DNA from: Spirochaetia bacterium
GTDB lineage: Bacteria > Spirochaetota > Spirochaetia > CADAEX01
Length of the DNA: 64,000 nucleotides
Direction of reading: 5' to 3'
NCBI GenBank assembly: GCA_963662795.1
Contig: OY759746.1
Coordinates: 896,001-960,000, forward strand
Part shown: in pieces, positions 1-64,000 of the stretch
How positions within the stretch are numbered: position 1 is the stretch's first letter
How the letters are laid out: each line of letters opens with the position of its first letter
Translations under genes and position numbers: made by a program
Notes under the pieces: model-generated
Database searches by the model: none
The model's input: only the letters and a program-made list of their open reading frames with translations
Told to the model about the DNA's origin: nothing

Positions 1-467
1 GAAAAAATCAATATCAGCATGAGACCCTGCCAGAACATCGGCATTGATACACCAAACAGTGCACCGCCGGTAGCAAGCGTATCCCAGACTGTATTCCGCT
101 TCAGTGCAGAAATAATACCGAACAGGAGGCCAAGAAAAATTCCAAGCACAATACTCCAGGTGGAAATATTCAGAGTAACGAGAAAACGGGAAGCCAATTC
201 TATTATAACAGGCGTTCGCGAACGATAAGACAAGCCAAGGTCACCCTGAGAGATATTGATCAGATATGTACCTAATCGTTCAATAAATGATCCACTGATG
301 CCCAAATCAGTTCGGTAAGCTTCAAGCGCCTCCCGTGTAGCCCCATCCCCAAGAGCCAAAAGCGCAGGATCGCCCGGTGCAAAATACAAAATCGTAAAAA
401 CCACTATTGAGACGCCATACAAAATAGGGATTATCCACAAGAGCCGTTTCAGAATATATGATAACAA
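1..467 (-). CDS. Peptide/nickel ABC transporter permease DppB/OppB-like (3' end outside window; not in ORF track)
   Basis: Hand translation from TTG at 467 (SD GGAGAGGAG upstream) gives MLSYILKRLLWIIPILYGVSIVVFTILYFAPGDPA...GDLGLSYRSRTPV, the typical DppB N-terminus. It lies directly downstream of a family-5 SBP. Confidence 0.9.
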   Translation of the reverse strand, partial: MLSYILKRLLWIIPILYGVSIVVFTILYFAPGDPALLALGDGATREALEAYRTDLGISGSFIERLGTYLINISQGDLGLSYRSRTPVIIELASRFLVTLNISTWSIVLGIFLGLLFGIISALKRNTVWDTLATGGALFGVSMPMFWQGLMLILIF

Positions 468-565
468 TTATATCACTCCTCTCCTATCAGCAAAATGCGA
501 CAACTATCATTTTAACATAGCTGTGATTCGCCAACAATTTCTTGTTGCTTTAATTTTTAAAATCA

Positions 566-594
566 AGGGCAGATAAAAAACCCATATCCGCCCT
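566..594 (-). terminator. Intercistronic stem-loop between SBP and permease genes
   Basis: agggcagata...tatccgccct forms a 10-bp stem with one G-U pair on the minus strand. Confidence 0.5.
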
Positions 595-628
595 CGACTA
601 ATTTTTTACTTAGTTCATAAATTTCAGG

Positions 629-2161
629 TTATTTATAGTAGCAGTACTTTAGCAATGGAGACTGATATGCTCCATTGCGGAAATTCTGAAGATTATTCAC
701 ATGAACATAAATATCTTCCTGTTGATAAATAGGGATGATTGCCACTTCTTCAAGTGCCAGCATTTGGATTTTTTTATTCAGTTCTGCGCGTTTTACAGGA
801 TCGCCCTCTTTTGCAGCTTTCTCTATGAGTATGTCCATTTCGGGATTACTGTAGCCCGCGAGGTTACGCTGAGAGGTATCCTTACTCCAGAAGAAACGGT
901 TTGCGAAGTCGATATCTCCATTCGTTGCCGCAATACCCCAAGTATAAAGGTCAAATTTCTTTTCGACTTTTATAGCCTGAGCATTTGTAGCACCGTCAAG
1001 AGAAATTATTGAAGCGTTGATGCCTACCTTTTTGAGCGAATTGGAAAAAAATTCACCGTAGGTCATGCGAACCGATTGGTTGCCAACGTGATACGTGCAG
1101 TTAAATCCATCCGGATAACCAGCTTCAGCCAGCAGTTTCTTGGCTTTCTCAAGATTATACTCGTACATCGGATACTTGACCTGTCCGGCGATGGAATCCT
1201 TGATATTGTCAGGCAGAAGGCCAATCGCCGGACGGCCGACACCATTCATGGCAACCTTCCACCCACCATTGATGTCGAGGCAGTGTGCTATCGCTTTACG
1301 GACACGGACATCGTTGAACGGCGCCTTCCTCTGGTTAAAGCTAAAGTAAGCGTTATCATTTGTATAAAAACGATCCAAAGTCACATTGGAATTGGCTGCC
1401 GCAGCCGGGATATCAACACCGGAGACATCATATGCCATATCGGCACCGCCGGTCTCAACTTCGATATAGCGGTTACCGTCCTCAGCAATAACCTTGAAAA
1501 TAATATTTTTAATCTTAGGTTGCTCTTTAACATGATATTGATCAAATGCGACCAGATTTACATGATCACCCTGAACCCATTCACCCCACAGATATGGGCC
1601 GGTGCCTATATCCATCTTAGACCAATCGCCTTTATTGTCCTTATAGCCCTTCTGGCTGAACATCGCGCATGGCGGATGGGATAGGTTAGCAATAACAGGC
1701 ATGTATATTTCTTCCATGACTATCTCGAATGTGTAATCATCAATTACCTTACTTTTTTTAAGATTCATAAAATCAGTCACGTTACGATTTGAGCCCTCAC
1801 GCAAAATACCTAGCGAGAACAGGCAATCGCTTGCTTTGAGCTCTTCCCCGTTATGCGTCATAACACCCTGTTTTATCCTGACGGTAAGCGTCATATAGTC
1901 GTCAGACCATTTCCAGCTTTCTGCTAGTAACGGCTTAAACTCATTTTCTGCTGTACGCTCAATCAGAGTCTCATAAACCTGGGCTTTGATCTTGACTGTA
2001 GCATTAGTTGTAATGCCAGAAGGATTCATGTCGCCCATGTCCTCCCTATGTGCGATAACCAATGTGTCATTGATCCTTTTAGCCTCTTTTTTTCCGCCAG
2101 CAAATACGATTGCGGTAATGCAAAAGACTAAAATAATTGTGAACAACACTCTCTTTTTCAT
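629..2161 (-). CDS. ABC transporter substrate-binding protein, family 5 (DppA/OppA/NikA-like)
   Basis: Signal peptide plus VYETL..., PLLAESW, IGTGPY, FNDVRVRKAI and KAKKLLAEAGYPDG motifs. Confidence 0.92.
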   Translation of the reverse strand: MKKRVLFTIILVFCITAIVFAGGKKEAKRINDTLVIAHREDMGDMNPSGITTNATVKIKAQVYETLIERTAENEFKPLLAESWKWSDDYMTLTVRIKQGVMTHNGEELKASDCLFSLGILREGSNRNVTDFMNLKKSKVIDDYTFEIVMEEIYMPVIANLSHPPCAMFSQKGYKDNKGDWSKMDIGTGPYLWGEWVQGDHVNLVAFDQYHVKEQPKIKNIIFKVIAEDGNRYIEVETGGADMAYDVSGVDIPAAAANSNVTLDRFYTNDNAYFSFNQRKAPFNDVRVRKAIAHCLDINGGWKVAMNGVGRPAIGLLPDNIKDSIAGQVKYPMYEYNLEKAKKLLAEAGYPDGFNCTYHVGNQSVRMTYGEFFSNSLKKVGINASIISLDGATNAQAIKVEKKFDLYTWGIAATNGDIDFANRFFWSKDTSQRNLAGYSNPEMDILIEKAAKEGDPVKRAELNKKIQMLALEEVAIIPIYQQEDIYVHVNNLQNFRNGAYQSPLLKYCYYK

Positions 2162-2237
2162 TTACTCCTCCTAAAATAATAGTAGTTTTTAAAAATATCC
2201 TGCATTTATAGATTTACAGAATATTTTGTGAAACAAT

Positions 2238-2670
2238 CTAATCTGTACTTCTACCCCTGTACCGGGTTTTTCTACAGATCTTACTTAAGAAATATAATCT
2301 TTTCCGTATACAATGCCCGCAATTCAGATAAAGGCGGTAAATATTAGGTGTTTCAATTTCGAAGATCGATCCAAATGAATAAAGTGGAACTAAACAAGAT
2401 AGAATATACTCATTTACAAACCTGTGATTACAGTCCTGTAAAGATTTCACTCTGACATACAGTTTGTTATTTTAAGAACAGCAAAAAAGACGTCTCCTTC
2501 AAATTCACATACCATTGTTAATGTTTTTAACAATGTCTTAAATGGAAATCATACCTATCCACAATTTTCATGTTCTCTTCATAAGCATTCTCTATAATTA
2601 TTGCACTGTTTACTTTTGATCCTCCTTTATAATAATTAAACGTTTAATTTGTATTGATTCCATTCATATA
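2238..2670 (-). pseudogene. Decayed C-terminal half of an opine dehydrogenase (third copy)
   Basis: Fragments across stops and frameshifts (MNGINTN*TFNYYKGG..IIENAYEE, HRFVNEYILSCLVPLYSFGSIFEIETP, IAGIVYGKDYIS*VRSVEKPG) align with MNKIDSGQSFDYYMEG..LIEKADNE, HRFIIEDILNGLVPLSSFAITLNIDTP and IGSIATGRDLYKEGRTVEKLG of 14898..15974. Confidence 0.8.
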
Positions 2671-2770
2671 AAACACCAATTTCAGAGTGGACATATTTGA
2701 TGCTTTTTCGTATCATCCATAACATTGAAAATAATTTACCTCCTGTTTTCCAGTAATAGCACGCTTAAAA

Positions 2771-3853
2771 TTACATAACCATCTGATGAATCTCTTCGAG
2801 TGTCTTGTCTGTAAAACCAAGTTTTTCAGCAGTTCTCCCCTCTTTACGGAAATCGCGACCGCAGACAACACTTGCAATATCAACAAAAGTATCCATCATG
2901 GGCGTGGCAATATCGAGATATTTACCAACTGATGTCAGTGGTACCAGGCCAGAATATGTATCCTCGACAATGAAGCGATGCGTAAGCATCTTGGGGCTAT
3001 TGAGTCCACGGTACGCTTCGTTATGCTGCAGTAAATCGTACAGATCATTTTGCTCGAGTTTGTAAATGACTTTGAGTGATTCTACCAGCGTGGAAGCGTT
3101 GACACCCATCGCCTTGCATACTATTACGCGTTCTTTGTCGGCAGCGGAAATGATTTTAGCTATACTTTGTGTAATCCCTTCCATGTAGTAATCATAATTC
3201 TGACCGGTATCAAGCTTGTTTAGGTTCATAATGCTGGGAATGGGATGCAACATTGCACCGCCGCCGCGGAAACTGGTTTCCAGAACAGATTCCACCGGAG
3301 TTAAGTTAAGAAAGATGGGACCTAGTACATCCATCAAGCGTCCAATGTCACTGCCGGGCAGCGTTGCAATCGAAGTCGTTGCCTTGATTCCGCTTTGAAA
3401 GGTTACGCCGGTTTCATAGCTACGGCAGGCATACATCAAGTCTCCAGCTTCAGCAATGATTACATCTGCCTTGCTGCTTTTGCCGCCTCGAATTACGTTT
3501 GCAACTTCCAGCGCACCACCACAATGTCCAGGATTCAATACAATAATTTGTCCGTCCCGAAGATAAGGCAGACACTTCTTGGCAATACTTCTGTGTGCAT
3601 CAGTAGTAGAAACGATCATAATGATGTCAATATCGGTCATTGCTTTGGAAATATCGTCCGTGATTAGTTCAGGCATTTCTTCACATTCGAACAATCCAGT
3701 AACAGTGATTTTGCCGCGCTCGTTCAGACATTTAATTTTTTCTTTATCGATATCATAGAGTTTTACGCTGTGCTTTTTTCCCGTCAAAACAGCCGCCATA
3801 GTCTGGCCACCCGCACCGGCTCCAATAATGGCAAATTTCATTTTTGATTCCAT
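2771..3853 (-). CDS. NAD/NADP-dependent opine/octopine/nopaline dehydrogenase family protein (copy A)
   Basis: Rossmann GAGAGG, LNPG..GGALE, HPIP..MN, YYMEGIT, D.ER, HRF..ED..GLVP and DFRKEGRT.EKLG. The layout matches Arthrobacter opine dehydrogenase (CENDH). Confidence 0.9.
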   Translation of the reverse strand: MESKMKFAIIGAGAGGQTMAAVLTGKKHSVKLYDIDKEKIKCLNERGKITVTGLFECEEMPELITDDISKAMTDIDIIMIVSTTDAHRSIAKKCLPYLRDGQIIVLNPGHCGGALEVANVIRGGKSSKADVIIAEAGDLMYACRSYETGVTFQSGIKATTSIATLPGSDIGRLMDVLGPIFLNLTPVESVLETSFRGGGAMLHPIPSIMNLNKLDTGQNYDYYMEGITQSIAKIISAADKERVIVCKAMGVNASTLVESLKVIYKLEQNDLYDLLQHNEAYRGLNSPKMLTHRFIVEDTYSGLVPLTSVGKYLDIATPMMDTFVDIASVVCGRDFRKEGRTAEKLGFTDKTLEEIHQMVM

Positions 3854-3859
3854 AACAAT

Positions 3860-3888
3860 ATCTTATTACGCTTTTTTCTATTTGTCAA
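3860..3888 (-). promoter_or_regulatory. Sigma70-type promoter of opine dehydrogenase A (probably leaderless)
   Basis: TTGACA(3883-3888)-17 bp-TAAGAT(3860-3865), then 6 nt, then the ATG. No SD. Confidence 0.65.
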
Positions 3889-3895
3889 CTTTTTC

Positions 3896-3931
3896 CGAAT
3901 GTTGTTCGCTATTTTTTTTGAACGCCGTTCT
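3896..3931. promoter_or_regulatory. Tandem palindromic operator, site 1 (putative IclR site)
   Basis: cgaat-gtt-gttcg-N10-tgaac-gcc-gttct, with the same architecture at 16076 and 20234. Confidence 0.65.
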
Positions 3932-3990
3932 ATTTTAAAAGACTTTTATAAATTATAATAATAAGATTTGTATAAAATCGGGAGAATTTA

Positions 3991-4573
3991 ATGAATATAA
4001 TTTCGATGAATCCTGATACTTCATCATTGAAGCTGGCTGTTTTAGATGAAAATCAAAACATCTTAGAATCATCAAATGAGAAATATTCCTACAACATTCC
4101 TGAGCCCTATTTGTGAAAATTGATCCTAACCATATTATCACTGCATTAATTAAAACATTGAAAAATATCACAATTGATTTAGATACAATTGAAGGGAGTT
4201 GCTATGACACTTTCCCGCCTTCTATAGTTTTCATGAATTCTAATGGTAAACCATTATATCCTATTATTACTCACCTTGATCGCAGGAGTAAACAAGAAAG
4301 CAACTATATTTGTAATAAAATTGGGGTTAACTCTTTCTTAAAATAACGGGAATTTTACCTTTTTCCGGGGCTGCATCAATAGTTTCATTTTATGGATAAA
4401 AAATCATTATCCGGATATTTATAATAAAAGTCATTTTTTTGGACATTTAAGCACTTATATTCACCATTTTTTCACTGGTCTTTGGAGCACAAATACTGTA
4501 AACACATCAATGACATGAATGCATAATACAATTATCAAAACTGGATGGGCCGATGATCTTCTTAAGGACGGAA
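3991..4573 (+). pseudogene. FGGY carbohydrate kinase pseudogene, paralog of 16170..17483, truncated by IS3
   Basis: MNIISMNPDTSSLKLAVLD..., CYDTFPPSIVFM...PIITHLDRRS and GHLSTYIHHFFTGLWSTNTVNTSMT* match the intact copy, with frameshifts and stops. It ends at the IS inverted repeat. Confidence 0.9.
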
Positions 4574-6165
4574 TATATCAACATAGTTGTCAGTAGTTCT
4601 TTGAAATATGTTATGCTGCATTTTGCTTTCTTGTGTCGGCAGACGGATTGAGATAGAAAACAATTTAATTTTCCCACACAGCTGGCTTTCTACACCATCT
4701 TTCAGGATTTCTGCTGTAAGCGGCTGCAAGTGTCTGATTTCTTTTAAGTATTATTTCTTCCCCGATTCCTGAATGCCTTGGATTTGGAGTTATGTAGTTT
4801 ATTCCACTGTGCCGGTGCTGCTCGTTATACCAGCCTATGAAATCTACCATCCAATTTCTTGAGTGAAAAAGATCTTTAAAATATTTCAAAAATCCAGCTG
4901 CATATTTTAATGTTTTAAAAAGTGATTCTGAATATGGATTATCATCACTGATACGAGGCCTTGAAAAAGAAGGGATTACGCCCAGATTATATAATATCAT
5001 CATCATGGTTGCACCTTTCATGGGATTCCCATTATCAGAATGAAGTTTTACTCCTGAAAGATTATATCTTGATTTTAATTTTTAAATAATTCAGCAGCTA
5101 TTATATCAGATTCTTCTTAGTGAATTTCCCAGCCAACAATTTTACGGCTCCAAACATCCACAATTACATATGCATAAAATAAATTCCTTTAGTCCCTGTT
5201 TTAAGCCAGGTTATATCCCACCTCCAAACCTGGTCAGGACCAGTTACGACAAGTTCTGTAGGCGGATTTGATTTTTTCCTTGCATGTCTTTTTTTCTATG
5301 ATAAAGCATCTCTTTTTCACGTAGAACACGATAAAATGTACTTGGACTTGCAATATATTTTTTCCCTCAAGGAGAATTGCTGTAATTTTATAAGGATTAC
5401 AGTCAACAAAACGCTTGCTGCAGAAAATCTCAATTATTTCCTGTTTTTCTTCATCCAGCAGTTTTTTAGATATTCTTTTTCTGCTCCTTTACGGAAATTT
5501 CCATGAGAATTATTTTTCGACAGGTAATAGGTACTATCTGTTATTTCAAGAACCGCACAGGCTTTATGGCTTCTTGCTTCTTCTGTTACTGCTTAATATA
5601 TCAGCATTACAGCAATCCTTCTCTCTGATACTGGAATCAGTCGTCTTCTTCCCCCCAGATAGCACCTGCTTTTTTTTAAGGGTCATTAAGGCTGCCATTT
5701 CAACAAGTGCTTTTTCCTTCCGGTTAAGCCCTTTTTCAAGTGCTTTAATTTTCTTTTTTTGATCCTGAATAATTTTTTTATCTTTTTGACTGTTATCGGT
5801 CAAGACTTCTCTCAGCTCCTGTTTCCATAATGTAAGATGTTCACTATGAAGTCCGTTTTGCCGCAGTCACTGACCCAAGTTCATCATCACCGAGTTTTTT
5901 GCTTTCTAATATCAGGGCCATTTTTTCGGAAGGACTTCTTCGCAAAGGAGAGATTTCCACTTCTTCAGGATCAAGAGTACAAGCTTTTAATTTAAATATC
6001 CGGTTTCTTTTTGTCTGCTTGCTTACGCCGGGTTCTTTACTTGCTTTGCTTATGCTTTTGTTTCCAGGCGGCAATACCCGTCTTAATATACTGTTTCGGA
6101 AACCTGTGCTGTACTTCATTATAGTTATCTCCTGTAAAATATTTACTGACAACTATCTTGATACA
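4574..6165 (-). mobile_element. Degenerate IS3-family insertion sequence with 22-bp terminal inverted repeats
   Basis: IRs tatatcaacatagttgtcagta (4574-4595) and the reverse complement of 6144-6165 (tgtatcaagatagttgtcagta) match at 20/22. OrfA-like MKYSTGFRNSILRRVLPP; OrfB-like SRPRISDDNPYSESLFKTLKY, WYNEQHRHSGI and RNPERW. The transposase is broken into several ORFs. Confidence 0.9.
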
Positions 6166-6321
6166 TAGGGCCCAGTATCATCCATGTTTTTCAGTTGGAA
6201 CCATTCTTATCCGAAAAGGCCATTTTGCCGATTTTTGAGTCTGATTTCCCAATTTTTCCAGTAATTAGATCTTGCGCCCCTAGATTATTTTTCCTACCAT
6301 TCATTTGGCAAACTTCCTGAT

Positions 6322-6350
6322 TTGATAAATTAGTATAATCAAACTATAAT
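6322..6350 (+). promoter_or_regulatory. Sigma70-type promoter of PP2C gene (probably leaderless)
   Basis: TTGATA-17 bp-TATAAT, then 7 nt, then the ATG at 6358. No SD. Confidence 0.6.
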
Positions 6351-6357
6351 TATAATT

Positions 6358-7122
6358 ATGATTTATTCCTTCCTGACAGACAGGGGAAAAATCAGAACCG
6401 GGAATGAAGATTTTATTGCCCTGCCTGGAAAAAGCTCAATCTCAGATGACATAAAATACGACACTGATAATCTCGGATGGCTTTTTGTCCTGTGCGACGG
6501 GATGGGAGGAGCCAACGCAGGGGAAGTGGCAAGCAGCATGGCAGGCGCAATGCTGATGAAAGAATACTACAGCCTTGACAGGAAACCTGATGATCCCGGA
6601 TTTTTCCTGACAGAGAAAATCCTTGAAATAAATTACAGAATATTAAGGTGGAGTTTAAAAGTTCCGGATTATTACGGGATGGGAACAACACTGGTCTCAC
6701 TATTGATTGACGGCAAAACAGCCTGTATTAACTCCGTAGGCGACAGCCGTATTTACAGATTGAGAAGCGGTTCGCTCGAACAGATTACAGAAGACCAGTC
6801 TCTTGTATGGGAATACTACAGGTCCGGGAAAATGACAAAAGAGGAGATAAGAAAGCACCCCAGAAACAATATTCTTACCTGCGCGCTGGGAACAGACACG
6901 GACATGCTGCTGAGCAGCATAGAAAGCTACAGGCTTGATGTTGAAGATAATGATCAGTTTCTTCTCTGCAGCGATGGGCTAAGCGATATGTTAAGCGACT
7001 GGGAAATGGAAGAAATCCTTGTGATGGATGAGTCTGCCGATCATGTCACGGACAGGCTTCTTGCAGAGGCGATGAAAAGCGGCGGCAGGGATAATATTTC
7101 GTTAATACTTGTTCGAAGCTGA
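6358..7122 (+). CDS. PP2C-family Ser/Thr protein phosphatase (PrpC/Stp1-like)
   Basis: TDRG..R..NED, LCDGMGG..AGEVAS, MGTT, VGDSR.Y, LLCSDGL and GGRDN motifs. Confidence 0.95.
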   Translation: MIYSFLTDRGKIRTGNEDFIALPGKSSISDDIKYDTDNLGWLFVLCDGMGGANAGEVASSMAGAMLMKEYYSLDRKPDDPGFFLTEKILEINYRILRWSLKVPDYYGMGTTLVSLLIDGKTACINSVGDSRIYRLRSGSLEQITEDQSLVWEYYRSGKMTKEEIRKHPRNNILTCALGTDTDMLLSSIESYRLDVEDNDQFLLCSDGLSDMLSDWEMEEILVMDESADHVTDRLLAEAMKSGGRDNISLILVRS

Positions 7123-7131
7123 CTTTTTATA
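6702..7131 (+). repeat. 430-bp direct repeat, copy 1 (3' part of PP2C gene)
   Basis: Colinear with 22333..22762. Two hand-counted 60-bp blocks matched at 46/60 and 53/60. Confidence 0.9.
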
Positions 7132-7246
7132 ATTTAAGCAAAACAGAAAACTATACTCAAACCGGTAAAACAGGCTACAATCAGGTTAATAAAAGTATGC
7201 GGAATGAGATTATTAAATATACCGTACTCCGGGAGTCAGACAGGAA

Positions 7247-8452
7247 ATGAAAAAACTAACTGAAAGTATTGAATCAAAACATTTTTACTCATTCATGGTA
7301 AGCATGTTTTTATTCGGAAGCGCTCTGGGACTCTTTAACGGTGTTTTCAACAATTACCTTGCAGAGATACTTCTTATTGACCGGTTTGAGCGTGGTGTTG
7401 TAGAATTTTTAAGGGAACTGCCGGGTTTTCTTCTTTTTCTGCTGCTTATCCCTTTTTACAGGTCAAGCGAAACCCGTATCATACAGATCGCGTTCCTCAT
7501 CAGTCTTGCGGGCCTTGCAGGTCTTGCAGCTAAATCTGATTTAAGATATTTAAGCATATTTTTTGTTGTGATGTGGAGTACAGGCGAGCACATGATAATG
7601 CCGCTCAGACAGTCGATAGCAATGCACAGCGCAAAACCCGGAAGAGAAGGGTTTGCACTGGGGCTTTCAGCCGGGGCAAAAAACTTCGGACAGGTAACAG
7701 GATATTACCTTGTTCCGTTATGCTTCATTGCCGGTGCAAAAATAATGAAATTCCGGCATTCACACATATTCAGGTTTGTATTCTTTTTATCAGCGTTCTT
7801 CCTTGTTCTGGCACTGATATCTACCCTCAGACTTGAAAAATCAGATAAAAAGGTTAAAAGGCAGAAAATCTATTTTCATAAAAAATTCACGAAATACTAT
7901 ATCCTTCAGATCTTTTTCGGAGCAAGGAAACAGGTCTTTCTCACTTTCGCGCCCTATGTGCTTATTCTTAAATATGGTGCAAGGACAGAGCTGATTGCAA
8001 TGCTTTACGGTATTTATTCGACACTCAACATATTTTTTAATCCGTTGGTCGGCAGGCTTATTGACAGGTTCGGGTATAAATTAATCCTTGTGGTGGATTC
8101 CGTTGTTCTCTTCACAGTCTGTATCGTCTACGGCTTTACACACCTCTTTTTCAGTAAAGAAACAGCATTCAGCATTATCTGTGTCGTCTTTGTAATAGAC
8201 GCGATGCTGTTCGCGGTTTCCATGGCAAGAACAGTCTATGTCGGCTCGCTCTCGGACTCAAGGGAAGAGGCTTCCGCCACAATATCTACAGGGATTTCGC
8301 TTGACCACCTTTTCAGCATTATAATTGCACTGCTTGGGGGCCTGCTTTGGGAGAAGATCGGGATGGAGCTTCTTTTCTCTGTCGCTGCATTCTTTGCTGT
8401 CGGGAGTTTTTTCTTTTCACTGTCACTTGAAAAACCGGATAAAAAAAAGTAA
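7247..8452 (+). CDS. Major facilitator superfamily transporter
   Basis: About 12 hydrophobic segments and the GRLIDRFGYK MFS motif. Confidence 0.85.
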   Translation: MKKLTESIESKHFYSFMVSMFLFGSALGLFNGVFNNYLAEILLIDRFERGVVEFLRELPGFLLFLLLIPFYRSSETRIIQIAFLISLAGLAGLAAKSDLRYLSIFFVVMWSTGEHMIMPLRQSIAMHSAKPGREGFALGLSAGAKNFGQVTGYYLVPLCFIAGAKIMKFRHSHIFRFVFFLSAFFLVLALISTLRLEKSDKKVKRQKIYFHKKFTKYYILQIFFGARKQVFLTFAPYVLILKYGARTELIAMLYGIYSTLNIFFNPLVGRLIDRFGYKLILVVDSVVLFTVCIVYGFTHLFFSKETAFSIICVVFVIDAMLFAVSMARTVYVGSLSDSREEASATISTGISLDHLFSIIIALLGGLLWEKIGMELLFSVAAFFAVGSFFFSLSLEKPDKKK

Positions 8453-8717
8453 CCTTCCATGTATAGTTTGTTATACGGCAAAGATCCTATATCACTGTAG
8501 AATGAACGAATTTAACTCCTGTTTATAAAATATTTTATTGTTCTGAAAATTATTTTTTAATAATTGTTTTGTAGCTTTGCAGGCATTTAAAAAAACTTCC
8601 ATTAATTCTTAAGTAATAATTATTCCGTTATTCATTTTCTAATTAGTTATCAACTACAGGTAAAAATATTAGATACTGATTTATTTTTATTCTGATATAC
8701 TATCAATTTTTATATGA

Positions 8718-8924
8718 GGTTCTGTAATTATTACAAGTAATCACTCGGTAAAAGTTTGGGTTAAAACATTCGCAAACCATCAAATGGCTACTACTGTTAT
8801 TTTAGACCGTCTGTTTCATCGGTCTCATATATTCAACACAGAAGATAACAGTTACAGGTTAAAGGATTTTCAGCTCATGCAGCAAGGAGATAAGTCTGAA
8901 GAATCAGTGATTTTGAATTTGTAA
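8718..8924 (+). pseudogene. IS21-family IstB helper ATPase C-terminal remnant
   Basis: Hand translation GSVIITSNHSVKVWVKTFANHQMATTVILDRLFHRSHIFNTEDNSYRLK fits the IstB consensus S.I.TSN....W...F.....A.AILDRL.H.......G.SYR. Confidence 0.8.
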
Positions 8925-9207
8925 AACAAAGCGGCGATCTTTTTCCAAAGGAAGATTCTTCTTGACATTTATGGCCATTTACACAAATTATATTACAGGG
9001 TCTCTGTAAATTAAACTGTTTAACTGCATAATTCCAAATAAGTCTCATAGAGGCAAAAGATATAGAATAAGCAGTATTATGATGGATCAAAAAATTTTTA
9101 AATGACTTCGATAATCAATCAGAGTTATTTAATCCAAACTGCTTAGAATCAACTGTCCACTCTTCAGTGTCAAATTCACCGGTAGCTATTGAGGTTTTTC
9201 TGAAATT

Positions 9208-9990
9208 TTATTTGTCGCAAATATATAATTTAGATTCCGGATAGCCCATATTTTTAGAAATATTCAGTGCTGTGTCAACTACACACTCAGACATCTCTTT
9301 AAGCTTTTCATTTGTCAAAGTATATTTAATAGTTACAATACTTATTGCTGCTATAGGATCTGACAAATGGTTATAAATAGGAGCGGCAACACAATATATG
9401 CCTTCTTCATTTTCTTCATTGTCAATTGAAAAACCTCTTTCTCTGGTTTTTTTCAATTCTTCCTTTAAAACTGTTTTTTTTGTAATAGTTTTTTCTGTAA
9501 CTTTTGGAAGACCCCGTAATTTAATTATTTCATCACTTTTCGTTATTTTATAAGCTGACAACAAAGCCTTTCCCAGTCCAGTACAATGCATTGGAGCCTG
9601 CATACCTACTTCAAATACTGGCTGCAATGTTGCGCCAGTATGAACACTTTTATCCAAATAAACAATCTCACCTTTATTTTCAACAGCCAAAAAACCAATA
9701 GTATTAGTCTGTTGAGTAGCTTTCTCAAGATGAGTATGAGCTATTTTTCTTAAATTTATACTGTCCAAACATTTTGTTCCAATAATAAGTAATTTTATCC
9801 CCAGTGAATATAATTTAGTTCCATTATCTATTGTGTTTAAAATTCCCAAATCAGTCAAAGTCTGAAGTATTTCGAATATTGTTGTTTTTGGAGCATCTAT
9901 AACTTCATTTATTTCTGCAAGAGTTAAAGGTCTTCCTTCTTTTGAAATCAAATCGATTATTCTAAAAGTTCTGCTGATTGATTTATTCAT
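9208..9990 (-). CDS. IclR family transcriptional regulator
   Basis: N-terminal HTH (LTLAEINEVIDAPKTTIFEILQTL), PMHCTGLGKALL, and RGFSIDNEENEEGIYCVAAPI. Confidence 0.95.
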   Translation of the reverse strand: MNKSISRTFRIIDLISKEGRPLTLAEINEVIDAPKTTIFEILQTLTDLGILNTIDNGTKLYSLGIKLLIIGTKCLDSINLRKIAHTHLEKATQQTNTIGFLAVENKGEIVYLDKSVHTGATLQPVFEVGMQAPMHCTGLGKALLSAYKITKSDEIIKLRGLPKVTEKTITKKTVLKEELKKTRERGFSIDNEENEEGIYCVAAPIYNHLSDPIAAISIVTIKYTLTNEKLKEMSECVVDTALNISKNMGYPESKLYICDK

Positions 9991-10052
9991 TATTTATTCC
10001 CTTATTCTTTAAAGATAAAATAATCTGTATTTATTAGATTATAATTGTTTTA

Positions 10053-11714
10053 TTATGATAAGTCACCACTTAATACAGCCCCTTTCAAAATAGAGCCTAC
10101 ACACTTTTGATATATGCCAAGGTAACCTTTTTTAGGTTTTAATAGAATTTCAGCAGAAGAAATTCTTTTTTTCAGTTCATTGTCAGATAACTCGATATTG
10201 AGTTCACGTTTTTCAATATCAAAATTGATATAATCCCCATTCCTGACTGCACACAATGGACCGCGAAGAGCCGCTTCTGGAGAGGCATATCCAAAACATG
10301 CTCCTGCTGCTGCTCCAGAAAGACGTCCATCTGTTACAGTAACAACATCATCTTTTAAAGAACTTCCCTGTAATGCTGTTGTAAATGAATAAGCAGAACT
10401 TGGGCCTGCTTTAACTCCCTGGAATATTATAAAAACAACATCACCTTTTTCTATTTCACCGGATCTTAGAGCTTTAATAGCATCATCAGGATCATTATAA
10501 ACCTTAGCAAGTCCCCTGTATTTATGTAATTTTTTAGGAACTGCACTCTGTTTAATAAATGCACCCTCAGGGACTAAATTACCTTTACACAGAATAAGAC
10601 CACCGTCTGAATCAAGAGGATCTGCAACAGAATGAATAATACTATAATCTGATACTTTACAACCTCTGATATTATCTTCCATAGTTTTTCCAGTAACGGT
10701 TATCCCGGAATAATCTAGAAATTCGGTAAGTTCATTTAAAAGAGCAGGCGTACCCCCCGCTGTTTCAAAATCCTTCATGCAGTATGGACCATTTGGACGA
10801 ATACCAACAAGAAGAGGAACCTCACAACTAGCTTTTGAATAAATTGGAGCACATTCCATATCAAGTTCTGCTTCAGTAGCAACAGCTGGTACATGAATAA
10901 TTGTGTTTGCTGATCCTCCAATTGCCATGCATACTTTTATTGCATTAGTTATTGATGTTTTAGTTATTATTTTTCTGGGAGTAATATCATTCGCCCACAG
11001 TTCCATTACTTTTTTCCCTGCTTCCTTACTCAGTTTAATTAAATCACCTGAGCGGGCTGCTGTTGTACTGTTTCCGGGTAGACTCATTCCGATTGTTTCT
11101 GAGAGTATTGCCATTGTATTTGCAGTTCCCATCATTCCACATGCTCCCGCACCAGGACAAGCTACATTTAGGATTTCATCAAAATCTTCATTACTCATCT
11201 CACCGTTTTTTACCTTGGAAATGCTCGAACCAATATCAATAAAATCAATATACTTTCCATTTAATACAGCAGTTTTCATATACCCACCAGTTAAAATTAC
11301 TGATGGAATATCAATACGACCTGCAGCCATTAAAAGTCCTGGGATAATTTTATCACAAGTCCCAATCATAACAAGAGCATCCAAATCATGAGCACAAGCA
11401 ATGAGTTCAACTTCATTTACAAGAAGATCTCGGCTTGGGAGGACATATTTTCCTCCTCCTACACAGTCACAGAGATTTACACCATAAAATAAAAAAGGTA
11501 GTCCTCCTGATTCTACAATACCACACCTTGCCGCTTCAGCAAGTTCTTTTTGATGTATATGTCCTGGATTCATTTCATTCCATGTATTAATTATCCCTAT
11601 CCGTGGTTTTTTCATATCTTCATCACTATATCCAAGTCCTCTCATAAATGACCGTGTCCCCTGCCAGTCAAGAGTCATTTTATCTTCGATATCACTTTTA
11701 ATTTTTTTATACAT
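10053..11714 (-). CDS. IlvD/Edd-family Fe-S dihydroxy-acid/sugar-acid dehydratase (divergent)
   Basis: NPGHIH, TCDKIIPG, CPGAGACGMMGTANTM, AIGGSANT, GNLVPEGA and TDGRLSG..SPEAA motifs. The canonical GPGM.EM motif is replaced. Confidence 0.9.
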   Translation of the reverse strand: MYKKIKSDIEDKMTLDWQGTRSFMRGLGYSDEDMKKPRIGIINTWNEMNPGHIHQKELAEAARCGIVESGGLPFLFYGVNLCDCVGGGKYVLPSRDLLVNEVELIACAHDLDALVMIGTCDKIIPGLLMAAGRIDIPSVILTGGYMKTAVLNGKYIDFIDIGSSISKVKNGEMSNEDFDEILNVACPGAGACGMMGTANTMAILSETIGMSLPGNSTTAARSGDLIKLSKEAGKKVMELWANDITPRKIITKTSITNAIKVCMAIGGSANTIIHVPAVATEAELDMECAPIYSKASCEVPLLVGIRPNGPYCMKDFETAGGTPALLNELTEFLDYSGITVTGKTMEDNIRGCKVSDYSIIHSVADPLDSDGGLILCKGNLVPEGAFIKQSAVPKKLHKYRGLAKVYNDPDDAIKALRSGEIEKGDVVFIIFQGVKAGPSSAYSFTTALQGSSLKDDVVTVTDGRLSGAAAGACFGYASPEAALRGPLCAVRNGDYINFDIEKRELNIELSDNELKKRISSAEILLKPKKGYLGIYQKCVGSILKGAVLSGDLS

Positions 11715-11790
11715 TCAATCCCTCCGATAATTTAGAAATCAAGGATATTTTCAAAAACATATTCTTCCCTTTTTTCATAGTATTAGAATA

Positions 11791-11816
11791 TGATATTTTC
11801 CTGGGGGAAAATATCA
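11791..11816. terminator. Stem-loop between TRAP permease and dehydratase genes
   Basis: tgatattttcc-tggg-ggaaaatatca, a perfect 11-bp stem. Confidence 0.45.
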
Positions 11817-11827
11817 ACTTTGCAAAT

Positions 11828-13789
11828 TCAGTTAATGCTCCTATTTTTCTGCAATACTCTATTATTAGCCATATATTCACTAATTAAAATTAATGCAAAA
11901 ACAACGATACCGATAATATCTGTTTTCCATTCCGGAATAATTGTAAAAATCGCCATAATAAACAATAATGAAGATTTTAGCAAAGATAGTGGTTTAAATA
12001 TATATCTTTCAAATGAAAAAACCATCATATAGGTAGCCAATATTGTAGTTATAAAAGTTTCCAGAAAAATAATTAAATTAAAATTAATAAAAATTAGAGA
12101 TGGTTCATAAATAAAAACAAAAGGTATTATGAATGAAGGCAATGCCATTTTCATTGCCAACCAACCAACAGCTCCTGGATTCGCTCCTGCAAGTGCCGCC
12201 GCGGCATAAGATGGAACAGCAACGGGAGGCGTTATACATGCAAGTATTCCAAAATAAAAACAGAAAAAATGAGCTGCTATTATAGGAACTCCCATTTTCA
12301 CCATGACAGGAGCTGCAACTGTTGCCAGAACCATATATACAGCAACTGTAGGCATTCCCATTCCCATTATAATTGACATAATCATTACAAGAATTAATGA
12401 AAGTAAAAGAGACCCTTTGCTTAGCATTAAAATATAATTACCCAGAATTACACCAACACCTGTTAAAGTAGTAACTCCAATTATTATACCGACACAGGCA
12501 CATGCAACACCGAAGGACACAACTTTTTTCCCAGATTCAGTTAACGCATTGATAATATCCACAAAAGACATTCTGGTTAGTTTTCTGCTTTGAGCCATAA
12601 TAATGCTTAGTACGATACCCCAGAGAGCTGCATAGGATATTGTATACTGCATGATTATCAGATAGAAAGTTACAATAAAAGGAATCAACAGGTGTCCTCT
12701 TTCAAAAAAAGCTTTTTTGGCATTTGGAAGTTCATTTTTAGGAATACCATTTAAGCCGAGTCTTTTTGCTCTGTAATGAACAGTGAGAAGTGTACTAAAA
12801 TAAAATAAAAATCCTGGAACAATTGCAGTCAGCATTATCCGCCCGTAAGGAACACCAATATATTCAGACATTATAAAACATGCTGCTCCGAGTACCGGAG
12901 GTATAAGCTGTCCTCCTGTAGAAGCACAGGCCTCTGTAGCTGCAGAAAATTCAGGTGAATATCCTACACGTTTCATCAGAGGTATCGTAAAAGCACCAGT
13001 TGTGACAACATTGCTTGCAGCTTGTCCGCTTATAGTCCCGAAACATGCGCTGGCAAAAACAGCCACCTTGGCAGGTCCTCCGCTTGTATGTCCGGTTAGT
13101 GCAAGTGCGATATCCTGAATAAAAACTCCTAATCCGCTTTTACTTAAAATTGTACTAAAAATTACAAAAAGAGATATAAAAGTAGCAGCCGCCCCAAGTG
13201 GTATTGAAAATATTCCTTCAGGTATCATAAAAAGATGATTAGTAAGCCTAAAAATACTTCCGGCTTTTATTCTGAATATACCAGGTATATAATTACCAAA
13301 ATATGCATAAACCAAAAAAACGATAGTCACTCCAGCCAGAGCTTTACTCACTAATCTCCTTGTTGCTTCCAATATTAAAACAATTAAAATTACATTTGCA
13401 AGCTGATCCTGGAATTCAGATATTCCCATTTTCAGTAAAATTGATTTATAAGCAAAAAACACATATGAGCCGATAACTAAACTCAATAATGCAAATACAT
13501 AATCATACCAGGGTACCGGTTTAGCAACATTTTTATGATTCATTGGATATAGAACAAATGCCAATACCATAACAGCAAGCAGAAAAAGAGATCTTTGTTG
13601 CAGTGCTGGAAGTTGTCCGAAAAATCCTGTAAAGAGAAGAAATATTGAAAGAGAAAATGAAATAACATTAATAATTTTCTTAAGTATATTATTACTAATC
13701 CTTGTATTTTCTTCTTTTGAGTATTTTTTTAATATTTTTTCATCTTCCTTTAAAATATTTGTATTTTTTTTATAAGAAATATCTGTCAT
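11828..13789 (-). CDS. TRAP transporter fused permease (4TM/12TM, TAXI-associated)
   Basis: 653-aa polytopic protein with GGPAKVAV.AS..FGTISG, STGGQL.PPV.GAA.F.M, GMGMPT..Y and TPPVA motifs. Confidence 0.93.
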   Translation of the reverse strand: MTDISYKKNTNILKEDEKILKKYSKEENTRISNNILKKIINVISFSLSIFLLFTGFFGQLPALQQRSLFLLAVMVLAFVLYPMNHKNVAKPVPWYDYVFALLSLVIGSYVFFAYKSILLKMGISEFQDQLANVILIVLILEATRRLVSKALAGVTIVFLVYAYFGNYIPGIFRIKAGSIFRLTNHLFMIPEGIFSIPLGAAATFISLFVIFSTILSKSGLGVFIQDIALALTGHTSGGPAKVAVFASACFGTISGQAASNVVTTGAFTIPLMKRVGYSPEFSAATEACASTGGQLIPPVLGAACFIMSEYIGVPYGRIMLTAIVPGFLFYFSTLLTVHYRAKRLGLNGIPKNELPNAKKAFFERGHLLIPFIVTFYLIIMQYTISYAALWGIVLSIIMAQSRKLTRMSFVDIINALTESGKKVVSFGVACACVGIIIGVTTLTGVGVILGNYILMLSKGSLLLSLILVMIMSIIMGMGMPTVAVYMVLATVAAPVMVKMGVPIIAAHFFCFYFGILACITPPVAVPSYAAAALAGANPGAVGWLAMKMALPSFIIPFVFIYEPSLIFINFNLIIFLETFITTILATYMMVFSFERYIFKPLSLLKSSLLFIMAIFTIIPEWKTDIIGIVVFALILISEYMANNRVLQKNRSIN

Positions 13790-13822
13790 TTTTTCCCCTC
13801 AGCGGTATTTCTGTTTCCTGAT

Positions 13823-13861
13823 AATTATGCAAAGAAAGATATAATCTTTCTTTGCATAATT
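13823..13861. terminator. Perfect 18-bp-arm hairpin downstream of TAXI SBP gene
   Basis: aattatgcaaagaaagat-ata-atctttctttgcataatt. Confidence 0.65.
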
Positions 13862-13863
13862 TT

Positions 13864-14844
13864 TTATTTTAATAGTCCAACTTCTTTATAATATCTGATT
13901 GCTCCTTCATGAAGAGGCACAGTAAGCCCATTAAGAGCATCATTAATTTTCAGATCTTTTATAGCAGCATGATATGACTTTAAATCATCCAGATCTTCCC
14001 AGATTGTTTTTGTTATATTATAAATAAGTTCTTCATCAACATCTTCTCTTGTAAGAAAAGTTGTTGCATTAGCAACTGTTATAATATCTTCTTTCTGATT
14101 TTTATATGTTCCAGCAGGAATAGTAGCAGGGAAATATACTGATGTTTTTCCTTCAGTCAATTTTCTTATTGTATCAGAAGGCATAGGTATTATCTTGGCT
14201 TTATTTATTGATGTCACCTCAACAAATGCAGAAAACGGAAGAGGTGTTAATGCAAGAGCACCATCTGCATGTGCATCTTTTATCTGTTCTACACCTTCGT
14301 TAGTTCCAACATATTCAGGTTTAAAATCATCAAATGTCATACCAAATGCACCATATATTCGTTCAGCATTGGCAACATCTCCACTGCCAGGGCCTCCAAC
14401 AACAAGTTTCTTTCCCCTAAGATCATCAAATGAGTCTATGTCAGCTCCAGTTCTTACAAGCTGCTGAAAATAAGCTGCATACATAAATGTAATTGCCCGG
14501 GCTTCATTATAAGGCGTATCCTTAAAACTTCCCTGTCCATTAGCTGCATCCAGAGCTACACCTGCAGAAACAACAGCAACATCTATTTCTTTATTTTTCA
14601 TAAAAAGAATATTTTGCCCGCTTCCTGTTGTTGGTAATACTGAAAAATTACCAAGTTCATGCTTATTAAAAAACTGCATAAACACATTTGACATTGCATA
14701 ATATACACCGCCTGAAGATCCGCCACCAATTGAATAAATTCTGTCATCACCTTTTGCGGCAGAATCTTCTTTTTCCCCTCCAGCAAACAACATCACACTT
14801 GCAAATAAAGTGATAATCAGGATTAAACACAATGCTTTTTTCAT
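13864..14844 (-). CDS. TAXI-family TRAP solute-binding protein
   Basis: GGGSSGGVYY, TTGSGQNI, DLRGKKLVVGGPGSG, IPAGTY and PLHEGAIRYYKE motifs. Confidence 0.93.
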   Translation of the reverse strand: MKKALCLILIITLFASVMLFAGGEKEDSAAKGDDRIYSIGGGSSGGVYYAMSNVFMQFFNKHELGNFSVLPTTGSGQNILFMKNKEIDVAVVSAGVALDAANGQGSFKDTPYNEARAITFMYAAYFQQLVRTGADIDSFDDLRGKKLVVGGPGSGDVANAERIYGAFGMTFDDFKPEYVGTNEGVEQIKDAHADGALALTPLPFSAFVEVTSINKAKIIPMPSDTIRKLTEGKTSVYFPATIPAGTYKNQKEDIITVANATTFLTREDVDEELIYNITKTIWEDLDDLKSYHAAIKDLKINDALNGLTVPLHEGAIRYYKEVGLLK

Positions 14845-14897
14845 TTTTTCCTCCTAATGAAAAACGTAATATTTTTAATATTTTTAAAAAATATTAT

Positions 14898-15974
14898 TTA
14901 AGAAATAATTTCATATATTTCTGAAATACTTTTCCCAGCAAGGCCCAGTTTTTCGACGGTTCTTCCTTCTTTATATAAATCCCGGCCTGTAGCAATACTT
15001 CCAATTTTTATAAAAGAATTTATTATCGGAGTGTCAATATTTAAAGTAATGGCAAAAGAAGACAAGGGGACAAGCCCATTTAAAATATCTTCAATGATGA
15101 ATCTATGATTATAATTATCAGGAGAGTTTACTCCTACGTAAGCTTTGTTATTCTGCAGCAGTTCGTATAAATTATCACCTTCAAGGTTATACACAGCTTT
15201 TAATGTATTAATTAATGAATCAAGTGATAAACCTAAAGCATCTGCAACTTTAAGTCTTTCATTATCTGCTTTCTCAATAAGTTTAGATATATTTTTTGTA
15301 ATACCTTCCATATAATAATCAAAAGACTGTCCTGAATCAATTTTATTCATATTCATTAAAGTCGGTATTGGATGAAGCATTGCTCCGGCACTGTTAAAAC
15401 TTGTTATTAATACATTTTCGACTGCTATAAATTTTGGAATTGCGGGGTCAATTATTTCAATCAGTTTTGCAGCATCAGTTGCAGGTATAGTTGCAACTTT
15501 TGTTTTGTTTTTTATTCCGGAATGATAAACAAAACCAGGTTCTGATGTTCTGCATGCATATAAAAGATCAGCAGCTTCACCTATGATTATGTTTTCCTTA
15601 CTGCCTCTAGATTTAACTATTTTACTAAATTCAAGAGCTCCACCAATATGACCTGGGTTTAGTAAAATAACTTGACCGTTTTTAAGATTGGGAATAATTT
15701 TTGCAGCAATTTCAGAATGAACATCAGTAGTTGTCATTACCATTACAACGTCTGCATCTTTAACTACTGCGTCAAAATCATCAGTAACAATCTCGGGGAA
15801 TCCTTCAGCCTCAATTGCGCCTGTTATCTTTATCACTCCAAGTTTATTTAAAACATCAACTTTATTTTTATCTTTTTCATGCAGCCTTACATTGTATCCA
15901 TCTTGAGACAGTATTGCAGCCATAGACTGCCCTCCGGCTCCGGCTCCTATGACAGCAAATTTCAAATCTTTCAT
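14898..15974 (-). CDS. NAD/NADP-dependent opine/octopine/nopaline dehydrogenase family protein (copy B)
   Basis: Same motifs as 2771..3853 (GAGAGG, LNPGH.GGALE, HPIP, YYMEGIT, HRF..ED...GLVP, EGRT.EKLG). SD GGAGG. Confidence 0.9.
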   Translation of the reverse strand: MKDLKFAVIGAGAGGQSMAAILSQDGYNVRLHEKDKNKVDVLNKLGVIKITGAIEAEGFPEIVTDDFDAVVKDADVVMVMTTTDVHSEIAAKIIPNLKNGQVILLNPGHIGGALEFSKIVKSRGSKENIIIGEAADLLYACRTSEPGFVYHSGIKNKTKVATIPATDAAKLIEIIDPAIPKFIAVENVLITSFNSAGAMLHPIPTLMNMNKIDSGQSFDYYMEGITKNISKLIEKADNERLKVADALGLSLDSLINTLKAVYNLEGDNLYELLQNNKAYVGVNSPDNYNHRFIIEDILNGLVPLSSFAITLNIDTPIINSFIKIGSIATGRDLYKEGRTVEKLGLAGKSISEIYEIIS

Positions 15975-16075
15975 AATTAACCTCCAGTAGCTTCTTTAGA
16001 TATTCTGTTACAATATAGTTTATCATTCTTCAAAAAGCATTATAACACAGTATCATATTTTTACAATCTTTTTTT

Positions 16076-16109
16076 CGAACATTGTTCGTTTATTAATGAA
16101 TAGCGTTCG
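16076..16109. promoter_or_regulatory. Tandem palindromic operator, site 2 (putative IclR site)
   Basis: cgaac-att-gttcg-N8-tgaat-agc-gttcg, lying between back-to-back -35 boxes (TTGTAA at 16061-16066 minus; TTGACA at 16118-16123 plus). Confidence 0.7.
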
Positions 16110-16117
16110 GTTATTTG

Positions 16118-16146
16118 TTGACAATATAGCTTTCTTTAAATAGAAT
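16118..16146 (+). promoter_or_regulatory. Sigma70-type promoter of FGGY kinase
   Basis: TTGACA-17 bp-TAGAAT, followed by SD GGGAGGAG and a TTG start. Confidence 0.7.
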
Positions 16147-16169
16147 GTTTTCAAAGGGAGGAGAATAAA

Positions 16170-17483
16170 TTGAATATTCTTTCAATGGATTTTGGCACAT
16201 CTTCTCTGAAACTTGCTGTTTTGGATGATTACTCTAATATAATTGAGTCTGTAAAAGAAAATTATGATCTGTATATTCCAACCGCGAACCAAATTGAAAT
16301 AAAAGCAGAAGATATAATTAATGCCATGCTGTCGGCATTAAAAAAACTAACTACTGATTTAAAATCTATTGACGGACTATGTTACGATACATTTTCGCCT
16401 TCAGTTGTTTTTATGGATGAAGATGGAATTCCCTATTATCCTATCATAACCCATTTAGACAGAAGAAGTATAAATGAAAGTAATTTTATTTGTAAACATT
16501 TTGGAACTAATTCATTTCATAATCTGACAGGGACTCTGCCATTTCCTGGAGGAACTTCTATAACTTCAATATTCTGGGTTAATAATAACTTAAAAAATAT
16601 TTTTAATTCTGCATATAAAATAGGACATCTAAATACATTTATTCATAAATATTTAACGGGCCTTTGGGGAATTGACACTGTTAATGCTTCAATGACAGGA
16701 ATATACAATACAATAAAAAACGACAACTGGTCAGATGAACTTCTCAAAATGATTGATCTATCCGAAGACAAGCTTCCGGATATCAAAAAACCAGGGGAAT
16801 CTTTCGGAAATTTAAACAATCAGGAAATTATTTCACTTGGCATAAAGAAAGGAATACCGGTATGCATGGGTACAAATGACATTGCGGCTGCCCAAATCGG
16901 TGCTGACAATAACTCTGCAGGAGATATACTACAAGTAAGCGGTAGCAGTGATATGATTTCAATTTTAACAGACAAACCTGTTACTAATCAGTCGTATTAC
17001 CTAAGGTGTTCTGCAAATGAAAACCTCTGGCAGATTTTTGCTATTACCTCATCGGGATTTGCGCTCGAATGGATAAGAAAAGAACTTTTTCGTGAAATTG
17101 ACATTGATTTCTTTTATTCTGAAAACATTATGAATGCATTAAAAACAGGTCCTAATAACGTTATTTATCATCCCTATATTTCAGGAGACAGACAAAGTCT
17201 GGAAGTTAAAAAAGGTATATTTGAAGGAATAGAATTAAATACAACAAGAGAAAACATGCTTGCCGCACTAATTATTGGATTTCATGTGCCTATTATAACA
17301 ACTTTAAAAACAGCTGAAAATTTCATTAAACTGAATAAAAATTTAAAATGTACTGGCGGTTTGACTAAAAATGAAAATATTATTAATTACAAAAAAAATG
17401 TATTTAATAATTATGATATTCAGGTAGTCGACGAATGCCCATTAATAGGTAATGCAAAACTCTGGATATTAAATAATACCTGA
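16170..17483 (+). CDS. FGGY-family carbohydrate kinase (xylulokinase/gluconokinase-like)
   Basis: DFGTSSLK, HLDRRS, NASMTG, GTND.AAAQ.G, PYISGDR and TGG motifs. Confidence 0.88.
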   Translation: MNILSMDFGTSSLKLAVLDDYSNIIESVKENYDLYIPTANQIEIKAEDIINAMLSALKKLTTDLKSIDGLCYDTFSPSVVFMDEDGIPYYPIITHLDRRSINESNFICKHFGTNSFHNLTGTLPFPGGTSITSIFWVNNNLKNIFNSAYKIGHLNTFIHKYLTGLWGIDTVNASMTGIYNTIKNDNWSDELLKMIDLSEDKLPDIKKPGESFGNLNNQEIISLGIKKGIPVCMGTNDIAAAQIGADNNSAGDILQVSGSSDMISILTDKPVTNQSYYLRCSANENLWQIFAITSSGFALEWIRKELFREIDIDFFYSENIMNALKTGPNNVIYHPYISGDRQSLEVKKGIFEGIELNTTRENMLAALIIGFHVPIITTLKTAENFIKLNKNLKCTGGLTKNENIINYKKNVFNNYDIQVVDECPLIGNAKLWILNNT

Positions 17484-17689
17484 AGCCGGATAAAACACCG
17501 GGCACAGCCTGAATCGCTTCTAAATTACAGTTTTCACAAAACAAGAAGGAGAAATTGCTACAACAACCGACAGGAATCTGCAACTACCTTGCTGGTTTTT
17601 GGAAAACATGTGATTTTCACACTTCAAAGATATGTTGTCCCACAATGTTTGTTGAGCTGTTGATATTCAAAACCTATAGATCACAAAAG

Positions 17690-18420
17690 ATTTCATACAA
17701 TCTGGAAAACCCAATAGTCACGGAGCATTATTCCATATTTTAATCCACCATTTCCTTGAGTGGTAAACATTTTTTATCCTACGTGTATATAATCGTTAAT
17801 ATTTTTTCGAAATACATTTTGTTCTTAGAGAAACCTCTGCTTTAACAGAAATGGAGATGTTTCTTGCATAATGTAGATACCCAGGACAAACAGGAATTCC
17901 TCATTAATTGCAATCATTCCTATATGAATCAGAACAGTGTTTACGACAAACCTCCCCGAGAGCAAACGTTTAATATCCATATCTGGATTTAAGCTCATAA
18001 TTAAATTGCTCACTTGTTCCATGAGCATGATAAAGCGCTACTACAGCTTCCGGTGTTTTCAAATAAACTGGTGCAAAAAGTTCCTATTTCAAACTCAGGA
18101 AAAAACAACTTGTTATCATCCTTATCTACACTTGTTAGTTACTTTAAACACGATATACATTGTTGAAAGTGTTTAATTCGAAATTGAGTACAACCGGTGT
18201 GAATACTGGTAAACATCGTCTTTCTACTGATATTCCAAATTATTTCTCTTTCTACTTTTGCCGCATCAAGCCAATTTTCGTCGGATTTTTTACGAATATT
18301 GCACTTGGCAAAAAATATTTTGCCTGAGACAAGTATCATGACAGCTTTAGCCATCATAGTTTTACAGTGTTATAATTTCATCATTTGGTCTATCCAGGAT
18401 GATTTTTCACAACAACTTAA
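17690..18420 (-). pseudogene. IS1380-family transposase remnant (ends approximate)
   Basis: Minus-strand fragments KCNIRKKSDENWLDAAK, FFPEFEIGTFCTSL and VVALYHAHGTSEQFNYELKS/DMDIKRLLSGRF..N resemble the IS1380 motif LYH.HGTSEQF.SE.K.DMDLERLPSGKF..N. Frameshifted. Confidence 0.75.
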
Positions 18421-18542
18421 TCGGTATTTCGCATCATGGCTGTCCAAAATAAATAATGGAAGCTACTATTAATAGACTGAAACCTTTGCTATAATAAATT
18501 AAACAACCACGCTAATTTGTTACAAACAAAGGAGATCAGACT

Positions 18543-18895
18543 GTGGGCTTCAAGGATAGCATATTCAGACAAATACTTCAAATCCTTCCGGAATATGATT
18601 TTGAAAAAACTGTTGATAAAAAAAGAAGTCATAAACTCAAGTTTAAAATTCCTCTGTACAGTGTTGGTGCAACAAGCCTTGATCTGCGTCTTACCATGTA
18701 TGACTGGGCACACTTCAGAAAGAAAAAGGGAGAAATAAAACTTCATGTAAAACTTGATCACAGCGGCTATATTTCATCTTTTATAATGCAAACTTCTTGA
18801 TGATAAGCCGCTTGACCGTAGAATAAAATATAATCCAGTATTACGTTGGAGTTGTTATGGTTTATTTTGAACAGCTATGATTTTGCATATTTTTC
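18543..18895 (+). pseudogene. IS4-family transposase remnant (internally deleted; right end approximate)
   Basis: N-terminal SIFRQILQILPEYDFEK is fused directly to DLRLTMYDWAHFRKKKGEIKLHVKLDHSGY, the IS4 WA.FR..KG.IKLH motif. Confidence 0.75.
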
Positions 18896-18953
18896 AATCC
18901 AATCATTCTCCCGGAATATTAATATGGCTTATCTTTGCAAGAGCTTCTCTATT

Positions 18954-20150
18954 TTAAACATATTTGCATAATGCTTTCTCAATATTAAGCATACATTTTT
19001 CAAGAATTATTCTGGGACAAGCGACATTTATTCTTTCAAATCCCGAACCTGCTTCTCCAAACATATAACCTTCATCGAGTGCAACTCGTGCATCGAAAAG
19101 CATTATATCTTCCAACTCATCGTTAGTTAGAAAATATTTAGTGAAATCAAGCCAGACTAAAAATGTTCCTTCAGGATTTGACATATTAATTAAAGGTAAT
19201 TTTTCATTTATGAAATTTCTTAGAAAATCAACATTAGTATCGATGTATTCATTAACCTGGTCAAGCCATTCTTCACATTTACTATAAGCTGCTTCACATG
19301 CAACAATACTTAGAGGATTAATAAAACTGAATCCGTTTTCAACTTCTACATGTTTAATCCATTTTTTCCTTAATTCCGGTGAATTAATAATAATGTTTGA
19401 TATCTGCAACCCGGCAATATTGAAAGTTTTACTTGGAGCAGTACATGTTATAATTTTGTCTTTGTATTCAGGATATATTTTTTCAATTGGATAATGTTTA
19501 ATATTATTTCTTACAATATCACAATGTATCTCATCAGAAATTATCCATTTATCATACTTTTCACATAGTTCTGCTGTTTTTTTTAGTTCTTCCACCTTCC
19601 ACACCCTTCCTACCGGATTATGGGGACTGCACAATAAAAATATTTTATTACCTTTATCTTTAAGTTTTGCTTCAAGATCATCAAAATCAACACCATAAGA
19701 CCCGTTTTTATATATCAGATTATTATTTACAATTCTACGATTTTTATTTTTAATTTTTTCTTTAAAAGGATAATAAACAGGTTCTTGAATTATTACACCA
19801 TCATGCTCCTCTGTTAATATTGATATAAGAAAACTGATAGCAGGAACAATTCCAGGAGAATTATAAATGCTGTCTTTATTAATATTCCAGTCAAATCTTT
19901 TTCCAAACCACCGGCAAACACTATCATAATAAGCTTCTGATTTGTTTATTGAATAACCTAATATTTTTTTATCAACTCTATCATGAAGAGCTTCTATTAT
20001 TGGGGGCGCACATTCAAAATCCATATCTGCAATCCACAGCGGAAGAACATCCTTTGGAGCTTTTTTAAAAAAATTATTGAGATAGTCCCATTTAAGACTA
20101 TCTGTCCCTTTTCTTGCAACAAGTATGTCAAAATTATAATTCAACCTCAA
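18954..20150 (-). CDS. MalY/PatB-family PLP-dependent C-S lyase / class I-II aminotransferase
   Basis: RKGTDSLKWD, LPLWIADMDF, LCSPHNPVGRVW, ISDEIH, APSKTFNIAG (PLP lysine) and RINVACP motifs. Confidence 0.93.
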   Translation of the reverse strand: MRLNYNFDILVARKGTDSLKWDYLNNFFKKAPKDVLPLWIADMDFECAPPIIEALHDRVDKKILGYSINKSEAYYDSVCRWFGKRFDWNINKDSIYNSPGIVPAISFLISILTEEHDGVIIQEPVYYPFKEKIKNKNRRIVNNNLIYKNGSYGVDFDDLEAKLKDKGNKIFLLCSPHNPVGRVWKVEELKKTAELCEKYDKWIISDEIHCDIVRNNIKHYPIEKIYPEYKDKIITCTAPSKTFNIAGLQISNIIINSPELRKKWIKHVEVENGFSFINPLSIVACEAAYSKCEEWLDQVNEYIDTNVDFLRNFINEKLPLINMSNPEGTFLVWLDFTKYFLTNDELEDIMLFDARVALDEGYMFGEAGSGFERINVACPRIILEKCMLNIEKALCKYV

Positions 20151-20218
20151 ACCTCTATTTCTTGCTTATTAGTCATTGTTAAAAATACTGAATGTATATT
20201 AGCACACAACATAACATC

Positions 20219-20268
20219 TGTCCATATAAAATACGAACTTTGTTCGTGTTTTATATGGACATTATTCG
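20219..20268. promoter_or_regulatory. Operator site 3 embedded in a 43-bp palindrome
   Basis: tgtccatataaaatacgaac-ttt-gttcgtgttttatatggaca has 20-bp arms with 1 mismatch (20219-20261) and contains cgaac-ttt-gttcg-N9-tggac-att-attcg. Confidence 0.75.
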
Positions 20269-20320
20269 CTATTAATAACTTTCGGATTGACTAATGATTA
20301 ACCCTCCATTAAACTTAATA

Positions 20321-21184
20321 ATGATGGAAACTAAAACACTAAGCGACAATAAAAAACTGGCTTTCATTTATATGTTTATATCTGCTGTATTCTTCACTTT
20401 AATGAGTACAGCCGTCAAATATGGAAGTGATATATCATTTATTCATAAAGTTTTTTTCAGAAATTTCATCACATTTTTAATGATATTTTTTTTAATTCAC
20501 AAAAAAAATATATCTATTTGTTTTAATATTAATAAATATTTTTATCTTTTAGTATTAAGAGCCTTAACAGGTTTGGCAGGTGTTCTTTGTTATTTCTATG
20601 CACTAAAAGATATCCCTCTTGCTGATGCCTGTATTCTTAATAAACTTTCTCCATTTTTTATAATTATTTTTTCTAGTCTATTTCTAAAAGAAAAAATCAA
20701 TAGAAATACTTTCTTTTTAATTGTTATTTCATTTATCGGAACTGTTTTAATTATTAAGCCAGCTTTTCACATGGCACTATACCCAGCTTCAGGAGCTGTT
20801 TTATCGGCATTTTTTGCCGGAATATCATATACAATTATAAGATCATTAAAAAAGATAGAAAAGCCTGAAATAATTATATTATATTTTTCAGGTATTTCAT
20901 CATTGCTTTTGCTTTTTCCATCATTTTTAACATTTAAAAGTTATAATTATATTCAATTATCAGTTCTATGTTTAATTGGCATATTTGCTACAGGTGGTCA
21001 ATTCTTTTTAACAAAAGGATTTCAGGTTTATAACGCGGGAGAAATTTCAATAGTCAGTTATTCACAGATACTTTTTTCCTTCATCATTGATATTTTCCTT
21101 TTTAAGGAATTCCCTGACTTTTATTCTTTGACTGGAGGTTGTCTGATAATAATAAGCGGAATAATATTTTATTTGAAAAAATAA
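20321..21184 (+). CDS. EamA/DMT-family transporter
   Basis: About 10 TM segments in two EamA repeats (VFFRN, LSPFF..LFLKEKI). The start is moved from 20294 to 20321 because TTGACT-17-TAAACT (20287-20315) overlaps the upstream ATG. Confidence 0.88.
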   Translation: MMETKTLSDNKKLAFIYMFISAVFFTLMSTAVKYGSDISFIHKVFFRNFITFLMIFFLIHKKNISICFNINKYFYLLVLRALTGLAGVLCYFYALKDIPLADACILNKLSPFFIIIFSSLFLKEKINRNTFFLIVISFIGTVLIIKPAFHMALYPASGAVLSAFFAGISYTIIRSLKKIEKPEIIILYFSGISSLLLLFPSFLTFKSYNYIQLSVLCLIGIFATGGQFFLTKGFQVYNAGEISIVSYSQILFSFIIDIFLFKEFPDFYSLTGGCLIIISGIIFYLKK

Positions 21185-21263
21185 TGAAAAGATCATATCA
21201 ATACAGATGAAGATACGATAGTTCTTGAGTCTTAATAATTTGTCTTTAAAAAGGAGAAGAAAA

Positions 21264-22169
21264 ATGAACAATCCAAAAAGAATGCTTTCGGGTGTGTTTT
21301 CACCGAACTGTACTCCATTTATAAATGATAAAGTTGATTATTATGGAATAGAAAAAAATATTGAAAAATTAAATCGATCAGAGCTGAAAGGATATTTTGT
21401 TCTTGGTACAAACGGAGAATTTAAAGCACTTACCGAATCTGAAAAATTTAAAGTCCTTAAAACTTATATCAAATATTCATGCGATAATAAAATTATTATG
21501 GCTGGCACAGGGTGTGAAAGTACTTACGAAACAATTAAAATGACAAAAAAAGCAGCTGATATGGGTGCAAAATTGGTAAGTCTCTTAATGCCTAATTTCT
21601 TTGTAAATAAAATTAATGCAGATGTTATGGTTTCACATATTATAGAAGTAGCAGACAACTCTCCTGTCCCTGTGGTTCTTTATAATAATCCGTCAGTTGC
21701 AGCGGGAGTAACTATTACTACAGATGTAATAAAAAGAGTAAAAGATCACCCGAGTGTTGCTGGGATTAAAGACAGTTCAAATGACACATGGCCTGAAATA
21801 GTAAAATATGATTCAGAAGATTTTTCAGTACTTGCAGGATCTGCAGGATACTTTTTTGAACTTCTTGAAGCAGGGGGTACAGGGGGAGTTCTTTCCCTTG
21901 CAAATGTATTTCCCGATTCATGTGCAAAACTCTACAGACTTTATACAAGCGGAAGCACGGAGAAAGCGAGGAAGCTTAAGGATGACCTTGTATCATTAAA
22001 CAAAAAGGTTTCAGGAAGCTATGGAGTTGAAGGAGTCAAATATGCAATGGAACTTGCCGGTTTTTCAGGGGGTAATCCACGAAGACCTCTTAAAGCACTT
22101 ACAGACGATCAAAAAAACTCTGTTGAAAAAGACCTTAAAGAAAGCGGATTTTTAAATCATAGAAAATAA
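21264..22169 (+). CDS. DHDPS/NAL-family class I aldolase, 4-hydroxy-2-oxoglutarate aldolase (HOGA)-like
   Basis: GTNGEF (HOGA-type G.NGE rather than the DapA GTTGE), AGTGCEST, PVVLYN, GIKDS (Schiff-base Lys), FSVLAGSAG and GGV.SLANV. SD AAGGAG before the ATG at 21264. Confidence 0.85.
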   Translation: MNNPKRMLSGVFSPNCTPFINDKVDYYGIEKNIEKLNRSELKGYFVLGTNGEFKALTESEKFKVLKTYIKYSCDNKIIMAGTGCESTYETIKMTKKAADMGAKLVSLLMPNFFVNKINADVMVSHIIEVADNSPVPVVLYNNPSVAAGVTITTDVIKRVKDHPSVAGIKDSSNDTWPEIVKYDSEDFSVLAGSAGYFFELLEAGGTGGVLSLANVFPDSCAKLYRLYTSGSTEKARKLKDDLVSLNKKVSGSYGVEGVKYAMELAGFSGGNPRRPLKALTDDQKNSVEKDLKESGFLNHRK

Positions 22170-22332
22170 TTTATCAGAATCCTTTAAGTTTAAAATTAAT
22201 TGCGTTCTTTTAACAGTCTCCTAAAGCACGTTTTTTTAGGTAATCATGATACAAAAAGGCCAAGTTACGGTATAAAAGTCGTGTCAAAACAACCAGGCAG
22301 AAAAGAAGGCTTTGAAAAAAAGGTATAACATA

Positions 22333-22762
22333 ATTAATTGACGGCGGAACAGTCTATATTAACTCGGCAGAAAACAATCGGGTTTACAGATTGAGAGGCG
22401 GTCCACTCGAACAGATTACCGAAGACCAGTCTCTTGTTTGAAAATACTACAGGTCTGAAAAAATGACAAAAGAGGAAATAAGAAAGCACCCCAGAAATAA
22501 TATTCTCACCTGCGCACTTGGATCAGACGCGGACATGCTGCCGAACAGTATTGAAAGCTACAGGCTTGATGCTGAAGATAATGATCTGTATCTTCTCTTC
22601 AGCGACGGACTAAGCGTCATGTTAAGCGACATGGAAATGGAAGATATTCTTGTGATGGATGGGTCTGTTGATCATATCGTTAACAAACTTCTTGTAGCGG
22701 TAATGGAAAGCGGCGGCAGGGGTATTATTTCCTTAATACTTGTTAAAAGTTGATTTTTTATA
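22333..22762 (+). pseudogene. Truncated duplicate of PP2C phosphatase 3' end (direct repeat copy 2)
   Basis: Colinear with 6702..7131. It has a TGG->TGA nonsense at 22439-22441, GDSR changed to ENNR, GGRDN changed to GGRGI, and no 5' half. Confidence 0.9.
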
Positions 22763-22763
22763 G

Positions 22764-23246
22764 TTATTTAAGCTTATCCTTTGAATGTTCAAAAAATGAG
22801 ATAATCCGGCTTTCGTCAAGAAATTCCGGAGCCGCATCAGGTACACCCTTGTAATAGATTTCCATTCCCGGTTTCTTTTTTGAATCTTTTTTCCCGTAAA
22901 AAAGAAGAGTCATTTCAGACATATTCAGAAAAGATCCGTAATCCCGTTTGATTATATTTTCATCTTTAAGTTTTTTATACTTAACAAGGATCTCTTCTTC
23001 TTTCGAGAATACATTGGAAGCAATAGCGCTGTATCTGGTATATTTCATCTCTTTCACGCCAAGCGGGACTATGTTGATATAAACAATATTGGAACTAACG
23101 TCAGAACCTTTCAAAACCGCCCAGAAAACAGCTATATCCTCAGCTTTAAATATATAATCAGCGCCATAGTAAGTATTATCCTGGGAATAGCCGGGTACTG
23201 TTAATATGATAAAAAATAGTACTGCCATTATTGCCGTTTTTTTCAT
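22764..23246 (-). CDS. Hypothetical exported protein, last gene of ABC operon
   Basis: 160 aa with a signal peptide and SD GGAG, 7 bp downstream of the ATPase gene. Confidence 0.7.
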   Translation of the reverse strand: MKKTAIMAVLFFIILTVPGYSQDNTYYGADYIFKAEDIAVFWAVLKGSDVSSNIVYINIVPLGVKEMKYTRYSAIASNVFSKEEEILVKYKKLKDENIIKRDYGSFLNMSEMTLLFYGKKDSKKKPGMEIYYKGVPDAAPEFLDESRIISFFEHSKDKLK

Positions 23247-23253
23247 AAAGCTC

Positions 23254-24342
23254 CTACCTTTCGAGAATTTTCATCCGTTTTTCATCAAGGATTATTTCGA
23301 CCTCCTGGTTACACTTAAAAGTCACCTGTCCGAAGGAATCATATAATGATACTTTAATTGTAAAACTTTCTGCCGCGACTGTGTAGTCTACCCTGTCGCC
23401 GAGAAAAGCCCTCTCAATAACAGTTCCCCTTATTTTGGATTCCGGGTTCACTTCTTTAAGTCTTACAGCTTCAGGTCTTAATAAAACATCCGCACTGTCC
23501 CCCGGTTTTACACTTTTCCGGAAATTATTTACTGAAAATTTCTCCCCTTCAATATCAGCGACTGCTTCTTCATCCGCGGAACTGACAATCTTAGAGGGTA
23601 TTGCATTGATAGCGCCGATGAATTTGGCGACGAATTCCGTTTTTGGATTATAGTAAAGATCTTCCGCGGTTCCTATCTGAATAATATCTCCATGATTCAT
23701 GACAATTATTCTGTCTGAGATTGCCATCGCCTCTTCCTGATCATGGGTAACATAAAGAGTACTTATTGACAGCGCTTTCTGCAGACGCCTGATTTCACCC
23801 CTGGTTGAGATCCTGAGTTTTGCGTCCAGATTCGAAAGAGGTTCATCAAGCAGAAGCACTTTAGGTTTGATCACAATTGCCCTTGCAAGAGCTACCCGCT
23901 GCTGTTCGCCGCCTGACATCTGGTGCGGAAACTGCTCCTGATATCCTTCAAGTTTTACAAGTTCGAGCGCTTCATCGACCCGCTTGTCAATTTCATTCTT
24001 GTCGACACCCCTTACTTTCAATCCGTAGGCAACATTTTCAGAAACTGATAAATGGGGAAATAACGCATAATTCTGAAAAACAAACCCTATATCCCGCTGG
24101 TTGGCCATCTGATCAGTAACATCTTCAGAGCCGATAAAAACTTTACCGCTGTCCGGTTCTTCGAACCCGGCAAGCATTCTCATTGTAGTGGTCTTACCGC
24201 ACCCTGAAGGCCCCAGCAGAGTCAGAAGTTCGCCGGGTTCAACTTCGAGGCTCACTCCGTTTACAGCGGATATCTTTCCTTTAAGCTGATGGATATATGT
24301 TTTTGTCAGGTTCTCAAGTTTTATGTTTACAGATTTCATCAA
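23254..24342 (-). CDS. ABC transporter ATP-binding protein (FbpC/AfuC-like)
   Basis: GPSGCGKTT, VFQNYALFPH, MSGGEQQRVALAR and LLDEPLSNLD motifs with a TOBE-like C-terminus. Confidence 0.93.
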   Translation of the reverse strand: MMKSVNIKLENLTKTYIHQLKGKISAVNGVSLEVEPGELLTLLGPSGCGKTTTMRMLAGFEEPDSGKVFIGSEDVTDQMANQRDIGFVFQNYALFPHLSVSENVAYGLKVRGVDKNEIDKRVDEALELVKLEGYQEQFPHQMSGGEQQRVALARAIVIKPKVLLLDEPLSNLDAKLRISTRGEIRRLQKALSISTLYVTHDQEEAMAISDRIIVMNHGDIIQIGTAEDLYYNPKTEFVAKFIGAINAIPSKIVSSADEEAVADIEGEKFSVNNFRKSVKPGDSADVLLRPEAVRLKEVNPESKIRGTVIERAFLGDRVDYTVAAESFTIKVSLYDSFGQVTFKCNQEVEIILDEKRMKILER

Positions 24343-24352
24343 AATACTCCTT

Positions 24353-26065
24353 CTATGCTCCGAAAAGGGACGTTATCCGCAGCGCTCCCGGCTGCCTTAG
24401 AGATTTAAGGACAAAACTTATTCCTGTAATTACAATAAAAACAGTAATTACGACAAACACGGAAAAAGCGGCAGATACGCCAAGGTGCAGTTCTGTCATG
24501 TTCTCGAGAATACTTACAGTAATGAGATTCCAGTTAAGGGAAACCAGAAATATTGCGGCGCTGATTGCTGTCATGGACCTTATAAATACTATTCCAAGGC
24601 CTGAGAATAAACCCGGTAAAATCAGGGGAACCGTTATCCTTCTGAAAGTATATATTGAACTTGCCCCCAGGCTTACTGAAGCTTCCTCGATTCCGGGATG
24701 GATCTGCTGGAGAATTGCAACAGTTGATCTTATCCCGTTGGCGCCGTACTTGGAGACATTGCAGAAGATAATTATAAGAGCTGTCCCTGTAAGAATAATT
24801 GGGCGCTTATTGAACGCTATCAGATAGGCAATACCTACTATAGTCCCGGGCAGTGCGTAATTGATCATGGCAACTATTTCCATGAATTTTCTTGAAAAGA
24901 ATTTTTTCTTTGCTGTAATATAGCCCACGACAACCCCGTACAGACCGCCGAGCAGCATACCTGATATTGAGATGATAAGTGTATCCTTGATAACCTCACG
25001 GCCTCTTGTGAATATCGCTTTGTAGTGGGTAAGTGTAAATGTATTATTCGCGCCGAATGCCTCTATCAGCGATGCATACAGCAGAAGAATATAAAAGTAC
25101 AGAATGAAAAGTACTGTTAAAAGACAGATAAACAGGAACAGGTATCTGGTTTTATTCCCGACACTCTTAAATTTTGTCTGTGAACCTGATTTACCGGTTA
25201 TTGTAACAAGGTTCCTCCTTCCTACCCAGTAACGCTGCAGAAAGAAAACAGCAAGAGACGGAATAAGAAGGATGAATGACAGGATCGCTCCTCCCTTCAT
25301 GTCAAATAATCCTGTAATCTGAAGAAACGCTTCTGTCGGAAGCAGGGGGAATCCGTTACCCGCTAAAATAAGAGGCGTAGCGAAGTCCGCGAGGGATGCG
25401 GCGAAAAGGAGAAGAAAGGAGTTGGCAAGACCTGAAGTGGAAAGGGGGAATGTTACTTTTCTGAAAACGTCCCACCTTGAACTGCCGAGGCTGAAAGCCA
25501 TGTCCTCTACAGTCGGATCAATACCGCCCAGTATACCTTTAAGCGTAATATATGAAATCGGAAAATACGTTATTGTTTCAGCAAAAAGGGTGCTCCACAT
25601 CCCGTAAACTTCAAAATGCTCTAACCCCAGCAGATTGTAGGTAATAAGGCCTCTGGGCCCGAATGAAAAAATAACAGTAATTGCCATTGTAAATGGGGGT
25701 GATATCAGCGGCAGGATAATAGCCCAGTCAAGAAGCCTAGACCACGACTTGGAAAGATTAGCCCTTACGGCAGTAAAAGCGAAGAAAAACCCCAGGGCAG
25801 TACCGCATATACCGACAAGTGTTCCCAGCAGGATACTGTTCCAGGCTGCAATATGGGTATATTTCTTTCCAAGAATCTTAAGCAGCCCGGACAGCTGAAA
25901 ATGTCCGCCTTCTGTAAAAGCAATCGAAAGAATTTTAAATATCGGGAAAAGGACAAATAACGCCAGGAACATCCAGATAACAATAACACTGGTAAGTAAA
26001 GCAGGATCCTTGACAAGGTTTCCAAGGGTATCAGTATTTTTCCTTTTAAAAGTCAAGACGGACAT
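24353..26065 (-). CDS. ABC transporter permease with two BPD_transp_1 domains (FbpB/AfuB-like)
   Basis: 570 aa with two EAA-type loops (VEDMAFSLGSS, IEEASVSLGAS). Confidence 0.9.
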   Translation of the reverse strand: MSVLTFKRKNTDTLGNLVKDPALLTSVIVIWMFLALFVLFPIFKILSIAFTEGGHFQLSGLLKILGKKYTHIAAWNSILLGTLVGICGTALGFFFAFTAVRANLSKSWSRLLDWAIILPLISPPFTMAITVIFSFGPRGLITYNLLGLEHFEVYGMWSTLFAETITYFPISYITLKGILGGIDPTVEDMAFSLGSSRWDVFRKVTFPLSTSGLANSFLLLFAASLADFATPLILAGNGFPLLPTEAFLQITGLFDMKGGAILSFILLIPSLAVFFLQRYWVGRRNLVTITGKSGSQTKFKSVGNKTRYLFLFICLLTVLFILYFYILLLYASLIEAFGANNTFTLTHYKAIFTRGREVIKDTLIISISGMLLGGLYGVVVGYITAKKKFFSRKFMEIVAMINYALPGTIVGIAYLIAFNKRPIILTGTALIIIFCNVSKYGANGIRSTVAILQQIHPGIEEASVSLGASSIYTFRRITVPLILPGLFSGLGIVFIRSMTAISAAIFLVSLNWNLITVSILENMTELHLGVSAAFSVFVVITVFIVITGISFVLKSLRQPGALRITSLFGA

Positions 26066-26088
26066 TTTTATTCCTTTATTAATAATTT

Positions 26089-27138
26089 TTACTGCTGAAG
26101 TACAGTTTCAATCCACTTGTCAACAATACGTTTTCTGTTGTCGCCAGAGTATTTCGGGTCTATCGGGAATATTTTAGCAGCGCTCCTTAAAGCTTCCTTA
26201 AGTTCCGGCTGTGTTTCAACTCCGGGATAAACAGGTATAAAATTTATTTTATATGGCGCATAATAGTTCTGCATTTTTTCCGATGTCGCCCAGTCTATAA
26301 GTTTTTTGCCAAGTCCGGGGTGTTTAGCTCCTTTTATAAGAGCAATCCCTTCAGCGGCAGATCCAATGCCTTCTTTCGGAAAGGATATTACAACATCATA
26401 GCCTGCCTGCTGTGTTTTGAGTGCATCAACAATAAAGAAAATACCCATTCCGGCCTGCCCAAGTCCGACTGGAACTGTTCCGCCGCCGCCGGATTTTGTG
26501 TACACCTGTACATTAGCTGAAAGTTTTTTCATGTACGCAAAAGCGTCATCCTCATCCCTGTTATTTACCTCAAGGATTGAAAATATTCTTGTTACAGCAG
26601 TTCCGGAGGTACGTGCATCAGCGAACTGGATCATTTTGGTATATGCGGGATCAAGGATATCATTCCAGGATGTAGGAGCTTTAAGCTTTTTTTCTTCAAG
26701 AAATTTCTTATTTGTCATGAAACACAAGGGATCATCAGCAATAGCTATCCAGTACCCGTCCTTTTCTTTAAAGCGCTCTTCCAGTTTGGCGAATGACGGT
26801 GATTTGTAAGGCTCAAATACACCTTCGTTCATTCCTGCCCCGAATGTTTCAATCGGCCCGCCGAAAAGTACATCTACCTGGGGATTATCCTTTTCAGCTA
26901 TTACGCGGGTCAAAGCCTCGCCCGAAGAAAACCGCATGAAATTAACTTTTATGCCGGTAGCTTTTTCAAATTCCTCAAACATGGGTGTTGCCCAGTTCTC
27001 AGGCCAGATGGAATAAGCATTCAGGACTGTTCCTTCATCAACCTTTGTAACTGCTTCCTTGTTTCCTCCGGCAAAAATAAGCGAAAGCGGAAGAATAAAA
27101 ATACAGACCAGAAGCAGCACTTTTTTGTAATTATTCAT
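26089..27138 (-). CDS. ABC substrate-binding protein (AfuA/FbpA-like; Fe3+/sugar-phosphate/phosphonate class)
   Basis: FEKATGIKVNF.R.SSGE, AEKDNPQ.DV, PTSW.D and TSGTA motifs. Confidence 0.85.
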   Translation of the reverse strand: MNNYKKVLLLVCIFILPLSLIFAGGNKEAVTKVDEGTVLNAYSIWPENWATPMFEEFEKATGIKVNFMRFSSGEALTRVIAEKDNPQVDVLFGGPIETFGAGMNEGVFEPYKSPSFAKLEERFKEKDGYWIAIADDPLCFMTNKKFLEEKKLKAPTSWNDILDPAYTKMIQFADARTSGTAVTRIFSILEVNNRDEDDAFAYMKKLSANVQVYTKSGGGGTVPVGLGQAGMGIFFIVDALKTQQAGYDVVISFPKEGIGSAAEGIALIKGAKHPGLGKKLIDWATSEKMQNYYAPYKINFIPVYPGVETQPELKEALRSAAKIFPIDPKYSGDNRKRIVDKWIETVLQQ

Positions 27139-27430
27139 AATTACCCTCCTTAAAGGTAAAAAATCACGAAATTGCTCCGTTTTTTTAAATATCTTAATTT
27201 AAAAATTAAAGCCGATAACAGCGTAAAACCATAAATTAATAGCAGCCAAATTTAATCATATTACCCCATATCCGGGTTGTCAATTATTTGTTTTTTTATG
27301 CCTTCTCAGGCGCAGCACTGTTTAACTGCCATGATGGTAATTTTTAGAATTTCCCTTCCCCTGATCAAATCTTTTTGTTGCATGAAGGGGTATTTTTAAG
27401 CATAATAGCTGTACAGGAAGCATCAGTAAA

Positions 27431-28678
27431 ATGAAAGATTTTCTCATATTTGAGAACCTGAATAAAAACTTCGGCAATGTAACAGCAGTTAAAAATTTCT
27501 CTCTTTCAGTCCACCGGGGAGAGATATTCTCACTTTTAGGACCAAGCGGATGCGGAAAAACGACACTGCTGAGGCTGTGCGCCGGGTTTGAAACCCCGGA
27601 CAAAGGAAGAATAATACTTGACGGCAGGGATATTACAGAACTTCCGCCTGAGAAAAGAAAAGTAAATACAGTTTTTCAGAGCTATGCCCTCTTCCCTCAT
27701 CTTTCAATACGGGAAAATATTGCATTCGGCCCCAGGACTGCGGGGAAAAGTAAAAAAGAAATTGACTACGAAGTAGACAGGATGCTCTCGTTTATACAGA
27801 TGGAAGACGCATCACTTCGAATGCCGTCCCAGATAAGCGGAGGACAAAAACAGAGAGTTGCAATCGCCCGGGCTTTGATAAATAAACCACAGGTCCTTCT
27901 CCTTGATGAACCGCTTGCGGCCCTTGACTTAAAACTCAGACAGAGGATGCTGATTGAGCTTGACCAGATCCACGATGAGGTCGGGATTACCTTCCTTTTT
28001 ATTACCCATGACCAGACAGAAGCCATGAGCCTCAGCGACAGAATGGCTGTAATGAATAACGGCAGAATTGAACAGATCGGAACACCGGTTGAAATATATG
28101 AAAGCCCGATGAGCAGCTTTACGGCGGCATTCATCGGCGACACCAACTTTCTTGACGGTAAAGTAACCCAGGTAATAGACAAGGATTATGCATTAATATT
28201 TGTTGACGGAATAGGCGAGATAATATGCTTCAATGACAGGAAACTTAAAACAGGCGACCCGGTCCATGTAAGCATAAGGCCTGAGAAAATATATACATCA
28301 AAAACCAAACCGGAAGAACACAGAAAAATAAACATGCTGCACGGTACAGTTGAAAACATGGTATATATCGGAACCTCAACCAAATACTGGGTCAGGGCGG
28401 GAGAGTGGCTTTTTACAACACAGCAGCCCCACAGGCATTATCTTCTTGATGAACAGCCTCCCAAATGGGATGATGAGGTTTGGGTATCATGGCATGCTGA
28501 TGACTGCTACATGCTTGAAAAATACAGTGAGGCTGATGAGCAGCTCCTTACCATACCTGATGTGGAAGAACCTGCCGGCGAAGCAGAGGCTGCCCCGGAT
28601 TCAGCAGACGGTGCGTCATCCGGGAATGACTCACCGGATAAAGCTGCAGGCGTGCCCGCAGATGAGAAAAGCCGATGA
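27431..28678 (+). CDS. potA: Spermidine/putrescine ABC transporter ATP-binding protein
   Basis: GPSGCGKTTLLR, PPEKRKVNTVFQSYALFPH and GITFLFITHDQ.EA motifs; first gene of potABCD. Confidence 0.92.
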   Translation: MKDFLIFENLNKNFGNVTAVKNFSLSVHRGEIFSLLGPSGCGKTTLLRLCAGFETPDKGRIILDGRDITELPPEKRKVNTVFQSYALFPHLSIRENIAFGPRTAGKSKKEIDYEVDRMLSFIQMEDASLRMPSQISGGQKQRVAIARALINKPQVLLLDEPLAALDLKLRQRMLIELDQIHDEVGITFLFITHDQTEAMSLSDRMAVMNNGRIEQIGTPVEIYESPMSSFTAAFIGDTNFLDGKVTQVIDKDYALIFVDGIGEIICFNDRKLKTGDPVHVSIRPEKIYTSKTKPEEHRKINMLHGTVENMVYIGTSTKYWVRAGEWLFTTQQPHRHYLLDEQPPKWDDEVWVSWHADDCYMLEKYSEADEQLLTIPDVEEPAGEAEAAPDSADGASSGNDSPDKAAGVPADEKSR

Positions 28679-29553
28679 TCAGAGTCAGGAATATCGAAGA
28701 AAAAATAATCACACTCCCCTCTTTTTTATGGCTGTTTTTTCTTTTTCTTGTTCCCACAGTTCTCGTCATATTTATCAGCTTCTGCCCGTCAGATACATAC
28801 GGTAATATCAAAAGCGGATTTACATTAAAAGCATATTCAGAGATAATTAATCCCGCTTTTCCGGCTATAATGTTCAGAACTCTCAAGATCAGTCTCTATA
28901 CAACAGCCATCTGTCTTGCCGCAGGGATTCCCGTAGCATATGAAATGGCAAAAATGGAGAGAAAATGGCAGCAGAATCTCATGATGCTGATAATAATTCC
29001 GTTCTGGACAAATTTTTTAATCAGAATTTACGCGTGGAAAATAATCCTCCATCCTGAAGGTTTTTTAAAACATTTCCTTACCGCGCTCAGAATCGTGCCT
29101 GAATCATCATCCCTTCTCTATAATGAGGGGGCAGTGCTTCTTGTGCTTGTCTACACATATCTCCCTTTTGCGATACTGCCGCTCTATTCGGCTGCCGAGA
29201 AGTTCGACTTCCACCTGCTTGAGGCTGCACGCGACATAGGGAGCTCTCCGGTGAGGGCCTTTTTTAAAATATTCCTTCCCGGAATAAGCCAGGGAATGAT
29301 ATCGGCTGTAATGGTTGTATTCATTCCCGCGCTCGGTTCATATGTTATACCCGATATGGTAGGGGGGCCGCACAGCGAGATGCTCGGCAACAAGATTGCG
29401 CAGAGGGTCTTTATAGACAGAAATCTGCCGCGGGGCAGCGCGCTGTCAACTATACTTATTCTTGCGTTTATTATTCCGCCGCTTCTGCAGCTTATCATCA
29501 GAAAAACAAAAAAATCCATCAGAATTACGCTGCCGGGAGTACTTAACAAATGA
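28675..29553 (+). CDS. potB: Spermidine/putrescine ABC permease
   Basis: IPFWTNFLIRIYAW, YLPFAILPLY and LLEAARDIG motifs. Confidence 0.92.
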   Translation: MIRVRNIEEKIITLPSFLWLFFLFLVPTVLVIFISFCPSDTYGNIKSGFTLKAYSEIINPAFPAIMFRTLKISLYTTAICLAAGIPVAYEMAKMERKWQQNLMMLIIIPFWTNFLIRIYAWKIILHPEGFLKHFLTALRIVPESSSLLYNEGAVLLVLVYTYLPFAILPLYSAAEKFDFHLLEAARDIGSSPVRAFFKIFLPGISQGMISAVMVVFIPALGSYVIPDMVGGPHSEMLGNKIAQRVFIDRNLPRGSALSTILILAFIIPPLLQLIIRKTKKSIRITLPGVLNK

Positions 29554-30320
29554 GGCGCAGCAGATTTCCCCTTTACCTTACAATCGCGGTTCTATTATTC
29601 TTCTGGGTACCGATAATAATTCTTGTTGCAAACTCATTTAACGGCTCCAGATTCGGATCGGTATGGGGCGGTTTCTCGTTAAAGTGGTATGTAAAGCTTT
29701 TCGCAGACAGAAGTGTCTGGAGATCGCTGCAGAATACAGCGATTGTAGCCTCAGTATCTACCGCTGTTTCACTTGTCCTCGGAAGCCTCGCCGGATTTAC
29801 CTTATTCAGATATAAAACAAAGCTTCAGAAATTTCACCTGGGCCTTGTATCCCTGCCGCTTGTTATTCCCGATATCCTCATGGGTATGAGCCTTCTCCTT
29901 TTCTTTATATCCCTTAAAATCAGGCTGGGACTCTTTACAGTCATTTTAGGTCATATAACGTTCTGCATAAGTTATGTCGCGGTAACTATACTTGCGAGGC
30001 TTCAGGACTTCGACTACAGGATTGTTGAAGCGGCACGCGATCTCGGCGCAAAAGGATGGATCCTTTTCATGAGAATATATATGCCGCTTCTGGCGCCGGG
30101 GCTGCTGGCAGGGGCCATGCTGTCCCTTACCCTGTCGCTTGACGATTTTATAATCACCTTTTTCACCGCCGGCCCCGGCTCATCCACTCTGCCGCTTCAG
30201 ATCTACAGTATGATAAAATTCGGATCCCCTCCGATGATAAACGCGCTTTCAACGCTTTTTTTAATGATGACATTTCTGATCGCCTTTGCGTATCAGAGAA
30301 TTACAAGGAGAAACACATGA
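29550..30320 (+). CDS. potC: Spermidine/putrescine ABC permease
   Basis: GFSLKWY, EAARDLGA, SLDDF and TLPLQIYSM motifs. Confidence 0.92.
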   Translation: MRRSRFPLYLTIAVLLFFWVPIIILVANSFNGSRFGSVWGGFSLKWYVKLFADRSVWRSLQNTAIVASVSTAVSLVLGSLAGFTLFRYKTKLQKFHLGLVSLPLVIPDILMGMSLLLFFISLKIRLGLFTVILGHITFCISYVAVTILARLQDFDYRIVEAARDLGAKGWILFMRIYMPLLAPGLLAGAMLSLTLSLDDFIITFFTAGPGSSTLPLQIYSMIKFGSPPMINALSTLFLMMTFLIAFAYQRITRRNT

Positions 30321-31354
30321 AAAATTTTATTAGGCTCTTTATTCTGGTATCTGCAGCAATAATGCCCTTATCCTGCGGCAACTCAAAACCTGTGCTTTAT
30401 ATTTACAACTGGTCTGATTATGTCAAGGAAGACCTGATAACCGGATTTGAAAAAGAATATGACTGTAAAGTGGTTATGGATTTTTTCGATTCAAATGAAT
30501 CCATGTACGCGAAACTAAAAGCAGGGGCATCGGGATATGATATTGTTTTCCCGACAGCCTACATGGTGCAGATAATGTCTCATGACGGAATGATCTCAGA
30601 AATAGATCATTCAAAAATACCGAACCTGGGAAACATTGACGAAAAATATCTTCCGTTCGCGCTTGACCCTGAAATGAAATACAGTGTTCCCTATATGCTG
30701 AGCAATTCAGGAATAGGTTACCTTTCAGACAGGGTGGATGATTCGTTTATCCCGTCATGGGGTATTTTCGGCGATTCCAGATACGCCGGCAGAATGACAA
30801 TGCTCAACGATATGAGGGAATCAATTGGAGCCGCGCTTAAATATCTGGGCTACAGCATGAACTCAACAAATCCTGATGAGCTTGAAAAGGCCGGCGACAT
30901 TTTAATCAGCTGGAAAAAGAACCTCGCTAAATTTGAGGCTGACCAGTACAAGAACGGCCTTGTCTCTGAAGAGTTTATCATTACACACGGCTACAGCGGC
31001 GATATATTCCAGGTAATGGAGGAAAACGATAAAATAGCTTACGCAATTCCGGTTGAAGGGACAACAGTATCATGCGACAGCATGGTCATACTTAAAGACT
31101 CAAAAAACACCGATCTTGCCTATTCCTTTATCAATTACATGCTTGAACCGGAAGTCGCTGCAGAGAATATCGAGTATGTTTATTATATAGCGCCAAATAA
31201 ACCTGCCTATGAACTTGTAAGCGAAGAAACAAGGAACGAGCCTGCCGTTTTTCTCACAGATGAAATGCTTATGAAGAGCGAGGTCCTTCTTGATCTGGGA
31301 GAAGCCAATTTGCTTTATTCCGGAATATGGGATAAGGTTAAAGCTGCGAATTAA
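30317..31354 (+). CDS. potD: Spermidine/putrescine-binding lipoprotein
   Basis: Lipobox PLSC, YNWSDY, FDSNESMYAKL and YSVPY motifs. Confidence 0.92.
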   Translation: MKNFIRLFILVSAAIMPLSCGNSKPVLYIYNWSDYVKEDLITGFEKEYDCKVVMDFFDSNESMYAKLKAGASGYDIVFPTAYMVQIMSHDGMISEIDHSKIPNLGNIDEKYLPFALDPEMKYSVPYMLSNSGIGYLSDRVDDSFIPSWGIFGDSRYAGRMTMLNDMRESIGAALKYLGYSMNSTNPDELEKAGDILISWKKNLAKFEADQYKNGLVSEEFIITHGYSGDIFQVMEENDKIAYAIPVEGTTVSCDSMVILKDSKNTDLAYSFINYMLEPEVAAENIEYVYYIAPNKPAYELVSEETRNEPAVFLTDEMLMKSEVLLDLGEANLLYSGIWDKVKAAN

Positions 31355-31371
31355 CAGATCAGGAGAAAATT

Positions 31372-32169
31372 ATGAATAAAATCGGAATTCTCGGCTTCGG
31401 GAATATGGGAGAAGCTATAGTAAAGGGAATAATAAAAAAACACCCTGATGCAGAAATTACAGTTTTTGATAAATCCGAAGAAAAACTCAACAGGAGCGTA
31501 ACGGTCTACAGGACTGTTGCTGCCGAATCAATGAAAGAACTTTTTGCCTCTTCAGAAACAGTAATACTCGCAATCAAGCCCCAGGATACAGACGCGTTTC
31601 TTAAGGAAATATCAGGATACTCAAAATCAAAAAATATAATTTCTGTAATTGCCGGTAAAGCAACAGGCATTTTTTCCGATTCGCTTAAAACAGACAATAT
31701 ATGCCGGTTTATGCCCAACCTTGCAGCACAATGCGGGAAAGCTGTTACGGCAATTTCTTTTCATGAAAATACAGAAGAAGGTTTTATCCCTGAAGCTGTT
31801 GAAATAGCAGAGTCATTCGGAAAAGCTGTAGTTATCCCCGAAAAACTGATGCCGGCCTTTACCGCCCTTTCAGGATCGGGAATTGCATTTGTTTTTCAGT
31901 TTATTCACGCAATGGCAATGGGCGGCGTCAGGGCAGGCTTCACATACAATGAATCCGTCAATATAGCCCTGTCAGCGGCAGAGGGCGCGGTTGAAACTGT
32001 AAAAGCTTCAGGGATAAGTCCTTTGGACCTTGTAACAGCTGTGGCATCCCCTTCCGGAACTACAATCGAAGGGCTCAGAATTCTTGAGGGCAGCGGTTTT
32101 AACGCGTCAGTTATGGATGCTGTTTACGCCTCATACAGAAGAGCGGCTGAAATCGAAGAGACTTACTAA
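31372..32169 (+). CDS. proC: Pyrroline-5-carboxylate reductase
   Basis: GFGNMG, LAIKPQ, RFMPN, TALSGSG.AF and V.SPSGTTIEG motifs. Confidence 0.93.
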   Translation: MNKIGILGFGNMGEAIVKGIIKKHPDAEITVFDKSEEKLNRSVTVYRTVAAESMKELFASSETVILAIKPQDTDAFLKEISGYSKSKNIISVIAGKATGIFSDSLKTDNICRFMPNLAAQCGKAVTAISFHENTEEGFIPEAVEIAESFGKAVVIPEKLMPAFTALSGSGIAFVFQFIHAMAMGGVRAGFTYNESVNIALSAAEGAVETVKASGISPLDLVTAVASPSGTTIEGLRILEGSGFNASVMDAVYASYRRAAEIEETY

Positions 32170-32177
32170 ATTTTAAG

Positions 32178-32939
32178 TCAGGCAGGATCTGGATGTTCCT
32201 GCCAGTATTTCTTTACATCATGAATAAGCGCGTCCATGTGCTTTATCAGGCTCTTTTCAGCTTTTCTGCTGTCATGCTCACAGAGAGCTTCATATATCTC
32301 ACGGTGATTTCTCAAATAGCTGCCGGAAGCTTTTTTCCTCATATACTCAAACAGCTCAGACTGCTGCCCAAGCCGTGAAATAATCAGATATATCTGTGAG
32401 AGGATTTCATTTCTTGAGGCTGATGCAATAAGTGAATGAAACTCGATATCAAGAGAGGAGATACTTTCCTCTTTTTTTATATGTGCTTCCCGCACTTCAA
32501 GAAGTTCCTTAAGCCTTGAAAGCTCTTCCTCAGTAATATTTTTTGCCGCAAGTTTCACAGTGGCTGATTCAATAATTCTCCTTGTTTCAAGAATCATTAT
32601 AAAGGTTTTAAGAGTTTTTGAGCCAAGCATATTATCCAGTTCACTGCGGAGATTATTAACATGATTTCTTTCAAGGGCTTCACGCATCGCATTTTTTCCG
32701 CTTGGAGTAATGATTCTTCCCTTATTTCTATCCTTTGTAAGATATCCCTTCCACTCAAGACTATTCAGTATTCGCCCGATACTTGCCTGGCTGATATTTA
32801 TTCCCTGATCTTCAATAATTTCAGTGAGGTTGCCTGAACCTATAGGGCTGTCAAGATTCTGAAGTATCTGTAATATTAAAATCTCTTTTTCCCCGGTTAT
32901 GCCTTTTCTGTTTGAAGACCGGGAAATTTTACGTGTCAT
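32178..32939 (-). CDS. FCD-domain (FadR/GntR-like) transcriptional regulator with an NrpR/HrcA-like winged helix
   Basis: N-terminal PIGSGNL...ISQASIGRIL..LE.KGY...KGRIIT; C-terminal E.RRIIE, DIEFH..IA.AS.N, H..IYEAL and HM motifs. Confidence 0.85.
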   Translation of the reverse strand: MTRKISRSSNRKGITGEKEILILQILQNLDSPIGSGNLTEIIEDQGINISQASIGRILNSLEWKGYLTKDRNKGRIITPSGKNAMREALERNHVNNLRSELDNMLGSKTLKTFIMILETRRIIESATVKLAAKNITEEELSRLKELLEVREAHIKKEESISSLDIEFHSLIASASRNEILSQIYLIISRLGQQSELFEYMRKKASGSYLRNHREIYEALCEHDSRKAEKSLIKHMDALIHDVKKYWQEHPDPA

Positions 32940-33619
32940 GCATTACTCTTATTGTCATATTTTTTTGTATAATATACCCATTCACTTGTGGGTTTGTGTA
33001 TTTTAAGGTCATCCTGCCTAAGCGGTTCCGGCGTTCCTTTCATCGACGCGTACAGCATGATCCTGGCGTTTGTCTCAAGGGCAAAAGCGTTGACCGCCGC
33101 TTCTTCTACAGTTGCCCCGACAGTGACAATACCATGTCCCCGGAGCATCAGGCCTTTGCGGTCCTGAATTGCATCAGCTGTCGATTTTCCTTTTTCTTCT
33201 GTATCAATCTGCCCTGCATAATCAAGAACGGGGACATCCGGAAAAAACTGCGCCGCCCTGTAATATACAGGGAACATCGGTTTTCTGTCAATGCTGCATG
33301 CTATACAGTATTCCGGATGACCATGGACTATAGCCATTACATCAGGTCTTGCTTTATAAATTTCCGTATGGATAAAAAGCTCGCCCGGGGGCTCATACTT
33401 TCCTTCTATTGTTTTTCCTGATTTATCCATTAGAATAATATCATCTTCAGTAATCTGATCAAGAGTTTTATGTTCCTTATGCGCATGCCCCAGTATTACG
33501 ATGTTTCCGGATTCCTTGTCCCTGAAGCTGACGTGACCAACCATCAAGGTCAGTATTCCGCCCCCGGAGAGTGTCCGCACAGCCTGTGCAATTTCTTTTT
33601 TCTTTTCAAGTAGATTCAT
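32936..33619 (-). CDS. Class II aldolase/adducin family protein (possible decarboxylase)
   Basis: GHVS.R, PPGELFIHTEIYKARPDV.AIVH.HP and LRGHG Zn-binding motifs. Likely start is the ATG at 33619. Confidence 0.88.
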   Translation of the reverse strand: MNLLEKKKEIAQAVRTLSGGGILTLMVGHVSFRDKESGNIVILGHAHKEHKTLDQITEDDIILMDKSGKTIEGKYEPPGELFIHTEIYKARPDVMAIVHGHPEYCIACSIDRKPMFPVYYRAAQFFPDVPVLDYAGQIDTEEKGKSTADAIQDRKGLMLRGHGIVTVGATVEEAAVNAFALETNARIMLYASMKGTPEPLRQDDLKIHKPTSEWVYYTKKYDNKSNA

Positions 33620-33645
33620 TGTATTTATTCCTTTCACTTACAAAA

Positions 33646-35142
33646 TTATCCTATCTTGTGAATAATATTTTTACCCTTTTTTTTAACAAATACCGGAATA
33701 AAAATAACAAGCAAAATAAGACATATAATTACAAGATTGATATATCCGGTAATAAAAGTCGTATATGAGCCGTCAGAGATCATTATCGCACGCATAAAAT
33801 TCTTCTCTGCCAGCGGGCCCAGAATAACAGCCATTAAAAGAGGAATAATCGGATAACTTAATCTTCTCATGGCATAGGCAACCAATCCTATTAAAACGGC
33901 AGCTACAACCTCGGCAGGGTTATTGTGAAGGGCAAATGCGCCTGTGGCGGCAAAAAGCCAAATGAGCGGAATAAGAGTGTTGATCGGTACCAGGGTAATT
34001 TTAGCAAAAAATCCGGCTAGACTTAATCCCGCAATCCAGAAAGAAACCTGCGCAAGTATCAATGCAATAAACAGAATACCGACAAGAGATGGATTATTCA
34101 TAAACAGATCTTTGCCGGGGGAAATCCCGTACATCATCAGCCCTGCAAGAAAAACAGCGGAATCAGAGTTCCCGGGTATTCCAAGCGTCAACGCCGGAAT
34201 AAGCGCCCCACCCTGTACTGCGTTGTTTGCTGTCTCGGCTGCTACAAGCCCCTCAGCTGAACCATTGTTGAAAAGTTCAGGATATTTTGCCGACCTTTCA
34301 GCCTCACCATAGGCTACAACCGATGCCGCACTTGTACCAATACCGGGAGCAAATCCAAACAGTGTGCCGATTGCAGCTGATTTTATTAAGTGTCTCCAGT
34401 TTTTAAAAGTTAAAACAATCCCTTCCATATATGAACCGCTGATATCATTTACCTTGCTGATAGAGCAGGAGGTTTCCGATAAAAATGCGAAAACCTGGGC
34501 AACAGCAAAAAGTCCGATAACTACGACCAGAAAAGGGATACCATCCGTCAGATAGTCAATTCCGAATGTATACCTGATTTCCCCCGATATTATGTCATAC
34601 CCTACAAAACTGATCATTAGACCTAAACCGGCGGCAATAATTCCTTTTACTGTTGAGCCCTTGATAGTGGCAGAGATCATCACAAGACCGAATACTGTAA
34701 GCATAAAATATTCAGAAGGCCCGAACTTCATTGCAAAAGCTGCCAGAGGGGGGGCAAAAATAATCAGACAGAGTACTCCGGCAATACCCCCGATCATCGA
34801 AGATGTGGCGCACATTGCAAGAGCGGCTTTTGCCTTACCTGCACGGGCCATGGGAAAACCTTCAATCGCGGTAACAACATTTGCACCTGTTCCGGGAGTA
34901 TTTATCAGTACCGAGCTTATTGAACCTCCATATACTGCGGCAGCCCATGCAGCGACAAGAGTAATCAATCCCTGTTCCTTGGGGAAAAAAAACGTTACAG
35001 GAATCAGCAGCGCCATGGTAAGACTTGCTCCAATTCCAGGGAGAATTCCCGCGGTAATGCCGATTATTGTTCCGGTAAAAAACCAGATAATATTAATCGG
35101 AGTTAAAATTGTAAGAAGTGAATCAAATAGAATCTCAATCAT
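33646..35142 (-). CDS. tctA: Tripartite tricarboxylate transporter large permease
   Basis: GILPGIG, YGGSISSVLINTPG, EG.PMAR.G, AAETANNA and LTLGIPG motifs. Confidence 0.93.
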   Translation of the reverse strand: MIEILFDSLLTILTPINIIWFFTGTIIGITAGILPGIGASLTMALLIPVTFFFPKEQGLITLVAAWAAAVYGGSISSVLINTPGTGANVVTAIEGFPMARAGKAKAALAMCATSSMIGGIAGVLCLIIFAPPLAAFAMKFGPSEYFMLTVFGLVMISATIKGSTVKGIIAAGLGLMISFVGYDIISGEIRYTFGIDYLTDGIPFLVVVIGLFAVAQVFAFLSETSCSISKVNDISGSYMEGIVLTFKNWRHLIKSAAIGTLFGFAPGIGTSAASVVAYGEAERSAKYPELFNNGSAEGLVAAETANNAVQGGALIPALTLGIPGNSDSAVFLAGLMMYGISPGKDLFMNNPSLVGILFIALILAQVSFWIAGLSLAGFFAKITLVPINTLIPLIWLFAATGAFALHNNPAEVVAAVLIGLVAYAMRRLSYPIIPLLMAVILGPLAEKNFMRAIMISDGSYTTFITGYINLVIICLILLVIFIPVFVKKKGKNIIHKIG

Positions 35143-35154
35143 TTTAGTACTCCT

Positions 35155-35643
35155 TTATAACAGATTCTGAAGGATTCCGGCAGGAAGCGGCACTCCGAGG
35201 AAAGTACCGAATACCCAGTATAGCCCCAATGTCAGAAGAACAGCAGATATAATCAATGCTCTCTTGTTTTTAGCACCCAGGAAATAACCCATTCCGACAG
35301 TTACAATGATTGAGGATATTATAAAACCTGCGATATGCCACAATACAACTGTCATGACCATGAAGGTTAAAGTGATCATGATTTCTTTAACCGGAATTTT
35401 TGACCTCTCTTTTGCAGTATTATCAGATACTCCTGATGTCATTCTATTTTTTCTTTCTGCCGCAGCCATTACCAGGCAGTCAATTAAAATAAAAACAAGG
35501 GTAACTGATCCTATCAAAAGAGGCAGTCTTGCAGCCCGCTCGCTCAAATTAAAAGAATTTAAAAAAATCAGAATCACAAACCCGGCAATAAACATGTCAA
35601 AATAGAATGCACCTGCCTTTTTACCGAAAATTTTATTTGTCAT
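35155..35643 (-). CDS. tctB: Tripartite tricarboxylate transporter small permease
   Basis: About 4-5 TM segments with a C-terminal F..FLGVPLPAG; lies between tctC and tctA. Confidence 0.85.
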   Translation of the reverse strand: MTNKIFGKKAGAFYFDMFIAGFVILIFLNSFNLSERAARLPLLIGSVTLVFILIDCLVMAAAERKNRMTSGVSDNTAKERSKIPVKEIMITLTFMVMTVVLWHIAGFIISSIIVTVGMGYFLGAKNKRALIISAVLLTLGLYWVFGTFLGVPLPAGILQNLL

Positions 35644-35673
35644 CTATACTCCTTTGCTGTAATGGTAAAGGGA

Positions 35674-35703
35674 CGGGTATGGACTTATTAAGATCCATAC
35701 CCG
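35674..35703. terminator. Intercistronic hairpin after tctC
   Basis: cgggtatgga...tccatacccg, a perfect 10-bp stem. Confidence 0.55.
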
Positions 35704-35714
35704 CGCAAAACAAC

Positions 35715-36755
35715 CTATTTAGCGGTTTTTAACAGGTCAAGAACTGAATTGATGCTGTCATAATCTTCCATGGTTGTGCTTAAGAACTCTTCCGAGCTTA
35801 AAGGCTCAACAAGAATGGAGGTTCTCTCCGCCCATGCCAGAAATTCCTTGTCCTGGCATGCCTTAAGAATAACCTTTTCGTATTTTTTCTGAATTTCTTT
35901 CGGTGTCCCTGGAGGAGCCCATGCTCCGACTCCGTAGGGAATTACAACACCTTTATAGCCGAGTTCAAGCATGGTAGGTGTATCAGGAAGCATTCTGCTC
36001 CTTTTCGGGCCGTGTATAGCTACAGTTTTAACATCACCCTGTTTTTCATATCTTGCAGAACTTGACACAGGCATGAGACCGAAATCGACATGTCCACCGA
36101 TTACTGCATTGGCAACTTCAGCAGTACTGTCAAAGGGGATAAAATCAGCATTCATTTTTACTTTTTCCCTTAAAAATACAGCCTGCAACTGAGAGGTTGA
36201 ACCAAGTCCGCCCCCTCCGGCCGCTTTAAGTTTCTTTGTTTTGCCTGCTTCCATAAGATCATTAAAACTCTTATAAGGCGATTTTGATGAGACAAGCACA
36301 GTCCGGTAATCTCCTCCAAGCCAAGCACCGAGGTGGACAAATTCCTTCATTGAATATTTTGATTCAGGATAAAGAAGCTCTCCTATCAGCCGTGATGGAA
36401 ACGCTGATACAACTATTGTGTATCCGTCTGGAGCGGCCGCAAATGCTTCCTGCATTGCTCTTCTGCCGCCCTGTCCTTCAAGGTTTTCAGGAACAACAGG
36501 AATACCGAACTCTTTTTCAAAATAAGGGGCCATTGCTCTGGCCGGTAAATCAACGCTTCCGCCTACACCATGTGTAATTATAAGCCGGATTCTTTTCCCG
36601 CTTTCGGGCCACTGCATTTCAGCAGGAGCAGCAGAAGCAGTTTTTGCGTCTCCTGCAGCCGGACCCTCTTTCTTACCGCCTGCTGAAACAGGCAGACAGA
36701 TTACAACAGCAAGTAATAGTGCTGCTAAAATCAGGACAACTGACTTTTTTTTCAT
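35715..36755 (-). CDS. tctC: Tripartite tricarboxylate transporter substrate-binding protein (Bug/TctC)
   Basis: GGSVDL.AR, VPENLEGQGG, APDGYT, GGHVD, PDTPT..ELG and APPGTP motifs. Confidence 0.9.
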   Translation of the reverse strand: MKKKSVVLILAALLLAVVICLPVSAGGKKEGPAAGDAKTASAAPAEMQWPESGKRIRLIITHGVGGSVDLPARAMAPYFEKEFGIPVVPENLEGQGGRRAMQEAFAAAPDGYTIVVSAFPSRLIGELLYPESKYSMKEFVHLGAWLGGDYRTVLVSSKSPYKSFNDLMEAGKTKKLKAAGGGGLGSTSQLQAVFLREKVKMNADFIPFDSTAEVANAVIGGHVDFGLMPVSSSARYEKQGDVKTVAIHGPKRSRMLPDTPTMLELGYKGVVIPYGVGAWAPPGTPKEIQKKYEKVILKACQDKEFLAWAERTSILVEPLSSEEFLSTTMEDYDSINSVLDLLKTAK

Positions 36756-36817
36756 AAATGAACTCCTTGTTTAACAAAAATAGACCGCAACGCGGTTTAA
36801 GATAAATATACTTAGTA

Positions 36818-37858
36818 TCAATTCCATTGCGCCATCGGAACAGTAAGCAACGGAGGATCAGGAAGATGCTTAAGAGCAATTCCCCTGATTTTTTCAACTT
36901 CCTCATATCTGTTTTCTTCCATCAGCAAATCAAGATCCATTATTACTTTCTTTATTGTATCCGCATCACGGTAGGCAATCTTGCAGACCTGAACACCGGA
37001 AGCTCCGGCCATTATTGCCTCGAGAACGTCTTCTCCGGTTTCAATCCCGCCTGAACATACAAGAGGAATATCTGTCTGTTTTGCAAGATATGCCGTATGA
37101 AGAATTGTGCTGGGCTTTACTGTACCAGTGACCATCGGAGAAATCGGCATCTTTTTTTCGATCATCACTCTCAGGTTTCCCGGTAGAAGCGGTTCTCCTG
37201 TCGCAACATTAATTTTAAGATTGGGAAGTCTCCCCCCGACAAAACTGATGGCATCAGGTTTTGCTTTTGAAACTATCGCTGTAAAAAACTGGCGGTTTAA
37301 GAGTTTCTCAAGCGGGAGTTTTGCCCACACAGGAATTCTAAGTACCTTTTTCATTCCTGTTATGAGTTCAATTGCCCTTTCTGATTCTGATGACCACCAT
37401 TTACCAACCTGGGCATAATCTTCCCCCAGATGAGGCCCTGAAGAAGGACAGACCATATTAAGCTCTACAGCATCCGCTCCTGCTTCTTCATATTTTTTTG
37501 CTATTACAATCATCTCTTCCATTGTGTTGGCAGTAAAGCTTCCAATGATTTTGGAATTCTGCTTCCTTGAAAGCTCCTTCATCTCTGAAACAGCAATTGC
37601 CATTTTGTCAATTCCGGGATTTTTCAGCGCCTCAGCTCCGCTCAGGAGTTTCTTTTCTTTGGGATCATACCAGAACACAGTAGGCTTTGGAGCGCCCGGA
37701 AGCGCTTTGGTAGTTACTGTTTTAGTTACAATTGCTCCATATCCGCGGATGAGATGCTGCTCAATACCTTTCGCTGTACTTGTGTATCCGGCAGAGGCAA
37801 GGATTAAAGGATTTTTCAACACAAGTCCGCCGAAATTTATATTCATGTTTCCCATCAT
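36818..37858 (-). CDS. Dihydroorotate/dihydropyrimidine dehydrogenase-like FMN enzyme (divergent)
   Basis: LKNPLILAS, KTVT, ELNMVCP, P.WAKL and SGGI..GED..E.IMAGASGVQV motifs. Several substrate-binding Asn residues are absent. Confidence 0.8.
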   Translation of the reverse strand: MMGNMNINFGGLVLKNPLILASAGYTSTAKGIEQHLIRGYGAIVTKTVTTKALPGAPKPTVFWYDPKEKKLLSGAEALKNPGIDKMAIAVSEMKELSRKQNSKIIGSFTANTMEEMIVIAKKYEEAGADAVELNMVCPSSGPHLGEDYAQVGKWWSSESERAIELITGMKKVLRIPVWAKLPLEKLLNRQFFTAIVSKAKPDAISFVGGRLPNLKINVATGEPLLPGNLRVMIEKKMPISPMVTGTVKPSTILHTAYLAKQTDIPLVCSGGIETGEDVLEAIMAGASGVQVCKIAYRDADTIKKVIMDLDLLMEENRYEEVEKIRGIALKHLPDPPLLTVPMAQWN

Positions 37859-37861
37859 TTC

Positions 37862-39253
37862 CTACCTTGATGCCGGTACAAACACGCCGTACCCCGGCTT
37901 TCCGATAACTTTTTCATCTTTCATTACAACAGTTCCCCTGACAACAGTATGAACCGGAACACCTTTCACTTTTCTCCCCTCAAACGGACTGTACCCCGCA
38001 CGGCTGTATGCATCATCCTTTGTAAGTATTTTTTCCCTGTTTAGGTCAACAATTGCAAAATCAGCATCTGCTCCAGGCTGGATAACACCTTTTCTCGGCC
38101 AGAAGCCGAACCTCTTTGCCGGAATTTCCGAACCCAGCTCTACAATTCTTTCAAGGGTGATCTTTCCCTCATTATAGGCATTAAGAAAAAGAGCAAGATA
38201 ATCCTGTACATAGGGAGCTCCGCCATGCGCTTTCCACATATCTTTCCAGCCCACCTCTTTCTCATCTATATGATGCGGCGCATGGTCTGTGCCCCAGAAT
38301 GCGGGGAAGGGAAGTTCTTTACTCTGAACAACATCCCAGAGAGCTTTCTGGTCTTTTGGAGGAGTCAGGGTTCCAAGAACATAAGGACCCCGTTTTTTAA
38401 CATCATCCATTGTTATAAAAAAATGAGGCGGATTCATTTCGCAGGAAAGGTCTACACCGTCATTGTAATACCACTCAGCCATTTTTGTTCCCAGATAAGT
38501 ATTTAAATGGAGGAGATTAAGTTTTACCTTAGAAGCGCGCGCCATTATAAAAAGGGTGGCAAAGGCTGTATCATATACAATCGAATCAGCATAGCGGAGT
38601 GCATTAACATAATCTTCCGGCCCGGTGAGCCCTTTTTCCCAGAAATACCTTTTTTCAATCCATTCAAAAAGTTCCTGATTGTGAGGATGTACAGCGCATA
38701 TCGCATTATTTCTTTCGCAGGCCTGAAATATTTCATACAGGTGGCCATAGCTGAGTATTCCAAGTTCAGGCATATGGGGATAGCTTCTTTTTGTGTCATT
38801 CATCATAAAAACCTTTATCCCAATGACTCCCTCACCCATTATTTTATCGACTTCCCTTAAATCAGCGGGAGGACCGATCCAGTGATTAAAATCAATCAGT
38901 GATTTGGTCGCGGCAAGAGCTTTATGCTCTACCGTTCTTTCCCAGGAATTAGTGGAAGGTTTTACATTCGGCATATCAACAGCAAGGGTTACTCCCCCTG
39001 CCGCCGCCGCCTGAGTTGCGGAAGTAATATCCTCTTTATGGGTAAATCCCGGTTCTCTCATGTGTACATGGGTATCTATAAGGCCAGGCAGAACATGCAG
39101 GCCAGATGCATCGATAACAGAATCCGCCTGAATGTCTTCCGCTGAATTAAGTATCGCCTCAACCTTTCCTCCGGTTACTCCTATGTGAACCTTTATAAAA
39201 TCGCCATTGGTATAGACCATACCGTTTTTCACAAGCAGGTCGTAATTCTTCAT
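37862..39253 (-). CDS. Cyclic amidohydrolase (dihydroorotase/allantoinase family)
   Basis: PGLIDTHVHMREPG, AAAGGVT..DMPN, IKVFM, TDHAPH, KG.IQPGADAD and SPFEG motifs. Confidence 0.9.
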   Translation of the reverse strand: MKNYDLLVKNGMVYTNGDFIKVHIGVTGGKVEAILNSAEDIQADSVIDASGLHVLPGLIDTHVHMREPGFTHKEDITSATQAAAAGGVTLAVDMPNVKPSTNSWERTVEHKALAATKSLIDFNHWIGPPADLREVDKIMGEGVIGIKVFMMNDTKRSYPHMPELGILSYGHLYEIFQACERNNAICAVHPHNQELFEWIEKRYFWEKGLTGPEDYVNALRYADSIVYDTAFATLFIMARASKVKLNLLHLNTYLGTKMAEWYYNDGVDLSCEMNPPHFFITMDDVKKRGPYVLGTLTPPKDQKALWDVVQSKELPFPAFWGTDHAPHHIDEKEVGWKDMWKAHGGAPYVQDYLALFLNAYNEGKITLERIVELGSEIPAKRFGFWPRKGVIQPGADADFAIVDLNREKILTKDDAYSRAGYSPFEGRKVKGVPVHTVVRGTVVMKDEKVIGKPGYGVFVPASR

Positions 39254-39284
39254 AATAAAGTACTCCTTGAATAATTATTGTAGT

Positions 39285-39323
39285 TTCTTTATCACTACTC
39301 ATCTTATGAGTAGTGATAAAGAA
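39285..39323. promoter_or_regulatory. Perfect 18-bp-arm palindrome (operator) just downstream of the -10 of the amidohydrolase operon
   Basis: ttctttatcactactcat-ctt-atgagtagtgataaagaa. Confidence 0.75.
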
Positions 39324-39351
39324 TGATAAAACAGGATATCACGTCTGTCAA
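39323..39351 (-). promoter_or_regulatory. Sigma70-type promoter of amidohydrolase-TTT operon
   Basis: TTGACA(39346-39351)-17 bp-TATCAT(39323-39328). Confidence 0.7.
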
Positions 39352-39367
39352 GTTTTTTTTTAGGCTT

Positions 39368-40372
39368 TCAATGCGGAAGTGAAGAGAAAAAGATCAAAAA
39401 TACCGGAAGGAGCAGAACATACAATATATAGGTAACCAGAAGAACGTAGGCTGTCAAATCTTCATTAATGCCTGCGTCCATTGCCATTGTCGACAGGTTG
39501 TTCGCCGGCGGGATATGGAATTCAAGAAACAGGACAAAGATAATAGTTTTATCCAGATTGATGTGGCTCAGTACAAGAAAATATAAAAGATAAAAAATGG
39601 CAGGCATTATTAAATAATGAACAGCTGCTACTCCTGCGAGCACCAGGTTCATCTGTTTCTTGACTGATGAGTGAAGCCTAATGCCTGCAATCATTGCCCC
39701 CAGGTTTACAAGGATAAGGGGCGTAAGCACAGAACCGAGTCTCTCAAGAGCTTTATAGATATAGACAACCGGCAAAGCCGGATCAAAGACAAAATTCTGA
39801 AGATTTAAAAGAGGTATCAAAAGTCCCGCCATAATACCGTATAACGAAGGAGACAGGAGTTCCTTAAATGAAAATTTCACATTGCTGCGGGCTATCAGAA
39901 AGTTGCCGAACGACCACAGAAGCGGGCTGTAGATAAAAAGATAAACACCTATAAAGACTATTGCTTTTTCGAAATTATAGACAGAAGCAATCAAAGGCAT
40001 TGTAAGAGGCAGTATTTCAAGCAGGGAAAGAGGAATATATCCGGCATTGCCGAATGAGCTTAACGCAAGAGCGGCCCTTTTTTCCTTTAAGGGAAGAGAT
40101 ATAAACCTGAATATGATAGATGCAAACAATATTGATATAGCTGGAACTGCTATTGCAGCAATAGGCATGAAAAGAGAGCCTTTCAGAAAAGTGATATCAG
40201 CTTTTCCCATGTTTGCAAAAAAATAAACAGGAAGGGCAACCTTAACAAGAAAACCGCTCAGGGATTTCTGGAAATTCCCGTTTACTAGGCCGGTACGCCT
40301 GATTATAAATCCAAGGCCGATAAGGACAATAAACTGTATAGAGGTGTAAAAACCGGGGATAAGATACTGCAA
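39368..40372 (-). CDS. AEC (auxin efflux carrier) family transporter
   Basis: About 10 TM segments; VALP..F, FGNAGYIPL and HIPPA motifs. Confidence 0.85.
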   Translation of the reverse strand: MQYLIPGFYTSIQFIVLIGLGFIIRRTGLVNGNFQKSLSGFLVKVALPVYFFANMGKADITFLKGSLFMPIAAIAVPAISILFASIIFRFISLPLKEKRAALALSSFGNAGYIPLSLLEILPLTMPLIASVYNFEKAIVFIGVYLFIYSPLLWSFGNFLIARSNVKFSFKELLSPSLYGIMAGLLIPLLNLQNFVFDPALPVVYIYKALERLGSVLTPLILVNLGAMIAGIRLHSSVKKQMNLVLAGVAAVHYLIMPAIFYLLYFLVLSHINLDKTIIFVLFLEFHIPPANNLSTMAMDAGINEDLTAYVLLVTYILYVLLLPVFLIFFSSLPH

Positions 40373-40384
40373 TGCCGGTTCCGC

Positions 40385-40936
40385 CTATTCCTTAATCACT
40401 TCAAGGGCTGCAAGCGGATTATGGTGATGCATCCTGTCTTTTACGGCAAAAACCGTAAATGGTTTTTCCAGATATTTATGAAAAAGGATATCATGGCCCA
40501 GGCATAGTCCCATCTCAATAACAAGGTCTGCGCTGCCGCTGTTAAGATCAAGGGCCTGTCCGATTGGATTGCAGTTTACTCCTCCTTTGAGAGAAGGGCT
40601 TATATCTGATTCCTTTATTCCGTTTATTGTGCACCTGCAGGAGGATACGGCAAGTGAGTTTTCTTCAAGAATGTCTTTTAATTTTACCGCTTCCTTCTCC
40701 ATGGAATAACAGTATGCAAGGGCGACTTCAGCATACCCCTGTGCCCTGCAGAATTCTATAATCTCTTCAAGCCTTGAAAGAGTGCCTGCCCTGCCGCCTG
40801 AGACAAGGCTGTCCGCGTTCTCATATAATTTTACAGTTCCGGGAGCCTCATATTCACTCAGAACAGGGCCCCTGCCCCGGTTGCAGTCCGCTCCCGATTT
40901 TTTACATGCTTTAGAATTACAGCTCAAACAATCCAT
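40385..40936 (-). CDS. DUF1847-like Cys/His-rich metal-binding protein
   Basis: MDCLSC..KAC, SRLEEIIEFC, CNPIGQA, GLCLGHD and VKDR..HNP motifs. Likely start is the ATG at 40936. Confidence 0.78.
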   Translation of the reverse strand: MDCLSCNSKACKKSGADCNRGRGPVLSEYEAPGTVKLYENADSLVSGGRAGTLSRLEEIIEFCRAQGYAEVALAYCYSMEKEAVKLKDILEENSLAVSSCRCTINGIKESDISPSLKGGVNCNPIGQALDLNSGSADLVIEMGLCLGHDILFHKYLEKPFTVFAVKDRMHHHNPLAALEVIKE

Positions 40937-41034
40937 GGGAATCAGTTTCCAATATATACCGATTTTTATCAAGTATCCTCCTATTGACAGAGGCAGTTTC
41001 CTTAATATAGCATGTTCGCATTCTGAACATTAAA

Positions 41035-42471
41035 ATGAAAACACTATTATCAAGACGGTGGAACGAGCCGAACGGGTACAGGGAAATCCTGCTCCTGGCA
41101 ATCCCGCTTATAATAAGCACAGGCAGCTGGTCCATTCAAAGTTTTATTGACAGACTTTTTCTGGCATGGTACTCGACAGAATCAATTGCCGCGGCAATGC
41201 CGGCAGGTATTCTCAACTTTACATTCATGAGTTTCTTCATCGGAGCAGCAGGTTATATCACAACTTTTATAGCCCAGTATAAGGGAGCAGGATATCCCGA
41301 AAAAATCGGACCTGCGCTATGGCAGGGAATTTATCTTTCAGTTGCAGGGGGATTCGTAATAATGATGATAATCCCTCTGGCCCCGGCGTTATTTAAACTG
41401 GCAAATCATGATCCCGCAATACAAAAACTTGAAATTATCTATTTTACAATTCTATGTTACGGAGCGTTTCCCGCGATCGCAGCATCAGCACTTTCAGGGT
41501 TCCACTCAGGGTTGGGATTTACATGGCCGATTATGTGGGTCAACATTTCTGCCACCGCTTTTAACATATTATTTGACTATCTTCTGATTTTCGGCCATGC
41601 GGGATTTCCCGAGATGGGAATAAAAGGTGCTGCGATCGCGACAGCACTTTCAGGAGTTGTTTCTCTATCGCTTTACACCCTGATTATTTTTACAAAAGCC
41701 AATAACAGGATATACAATGTAATAAACGGTTTCCGGTTCGATAAAAAACTTTTTTACCGGCTCCTCAGATTCGGCGCTCCGAGCGGAGCGCAGTTTTTTC
41801 TCGACATTGTTGCATTCACCTTATTCATACTGTTTGTAGGGGTCCTTGGAAAGGATTCACTTGCAGCTACCAATATATCATTCTCAATTAATACAATAAC
41901 ATTTATGCCGATGCTGGGGCTCGGTATTGCTGTCTCTGTGCTGGTAGGGCAGAATCAGGGGCGGGATAGTCCTGACGGCTCGGTAAAATGCGTCTGGAAC
42001 GGTTTTCATCTTACGTTTGCCTATATGTCTTTCATGGCTTTGCTTCTTTTCACTATGCCGGATTTTTTTATCACACCGTTTCTTAAAAAAGCCGACCTGT
42101 CATCGGAGCTTGTGATAAGAGTAATCTGCCGGGTGCTGCTTAAGTATATTGCAGTTTACACACTGTTTGATTCTTTCAACATTCTTTTTGTTTCTGCTTT
42201 AAAGGGCGCTGGCGATACAAGGTTTGTAATGGTAAGCAATACAGCTCTCTCGATTTTTTTCCTTGTTCTTCCTTCCTGGTTTTTTATTTTTAAATTCGGC
42301 AAGGGGATATATGACGTATGGGGACTTGCCACGTTTTACATATGCTCCCTCGGGGTAAACTTTTTACTCCGGTTTCTTTCCGGCAAATGGAAAACGATGA
42401 AGGTGATTGAGGAAGCTCATATAATTATTCCCCCTGTAACGCCTCCCCAGATACCTCTAAATCTGGAGTAA
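41035..42471 (+). CDS. MATE family efflux transporter
   Basis: LAIPLII, IDRLFL, FGH.GFPEMGIKGAAIAT and ALKGAGDT motifs. Confidence 0.92.
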   Translation: MKTLLSRRWNEPNGYREILLLAIPLIISTGSWSIQSFIDRLFLAWYSTESIAAAMPAGILNFTFMSFFIGAAGYITTFIAQYKGAGYPEKIGPALWQGIYLSVAGGFVIMMIIPLAPALFKLANHDPAIQKLEIIYFTILCYGAFPAIAASALSGFHSGLGFTWPIMWVNISATAFNILFDYLLIFGHAGFPEMGIKGAAIATALSGVVSLSLYTLIIFTKANNRIYNVINGFRFDKKLFYRLLRFGAPSGAQFFLDIVAFTLFILFVGVLGKDSLAATNISFSINTITFMPMLGLGIAVSVLVGQNQGRDSPDGSVKCVWNGFHLTFAYMSFMALLLFTMPDFFITPFLKKADLSSELVIRVICRVLLKYIAVYTLFDSFNILFVSALKGAGDTRFVMVSNTALSIFFLVLPSWFFIFKFGKGIYDVWGLATFYICSLGVNFLLRFLSGKWKTMKVIEEAHIIIPPVTPPQIPLNLE

Positions 42472-42595
42472 CATTATTTTAATAAAAGCATATCCGTATC
42501 AGATATTTTCACTTTACATTCCGCATCAACAGACAGACAGGCATCCTTGCGGCTTCAGGACAGGAGATTTTCAACAGATATTTGACTAATAAGCT

Positions 42596-43684
42596 TTAAT
42601 TGCTTTTTTCACTATTTTTTTTATTGTCATGCAAAAATTCCGGATAAAATTTTTTTTCGCAGTCAGGGCAGATACTGTGACTGAAGTCTGCCTCAGAGTG
42701 GGTTGATATATAGGATTCCAGCTGGTTCCAGTATCCCTTATCATCCCTGATTTTTTTACAGTGAGCACATATAGGAAGAAGTCCTCCGAGTTTTTTTACC
42801 CTGCTTAATGCATCTTCAAGCTCTATAATAAGCTTTTCCTTTTCAAGCTCTGAACTCTTTCTTACAGCAATCTCTGCATTCAGCCTGCTATTGACAGCTC
42901 CGAGTTCCCTGAAGATCAACTCGTAGGGATATATTATCCCTGTCTGAATAATAGCCTTATAAATCAGGTAATATGAAAAAATTTTAAAATAGTGTCCTGC
43001 TATATTTGAAAAACCGTAGTTGCTTATATAAAACGCAAAAGCAAGTTCTGAAATCATGGTAAAAATAATTGACCAGAATATGAGCCTGTAGATATCTTCT
43101 TCAAAATTGTTTTTGCTCTTTTTTAAAAAAACAAGTGCAACAAAGAGTATAGCGCATATGATATATTCGCTTGTTATCTTAAAGGGGGTCTGCCCCGCTC
43201 CTTCTATAAAGCATACAGGAAAAATCTTCCATGTAAAAACGGTAAGGATTATGAGAGCAGTAGAAATAAAATAAATCAAAAGCAGCAGATTCAGATTGAC
43301 TTTACGCTTTTCTCCCAGCATAAAGAACGCAAACAGGAGGGTAAGGCTTTCCATGCAGCGGGTGGCTATCCAGAGTTGGTTTGCATAATAATCATAATCC
43401 GTAAAAATATTCATCCCGTGATAAGCAAGCGTATGAAGAAGGTCGAGAAAGGATATAAATAAATATGCAATTCCGATTATGAGCAGATATTGATTATTTA
43501 TATACTTTCTTGAATTCAGGGTAATGATAAAAAGGGAAAACGCCACAACAATACTGAATATTTCAGCAAGTGTATGGAAAAGAAGATAACTGTACATTGT
43601 TGTAAGATAAAGGCCTGCAAGGACCATGACCTTAAGCAGGAAAACCTGTTTGCTTTTAAGTTCTGATGAAAAGATATTTATCAC
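42596..43684 (-). CDS. MASE3 membrane sensor protein with C-terminal CxxC...CxxC domain
   Basis: MASE3 motifs (SYLLFHTLAEIFSI, DLLHTLAY.GM, QLWIA.R, G.TPFK..SEY), a coiled coil, then LLPICAHCKKIRDDKGYW...SHSICPDC. Confidence 0.82.
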   Translation of the reverse strand: MINIFSSELKSKQVFLLKVMVLAGLYLTTMYSYLLFHTLAEIFSIVVAFSLFIITLNSRKYINNQYLLIIGIAYLFISFLDLLHTLAYHGMNIFTDYDYYANQLWIATRCMESLTLLFAFFMLGEKRKVNLNLLLLIYFISTALIILTVFTWKIFPVCFIEGAGQTPFKITSEYIICAILFVALVFLKKSKNNFEEDIYRLIFWSIIFTMISELAFAFYISNYGFSNIAGHYFKIFSYYLIYKAIIQTGIIYPYELIFRELGAVNSRLNAEIAVRKSSELEKEKLIIELEDALSRVKKLGGLLPICAHCKKIRDDKGYWNQLESYISTHSEADFSHSICPDCEKKFYPEFLHDNKKNSEKSN

Positions 43685-44241
43685 AGCTGTTCCTCCTTCC
43701 TGTTTTCAAGAATCAGAAACTGCTTTCTTGCGGAGGCTGCTTTATCCTTAAGTCCAAGCTCATCATATGTGTCAGCAAGATTATACCATGCATCAAGGTG
43801 CTGCCTGTCAATTGCAACTGCTTTTTCAAAACAATCCCTTGCCTCATTAATATTTTCTGTAACAAACTTAAGCACTCCGAGCCTGTTCCAGTATTCGCCG
43901 TTCTCTTTTTCTGCTTCAGACGCTGTCAGATAATATTTTTCCGACTTTCCATAGAGGGATGCCTCGAAACAGGCAAGGCCGCAGTCAAGGGCAAGTTTCC
44001 CCCTGTCCGGCCCGTCAGCTTCAGTATCCGGACCTGCTGGAGCATGGGCAAGAGCTTTATCAAACCATTTAACCGCCTCTTCCTTTTCTCCTTTTTTTAA
44101 GAGCGCAAAGCCGATGTTATAGCATATAAGCGGGTCGCCCGGTGATATTTCGAGTGCCTGCCTGAAATATTTTTCCGCAGTATCATAATCACCGGAAGAT
44201 GAAGCTTCTGCCCCGAGATTGTTTAAATATATTTTATCCAT
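43681..44241 (-). CDS. Tetratricopeptide repeat protein
   Basis: Repeated NNLG/YNIG/WNRLG/WYNLA...A...F.KA TPR units. Confidence 0.88.
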   Translation of the reverse strand: MDKIYLNNLGAEASSSGDYDTAEKYFRQALEISPGDPLICYNIGFALLKKGEKEEAVKWFDKALAHAPAGPDTEADGPDRGKLALDCGLACFEASLYGKSEKYYLTASEAEKENGEYWNRLGVLKFVTENINEARDCFEKAVAIDRQHLDAWYNLADTYDELGLKDKAASARKQFLILENRKEEQL

Positions 44242-45620
44242 TATCCATCTCCTTTTTGCCTGTCATTGCTCATAAGCTCAGAGACGGCAGAGGATTCCTT
44301 TTCAGGGTAAAGATAATAACATATAAAGGAAAAGACAAAAAACAGGGCGGCAAAAAGTGATGTCCTGTATATTCCCGAAACTTCAGGCTTATCTGGAACT
44401 TCCGTAAGCATACTTACAAAAGAATGACCTGCCCCGGAAACAAGGATAAGAGGAAGAACAGCTATTGATACCATAAAAGCCATTTTAAGAAAAAACCCCT
44501 GTATTCCGAAAAATACGCCCTCTATCTGTTTGCCTGTGGATGAAGAGACTGAAGCGCTTATCTCGCTAAGCATTGCCGGCGGAAAGATAAACGCAGCTCC
44601 TGCAACAGGGATGCCGCAGAGGGCAAATATCATAAATCCTGATTCGGCAGGAAGCAGTTTCCCGACCTGAAAAAGTAATATGGAAAACAAAAAAAGCATG
44701 GCCAGAAAGATGAGCATAAGTTTTCTGTATCCTGTTCTGGAGGCAATCCTGTTGATCGGGACAAAGCAGAGCGCTGAGACGCCGAAGAGCAGAGCCGACG
44801 CGGTTGTAATGGATGCGGGATTTTTTCCCATAATATCCGTAACAAAATAATTAAGCGATGCCCGCAGTATGTTAAAACCGATAAAGAAAAAAAGGAGCCC
44901 GCCGAGATAATAGATAAATGCCCTGTCCTTAAAAACTGTTTTAAGCGAAGATTTCAGATCAGATTCCGAAGTCCTGCCGCCGGAATATTTCCTCTCGTTT
45001 ACCGTAAAAGAGGTGACAAATAGCCCTGCTACGGCAAATAACGACAGCATAATCACCATAAGACGGAGACCTTTCTCATCATCTCCGTTTCCGAGGATTG
45101 AAATCAGGATGCCGGGAAGTATCATGGCAACTGCCGTATAAAAAAGCCGGAAAACAGCCTGCCAGGTTGAAAGATTCAGCCTGTCCTGCCGGCCGGAAGA
45201 TAGTTCAGGGATAAGGGCGTTGTAAGGGGCGCCCACTATTGTATAGAAAATGAAAAACAGGCTTCCTGTTGATGCAAGATAGTAAAACGAAACAGCCCCG
45301 CCCGCTTTCGGGGGATAAAAAAAGGCTATTGTGCAAAGGGCAAGGGGGACTGTCCCTGCAAAAACAAAAGGTATCCTTCTGCCCCACTTTGTGGAAACCC
45401 TGTCAGACCAGTGGCCGACAAGGGGATCAGAAACCATGTCGACAAAACGTGAAATTACAAGTGCAAGCGCTATCAGGACCGGGGAGAGAAACGGCCGGAA
45501 ACTGAACCGCTCCGGTGGCAGATAGTAGGTAAGTACCCACTGGGCGAATATCTGGTCAAAAACAGCATAACTTACACCGACTCCATAGAGCACCTGCAGG
45601 GAAAGGGGCAGTTTTTTCAT
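44241..45620 (-). CDS. MFS transporter, GPH/MelB-like (MFS_2)
   Basis: D.VSDPLVGHWSDR.STKWGRR.PF, PYNALIPEL and EGVFFG motifs. Likely start is the ATG at 45620. Confidence 0.88.
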   Translation of the reverse strand: MKKLPLSLQVLYGVGVSYAVFDQIFAQWVLTYYLPPERFSFRPFLSPVLIALALVISRFVDMVSDPLVGHWSDRVSTKWGRRIPFVFAGTVPLALCTIAFFYPPKAGGAVSFYYLASTGSLFFIFYTIVGAPYNALIPELSSGRQDRLNLSTWQAVFRLFYTAVAMILPGILISILGNGDDEKGLRLMVIMLSLFAVAGLFVTSFTVNERKYSGGRTSESDLKSSLKTVFKDRAFIYYLGGLLFFFIGFNILRASLNYFVTDIMGKNPASITTASALLFGVSALCFVPINRIASRTGYRKLMLIFLAMLFLFSILLFQVGKLLPAESGFMIFALCGIPVAGAAFIFPPAMLSEISASVSSSTGKQIEGVFFGIQGFFLKMAFMVSIAVLPLILVSGAGHSFVSMLTEVPDKPEVSGIYRTSLFAALFFVFSFICYYLYPEKESSAVSELMSNDRQKGDG

Positions 45621-45656
45621 AGAAAAGATATTACATTTTAAGGAGAATCTGCGCAA

Positions 45657-45746
45657 TGCCAGCTGCCGCTACGGTTGGGGTTGGGATTGCGGCTTCAGCT
45701 GCGGCTGCATCAGCGGTTACGGTTATGGGTATGGCTGCGGGGGGGA
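45657..45746. repeat. GC-rich degenerate hexamer repeat
   Basis: gctacg gttggg gttggg attgcg gcttca gctgcg gctgca tcagcg gttacg gttatg ggtatg gctgcg. Confidence 0.55.
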
Positions 45747-45858
45747 GTTTTCTGCCTGAAAAGCGGCAGTGCAAAAAGGGAAATTTCAGGGATTCACCCG
45801 GGACAGAGCTTTCCTTAAGCAGAATATTGAGTAGAATGCAGGCAGCTGCCTGTTGCTC

Positions 45859-46272
45859 TCATGGATTTCCTCTTATCATGATAATCGGGACTGAAACCGT
45901 GTGTTTAAGGTGGTCGGATATACTGCCAAATAAAATATCAGATAACATCTTGTGCCCATGGGTTGCAAGTGCAATAAGGTCATATTTACCTGTATCAATT
46001 TCTTTCACCAATTCAACTTCAGGTTCTCCACTTAATAAAAGAATATTTGTTTTTACCGATTTTTTTTCAAATAGAGTGAGATAATCACTCATACATTTAT
46101 CAGCTTTATCTTTTAATGCTGTATCCTGATCAATCGTATGGGAATGAATCACATGAGTAAGCGTGACTACAGCATTCCCACAAGAGGCTATTTTTTCTAT
46201 AATCTGAATTATTGCATTGTCAACAGGCGAACAATCAACCAGTAGCATGATATTATTAAATAAACAATTCAT
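45859..46272 (-). CDS. Universal stress protein (Usp family)
   Basis: NIMLLVDCS, GEPEVEL, DLIALATHGH...LFGS motifs; overlaps the mntH stop. Confidence 0.88.
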   Translation of the reverse strand: MNCLFNNIMLLVDCSPVDNAIIQIIEKIASCGNAVVTLTHVIHSHTIDQDTALKDKADKCMSDYLTLFEKKSVKTNILLLSGEPEVELVKEIDTGKYDLIALATHGHKMLSDILFGSISDHLKHTVSVPIIMIRGNP

Positions 46273-47504
46273 TTCATACCTCCAGTTATTGTTGAGAATA
46301 GTAAAAAGAGATTTAAACCAATTATTAAAATAGAAATAGACAAAGAAATAAGGAATTCCGGAAGGTTACTTCGAAATACTGTCATTATTTTTTTTCTCCG
46401 GCAAAGAATAACAAGCGGAATAAGTGTAAAGGGAAGTTGAATACTTAAAATTACCTGACTAAAAATAAGAATTTTATAAGTATCAATCCCTATTAAAATA
46501 ATAAGAAATGACGGAACAGCGGTAATGAAAGTGGCTATTTTATAGAGTAGTGTTTTAGGGTCTTCAGGCTGATTGAGAAAACCTGTTATTACATTTACCT
46601 CGGCCATTGATGAAGTTATAGAGGATCCCACGCCTGCAAAAACGAGTGCAACAGAAAACAGGAATACAGCAAGAGGGCCGGCCAGAGGTGCAAGAGTTAA
46701 AGATGCCGATTCAATACTGGTTACAATCACCTTATTTGAATGGAACACCCTGGCTGCAACTATAATCATTGATGCATTTACAATAAGACCGAGAAACATA
46801 GCAGATATAGTATCAAGTTTTTCATACTTAAGCAGTGACATTTTTTTCTCATCCGTAATTCCCCATTCCCGGGAATGAATAACGTTAGCATGAAGGAAGA
46901 TGTTATGCGGCATAACTACAGCTCCAAGAATTGCCATAGCTATATAAATGCTTGATCTATTTAAATGGGGGATAAATAATGAAGGAAGAACCTCTTGCCA
47001 TTCGGGTTTAACAATAACAATTTCCATGACATAACAAAGTGCAATAATTCCAAGAAACCCAATTATTATTCGCTCGAGATGATGATATCGCTGCCCGACA
47101 ATAAGAAAAACTTCCAGAAATACTGTAATTAGTGCTCCGACCCAAAGGGGAAATCCAAAAAGAAGGTAGAACCCTATTGCGCCACCCAAGAGTTCAGCAA
47201 TATCAGTTGCAACACATGCTGCTATTATAGTAGTTCCCAGTAAAAATGAAACTGGTTTAGAAAAGCCTTCCCTGATGTTGACAGCAAGCGATTTTCCCGT
47301 CGCAATACCAAGTTTTGCAGCCATATTCTGAATAACTATCAGGATTAATGTACTGAGCGTTATAACCCACAGAAGACTATAGCCAAATGAAGAGCCGCCT
47401 TCAATATTTGTTGCCCAGTTCCCCGGATCAATAAATCCAACAGTGATTAAAAATCCTGGACCAAGGAATGTAAATATTTTTTTATGTTTTTCAGAAATTT
47501 TCAA
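46269..47504 (-). CDS. mntH: Nramp-family divalent metal (Mn2+/Fe2+) transporter
   Basis: GFIDPGNWATN and GAVVMPHN Nramp signatures. Likely start is the TTG at 47504 after AGGA. Confidence 0.9.
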   Translation of the reverse strand: MKISEKHKKIFTFLGPGFLITVGFIDPGNWATNIEGGSSFGYSLLWVITLSTLILIVIQNMAAKLGIATGKSLAVNIREGFSKPVSFLLGTTIIAACVATDIAELLGGAIGFYLLFGFPLWVGALITVFLEVFLIVGQRYHHLERIIIGFLGIIALCYVMEIVIVKPEWQEVLPSLFIPHLNRSSIYIAMAILGAVVMPHNIFLHANVIHSREWGITDEKKMSLLKYEKLDTISAMFLGLIVNASMIIVAARVFHSNKVIVTSIESASLTLAPLAGPLAVFLFSVALVFAGVGSSITSSMAEVNVITGFLNQPEDPKTLLYKIATFITAVPSFLIILIGIDTYKILIFSQVILSIQLPFTLIPLVILCRRKKIMTVFRSNLPEFLISLSISILIIGLNLFLLFSTITGGMK

Positions 47505-47624
47505 ATTATTTTTCCTGCATTGAATACCGTTTATCAAAGTATTATTTTAAATTATATAATAGTCAAATATAATAGATTATCAGAGAAATATCATCTCAAG
47601 GTAAATACTTCCTGTCGGATTCAC

Positions 47625-47665
47625 AAAAAAAATCCCGGCCACCCTGTTTCAGGAAGCCGGGTATG
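47625..47665 (-). terminator. Rho-independent terminator of NSS transporter
   Basis: On the minus strand, a cccggc...gccggg stem is followed by a T-run. Confidence 0.6.
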
Positions 47666-47687
47666 AATGTCAAAGTTGTTTTAGTAA

Positions 47688-49070
47688 TCAGCTGAAAAAT
47701 TTATCAATATATCCCTGAATAAATACAACAATCATGATAGCCGGAATAACATACTTTACATACGGCTTAATCCACTGGGGGAATTTAGTCCCTACTCCCG
47801 CGTTAGCCTCTTCAATAAAATTGTCCCAGCCCCATCCTGCCTTGTAGCAGCAGAAGAAAACAAATATCATCGAACCGATAGGGAGAAGATTGTTGCTTAC
47901 GATAAAATCTTCAAGATCCAGTACTATTGTGCCGGCTCCAAGAGGAGCGAATGAACTCCACAAATTGAAACCGAGCGCACACGGAATTGAAAGGAGGAAC
48001 ATGGCGATACCGTTAATAACAGCACCTTTCTTCCTTGACCATCCCCATTCATCAATAGTAAACGCCATAATATTTTCAAATACGGCAATTACCGTAGTCA
48101 TGGCGGCAAAACTCATGAAAAGAAAGAACAGAGATCCCCAGAGTCTTCCTGCAGCCATTGTATTGAATATATTCGGAAGGGTTACAAATACAAGACCCGG
48201 CCCTGCGCCCGGATCCTGGTTAAAGGCAAAACATGCCGGGAAAATAATCATACCAGCCAAAAGCGCGACTGAAGTATCAAGAAGCATGATGTTGATTGAC
48301 TCACCTGTAAGAGATCTTTCCTTGCCGATATAACTACCAAAGATAAGCATACTGCCGATACCGAGACTCAGGGTAAAGAAAGCCTGTCCCATTGCGGCAT
48401 ATATAGCTTCCCAGAGTCCTGTTTCCGCAAGTTTTCCGAAATCCGGCATCAGGTAGAAAGCAAGCCCTTTACCGGCACCGGGAAGGGTTACAGACCTGAA
48501 TACAAGGATTATAAGGATAATAAAGAGCCCTCCCATCATCAGTTTGGTTACCTTCTCCACACCTTTCTGGAGGCCTATGGAGCAGACAATAAAACCGAGG
48601 ACGACAGCGAGCAGCATCCAGAAAACAAGAGCGCCCGGCTGACCCAGAAATCCTCCGAAATAACCCCCGACCTGATCAGGTGTCAAACCGGCAAGATCGC
48701 CTTTTACCATAAAGAAAAAGTAGGCCAGCATCCATCCGGCAATAGTTGTATAGAACATCATTAAAACAAGGTTACCGATGATAGCAAAATATCCGTATAA
48801 ATGCCATTTTGATCCCTTCGGTTCAAGGGCCTTTAATGCACCTGCGATATTCTTCTGACCTGCCCTGCCGATGGAAAACTCCATTACCATAATGGGAAGG
48901 CCCAGAATGACAAGAAAGACCAGATAAATTACAACGAAGGCAGCCCCGCCGTATTTACCTGTGATGTATGGGAATCTCCATACATTGCCGAGTCCTATTG
49001 CGCAGCCTGCAGAAAGAAGAAGAAATCCCAGCCTGCTGGCAAGATGCTCTCTTTGAACTTCATTACTCAA
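47688..49070 (-). CDS. Sodium-dependent transporter, NSS/SNF family (amino acid)
   Basis: SRLGF...AGCAIGLGNVWRFPY, GGAAF, GQAFFTLSLG and GPGLVFVTLP motifs. Confidence 0.94.
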   Translation of the reverse strand: MSNEVQREHLASRLGFLLLSAGCAIGLGNVWRFPYITGKYGGAAFVVIYLVFLVILGLPIMVMEFSIGRAGQKNIAGALKALEPKGSKWHLYGYFAIIGNLVLMMFYTTIAGWMLAYFFFMVKGDLAGLTPDQVGGYFGGFLGQPGALVFWMLLAVVLGFIVCSIGLQKGVEKVTKLMMGGLFIILIILVFRSVTLPGAGKGLAFYLMPDFGKLAETGLWEAIYAAMGQAFFTLSLGIGSMLIFGSYIGKERSLTGESINIMLLDTSVALLAGMIIFPACFAFNQDPGAGPGLVFVTLPNIFNTMAAGRLWGSLFFLFMSFAAMTTVIAVFENIMAFTIDEWGWSRKKGAVINGIAMFLLSIPCALGFNLWSSFAPLGAGTIVLDLEDFIVSNNLLPIGSMIFVFFCCYKAGWGWDNFIEEANAGVGTKFPQWIKPYVKYVIPAIMIVVFIQGYIDKFFS

Positions 49071-49102
49071 TTGACACCTCCTGAAAATATTTTTAACATT
49101 TA

Positions 49103-49145
49103 ATTTTAATTCAGTAGTATTCGGCTGTCAACAATTTTTACCATA
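49103..49145 (-). promoter_or_regulatory. Promoter of NSS gene, near-identical to iorA promoter
   Basis: ggtaaaaattg-TTGACA-gccgaatactactgaat-TAAAAT. Confidence 0.7.
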
Positions 49146-49183
49146 TCATATTTGGAGTTATACAAATTATAAGAAATAATATC

Positions 49184-49651
49184 CTAGTTATTTAAATAAA
49201 TAGCTGTTTCTGATTTTATTGTGGACAGTACAAAAAGGGTGCTTATCTTCCCGACATGGGGTATGACGGCCAGTTTTTCAAGAGCAACAACTTCATAATT
49301 TTTTATACTGTCGGTAGCAACCTTAAGCAGATAATCCTTGTCTCCCGAGATATGATAACACTCAAGGACTTCAGGTATCTTTATAATATCATGATTAAAA
49401 CGCTTGATAGTTTCAGCAGAATGATCATTCATGGATATTTCAACAAAAGCAATAATCCCCTTGCCTATTTTTTCAGAATCAACCAACGCAACATATTTTT
49501 TTATAATCCCTGTCTTCTCAAGCTTCTTGACCCGTTCAAGAGTACTTGCAGGCGCAAGACCTATTCTCTTGGCAAGTTCAGCATTTGTAATTGCCCCGTC
49601 TTTCTGGAGGATATTCAATATCTGCCTGTTTGTTTCATCAATTTTGCTCAT
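49184..49651 (-). CDS. Lrp/AsnC family transcriptional regulator
   Basis: ID..NRQIL..LQ.DG.ITNAELA..IGL.P...LERVKKLE and PEVLECYHISGD.DY motifs. Confidence 0.95.
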   Translation of the reverse strand: MSKIDETNRQILNILQKDGAITNAELAKRIGLAPASTLERVKKLEKTGIIKKYVALVDSEKIGKGIIAFVEISMNDHSAETIKRFNHDIIKIPEVLECYHISGDKDYLLKVATDSIKNYEVVALEKLAVIPHVGKISTLFVLSTIKSETAIYLNN

Positions 49652-49725
49652 AATCCATATTTTATACGTGAAATTATAAAAAAGCTATTAAAAAATATGT
49701 TCCGCGGCATTTAATCAAACGCCGG

Positions 49726-50394
49726 TTATTTTTTCAAAATCATGACACAGTCCAGAGCTGTCCATACCCCGCCGGAGAAAACAAGGGGATTAATATCAAG
49801 CTGGTTCAGAGCGCCGTTAAATGCATCAATCAGTCTGCTTACTTTTGAGACAATCCCTGCCAGGGAATAAAGGTCGAGAGTACTTCCCCTGTAGCCTTCA
49901 AGGACCGGCGAAATTCTGAGCTCGCGGAGCATTCTCACAGCTTCATCTTCCGTACATGGGCAGAGGCGGAAAACAGCATCTTCATAAAGCTCTGTCAGAA
50001 TTCCCCCGGCACCTGCCATTATAGCGGGGCCGAAAACAGGATCCACAAGTCCCCCGAGAATAAATTCAGATCCGGTAATTCTGCACATTGTCTCGGCAAG
50101 AAGGGGAGAGCCGGGGAAACGGCCTTCCAGTTCTTTTTTTACAGCCGGGAAACTTTCTCCTGTTACATTGAGGATTACCCCGCCGTGTTCAGTTTTATGC
50201 AGAATTGCAGGATCGCAGACTTTTAAAACAAGGGGAAAGGAAAACTCATCCGGGGAGAGTGATTCATCCGGCATGATACGCCTTCCTTCAGGGACAGGAA
50301 TACCGGCCAGTTTAAGAAGATTCTTTGCTTCCCATTCATCAGGTGAGCCTTCAACACGGAGATTTTCAACCCAGCGGGAAACCATGTCTTTCAT
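49726..50394 (-). CDS. ADP-forming acyl-CoA synthetase beta subunit (ATP-grasp)
   Basis: E.EAK.LL..AGIP, FPLVLK, HKTEHGGV, DPVFGP and LDINPL motifs. Confidence 0.88.
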   Translation of the reverse strand: MKDMVSRWVENLRVEGSPDEWEAKNLLKLAGIPVPEGRRIMPDESLSPDEFSFPLVLKVCDPAILHKTEHGGVILNVTGESFPAVKKELEGRFPGSPLLAETMCRITGSEFILGGLVDPVFGPAIMAGAGGILTELYEDAVFRLCPCTEDEAVRMLRELRISPVLEGYRGSTLDLYSLAGIVSKVSRLIDAFNGALNQLDINPLVFSGGVWTALDCVMILKK

Positions 50395-51797
50395 AACTGT
50401 CCTCCTGAATTCTCCAGAAGCTGTTTGCGTTCCACCAAAAACCGCGCAGCCCTCACGACCCTGGCAATTGTAGGATATCCGGGGATTCCTTCATTGTAAA
50501 ACCTCTTCAGATAGCTGTCTGTAAACGGGCCGTATTCACTGAAAAGCAGAACAGGCTTACCTGAAGTCTGCGAAGCTTCTGAAATATGCGGTACCAAATC
50601 ATCAGACATACCTACAGGAGAGAAAAAGGCTATGCAGATTACCATATCGACACCTTCATCCTCCAGCAGGATCTTCAGGTTTTTCGCATATGTTTCGCTG
50701 TCTGCGGCAGCTGTGATATCAACAGGATTTTTTGAAGATGCAAATCCGATATTAACTTCTTTCAGCTTTTTCGAAGTTTCATCTGAGAGGACAGCCATCG
50801 CAAGGTTTCCCTTCTGATGTTTTTCTTCTATATAGTCAGCGCACATTACTCCATAGCCGCCTGCAGCAGTAAGAATGGCAATCCGGTTTCCTTTCGGAAG
50901 GGGAGACATGGAAAGAACTTTGCCTGCATCGCAAAGCTCTTCGTCATCAAGAACCCTTAATATCCCGTACTGGCGGAAAGCCCCGTCTATTACGCGGTCG
51001 GATCCGGCCAGTTTTCCGGTATGTGAACTTACGGCAGACTGCCCGGCGGCTGTTCGGCCTGCCTTTAAAACAATTACCGGTTTTTCAAGGCTGATTTTTC
51101 TGGCAGTTTCAAGAAATTCTCTTCCGTTTTCGATGCTCTCGACATATACTGCGATCGCTTTTGTCTTTCTGTCTTTTCCGAAATATCTTAAAAAATCCAG
51201 TTCCGTCAGATCGGTTTTGTTTCCAAGACCAACAAAAACCCTCATTCCGAAACCGATGTTGGAAGCATAGCCGAGGGCTTCTGATCCTACAGAACCGCTT
51301 TGCGTTAATATTGCGACTCCGCCGCCGCCGGCAAGCGAACGGTCTCCGTGTTCCACAAAGATGGTATTAAGGCCTGTTTCAGGAAGGAAAATACCAAGGG
51401 TATTGGGGCCAAGAATCCTTGTTCCGTATTTTTCAGGTATTTCGCCCAGTTGCTTTTCGAGAGCTTTCCCCTCTTCACCCGCTTCTCCGAAACCGCTTGC
51501 GACAACTATAAGAACTTTTGTCCCTTTGGCCGCGCATTCTTCAGCCGCCTTTACAGCCCCTTGAGCTCCGATTGTGATAACCGCCATATCAAGATCATCA
51601 GGCAGATCTTTAATATTATTGATAACCGGCATACCGAACAGAACTGTTTCTTTGGGATGGACAGGATAAAGGCGTATCCGTGTGGTCATGAGACGCCTGA
51701 AAATAATATTCCCGACTTTATCATGGTTGGAAGTAGCGCCGATTACCGCTATTGTCCTCGGGTAGAAAAGGGGTTCCAGCGGATCGCTGTTCTTCAT
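50391..51797 (-). CDS. ADP-forming acyl-CoA synthetase alpha subunit (CoA-binding)
   Basis: PRTIAVIGAT, ILGPN.LG, TQSG, GLGNK.D, LKAGRT..G..A.SSHTG.LAG (phospho-His) and NPVD motifs. Confidence 0.9.
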   Translation of the reverse strand: MKNSDPLEPLFYPRTIAVIGATSNHDKVGNIIFRRLMTTRIRLYPVHPKETVLFGMPVINNIKDLPDDLDMAVITIGAQGAVKAAEECAAKGTKVLIVVASGFGEAGEEGKALEKQLGEIPEKYGTRILGPNTLGIFLPETGLNTIFVEHGDRSLAGGGGVAILTQSGSVGSEALGYASNIGFGMRVFVGLGNKTDLTELDFLRYFGKDRKTKAIAVYVESIENGREFLETARKISLEKPVIVLKAGRTAAGQSAVSSHTGKLAGSDRVIDGAFRQYGILRVLDDEELCDAGKVLSMSPLPKGNRIAILTAAGGYGVMCADYIEEKHQKGNLAMAVLSDETSKKLKEVNIGFASSKNPVDITAAADSETYAKNLKILLEDEGVDMVICIAFFSPVGMSDDLVPHISEASQTSGKPVLLFSEYGPFTDSYLKRFYNEGIPGYPTIARVVRAARFLVERKQLLENSGGQL

Positions 51798-52378
51798 TTC
51801 ATCCCCCCTGTTTCTCTTCCCAAGCGGAAAGCTTTTAGATTAGTCTGAACAACATCCTCACCCTTTGATGTGAATTTATCTTTTATCGCACTTTCAATCG
51901 CTTCAGGTTTAAATGGCAGATAAGGGGAGAGCGCCCCTACAAGAACCATATTTACCGCCCTCTGTGAACCTGCATCCTTTGCCAGGGTTTTACTTTCTAT
52001 AAGGCGGGAAGAGGATTGGGCTTTTATCATCCTGTGAATATCATCAAGAAGCGGATAATCAGTTATATTTTCAACAGATTCGGATGCTGTAATCAAAACG
52101 CCGTCCGGCCTTAAAAAATTCACATAACGGAGAGATTCAAGAGGTTCCATGCTTAGCACTACATCTGCCCCGCCCCGGGGAATCAGGTCGCTTTCTATAA
52201 CACCAGAAGAAATACGCAGATGGGCAAGAACAGCTCCCCCGCGCTGTGCCATTCCATGAACTTCCGACTGCCTCACGTTATATCCTTCCTTCATCGCTGC
52301 CATGGAAACAATTGCACCTACAGACAGGACCCCCTGGCCGCCTACTCCTGATAAAATAATATCTATTTTGTCAGACAT
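51794..52378 (-). CDS. iorB: Indolepyruvate:ferredoxin oxidoreductase beta subunit
   Basis: GVGGQG, QSEVHGMAQRGG.V..H.R and N.V..GA motifs. SD AAGGAG before the ATG at 52378. Confidence 0.92.
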   Translation of the reverse strand: MSDKIDIILSGVGGQGVLSVGAIVSMAAMKEGYNVRQSEVHGMAQRGGAVLAHLRISSGVIESDLIPRGGADVVLSMEPLESLRYVNFLRPDGVLITASESVENITDYPLLDDIHRMIKAQSSSRLIESKTLAKDAGSQRAVNMVLVGALSPYLPFKPEAIESAIKDKFTSKGEDVVQTNLKAFRLGRETGGMK

Positions 52379-52476
52379 AACCACTGCTCCTTTTTCATGC
52401 AATCCGTATATGACAATTCATACCGTCTGCAATATCAATTTGAGTCTCTTATAAATTATCTATCCGGACTGGTATC

Positions 52477-52665
52477 TTAACCGGTTATAGAAATCGCTGT
52501 CACAGGGCAGTCATCACATGCCTGTTGGCATGTTTCTTCCGCTTCTTTCGGTACAACATCTACAATCACAACAGCCTTGTCGCCTTCCATTCTGAAAACC
52601 TCGGGACATGTATTTGCGCAAAGATTGCAGCCGATACAGGTATCCTGATCAACACTTGCTTTCAT
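52477..52665 (-). CDS. Monocluster ferredoxin
   Basis: CIGCNLCANTCPEVF...CPVTAI. Confidence 0.92.
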   Translation of the reverse strand: MKASVDQDTCIGCNLCANTCPEVFRMEGDKAVVIVDVVPKEAEETCQQACDDCPVTAISITG

Positions 52666-52669
52666 TTTA

Positions 52670-53860
52670 TTACCTCTTTTCTATTAATTTTTTTCCAAAT
52701 TCAACACATTCCAGTAATGCCGCATCGTCAGGATTCCATAAACATTTAATACCCTGATTTACAATCTGAAATCCTGATTTTTCCAGCAGGCCGTTAATCT
52801 TCGCTACAGATTCGCCGCTCCATCCATAGCATCCGAATGAAGCTGCCTTTTTATTTTTAAAACCTAATCCCTCAATTTCTTCAAGGATTCCTGCGGTAGC
52901 GCTTGTAATTCCTTTACCAATAGTCGGTGAACCGACAAGGATCAATTTTGATTTAAAAATTTCTGTAATAATGTCGTTCTTGTCAGTTTTCGCAATATTA
53001 TAAAGCTTTATATTTACCTTGCTGTCTGCCTGCTTGATACCCAGCGCAATGTTTTCCGCCATTGTTTTTGTCCCTTCCCACATGGAATCATAAAGAACTG
53101 TTATCTGGTCTTCCTGATAATTTTTCGACCATGCCAGATATTTTTCAACTATCTGAAGGGGCTTATCCCGCCAGATTACACCATGTCCGGTCGCAATAAT
53201 ATCAATGGGGAGATTCATTGCAAGAACTTCATTTATCTTTTTTTCTACAAAAGAACTGAAAGGGGTCAGAATATTCGCATAATATTTAATGCATTCTGTA
53301 GAAAGTTCCCCCTGATCAACAAGATCATTAAACATATATTCACTGGCATAATGCTGTCCGAAGGCATCCATGCTGAACAGGATATTATCACCAGTTAAAT
53401 AGGTTGCCATACTGTCAGGCCAGTGGAGCATTTTCATCTCTACAAACGCGAGCGCTTTTCCATTACCTATATCAAGCGTATCACCTGTTTTGACAGGGTG
53501 AAAATCCCAATCCTTGTGATAGTGTCCTTTAAGAGATTTCATGCAATTGGCCGTACAGTAAATCGGGGTGTCGGGGATCAGGCTCATCAATTCAGGAAGA
53601 CCGCCGCTGTGATCACTTTCTGCGTGATTTGCTATGATATAATCAATTTTATTTAAAACTATTTCCTTTTTCAGGTTCTCAACAAATTCTTTCGCGAAAG
53701 GTTTCCATACTGTATCTACAAGAACTGTTTTACCCTCTCTGATCAAATAAGAGTTATAAGTAGAGCCTTTGTGTGTTGAATACTCATTACCGTGGAATTT
53801 CTGGAGCTCCCAGTCAATTTTCCCGACCCAGTCAACATTGTTTTTTACTTTGATTTTCAT
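52670..53860 (-). CDS. fprA: Class A flavodiiron protein (FprA/ROO; O2/NO reductase)
   Basis: G.TYNSYLI, NHAESDHSG, LHWPDSM, FS.DAFG and a flavodoxin domain YDSMWEGT...FGCYGWSGE. The true start is the ATG at 53860 (SD AGGAG); the ORF track extends it into iorA. Confidence 0.92.
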   Translation of the reverse strand: MKIKVKNNVDWVGKIDWELQKFHGNEYSTHKGSTYNSYLIREGKTVLVDTVWKPFAKEFVENLKKEIVLNKIDYIIANHAESDHSGGLPELMSLIPDTPIYCTANCMKSLKGHYHKDWDFHPVKTGDTLDIGNGKALAFVEMKMLHWPDSMATYLTGDNILFSMDAFGQHYASEYMFNDLVDQGELSTECIKYYANILTPFSSFVEKKINEVLAMNLPIDIIATGHGVIWRDKPLQIVEKYLAWSKNYQEDQITVLYDSMWEGTKTMAENIALGIKQADSKVNIKLYNIAKTDKNDIITEIFKSKLILVGSPTIGKGITSATAGILEEIEGLGFKNKKAASFGCYGWSGESVAKINGLLEKSGFQIVNQGIKCLWNPDDAALLECVEFGKKLIEKR

Positions 53861-53879
53861 TTTATTTGCTCCTGCCTTT

Positions 53880-55484
53880 TTATTTTGATCTGGAATTTTT
53901 CTGGCGCAGTGTCTGCACGCATTCTCTAAGGGGAATAATAACAGACAATCCTTCATACGCAATCTCTTCCTTCAGTATCCCGACATTTTCAGCATGATTC
54001 TTTGGAAGGGGAATTATTTCACGAAGATGCTCTGGCTTTACTCCGCAGCCGAGAACAACTTCTTTTATCTGAAGAGAAGAAAGTATTGTATCCTGCCCCC
54101 CTGTCATCGCGGTTGTGGAATTGTCCAGTATCATGACAGTCATCGGGGTATCGGTAGAGACCGCATCTATCAGGGCAGTGATCCCTGAATGGAGAAAAGT
54201 ACTGTCACCGATTGTCGCAACTACATTTTTAAGACCGGATTCAGCGGCGCCTCTTGCCATTCCGATGCTTGCCCCCATGCACAGAAGGGTTTCAATCGCG
54301 TTATAGGGCGGATATGCCCCGAGAGCGTAACAGCCGATATCGCTTGTCACTGTTCCTCCGCCGAGTTTTTCAACCGCCTCATTCAGGGCCGTAAAACTAT
54401 CCTTATGGGGACATCCCGCACAGAGCTGGGGAGGACGGCCCGGGAGAGTCGCGGTTACAGGGGGCTGAGCGTTTAAAGGAGAAAGCCCAAGAGCTGCTCT
54501 TACATTATCAGGGTCAAGCTCCCCGGCAGGGGAAACAACGCTGTCCATCTTGCCGTTAATTATTTTATCCTGAGGCAGAATCCCCCTGACAAGACGCTCC
54601 ACAAAAGGATATCCTTCTTCTATTACTATTATCCTGTCCGCGCTGCTGCACAGCCAGCGGACTTTTTCCACAGGTATCGGGTATACTCCAATCTGAAGAT
54701 GAGAAGGAACAGGTGCAAAATCCGACAGATTTTCCCTGTAGTAGTTCCCTCCAAGACCGGTTGTTATAACTGCAATATCATGCCGGCCGGGATTGATATC
54801 AAGAAAATTGAAACTGCTGTTTTCAGAATATTCTTCAAAATCCTTTTGCATTTTTATATGATTTACCCAGCTTTTTCGTGACAACGCAGGGAGGGCCATC
54901 CAGTCATTCCTGTCTGGAGCTTTACCGGAATCGGTTCTTGCCGCTGTTTCTCCGCGGCTGATTACTGCTCTTGAATGCGAAAGGCGGGTTACAAGCTTGA
55001 TTAGAACCGGAATATGGAACAATTCGGAAATGCGGTAAGCTTCAACAGTCATATCATAAGCTTCCTGGTGGTTCCTCGGTTCAAAACAGATAATCCGCGC
55101 AAAATCGGCAAAAAACCGGCTGTCCTGCTCATTCTGGGAGGAATGCATCCCGGGATCATCGGCAACCGCAACAACAAGACCGCCGTTTATTTTCATAAGG
55201 GCGGAATTCATAAACGCGTCTGACGCAACATTAAGGCCTACATGCTTCATAGTCACAAGAGATCTGCGGCCGGCATAGGATACACCTACAGCCCCCTCAA
55301 GCGCTGTTTTTTCATTTGTACACCATCTTGCGATGAGATCAGGGTCTGATTTTTTATGATAATTGATTAAATATTCAAGAATTTCTGTTGAAGGGGTCCC
55401 CGGATAACCGTAAGCAACTGATAATCCGGCATCAACCGCTCCAAGTGCAAGTGCCTCATCCCCCAGAACCAATACTTCCTGCAT
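53880..55484 (-). CDS. iorA: Indolepyruvate:ferredoxin oxidoreductase alpha subunit (no C-terminal ferredoxin domain)
   Basis: GYPGTPSTEI, NEK.ALE, TMKHVGLNVA.D, DDPGMHSSQNEQD, RPP.LC.GCPH, SDIGCY and IGDSTFLHSG motifs. Confidence 0.93.
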   Translation of the reverse strand: MQEVLVLGDEALALGAVDAGLSVAYGYPGTPSTEILEYLINYHKKSDPDLIARWCTNEKTALEGAVGVSYAGRRSLVTMKHVGLNVASDAFMNSALMKINGGLVVAVADDPGMHSSQNEQDSRFFADFARIICFEPRNHQEAYDMTVEAYRISELFHIPVLIKLVTRLSHSRAVISRGETAARTDSGKAPDRNDWMALPALSRKSWVNHIKMQKDFEEYSENSSFNFLDINPGRHDIAVITTGLGGNYYRENLSDFAPVPSHLQIGVYPIPVEKVRWLCSSADRIIVIEEGYPFVERLVRGILPQDKIINGKMDSVVSPAGELDPDNVRAALGLSPLNAQPPVTATLPGRPPQLCAGCPHKDSFTALNEAVEKLGGGTVTSDIGCYALGAYPPYNAIETLLCMGASIGMARGAAESGLKNVVATIGDSTFLHSGITALIDAVSTDTPMTVMILDNSTTAMTGGQDTILSSLQIKEVVLGCGVKPEHLREIIPLPKNHAENVGILKEEIAYEGLSVIIPLRECVQTLRQKNSRSK

Positions 55485-55535
55485 GGCAAACTCCTGATAC
55501 ATAAAATATTTTAAACGGTAAATCAGTAATAAATA

Positions 55536-55592
55536 ATTTTACCCCCTCAATATTCGGCTGTCAAGTTTTTTTACCTTATATAATTCGGCTTT
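55536..55592 (-). promoter_or_regulatory. Promoter of iorA operon with repeated GCCGAAT motif
   Basis: agccgaattatataaggtaaaaaaac-TTGACA-gccgaatattgaggggg-TAAAAT. Confidence 0.7.
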
Positions 55593-55655
55593 AAGGATTT
55601 TAACACAATATTTTAATAGTTTATCAGTTGCTTTCATCCGGTCGGATTTTCCCGA

Positions 55656-56090
55656 CTATTTTGCTTCTGAGTAATTAACCATCCACTGAATCCCGAATTT
55701 ATCTATAAAACTGCCGAAATAGTCTCCCCAGAAAGCATCTTCAAGCGGCATTTCAATTTTTCCGCCGGCCGACAGGGCTTTGAAAATTCTGTCAGCCTCT
55801 TCCCTGCTGTCGGGGTGAACTGATATAGAATAGTTGTTTCCGGGAATCAGCTTTTGACCAATGGATTCGAGGGTATCAGTTGCCATCAGAACAGCATCTT
55901 TTCCAATAGGCAGACCAATGTGCATAATCTTGTTTTTATCTGCATCCGGAATTGTGATCCCATCCATCTGCATGTCTTTAAACCGGACCAGATAATCAAA
56001 TTCCCCGCCGAAAACTGATTTATAGAAATTAAACGCCTCTTCACTGTTGCCGGGTAAATTCAGATATATATTTACTTTTATCATATTCAA
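55656..56090 (-). CDS. VOC/glyoxalase family protein (PhnB/YjdN-like)
   Basis: YLN..GN.EEAFNFYKSVFGG, IMH, and MPL...FWG.YFG...DKFGI.WM motifs. Confidence 0.88.
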   Translation of the reverse strand: MNMIKVNIYLNLPGNSEEAFNFYKSVFGGEFDYLVRFKDMQMDGITIPDADKNKIMHIGLPIGKDAVLMATDTLESIGQKLIPGNNYSISVHPDSREEADRIFKALSAGGKIEMPLEDAFWGDYFGSFIDKFGIQWMVNYSEAK

Positions 56091-56232
56091 CTCCTTATAT
56101 GGCTTTTTGATATATTCTAAAGCTATTCTAAAAAGTATATCGGTTTCAACCGCGAAGTCAAATTTGATGAGCAGTTATCATATTTTTTTGAGAAGTAAAA
56201 TAATAATTTTGCGAAACAGAAAAATATGTTTT

Positions 56233-59200
56233 CTATTCAAGCTCGATTAATAGGTCGTCCTTTTCAACAGCATCGCCGACATCAAAAAGAATATCCTTTA
56301 CAGTACCCGTAAGAGGCGCTTTTATATTTGTCTCCATTTTCATAGCTTCCGTTACAATAAGAACATCCCCTTCTTCGACTTCATCCCCGGCTTTAACAAG
56401 AAGTTTGAACACCTTGCCCGGCATCGGCGCTCCGACATGGTGCTTGTTGAACTTGTCCGCCTTTTCCTTTTCAGCAACTGCCCCGCCGACCGATTTATCC
56501 TTTACAATAACCGGCCTTGAAAGCCCGTTAAGCTCAAAATAAAGGTGCCTTGCCCCGTCATGGTGGGAACTGCCGACCGCGCTCAGCTTGATTATCAGAG
56601 TTTTACCCATATCGATATCAACACTCACCTCTTCTCCGGCATCAAGGCCATAGAAAAATGCCGGTGTCGGTATAACCGATGTATCTCCGTATTCGCTTCT
56701 GTGTCTGTCATACTCTATGAAAACGTGAGGGTAAAGGACATGTGACATAAGGTCTTTGTCACTTATCGGATGGCCTGTAATTGCTTCAAGCGAAGCTCTT
56801 TCAGCTTCAAAATCAACAGGGTCAAGCATTTCACCGGGTCTGCATGTTATCGGTTCTTCCCCCTTGAGTATCGCCTTCTGCAGTTCTTTCGGAAAACCCT
56901 GATAGGGCTGGCCGATCATCCCTTTAAAGAAATCCACTACCGACTGTGGAAAGGTAAGCTCAGGAGCTTTCGGAATAACATCATAGGTTGTGAGGTTGTT
57001 TTTAACCAGAAACATTGCCATATCAGCGACAACCTTGGAGGAAGGAGTGACCTTGATTATATCACCGAAAAGATCGTTAACATCGCGGTACATCCTCTTG
57101 CAGTCTTCCCATCTGTCAATCAGGCCGAGCCCTTCAACCATCGGCTTGTAGTTTGAGTATTGTCCGCCCGGAATTTCATGATAGTAGACCTCCGCTGTTC
57201 CGCTCTTAAGTCCTGATTCAAACGGGAAATAATAGGTGCGTACCGTTTCCCAGTAATTTGAAAGCGAGTTTATTCTTCCCATGTCAAGATGAGGGTCCCG
57301 CACGGTCCCCTCAAGGGCCGCCGCAAGGGCATTCATATTCGGCTGTGATGTAAGGCCCGACATTGAAGCGATTGCCGTATCGACAATATCCACCCCTGCC
57401 TCCGCAGCCTTGAGAAGGGAAGCCCCTCCGTTGCTTGATGTATCATGAGTGTGAAGATGTACGGGAATGCCGATCTCTTCTTTAAGCGCTTTGACAAGTT
57501 TCTCCGCAGCCATGGGCTTAAGAAGTCCTGCCATATCCTTGATTCCAAGAATATGGGCACCCATCTTCTCAAGTTCTTTAGCCAGGTTTACATAGTATGA
57601 GAGAGGGTATTTATCTCTTTTGGGATCAGTTATATCTCCGGTATAGCATATCGCGGCCTCGCAGATTCTGTCCTGTTTTCTTACAGCTTCCATCGCAACA
57701 GACATACCCTCAAGCCAGTTAAGAGAATCAAAAACCCTGAAGATATCGATACCTGAATCTGATGCTTCCTTTACAAACCTCTCAACAACATTATCAGGAT
57801 AATTTGTATAACCGACAGCGTTTGAAGCGCGCAGCAGCATCTGGAACATTATATTGGGTATTTTTTCCCTTAAATCGTGAAGTCTCTGCCAGGGGCACTC
57901 TTTAAGGAACCTTAATGCAACATCAAAGGTTGCCCCGCCCCACATTTCAAGTGAAAAAAGATCGGAGGCCAGACAGGAAACAGGCTCAGCTATTTTAAGA
58001 AGGTCATAGCTCCTTACCCTTGTAGCGATGAGAGACTGGTGGGCGTCCCTCATTGTTGTATCTGTAACAAGAAGTTTTTTCTGTCCGATAATCCACTCTA
58101 TAAATTTCTCTGTCCCGAGTTCTTTATAAAGATCGCGGCTGCCCTGCGGTCTTTCGGGATTTCCGTGCAGGTCAGGGACAAGAGGCTCTGTAAAGACTGG
58201 TTTTTTACTCTGCTTTTTGATAAACTCCTGTCCGTTGATGGTTGTATTGCCGATATAATTGATTATCTTTGACGCCCTGTCTTTTTTAATCTTCCCTTTA
58301 AGAAGATCAGGGTTAGAATCGATAAAGGAAGTGTCGCAGTTGCCGGCGATAAAAACCGGGTGTGTAACTACATTTTCAAGAAACGGAATGTTGGTTTTTA
58401 CCCCCCTTATCCTGAATTCCACGAGAGATCTTTTCATTACCCTTGCCGCATTTTCAAAAGTAAGACCCCAGCCGCTGAGCTTTACAAGAAGAGAATCGTA
58501 GGAAGATGTGATCCTCGCTCCGGAAAATGCGTTGCCGGCATCAAGCCTGACCCCGAACCCCGCAGGAGACCTGTAGGCTTTCAGTGTTCCGAAATCAGGA
58601 GCAAAATTGTTTTCCGGATCCTCTGTCGTGATTCTGCACTGTATCGCATAACCGCTTTTATGTATTGCCCCCTGATCAGGGATATTTATCTCGGGATCCT
58701 TAAGGCTGTGCCCTTCGGCGACCCGTATCTGCATCTGTACAAGGTCGCGCCCTGTTATCAGTTCGGTGACGGTATGCTCGACCTGAAGGCGGGGATTCAT
58801 TTCGATAAAATAGTAATTCCCGTCTTTGTCTATCAGGAATTCGACAGTCCCGGCGTTACGGTAGTCAACCTGCTTTGCGATTTTTATCGCATCCATGCAC
58901 AGTTTTTCCCTCATGACATCTGTAATTGCAAGGGACGGGGCAAACTCGACAACCTTCTGGTGACGCCGCTGAATTGAACAGTCCCTGTCATAAAAATGGA
59001 CAATATTGCCGTAATTGTCGCCCATTATCTGTATTTCTATATGTTTGGGTTTATCAAGGTATTTTTCAAGAAATACTGTGTCATCCCCGAAAGCCGCCTT
59101 AGCCTCGCTCCTTGCGCTTGAAAGCCCCTCGACAAGCTCAGTATGATTATTTGCAACCCGCATACCGCGGCCCCCGCCTCCGGCTGCGGCTTTTATGATT

Positions 59201-59679
59201 ATGGGATATCCATATGCTTTTGCGAATTTAAACGCGTCTTCGTCAAGTTCAACAGGTTTTTCAGTACCGGGAACTACCGGAACCCCGGCCTTTATTGCCG
59301 CGTGCCGCGCAGAAACCTTGTCTCCGAGAATTCTCTGCTGGTGTGCGGTGGGGCCGATAAAAGCAATCCCCTCTTTTTCGCAGCGCTCTGAAAATGCAGG
59401 GTTTTCAGATAAAAAACCGTAACCGGGATGAATCGCGTCAACCTCTTTCTTCTTTGCAAGCTCTATTATTTCATCGATTCCAAGATAGGCATCGATCGCC
59501 CCTTTGCCCTTACCAATAAGATAAGCCTCATCAGCCTTGGTTCTGTACAGGGAAAGCCTGTCTTCATTGGAATAAACGGCAACTGTCTTGATTCCGAGTT
59601 CCATACATGCACGGAATGTTCTGATTGCAATCTCTCCCCTGTTTGCCGACATTACTTTCCTGAAATTTTTAACCTGCAT
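56233..59679 (-). CDS. pyc: Pyruvate carboxylase
   Basis: BC domain (ANRGEIA, HPGYGFLSEN, RDCSIQRRHQK), CT domain (DTTMRDAHQS, WGGATFD, IKDMAG) and BCCP EAMKME. SD AAGGAG before the ATG at 59679. Confidence 0.97.
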   Translation of the reverse strand: MQVKNFRKVMSANRGEIAIRTFRACMELGIKTVAVYSNEDRLSLYRTKADEAYLIGKGKGAIDAYLGIDEIIELAKKKEVDAIHPGYGFLSENPAFSERCEKEGIAFIGPTAHQQRILGDKVSARHAAIKAGVPVVPGTEKPVELDEDAFKFAKAYGYPIIIKAAAGGGGRGMRVANNHTELVEGLSSARSEAKAAFGDDTVFLEKYLDKPKHIEIQIMGDNYGNIVHFYDRDCSIQRRHQKVVEFAPSLAITDVMREKLCMDAIKIAKQVDYRNAGTVEFLIDKDGNYYFIEMNPRLQVEHTVTELITGRDLVQMQIRVAEGHSLKDPEINIPDQGAIHKSGYAIQCRITTEDPENNFAPDFGTLKAYRSPAGFGVRLDAGNAFSGARITSSYDSLLVKLSGWGLTFENAARVMKRSLVEFRIRGVKTNIPFLENVVTHPVFIAGNCDTSFIDSNPDLLKGKIKKDRASKIINYIGNTTINGQEFIKKQSKKPVFTEPLVPDLHGNPERPQGSRDLYKELGTEKFIEWIIGQKKLLVTDTTMRDAHQSLIATRVRSYDLLKIAEPVSCLASDLFSLEMWGGATFDVALRFLKECPWQRLHDLREKIPNIMFQMLLRASNAVGYTNYPDNVVERFVKEASDSGIDIFRVFDSLNWLEGMSVAMEAVRKQDRICEAAICYTGDITDPKRDKYPLSYYVNLAKELEKMGAHILGIKDMAGLLKPMAAEKLVKALKEEIGIPVHLHTHDTSSNGGASLLKAAEAGVDIVDTAIASMSGLTSQPNMNALAAALEGTVRDPHLDMGRINSLSNYWETVRTYYFPFESGLKSGTAEVYYHEIPGGQYSNYKPMVEGLGLIDRWEDCKRMYRDVNDLFGDIIKVTPSSKVVADMAMFLVKNNLTTYDVIPKAPELTFPQSVVDFFKGMIGQPYQGFPKELQKAILKGEEPITCRPGEMLDPVDFEAERASLEAITGHPISDKDLMSHVLYPHVFIEYDRHRSEYGDTSVIPTPAFFYGLDAGEEVSVDIDMGKTLIIKLSAVGSSHHDGARHLYFELNGLSRPVIVKDKSVGGAVAEKEKADKFNKHHVGAPMPGKVFKLLVKAGDEVEEGDVLIVTEAMKMETNIKAPLTGTVKDILFDVGDAVEKDDLLIELE

Positions 59680-59870
59680 TTGAGCATCTCCTTGATGAAT
59701 CATTGACCTGCGGACGGTTTATATAGTCAAAATAGTGCAGAATCAATAAAAAAGTTCGGCTATTTTATATTTTTAGGGGTTATTTGACAAGATTTTCATA
59801 AGGAAAAGTTATAAGTATACAATAATACATAATATTTATGCAAAATAGTTCAATAAATATTTGCGGCAGG

Positions 59871-61832
59871 TTAATTCAGATACTCTTTCATCTCCATTTC
59901 AATACTTTCCCACTCGTTCATAAGATCTAACTGCTTTTTTTTGCTCTCATCAAGGAGTATTTTAAGCTCTTTGATCTTCAGTCCGTCAGAATAGTATTCG
60001 GGAAGCCCCATTTTATTTTCAAAATCCGAGGCTTCCTTTTCAAGTTTATCAATGAGGGCCATTACTTCATCAGCCCTTTTTTCAAGCTTCCTTTTTTCCC
60101 GTTTTACTGTTTTGTCCTTTTCCCTGTTACTGATTGCCCTGCCCTGCGCTGCTTCCGGACAGATTTCTTTTTCCTGCCGGCCCGAACCCCCGGAGCCGGA
60201 CATAAGGTTTTCTGTTTTTTCCTTTGACCAGATGTAATATTCATAGTCTCCCGGATAATCTTTTGCGGATCCCTCATCAAGTTCAATTACCCTTGTCGCA
60301 AGATTTTCAATAAAATACCTGTCATGCGAAACAAATATCAGGGTTCCGGTGTAGCTTTTAAGCGCATCAAGTAAAATATCCTTTGAATTTAAGTCAAGAT
60401 GGTTGGTCGGTTCATCAAGGACAAGAAGGTTCACAGGATGGAGAAGCAGTTTAAGAAGCGCTATCCTGTTTTTCTCCCCTCCCGAGAGGTATGATATTTT
60501 TTTAAAAATATCATCACCCCTGAATAAAAAAGCGCCCAGAAGATTGCGCAGAAGAGGAATAAGTTCTGTCGGTGAGATTGATTCAATTTCTTCAATAATT
60601 GTATTTTCCCCGGTTAGAGTCGCTTCGAAATCCTGGGAAAAATATCCGCACTTCACATCCTTGCCAAGCCGATAAGTACCTGAAAAAAGGCTGTCAGAAC
60701 CGGAGAGGATTCTTAAAAGAGTTGATTTACCTGCGCCGTTTTTTCCGGCAAGGGCAATCTTCTCTCCCCTCGTTATTGAAAGATTTATATCCTTAAGGGC
60801 ATGATAGCTGCCATAATATTTATCAAGTGACTCAATCGATATAACATCCTTTCCTGAATGGGGAGGAGAAGGAAAATGGAAATGAATTTTTTTAAGGCTT
60901 TCAGGTATCTCTATCCTTTCAATATTCTCAAGCTGCTTTATCCTGCTCTGAACAAGGCTTGCCTTTGAAGCGTTGCTCCTGAATTTTCTGATGAAATACT
61001 CTATCCTTTCAATCTCTTCCTGCTGCCTGTCATATCTTGAAACAAGCGATTCAAGTTCCTGCCGCCTGGTTTTCTCATAACTGCTGTAGTTGCCCTTGTA
61101 CCGGTTTAGTTTGCCTGCGAAAAGCTCAATAACCTCGCTGCACGTTACATCAAGAAAAAACCTGTCATGTGAAACTATTATTACGCCGCCGGCGAACCTG
61201 GAAATAAACTCCTCAAGCCACTGCCGCGCCTCAATATCAAGATAATTGGTTGGTTCATCAAGAAGCATGATGTCAGGCTTCTCAAGCAGGGTCCGCGCAA
61301 GCGCTATTCTCATCTGCCAGCCGCCTGAAAACTCTTCCGTCATTTTATCAAAATCGCCTCTTGAAAAACCGAGACCTGTCAGGATCCTGTCTATCTCCTT
61401 TTCCCTTTCATAGTAACCGCTTGAAAGAATTGATTCGTGTATATTGTGATGCTCTTCAAGGAGCCGCGAGAGGGCAGTCTCCTTACTGCTTGCGCCGGTG
61501 GTCCCTGTAAGTTCCTTTTCAATAACATGCATCCGCTCTATCATCTCTTCAAAACAGGAAAACGCCTTTTCCGCCTCGGAGATTAGAGGAACCCCGCTGA
61601 ACACAATTCCTGACTGGGGGAGATATGAAACACGCGACCCCTTTTGTCTGGAAACTGTGCCGGAATCCGCTTTCGAAAGCCCGGCCGCAATCTTTAAGAG
61701 TGTTGACTTGCCGCTGCCGTTTGCGCCGGCAAGCGCTATGCGGGAGTCTTCTGATATGTTTATGTTTACTTTATCAAGAACATCCCTGTTTCCGAATGCA
61801 ACAGAGACACCTGAGAGATTGACAAATGCCAT
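59871..61832 (-). CDS. ABC-F family ATP-binding protein (YheS/YdiF/Uup-like)
   Basis: Two ABC domains (GANGSGKST, FSGGWQMR, LDEPTN; GKNGAGKST, LSGGEK), no TM segments, and a coiled-coil C-terminus. Confidence 0.93.
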   Translation of the reverse strand: MAFVNLSGVSVAFGNRDVLDKVNINISEDSRIALAGANGSGKSTLLKIAAGLSKADSGTVSRQKGSRVSYLPQSGIVFSGVPLISEAEKAFSCFEEMIERMHVIEKELTGTTGASSKETALSRLLEEHHNIHESILSSGYYEREKEIDRILTGLGFSRGDFDKMTEEFSGGWQMRIALARTLLEKPDIMLLDEPTNYLDIEARQWLEEFISRFAGGVIIVSHDRFFLDVTCSEVIELFAGKLNRYKGNYSSYEKTRRQELESLVSRYDRQQEEIERIEYFIRKFRSNASKASLVQSRIKQLENIERIEIPESLKKIHFHFPSPPHSGKDVISIESLDKYYGSYHALKDINLSITRGEKIALAGKNGAGKSTLLRILSGSDSLFSGTYRLGKDVKCGYFSQDFEATLTGENTIIEEIESISPTELIPLLRNLLGAFLFRGDDIFKKISYLSGGEKNRIALLKLLLHPVNLLVLDEPTNHLDLNSKDILLDALKSYTGTLIFVSHDRYFIENLATRVIELDEGSAKDYPGDYEYYIWSKEKTENLMSGSGGSGRQEKEICPEAAQGRAISNREKDKTVKREKRKLEKRADEVMALIDKLEKEASDFENKMGLPEYYSDGLKIKELKILLDESKKKQLDLMNEWESIEMEMKEYLN

Positions 61833-61838
61833 TAAATT

Positions 61839-63113
61839 TTATCCTTCTTCAAGAAGGGAGGTTTGTCTGAAATAATACATAAACCGCTCTTCAGGCAGGT
61901 TTACGACAACCCCGTTTTCAATTGAGTCTTCCGGAACAAAGGTAAACTGGACTCCATCTTCCCTGAAAATATAGGCGAAGACTATCTCCCGGCCGCTTCT
62001 GTCAAAGACAAAAGAAAGAGTGCCGTCAAAATCGCCGGAAAGCTCTCCTGAAATAAAATATTTATTTTTAAGGGAACCGGAATTGCCAAACCCGAACGGA
62101 ATAATTTCAGGAACAAGATTGATATAGCCTGTCCAGATAAAACGGTCATCATCCCTTAAGGTAATTGAGCCGTAAAGTCCGCTGACGAGGTACTTTCCCC
62201 TGCGGTAAAAGGATTCAAGCTCTTTATTCCGCCTCGCAAGTTCAAGTTCAATATAATGATCAACCGGATTTTCCAGTAATGTATAAAATCCGGAATAATC
62301 GATCCCGCGGTTAACGTATTTTATATAGATTTTGTCTGCCGAATAAAAGATTATCTCGACAGGAGTGCCGGAGAGGACAAAACTGTTATTCCCTGATGAA
62401 ATAATATTCTCAAAATCGAACTCAATCCTCTCCTCCGGAGTCTGAATAATAATTTTTTTCCCTTCTTTATCAGGGAAAATTCCTTCTCCTGTCCTCAAAT
62501 TTTCTATAACAACCTGCCCGCTCTTCAGGGTATCAAGATATACGGTCGGATACCAGATATTGCCTAAAAAACTTTCAATATAATCTTTTTCATTTTCCGA
62601 TGTCAGCTTTGTGCTGTCTTTTTCATATACAGTAAGAAATTTATCAAAACAGTAGCCTTCAAAACCATCTTCAGTCAAAACCTGATACCAGAAACCTGAC
62701 AACTTATTAACAGTTACAGGTCCGGGAAGCCGGTCGACAATCTTTACGATCTGGCTGGGCCTGAGTTTATATTCCCTGTCTGATGAACCTGAGGGAGATG
62801 TCCTTATGATAAGGCTTTTCTCGGAATACCCGTATTGATTTATATACGGAGAATATTTTTCCATGAAAACTTCCGCTTCTTTTCTTTTTTTAAAAAATTT
62901 CCCTGTGCCTCTGGGCACCTCTTCCCGTTTTTTATCCTCTTTTTTTTCTATTACATAAACATCTCTTATATCTGACTGCGAAATGACATCCGCAATCTCT
63001 CCGGATTTGACACCGGCCTCTTCAGGCGGCCATATTGCACCATAATAGCCTATTCTCCCGCCGGAGCAGGAAGCAGTAATTAATGATATAAAGAAAAATA
63101 TTAACAGTCTCAA
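61839..63113 (-). CDS. Lipoprotein with bacterial SH3-like domain (spirochaete-type)
   Basis: Lipobox TASC; L.IR..P...S..YKLR..Q.VKI..R...G.WY.VLTEDG.EGYCF. Confidence 0.7.
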   Translation of the reverse strand: MRLLIFFFISLITASCSGGRIGYYGAIWPPEEAGVKSGEIADVISQSDIRDVYVIEKKEDKKREEVPRGTGKFFKKRKEAEVFMEKYSPYINQYGYSEKSLIIRTSPSGSSDREYKLRPSQIVKIVDRLPGPVTVNKLSGFWYQVLTEDGFEGYCFDKFLTVYEKDSTKLTSENEKDYIESFLGNIWYPTVYLDTLKSGQVVIENLRTGEGIFPDKEGKKIIIQTPEERIEFDFENIISSGNNSFVLSGTPVEIIFYSADKIYIKYVNRGIDYSGFYTLLENPVDHYIELELARRNKELESFYRRGKYLVSGLYGSITLRDDDRFIWTGYINLVPEIIPFGFGNSGSLKNKYFISGELSGDFDGTLSFVFDRSGREIVFAYIFREDGVQFTFVPEDSIENGVVVNLPEERFMYYFRQTSLLEEG

Positions 63114-63271
63114 AAAATCCTCCGGTACTTTTCTGCAGATATTTATTTTATCAAAATTGCAGAGGAATCAGTATTTCAGATAAATCTACTATACCATAAA
63201 ATGAACTTGGTAAGTCAATCTTTACAGGCAAAAGATTTTAACGATATGCAGGATGAAGCTGGATGAAAGCA

Positions 63272-64000
63272 TTAAGGCGCAGATGCCGGACGGTCATGGA
63301 TAATGACAAATCTTCCTTCAGTAATCAATCTTTCATTTCTGCCGCGGTAAAGAAGTTTGTCAGCATCAGATACAGGAATAACAATATCTGTCCTGTTGCG
63401 TCCGAAAAGAGAAGATGCCATTGTATAAAGGGGTTTATCCCCGACCCTTTCCTTTATTCCGGGATCGGAAGGATCGCTGAAATAGGCGGCGCATCCCCAT
63501 TTTTCAAGATATTCAGGACTCACCATCTCCATTGAGATTATCTTTCTCATTCTCTCATCATAGACTGAAGGAAACAGCGCCGGGGGAAGAGTCCCCTTAC
63601 GGTTCTCGCCATGGAGAGGATATTCGCCTTTGGCATAAATGACAACTCCGCTGTATTTCGCTGACGGGATCCAGATGAATGTTTTTTCAGGTTTTACAGG
63701 AATTTTATGTTTTATAAAATAACTTCCGATATCACTGTAAATATCAAGCTTGTACTGCATTCTTACCCCGGCCATATCCTGGTTATAGACACTGAATACT
63801 TTTATAATGTTGTTGTTGATATCGTTTATACTGGAAAGCATATCCGGGGTTTTGCGGATCATTTCATCTATGGTAAATGAGGCATTATAGTATAAAGGGC
63901 CGTATTTATCCTTTTTAATTGAATCCATGAATATGTTGAAAAAGTTCTTCTTGAAAAATTCTTCACTATTGTCCCGCATCCTGAGACTTTCGCTGCCCGG
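63272..64000 (-). CDS. Conserved hypothetical protein (5' end probably outside window)
   Basis: The frame stays open to the window edge. YSGVVIYAKG..P.HGE..PALFP.VYDE...RVG..PL resembles the C-terminal domains of LPP20-like proteins. Confidence 0.6.
   Translation of the reverse strand, partial: PGSESLRMRDNSEEFFKKNFFNIFMDSIKKDKYGPLYYNASFTIDEMIRKTPDMLSSINDINNNIIKVFSVYNQDMAGVRMQYKLDIYSDIGSYFIKHKIPVKPEKTFIWIPSAKYSGVVIYAKGEYPLHGENRKGTLPPALFPSVYDERMRKIISMEMVSPEYLEKWGCAAYFSDPSDPGIKERVGDKPLYTMASSLFGRNRTDIVIPVSDADKLLYRGRNERLITEGRFVIIHDRPASAP

Follow-up and report, generated by a model that had tools for sequence, protein, structure and literature searches.

Two inserted modules of opine dehydrogenase, importer and dehydratase genes in a Spirochaetia bacterium: a candidate IclR-controlled catabolic regulon

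Genes and insertions at the locus

The genes under study lie in a window of 64,000 nucleotides (the whole stretch of DNA that was analysed) from a Spirochaetia bacterium, and their families were assigned by Pfam and NCBIfam profile matches (Table 1). A preliminary description had named nine genes, from IclR1 to the HOGA-like aldolase, and all of them were recovered with the same coordinates and families. That gene content stands, but the system is larger than was reported, for a second module, a decayed second FGGY kinase gene and the insertion that carries the nine genes had gone unmentioned.

Table 1. Features of the two modules and their surroundings (window positions unless marked otherwise).
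Feature	Position	Strand	Basis or remark
OppBCDF, PatB2, UxaA-type dehydratase, IclR2	genome 888683-896467		annotation; upstream of window
SBP_bac_5 binding protein, Opp-type ABC importer	629..2161	-	Pfam
Remnant of further Odh gene, C-terminal piece	2238..2450	-	residues 262-349, 3 stops
Odh2, second CENDH-type opine dehydrogenase	2771..3853	-	49% identity to OdhB
Operator-like pair upstream of Odh2	3896..3931		CGAATGTTGTTCG (1 mismatch) and 2-mismatch site 23 bp off
FGGY2 pseudogene, divergent from Odh2	3991..4566	+	tblastn, residues 1-193
Transposase fragment, rve_3	4665..5021	-	Pfam
51-nt direct repeat, right edge of insertion 1 (module 2)	6307..6357		96% identical to genome 888546-888596
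Insertion 2, about 14.3 kb	8447..22763		empty-site alignment with G001; holds entire reported finding
IclR1 regulator	9208-9990	-	Pfam, NCBIfam
IlvD/Edd-family dehydratase	10053-11714	-	Pfam, NCBIfam; divergent paralog
Fused TRAP permease, TAXI type	11828-13789	-	TIGR02123 618 bits, cut-off 321
Stem-loop, perfect, 18-bp	13823..13861		between binding-protein and permease genes
TAXI solute-binding protein	13864-14844	-	TIGR02122 269 bits, cut-off 84
OdhB, CENDH-type opine dehydrogenase	14898-15974	-	Octopine_DH family (Pfam)
Operator pair, OdhB-FGGY1 intergenic	16076..16109		exact CGAACATTGTTCG and 2-mismatch site 21 bp off
FGGY1 kinase	16170-17483	+	Pfam, NCBIfam; full length for ~440-aa subfamily
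Decayed insertion-sequence remains	17484-18953		partial genome matches, weak DUF4372
PatB1, PLP-dependent cysteine-S-conjugate beta-lyase family	18954-20150	-	TIGR04350 433 bits, cut-off 340
20-nt-arm palindrome, PatB1-EamA intergenic	20219..20261		exact operator core CGAACTTTGTTCG
EamA/DMT-family transporter, probable exporter	20294-21184	+	Pfam, NCBIfam
HOGA-like DHDPS-family aldolase	21225-22169	+	Pfam, NCBIfam, solved-structure comparison
Broken PP2C 3' end copy, right edge of insertion 2	22337..22765	+	residues 113-254, stops

In module 1, OdhB is accompanied by an importer of the TAXI-TRAP type and a dehydratase resembling IlvD. OdhB matches CENDH (PDB 1BG6) with E = 6e-79 and 269 bits, the best reductase reaching 26 bits, and the catalytic His and Arg were kept in all 25 Odh members compared and the Asp in 24 of them. 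At two positions shown by experiment to set amino-acid preference, the residues here are His/Gly, compared with Ala/Asn in the hydrophobic-preferring enzyme (PMC10787698). Solved structures related to the TAXI binding protein include the L-glutamate-specific VcGluP (8S4J, 150 bits). The dehydratase is, as had been suspected, no ordinary DHAD: it scores 514 bits, below the cut-off of 618, and a genuine ilvD (773 bits) is present elsewhere in the genome. The aldolase deserves the name HOGA-like, since among solved structures human 4-hydroxy-2-oxoglutarate aldolase matched it best (192 bits) and DHDPSs gave at most 114 bits. The best NCBIfam matches of IclR1 were BhcR (177 bits) and KdgR (142 bits), both under their cut-offs.

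Module 2 adjoins these genes on the upstream side and extends past the window start. Its order is Odh2, an Opp-type ABC importer, a PatB-like lyase, a UxaA-type dehydratase and IclR2, with the decayed FGGY kinase gene divergent from it. It can be seen that one architecture, FGGY facing Odh-importer-dehydratase-IclR, is present in two versions whose importer and dehydratase families differ; the two IclR proteins are 74% identical and the two PatB proteins 40%. In the tree, Odh2 fell within a clade of 17 rows (SH-aLRT 99) whose linked genes encode Opp importers and dehydratases of the UxaA type. The best solved relatives of the SBP_bac_5 protein were 5U4O (215 bits), YliB (171 bits) and HbpA (133 bits), and the further Odh remnant gave only a weak Octopine_DH match. 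FGGY2 is 44-62% identical to FGGY1 by tblastn, contains two stops as well as a change of frame, and is truncated by an insertion-sequence fragment; the segment around this fragment, 4570-6357, is matched at 69-74% by three further places in the genome.

Both modules are insertions, for alignment with a same-genus genome (G001) showed the precise empty site. The GC content of insertion 2 is 0.30-0.35, compared with about 0.43 in its flanks. The segment between FGGY1 and PatB1 had been called IS debris, which agrees with the 21 incomplete and diverged matches that it has at other places in the genome and with its weak DUF4372 match.

A palindrome common to the divergent promoters

The two divergent intergenic regions of insertion 2 were said to carry the same operator, and the exact palindrome CGAAC-N3-GTTCG was indeed located at 16076 (OdhB-FGGY1) and at 20234 (PatB1-EamA). 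These two exact matches compare with 0.01 expected in the window, a count of 2 was reached by 0 of 100 shuffles, and only 4 exact sites exist in the genome of 3.9 Mb. Relaxed matches with 1-2 mismatches, by comparison, were not above chance over the whole window (12 found, 13.9 expected), so the case for the operator-like pair upstream of Odh2 rests on its position. In a same-family relative (L112), an exact site and a 1-mismatch site, 22 bp apart, lie between the aldolase-IclR genes and FGGY; its IclR is 84% identical and the adjoining aldolase copy 81-83% identical, and this IclR/aldolase/kinase core stands beside an amino-acid symporter, an aminotransferase and a LysE exporter.

Conserved linkages in other genomes

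A gene-neighbourhood check had been proposed for the module, and Odh-importer-dehydratase, with or without EamA, was found to recur across genomes. Of 42 near-clade Odh loci, 34 have a dehydratase gene no more than 8 kb away, as against none of 36 distant-clade loci; the near/far split was set by identity to OdhB, and related loci are kin and non-independent. The dehydratases are of the IlvD (14), UxaA (18) or SDH_alpha, i.e. serine-dehydratase, type (7), some loci having more than one. The Odh subclades track the dehydratase family in a tree that came from a quick rather than a careful search, and in which the position of the long-branched OdhB is uncertain. The module 1 dehydratase is 59-72% identical to Odh-linked copies and, among 151 sampled genomes, at most 49% to all others; in these genomes copies at least 70% identical occur only at the two known Odh loci, the next best having 49%. 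Importers are present, with TRAP or DcuC types replacing Opp in many loci, and the regulators are IclR, LysR or GntR proteins. Of the 42 near-clade loci, 15 have an EamA homologue (28-37% identity) no further than 8 kb from Odh, and an EamA exporter is present in all 9 rows of the IlvD subclade. PatB occurs in 7 of the 42 and is an integral part of module 2. Besides the present host, the carriers are Bacillota and Synergistota as labelled.

Such a module might work as a redox sink, in which Odh joins a 2-oxo acid to an amino acid, NAD(P)H is re-oxidised and EamA exports the opine; the dehydratase, in this genome together with the aldolase, would turn a hydroxy acid brought in from outside into pyruvate or some other 2-oxo acid. 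Marine invertebrates form opines in this manner under anoxia. The IlvD, UxaA and SDH_alpha types and PatB all yield 2-oxo acids, the co-substrates of Odh, the carriers are labelled as fermentative anaerobes, and the recurrence of EamA would be accounted for. We nevertheless think this quite unlikely, for sugar acids, being oxidised already, hardly call for a further electron sink, the Odh gene is promoter-proximal and adjoins the importer, and peptide/opine-type Opp and glutamate-type TAXI importers suit an amino-dicarboxylate better than a simple hydroxy acid. To our knowledge, opines are not among the fermentation products reported for bacteria of this kind.

Another proposal is an opine-type metallophore system like that of staphylopine or pseudopaline, with an Odh-made chelator exported by EamA and re-imported by Opp. 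The cnt loci combine Odh, an SBP_bac_5 ABC importer and an exporter, and Odh, EamA and an SBP_bac_5 importer related to nickel/metallophore binders (75-88 bits) resemble them. However, CntL (nicotianamine-synthase-like, PF03059) was not found in this 98%-complete, single-contig genome, the regulators are not metal sensors, TRAP and DcuC importers so often stand in for Opp, Odh is of the short CENDH type, and the proposal offers no role for the dehydratases, the kinase or the aldolase. We therefore disfavour this proposal as highly improbable.

The FGGY subfamily and the HOGA-like aldolase had been taken to belong together, and they adjoin in 57 of 78 FGGY loci, among acid-sugar dehydratases, 2-hydroxyacid dehydrogenases and TRAP or ABC importers. 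Where such clusters lack Odh, a 2-hydroxyacid dehydrogenase or an SDR often takes a similar place, so that Odh could be a plain oxidoreductase. A plain acid-sugar pathway would follow, in which Odh acts as a 2-oxo/2-hydroxy-acid oxidoreductase, converting for instance an imported 2-keto-aldonate to the aldonate, which an IlvD- or UxaA-type enzyme dehydrates; the FGGY kinase would phosphorylate the product and the aldolase cleave it. This order of steps is chemically complete. IlvD/Edd and UxaA are families of acid-sugar dehydratases, the N-terminal domain of Odh is like that of ketopantoate reductase (E about 5e-5 for solved 2-dehydropantoate reductases), and the layouts are like those of the E. 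coli xylonate and yiaJ-yiaK-S sets, the latter comprising IclR, TRAP, a reductase and an FGGY kinase. Even so we regard this pathway as unlikely, because OdhB is far nearer to CENDH than to the reductases and keeps the His/Asp/Arg. It would also leave unexplained the C-S lyase PatB, the SDH_alpha-type partners in 7 loci, the glutamate-type TAXI relatives, the Opp-type importers and the EamA exporters.

Two genomes, labelled Oscillibacter sp. and Neopoerus faecalis (G041 and G042), have Odh-TAXI-TRAP-IlvD-EamA and, in a search for close kinase or HOGA-like genes, gave as best FGGY none or a 26% match and as best aldolase 28%. This kinase- and aldolase-free module speaks for a redox sink and against an acid-sugar pathway. 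Conversely, Odh is present in only 2 of 78 FGGY loci, and none of the 78 Odh loci has a HOGA-like gene at a distance of up to 8 kb. The Odh block and the kinase-aldolase block are therefore separable, and the single linear chain first imagined, an opine step and then an Entner-Doudoroff-like breakdown, is not borne out.

That the families nevertheless co-occur, as was also claimed, is seen in Paratissierella segnis, where one contiguous cluster runs IclR...FGGY-HOGA-like-OppBCDF-IlvD-like (62%)-SBP5 and three Odh genes; a further locus (L011) has the order Opp-UxaA-like-Odh-IclR-FGGY. These independent joinings bear on a further explanation, that mobile DNA brought unrelated catabolic genes side by side by chance, with AT-rich promoters and a chance palindrome. 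The region does consist of two insertions strewn with IS remains, the blocks are apart in most genomes, and the palindrome core stands twice beside an unrelated TetR gene at another genome place. Chance would, however, also have to produce the architecture twice with such similar regulators, the excess of exact sites and an operator in the equivalent position in L112, and we consider it very unlikely.

A possible catabolic route and its known counterparts

Our preferred reading, to which we give somewhat less than an even chance, is that the locus is a catabolic regulon under IclR control that arrived by horizontal transfer, two modules acting as 'feeders' to one 'trunk'. Every feeder would provide a high-affinity importer, an NAD(P)-dependent CENDH-type Odh, a 2-oxo-acid-making dehydratase and its own IclR. 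The cell would take up an N-(1-carboxyalkyl) compound that is anionic and resembles an amino acid (chemically speaking, an opine), and Odh would break its C-N bond oxidatively, releasing an amine or amino acid together with a 2-oxo acid. The piece that is hydroxylated (or thio-substituted) may then be turned by the dehydratase or the PLP lyase into a 2-oxo or 2-keto-3-deoxy acid, from which the FGGY kinase and the HOGA-like aldolase would give pyruvate and a C2/C3 unit. EamA could remove the leftover amine, thiol or amino acid, and its presence in the IlvD subclade fits product export equally with by-product export. The IclR proteins may repress the three divergent promoters via CGAAC-N3-GTTCG, with a common 2-oxo-acid intermediate as the probable effector (cf. 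KdgR).

An amino compound is hinted at by the CENDH match of OdhB, its kept catalytic residues and its His/Gly positions (PMC10787698), and likewise by the L-glutamate-binding TAXI relatives, the firm C-S lyase PatB and the amino-acid neighbours in L112. The catabolic flavour comes from modules having importers and IclR, LysR or GntR regulators. The origin of CENDH itself points the same way, since the enzyme was obtained from an Arthrobacter strain that had been enriched with an N-carboxyethyl amino acid as substrate. The known substrates of IlvD- and UxaA-type dehydratases are 2,3-dihydroxy acids, and we know of no chemically complete series in which such an enzyme directly follows opine cleavage; the step order given above is a guess.

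A literature search yielded no paper on such a system, in keeping with the earlier view that the gene combination is uncharacterised, and the two importer-Odh-dehydratase sets with the kinase-aldolase pair point to an undescribed route for small amino-acid-like acids. Part of the combination is not new, for the E. coli xylonate set likewise unites IclR, an IlvD/Edd dehydratase and a DHDPS-family aldolase. The FGGY kinase and HOGA-like aldolase, for their part, are proposed to be analogous to KDG kinase and KDPG aldolase.

Gene content of the two opine dehydrogenase modules

A listing of open reading frames, together with Pfam and NCBIfam scans, located all nine genes named in the preliminary description (see the table). 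Both parts of a TAXI-type TRAP transporter, the TAXI binding protein and the fused permease, score above their cut-offs. Its family scores place PatB1 firmly among the cysteine-S-conjugate beta-lyases, and its relatives of solved structure are C-S lyases (B. subtilis PatB, 338 bits; cystalysin, 333 bits). The label HOGA-like for the aldolase was upheld, with human 4-hydroxy-2-oxoglutarate aldolase as top solved relative at 192 bits and true DHDPSs at 114 bits or less; the protein is not a DapA equivalog (TIGR00674, 160 bits against a cut-off of 206). FGGY1 is below every FGGY equivalog cut-off (xylulokinase, gluconokinase, glycerol kinase; top match XylB, 182 bits against 380) and is placed, as judged from these profiles, at the level of the FGGY superfamily only. 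IclR1 is likewise below the equivalog cut-offs, with BhcR at 177 bits against 350 and KdgR, the second-best NCBIfam match, at 142 bits against 275. The stretch between FGGY1 and PatB1 had been taken for IS debris, and we agree because 21 partial, diverged copies of it occur elsewhere in the genome.

Features of the window and of related loci (window coordinates unless a genome or locus is named)
Feature	Coordinates	Strand	Evidence or setting
SBP5 (SBP_bac_5)	629-2161		module 2
Odh2	2771-3853		PF02317 126.8 bits
51-nt direct repeat	6307-6357 and genome 888546-888596		brackets insertion 1
Insertion 2	8447-22763		about 14.3 kb
89-nt element	about 9002-9090		just inside left edge of insertion 2
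IclR1	9208-9990	-	IclR-family domains (Pfam)
IlvD/Edd-family dehydratase	10053-11714	-	ILVD_EDD_N 341 bits, ILV_EDD_C 165 bits
Fused TRAP permease	11828-13789	-	TIGR02123 618 bits, cut-off 321
Stem-loop	13823-13861		perfect 18-bp inverted repeat, 3-nt loop, T-rich tail
TAXI binding protein	13864-14844	-	TIGR02122 269 bits, cut-off 84
OdhB, Octopine_DH family	14898-15974	-	PF02317 133.5 bits, cut-off 30
FGGY kinase (FGGY1)	16170-17483	+	FGGY_N 136 bits; divergent from OdhB operon
IS debris	17484-18953		1.5 kb without long ORF
PatB-type PLP lyase (PatB1)	18954-20150	-	TIGR04350 433 bits, cut-off 340
EamA transporter	20294-21184	+	divergent from PatB1
DHDPS-family aldolase, HOGA-like	21225-22169	+	3' of EamA
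Broken PP2C 3' copy	22337-22765		right end of insertion 2
Third Odh paralog	genome 782187-783233		outside the window
Genuine ilvD	G000:3661253-3663013		host genome; TIGR00110 773 bits
Distant-clade ATP-grasp context loci	L054, L057, L062, L065, L071, L072, L081-L083, L089 and others		around position 10001 in each

The stem-loop lies between the genes for the TAXI binding protein and the permease, and could raise the level of the former over that of the latter. An Rfam scan of window positions 1-30000 gave no RNA family at gathering score.

The island dehydratase is not an ordinary DHAD: it scores 514 bits on TIGR00110, below the cut-off of 618, and the genuine ilvD lies elsewhere in the genome. 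It is not a YjhG/YagF D-xylonate dehydratase either (TIGR03432, 210 bits against a cut-off of 808). Alignment of the dehydratases (A4) showed invariant Cys, CDK and TDGRxSG-type columns, motifs which we take to have roles in IlvD/Edd enzymes. Close copies are rare. A sample of 151 genomes was drawn from the family to which the genome with L013, a locus retrieved in the homologue searches, belongs; copies at least 70% identical to the island dehydratase were found in only two of them, both known carriers of Odh (opine dehydrogenase)-TAXI-TRAP-IlvD; the next-best dehydratase was 49% identical and all others 43% or less. When A4 was used in a reverse search, 78 of the 80 loci among the matches listed were distant IlvD-family members with identity of at most 41%.

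A search of the genome with OdhB found Odh2, 49% identical to it, and a broken Odh fragment. Odh2 belongs to a parallel operon that extends upstream across the window start and holds Odh2, SBP_bac_5, OppB, OppC, OppD, OppF, a PatB-like gene (PatB2, 40% identical to PatB1), a UxaA/GarD-type dehydratase and IclR2. Divergent from Odh2 is a decayed FGGY gene, of which residues 1-193 remain with two stops and a frame change, ended by a transposase fragment. Because this module and its decayed kinase mirror the first, the layout of FGGY facing Odh, importer, dehydratase and IclR occurs twice, with the importer and dehydratase families differing. The top solved relative of SBP5 is an uncharacterised protein, followed by E. 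coli YliB and Haemophilus HbpA; the agropinic-acid binder AgaA ranks lower.

Operator sites and acquisition of the modules

The two divergent intergenic regions had been said to carry the same operator, and the exact palindrome CGAAC-N3-GTTCG was found in both, at 16076 and 20234. Two copies in the window compare with 0.01 expected, and 0 of 100 shuffles gave two; the whole 3.9 Mb genome has only four. The remaining two precede LolA-like and MMPL genes at about 3.371 Mb of the genome (L090:8771-13933), in the order TetR, LolA-like, DUF1302-like, MMPL. These probably serve another regulator, TetR, and a wider regulon including that operon was dropped. When mismatches were allowed, 12 sites were found against 13.9 expected window-wide, with no excess. 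Where the sites lie is more informative: each Odh promoter has a strong site and a weaker one 21-23 bp off (16076/16097 for OdhB; 3896/3919 for Odh2), and the two regulators, IclR1 and IclR2, are 74% identical. A promoter scan gave 73 promoter-like sites against 71.9 in shuffles, the best at 16118-16146.

Similar sites were seen beyond the host. In L112, a locus from a Spirochaetia MAG of the same family (L112:5214-15977), the divergent region between the aldolase-IclR genes and a short FGGY gene holds an exact site and, 22 bp from it, a second one with 1 mismatch. The order there is TIM, long FGGY, then IclR (84%) and aldolase (83%) on the minus strand, facing the short FGGY, a sodium:alanine-family symporter, a class I/II aminotransferase, an HpcH aldolase and a LysE exporter. 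Here the regulon takes a form that lacks Odh, and it looks amino-acid linked too. At more distant IclR loci (L155-157), a 1-mismatch site lies between the IclR and dehydratase genes.

A genome of the same genus (G001, 81% complete) represents the empty site, for its AcrB-OEP, PP2C-MFS and downstream ABC genes are contiguous at 91-93% identity; no OdhB match was found in it. Relative to this genome the host has two insertions flanking the PP2C-MFS pair. The first, of about 13.7 kb, consists of module 2 and IS debris and has a 51-nt direct repeat at its two ends. The second contains all the genes of the preliminary description, and its GC content is 0.30-0.35 against about 0.43 in the flanks. 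It ends on the right with a broken PP2C 3' copy whose DNA is 84% identical to that of the unbroken gene, a hint that the insertion came in through recombination with a related strain's DNA. Near its left edge an 89-nt element was observed, with four genomic copies at 84-87% and a fifth at 77%; it is possibly a small MITE-like repeat.

Linkage of the genes in other genomes

A single-protein locus search with OdhB gave 118 pattern matches, of which 0 were confirmed, and an alignment-based search was used instead. It yielded 79 loci, 78 of them with a match to half or more of OdhB. We divided these into a near group (42 loci, Odh at least 44% identical to OdhB) and a distant group (36 loci) and counted neighbours within 8 kb; the 44% split was set by the query and the loci are kin, so that the counts are to be read as descriptive, not as a statistical test. 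A dehydratase was present in 34 of the 42 near loci (IlvD-type 14, UxaA-type 18, SDH_alpha-type 7, some loci having more than one) and in 0 of the 36 distant loci. Linkage of Odh with a dehydratase, one of the points on which the preliminary description depended, is thus conserved in the near group. Other genes within 8 kb in this group were SBP5 (19), EamA (15), TAXI (9), IclR (8), PatB (7), FGGY (1) and HOGA-like (0).

In a quick maximum-likelihood tree both window paralogs fall inside a 40-row clade (SH-aLRT 98), and its subclades track the dehydratase family: a 17-row UxaA/Opp clade holding Odh2 (SH-aLRT 99), a 9-row IlvD clade with EamA in all rows and TAXI in most (SH-aLRT 94), and an 8-row SDH_alpha clade (SH-aLRT 100). 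OdhB sits on a long branch (0.62), and its placement is unsure in this tree. Among the carriers are Oscillospiraceae, Lachnospiraceae, Sedimentibacter, Paratissierella and Aminivibrio (Synergistota). The EamA genes could also be read in another way, namely that Odh forms an opine that serves as a redox sink and leaves the cell through EamA; this reading appears quite unlikely.

At six loci (L027-L029, L033, L039, L042) Odh adjoins two different SDH_alpha-domain proteins of about 429 and about 525 aa, accompanied by DctPQM importers and GntR regulators. Such loci are the simplest version of a module made of Odh and an eliminase. In a distant Odh clade (Atribacterota, Tepidanaerobacter, Tissierellia) the neighbours are a D-Ala-D-Ala-ligase-like ATP-grasp gene and a ~548-aa protein without Pfam match, and in Tissierellia and Clostridium ultunense relatives PTA, an acetate-kinase-like gene and a three-subunit 2-oxoacid:ferredoxin oxidoreductase precede Odh. 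The host itself has one more Odh paralog, the third, which is distant (about 30% identical), with a DctM-like stretch upstream and relatives in three same-family genomes (G005, G008, G011); the ATP-grasp context was not found at its locus (genome ~782 kb).

Seen from the kinase, the linkage is a different one. The FGGY subfamily of ~440 aa was retrieved at 78 loci, and a homologue of the window aldolase is present at 57, often directly downstream. The neighbours include dehydratases (enolase-superfamily, UxaA-type, IlvD-type), 2-hydroxyacid dehydrogenases, SDRs, RpiB, split transketolase, class II aldolase, TRAP or ABC importers and IclR or GntR regulators. The kinase-aldolase neighbourhood is therefore, in its annotated content, one of acid-sugar genes. 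Odh is present in only two of the 78 loci.

Conserved co-occurrence of odhB, dehydratase and kinase, the check proposed in the preliminary description, held only in part. In Paratissierella segnis BX21 all blocks are found together on one strand (L114 and L037, one contig): IclR, PanB-like, class II aldolase, HAD, FGGY and HOGA-like aldolase, continuing with OppBCDF, an IlvD-like dehydratase (62%), SBP5, two Odh genes, an enolase-superfamily gene and a third Odh. The three Odh paralogs of that cluster are 375, 375 and 358 aa long, and its SBP5 is a fragment. Opp, UxaA-like, Odh, IclR and FGGY also lie together in a Bacillota MAG (L011). On the other hand, two Oscillibacter-type genomes with Odh-TAXI-TRAP-IlvD-EamA (G041 and G042, completeness unreported) have no close FGGY gene (none, or 26%) and no close HOGA-like gene (28%). 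Taken together with the 78 FGGY loci, this indicates that the Odh module works without the kinase-aldolase trunk in some lineages, and the trunk without Odh in most. Separate blocks of this kind, brought in by insertions, are what a chance mosaic of genes would offer in its favour; given the exact operator at both divergent promoters and the twofold occurrence of the layout, such a mosaic is improbable.

Candidate substrates and comparison with known systems

OdhB matches CENDH of Arthrobacter sp. 1C (PDB 1BG6) with E = 6e-79 over nearly equal lengths (358 and 359 aa). GxGxxG is invariant in 25 of 25 family members. All 25 also keep His201 and Arg291 of OdhB, and 24 keep Asp296, which is Glu in the remaining one; Odh2 agrees with OdhB at these three positions. 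The three residues align to His202, Arg292 and Asp297 of 1BG6. We take the Arg to have its role beside the His-Asp dyad of opine dehydrogenases. By domain and catalytic residues OdhB and Odh2 are thus predicted opine dehydrogenases of the CENDH type; the catalytic dyad is named in the available part of PMC10787698. According to the same part of that source, double mutants show that residues 111 and 198 of ArODH decide whether hydrophobic amino acids (Ala/Asn) or acidic ones (Arg/Gly) are preferred. The equivalent positions in the OdhB family are His and Gly, each in 21 of 25 members, which speaks against hydrophobic amino acids and argues for a polar or anionic amine as substrate. The solved relatives of the TAXI protein include the L-glutamate-specific VcGluP (8S4J, 150 bits), and this dicarboxylic amino acid is described as a common ligand in the TAXI family (PMC12344293, available part).

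Odh might instead be a plain 2-oxo-acid reductase inside an acid-sugar route, which would agree with the acid-sugar neighbours of the kinase and aldolase and would make the locus an ordinary variant acid-sugar pathway. In view of the conserved catalytic residues we regard this as unlikely. The partners of Odh, namely IlvD, UxaA-type, two SDH_alpha types and PatB, all belong to families that convert beta-substituted 2-hydroxy or 2-amino acids to 2-oxo acids. We tentatively favour, at somewhat under an even chance, an acquired catabolic regulon in which two opine-type feeder modules and a kinase-aldolase trunk stand under a KdgR-like IclR, every chemical step being inferred. The feeders would import an opine-like N-(carboxyalkyl) compound, which Odh would cleave; the dehydratase or lyase would turn the hydroxylated or thio-substituted piece into a 2-oxo or 2-keto-3-deoxy acid, and the trunk, controlled by the KdgR-like IclR, would take that acid to pyruvate.

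A wider reading, which we offer as a conjecture more doubtful than probable, is that modules of Odh and a beta-eliminase (IlvD-, UxaA- or serine-dehydratase-type, often with PatB, importer and EamA) make up a class of anaerobic pathways, widespread and so far undescribed, that acts on N-(1-carboxyalkyl) amino compounds, two such modules having been captured horizontally by the host and wired under the KdgR-like regulator to the trunk. Candidate substrates would be dietary or environmental secondary-amine dicarboxylates, e.g. sugar-acid opines or carboxyethyl and carboxymethyl amino acids. If true, this would be the first physiological role of CENDH-type bacterial opine dehydrogenases in anaerobes. 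Carboxymethyl-lysine (CML) was rejected as the specific substrate because it would need no dehydratase, kinase or aldolase, and is kept as an example of the substrate class; a literature search joining opine dehydrogenase and carboxymethyllysine found none. As background, Oscillibacter and Cloacibacillus are reported as CML degraders, with pathways little known, in the available part of PMC9501902. If the substrates are food- or host-derived N-carboxyalkyl amino acids, the modules would bear on gut breakdown of glycation products, for which microbial pathways are called little reported in that part of the source (PMC9501902).

What the survey adds is a reproducible set of partners for CENDH-type Odh in no fewer than three phyla (an importer, a dehydratase or lyase that forms 2-oxo acids and, in many cases, an exporter) and, in the host genome, two versions of the module under one operator, together with the kinase-aldolase trunk. 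The question of what these enzymes do in anaerobes is thereby narrowed to a few bench tests. CENDH-type opine dehydrogenases of bacteria serve as biocatalysts. As far as the available part of Telek et al. 2024 (PMC10787698) goes, OdhB has fold, length, His-Asp dyad and Arg in common with CENDH/ArODH (1BG6) and the metagenomic mODHs, and shares with the acid-preferring mODHs the residues Gly198 and His291 (ArODH numbering); position 111 is His in OdhB, Ala in ArODH and Arg in mODHs. OdhB differs in its setting of importer and dehydratase, as neither gene context nor a physiological role for ArODH or the mODHs was found in that part of the paper. Broader literature searches listed enzymology papers only, of which PMC10787698 and PMC4575208 alone were relevant. 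The combination of opine dehydrogenase with TRAP transporter and dehydratase, and that of FGGY with dihydrodipicolinate synthase family, 2-keto-3-deoxy and dehydratase as a novel pathway, returned no literature.

The E. coli D-xylonate clusters yjhIHG and yagEF-yagI comprise an IclR-type regulator, an IlvD/Edd xylonate dehydratase and a DHDPS-family 2-keto-3-deoxy-xylonate aldolase. The likeness lies in these three families, the aldolase giving pyruvate plus an aldehyde; the xylonate set is not known to include Odh, TAXI/Opp importer, PLP lyase, EamA or FGGY kinase, and the window dehydratase is no YjhG/YagF equivalog.

The staphylopine/pseudopaline cnt loci combine an opine dehydrogenase, an Opp/NikA-type importer and an exporter, of EamA type in Pseudomonas, and a metallophore system would account for these families in the island. 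However, no CntL-like gene (PF03059), the defining component, was found in the whole genome at E <= 0.01, the assembly being one contig and 98% complete; in a control search the family was found in 1 of 14 reference genomes. Odh subtype and regulators also differ, and catabolic enzymes are added here. The metallophore reading is extremely improbable and was rejected for want of CntL.

In the Agrobacterium Ti-plasmid occ/noc systems, cleavage is by a membrane-associated flavin opine oxidase (OoxAB), and the regulators are LysR. Common to both are binding-protein-dependent uptake of N-(carboxyalkyl) amino acids, oxidative C-N cleavage, acquired DNA and a substrate-responsive regulator, features that, apart from the acquired DNA, are predicted for the island. 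Here, an NAD(P)-type Odh and IclR would take their place, with dehydratases, kinase and aldolase in addition; the genes of the two modules include no flavin oxidase family, and their regulators are IclR.

The enterobacterial KdgR regulon, finally, consists of KdgR, the kinase KdgK and the aldolase KdgA/Eda, with feeders converging on 2-keto-3-deoxygluconate. The likeness is an IclR-family repressor over a kinase-aldolase trunk and several feeder operons. In contrast to that regulon, the kinase here is FGGY and not PfkB, the aldolase is DHDPS/HOGA-like and not Eda, and the feeders carry opine dehydrogenases.
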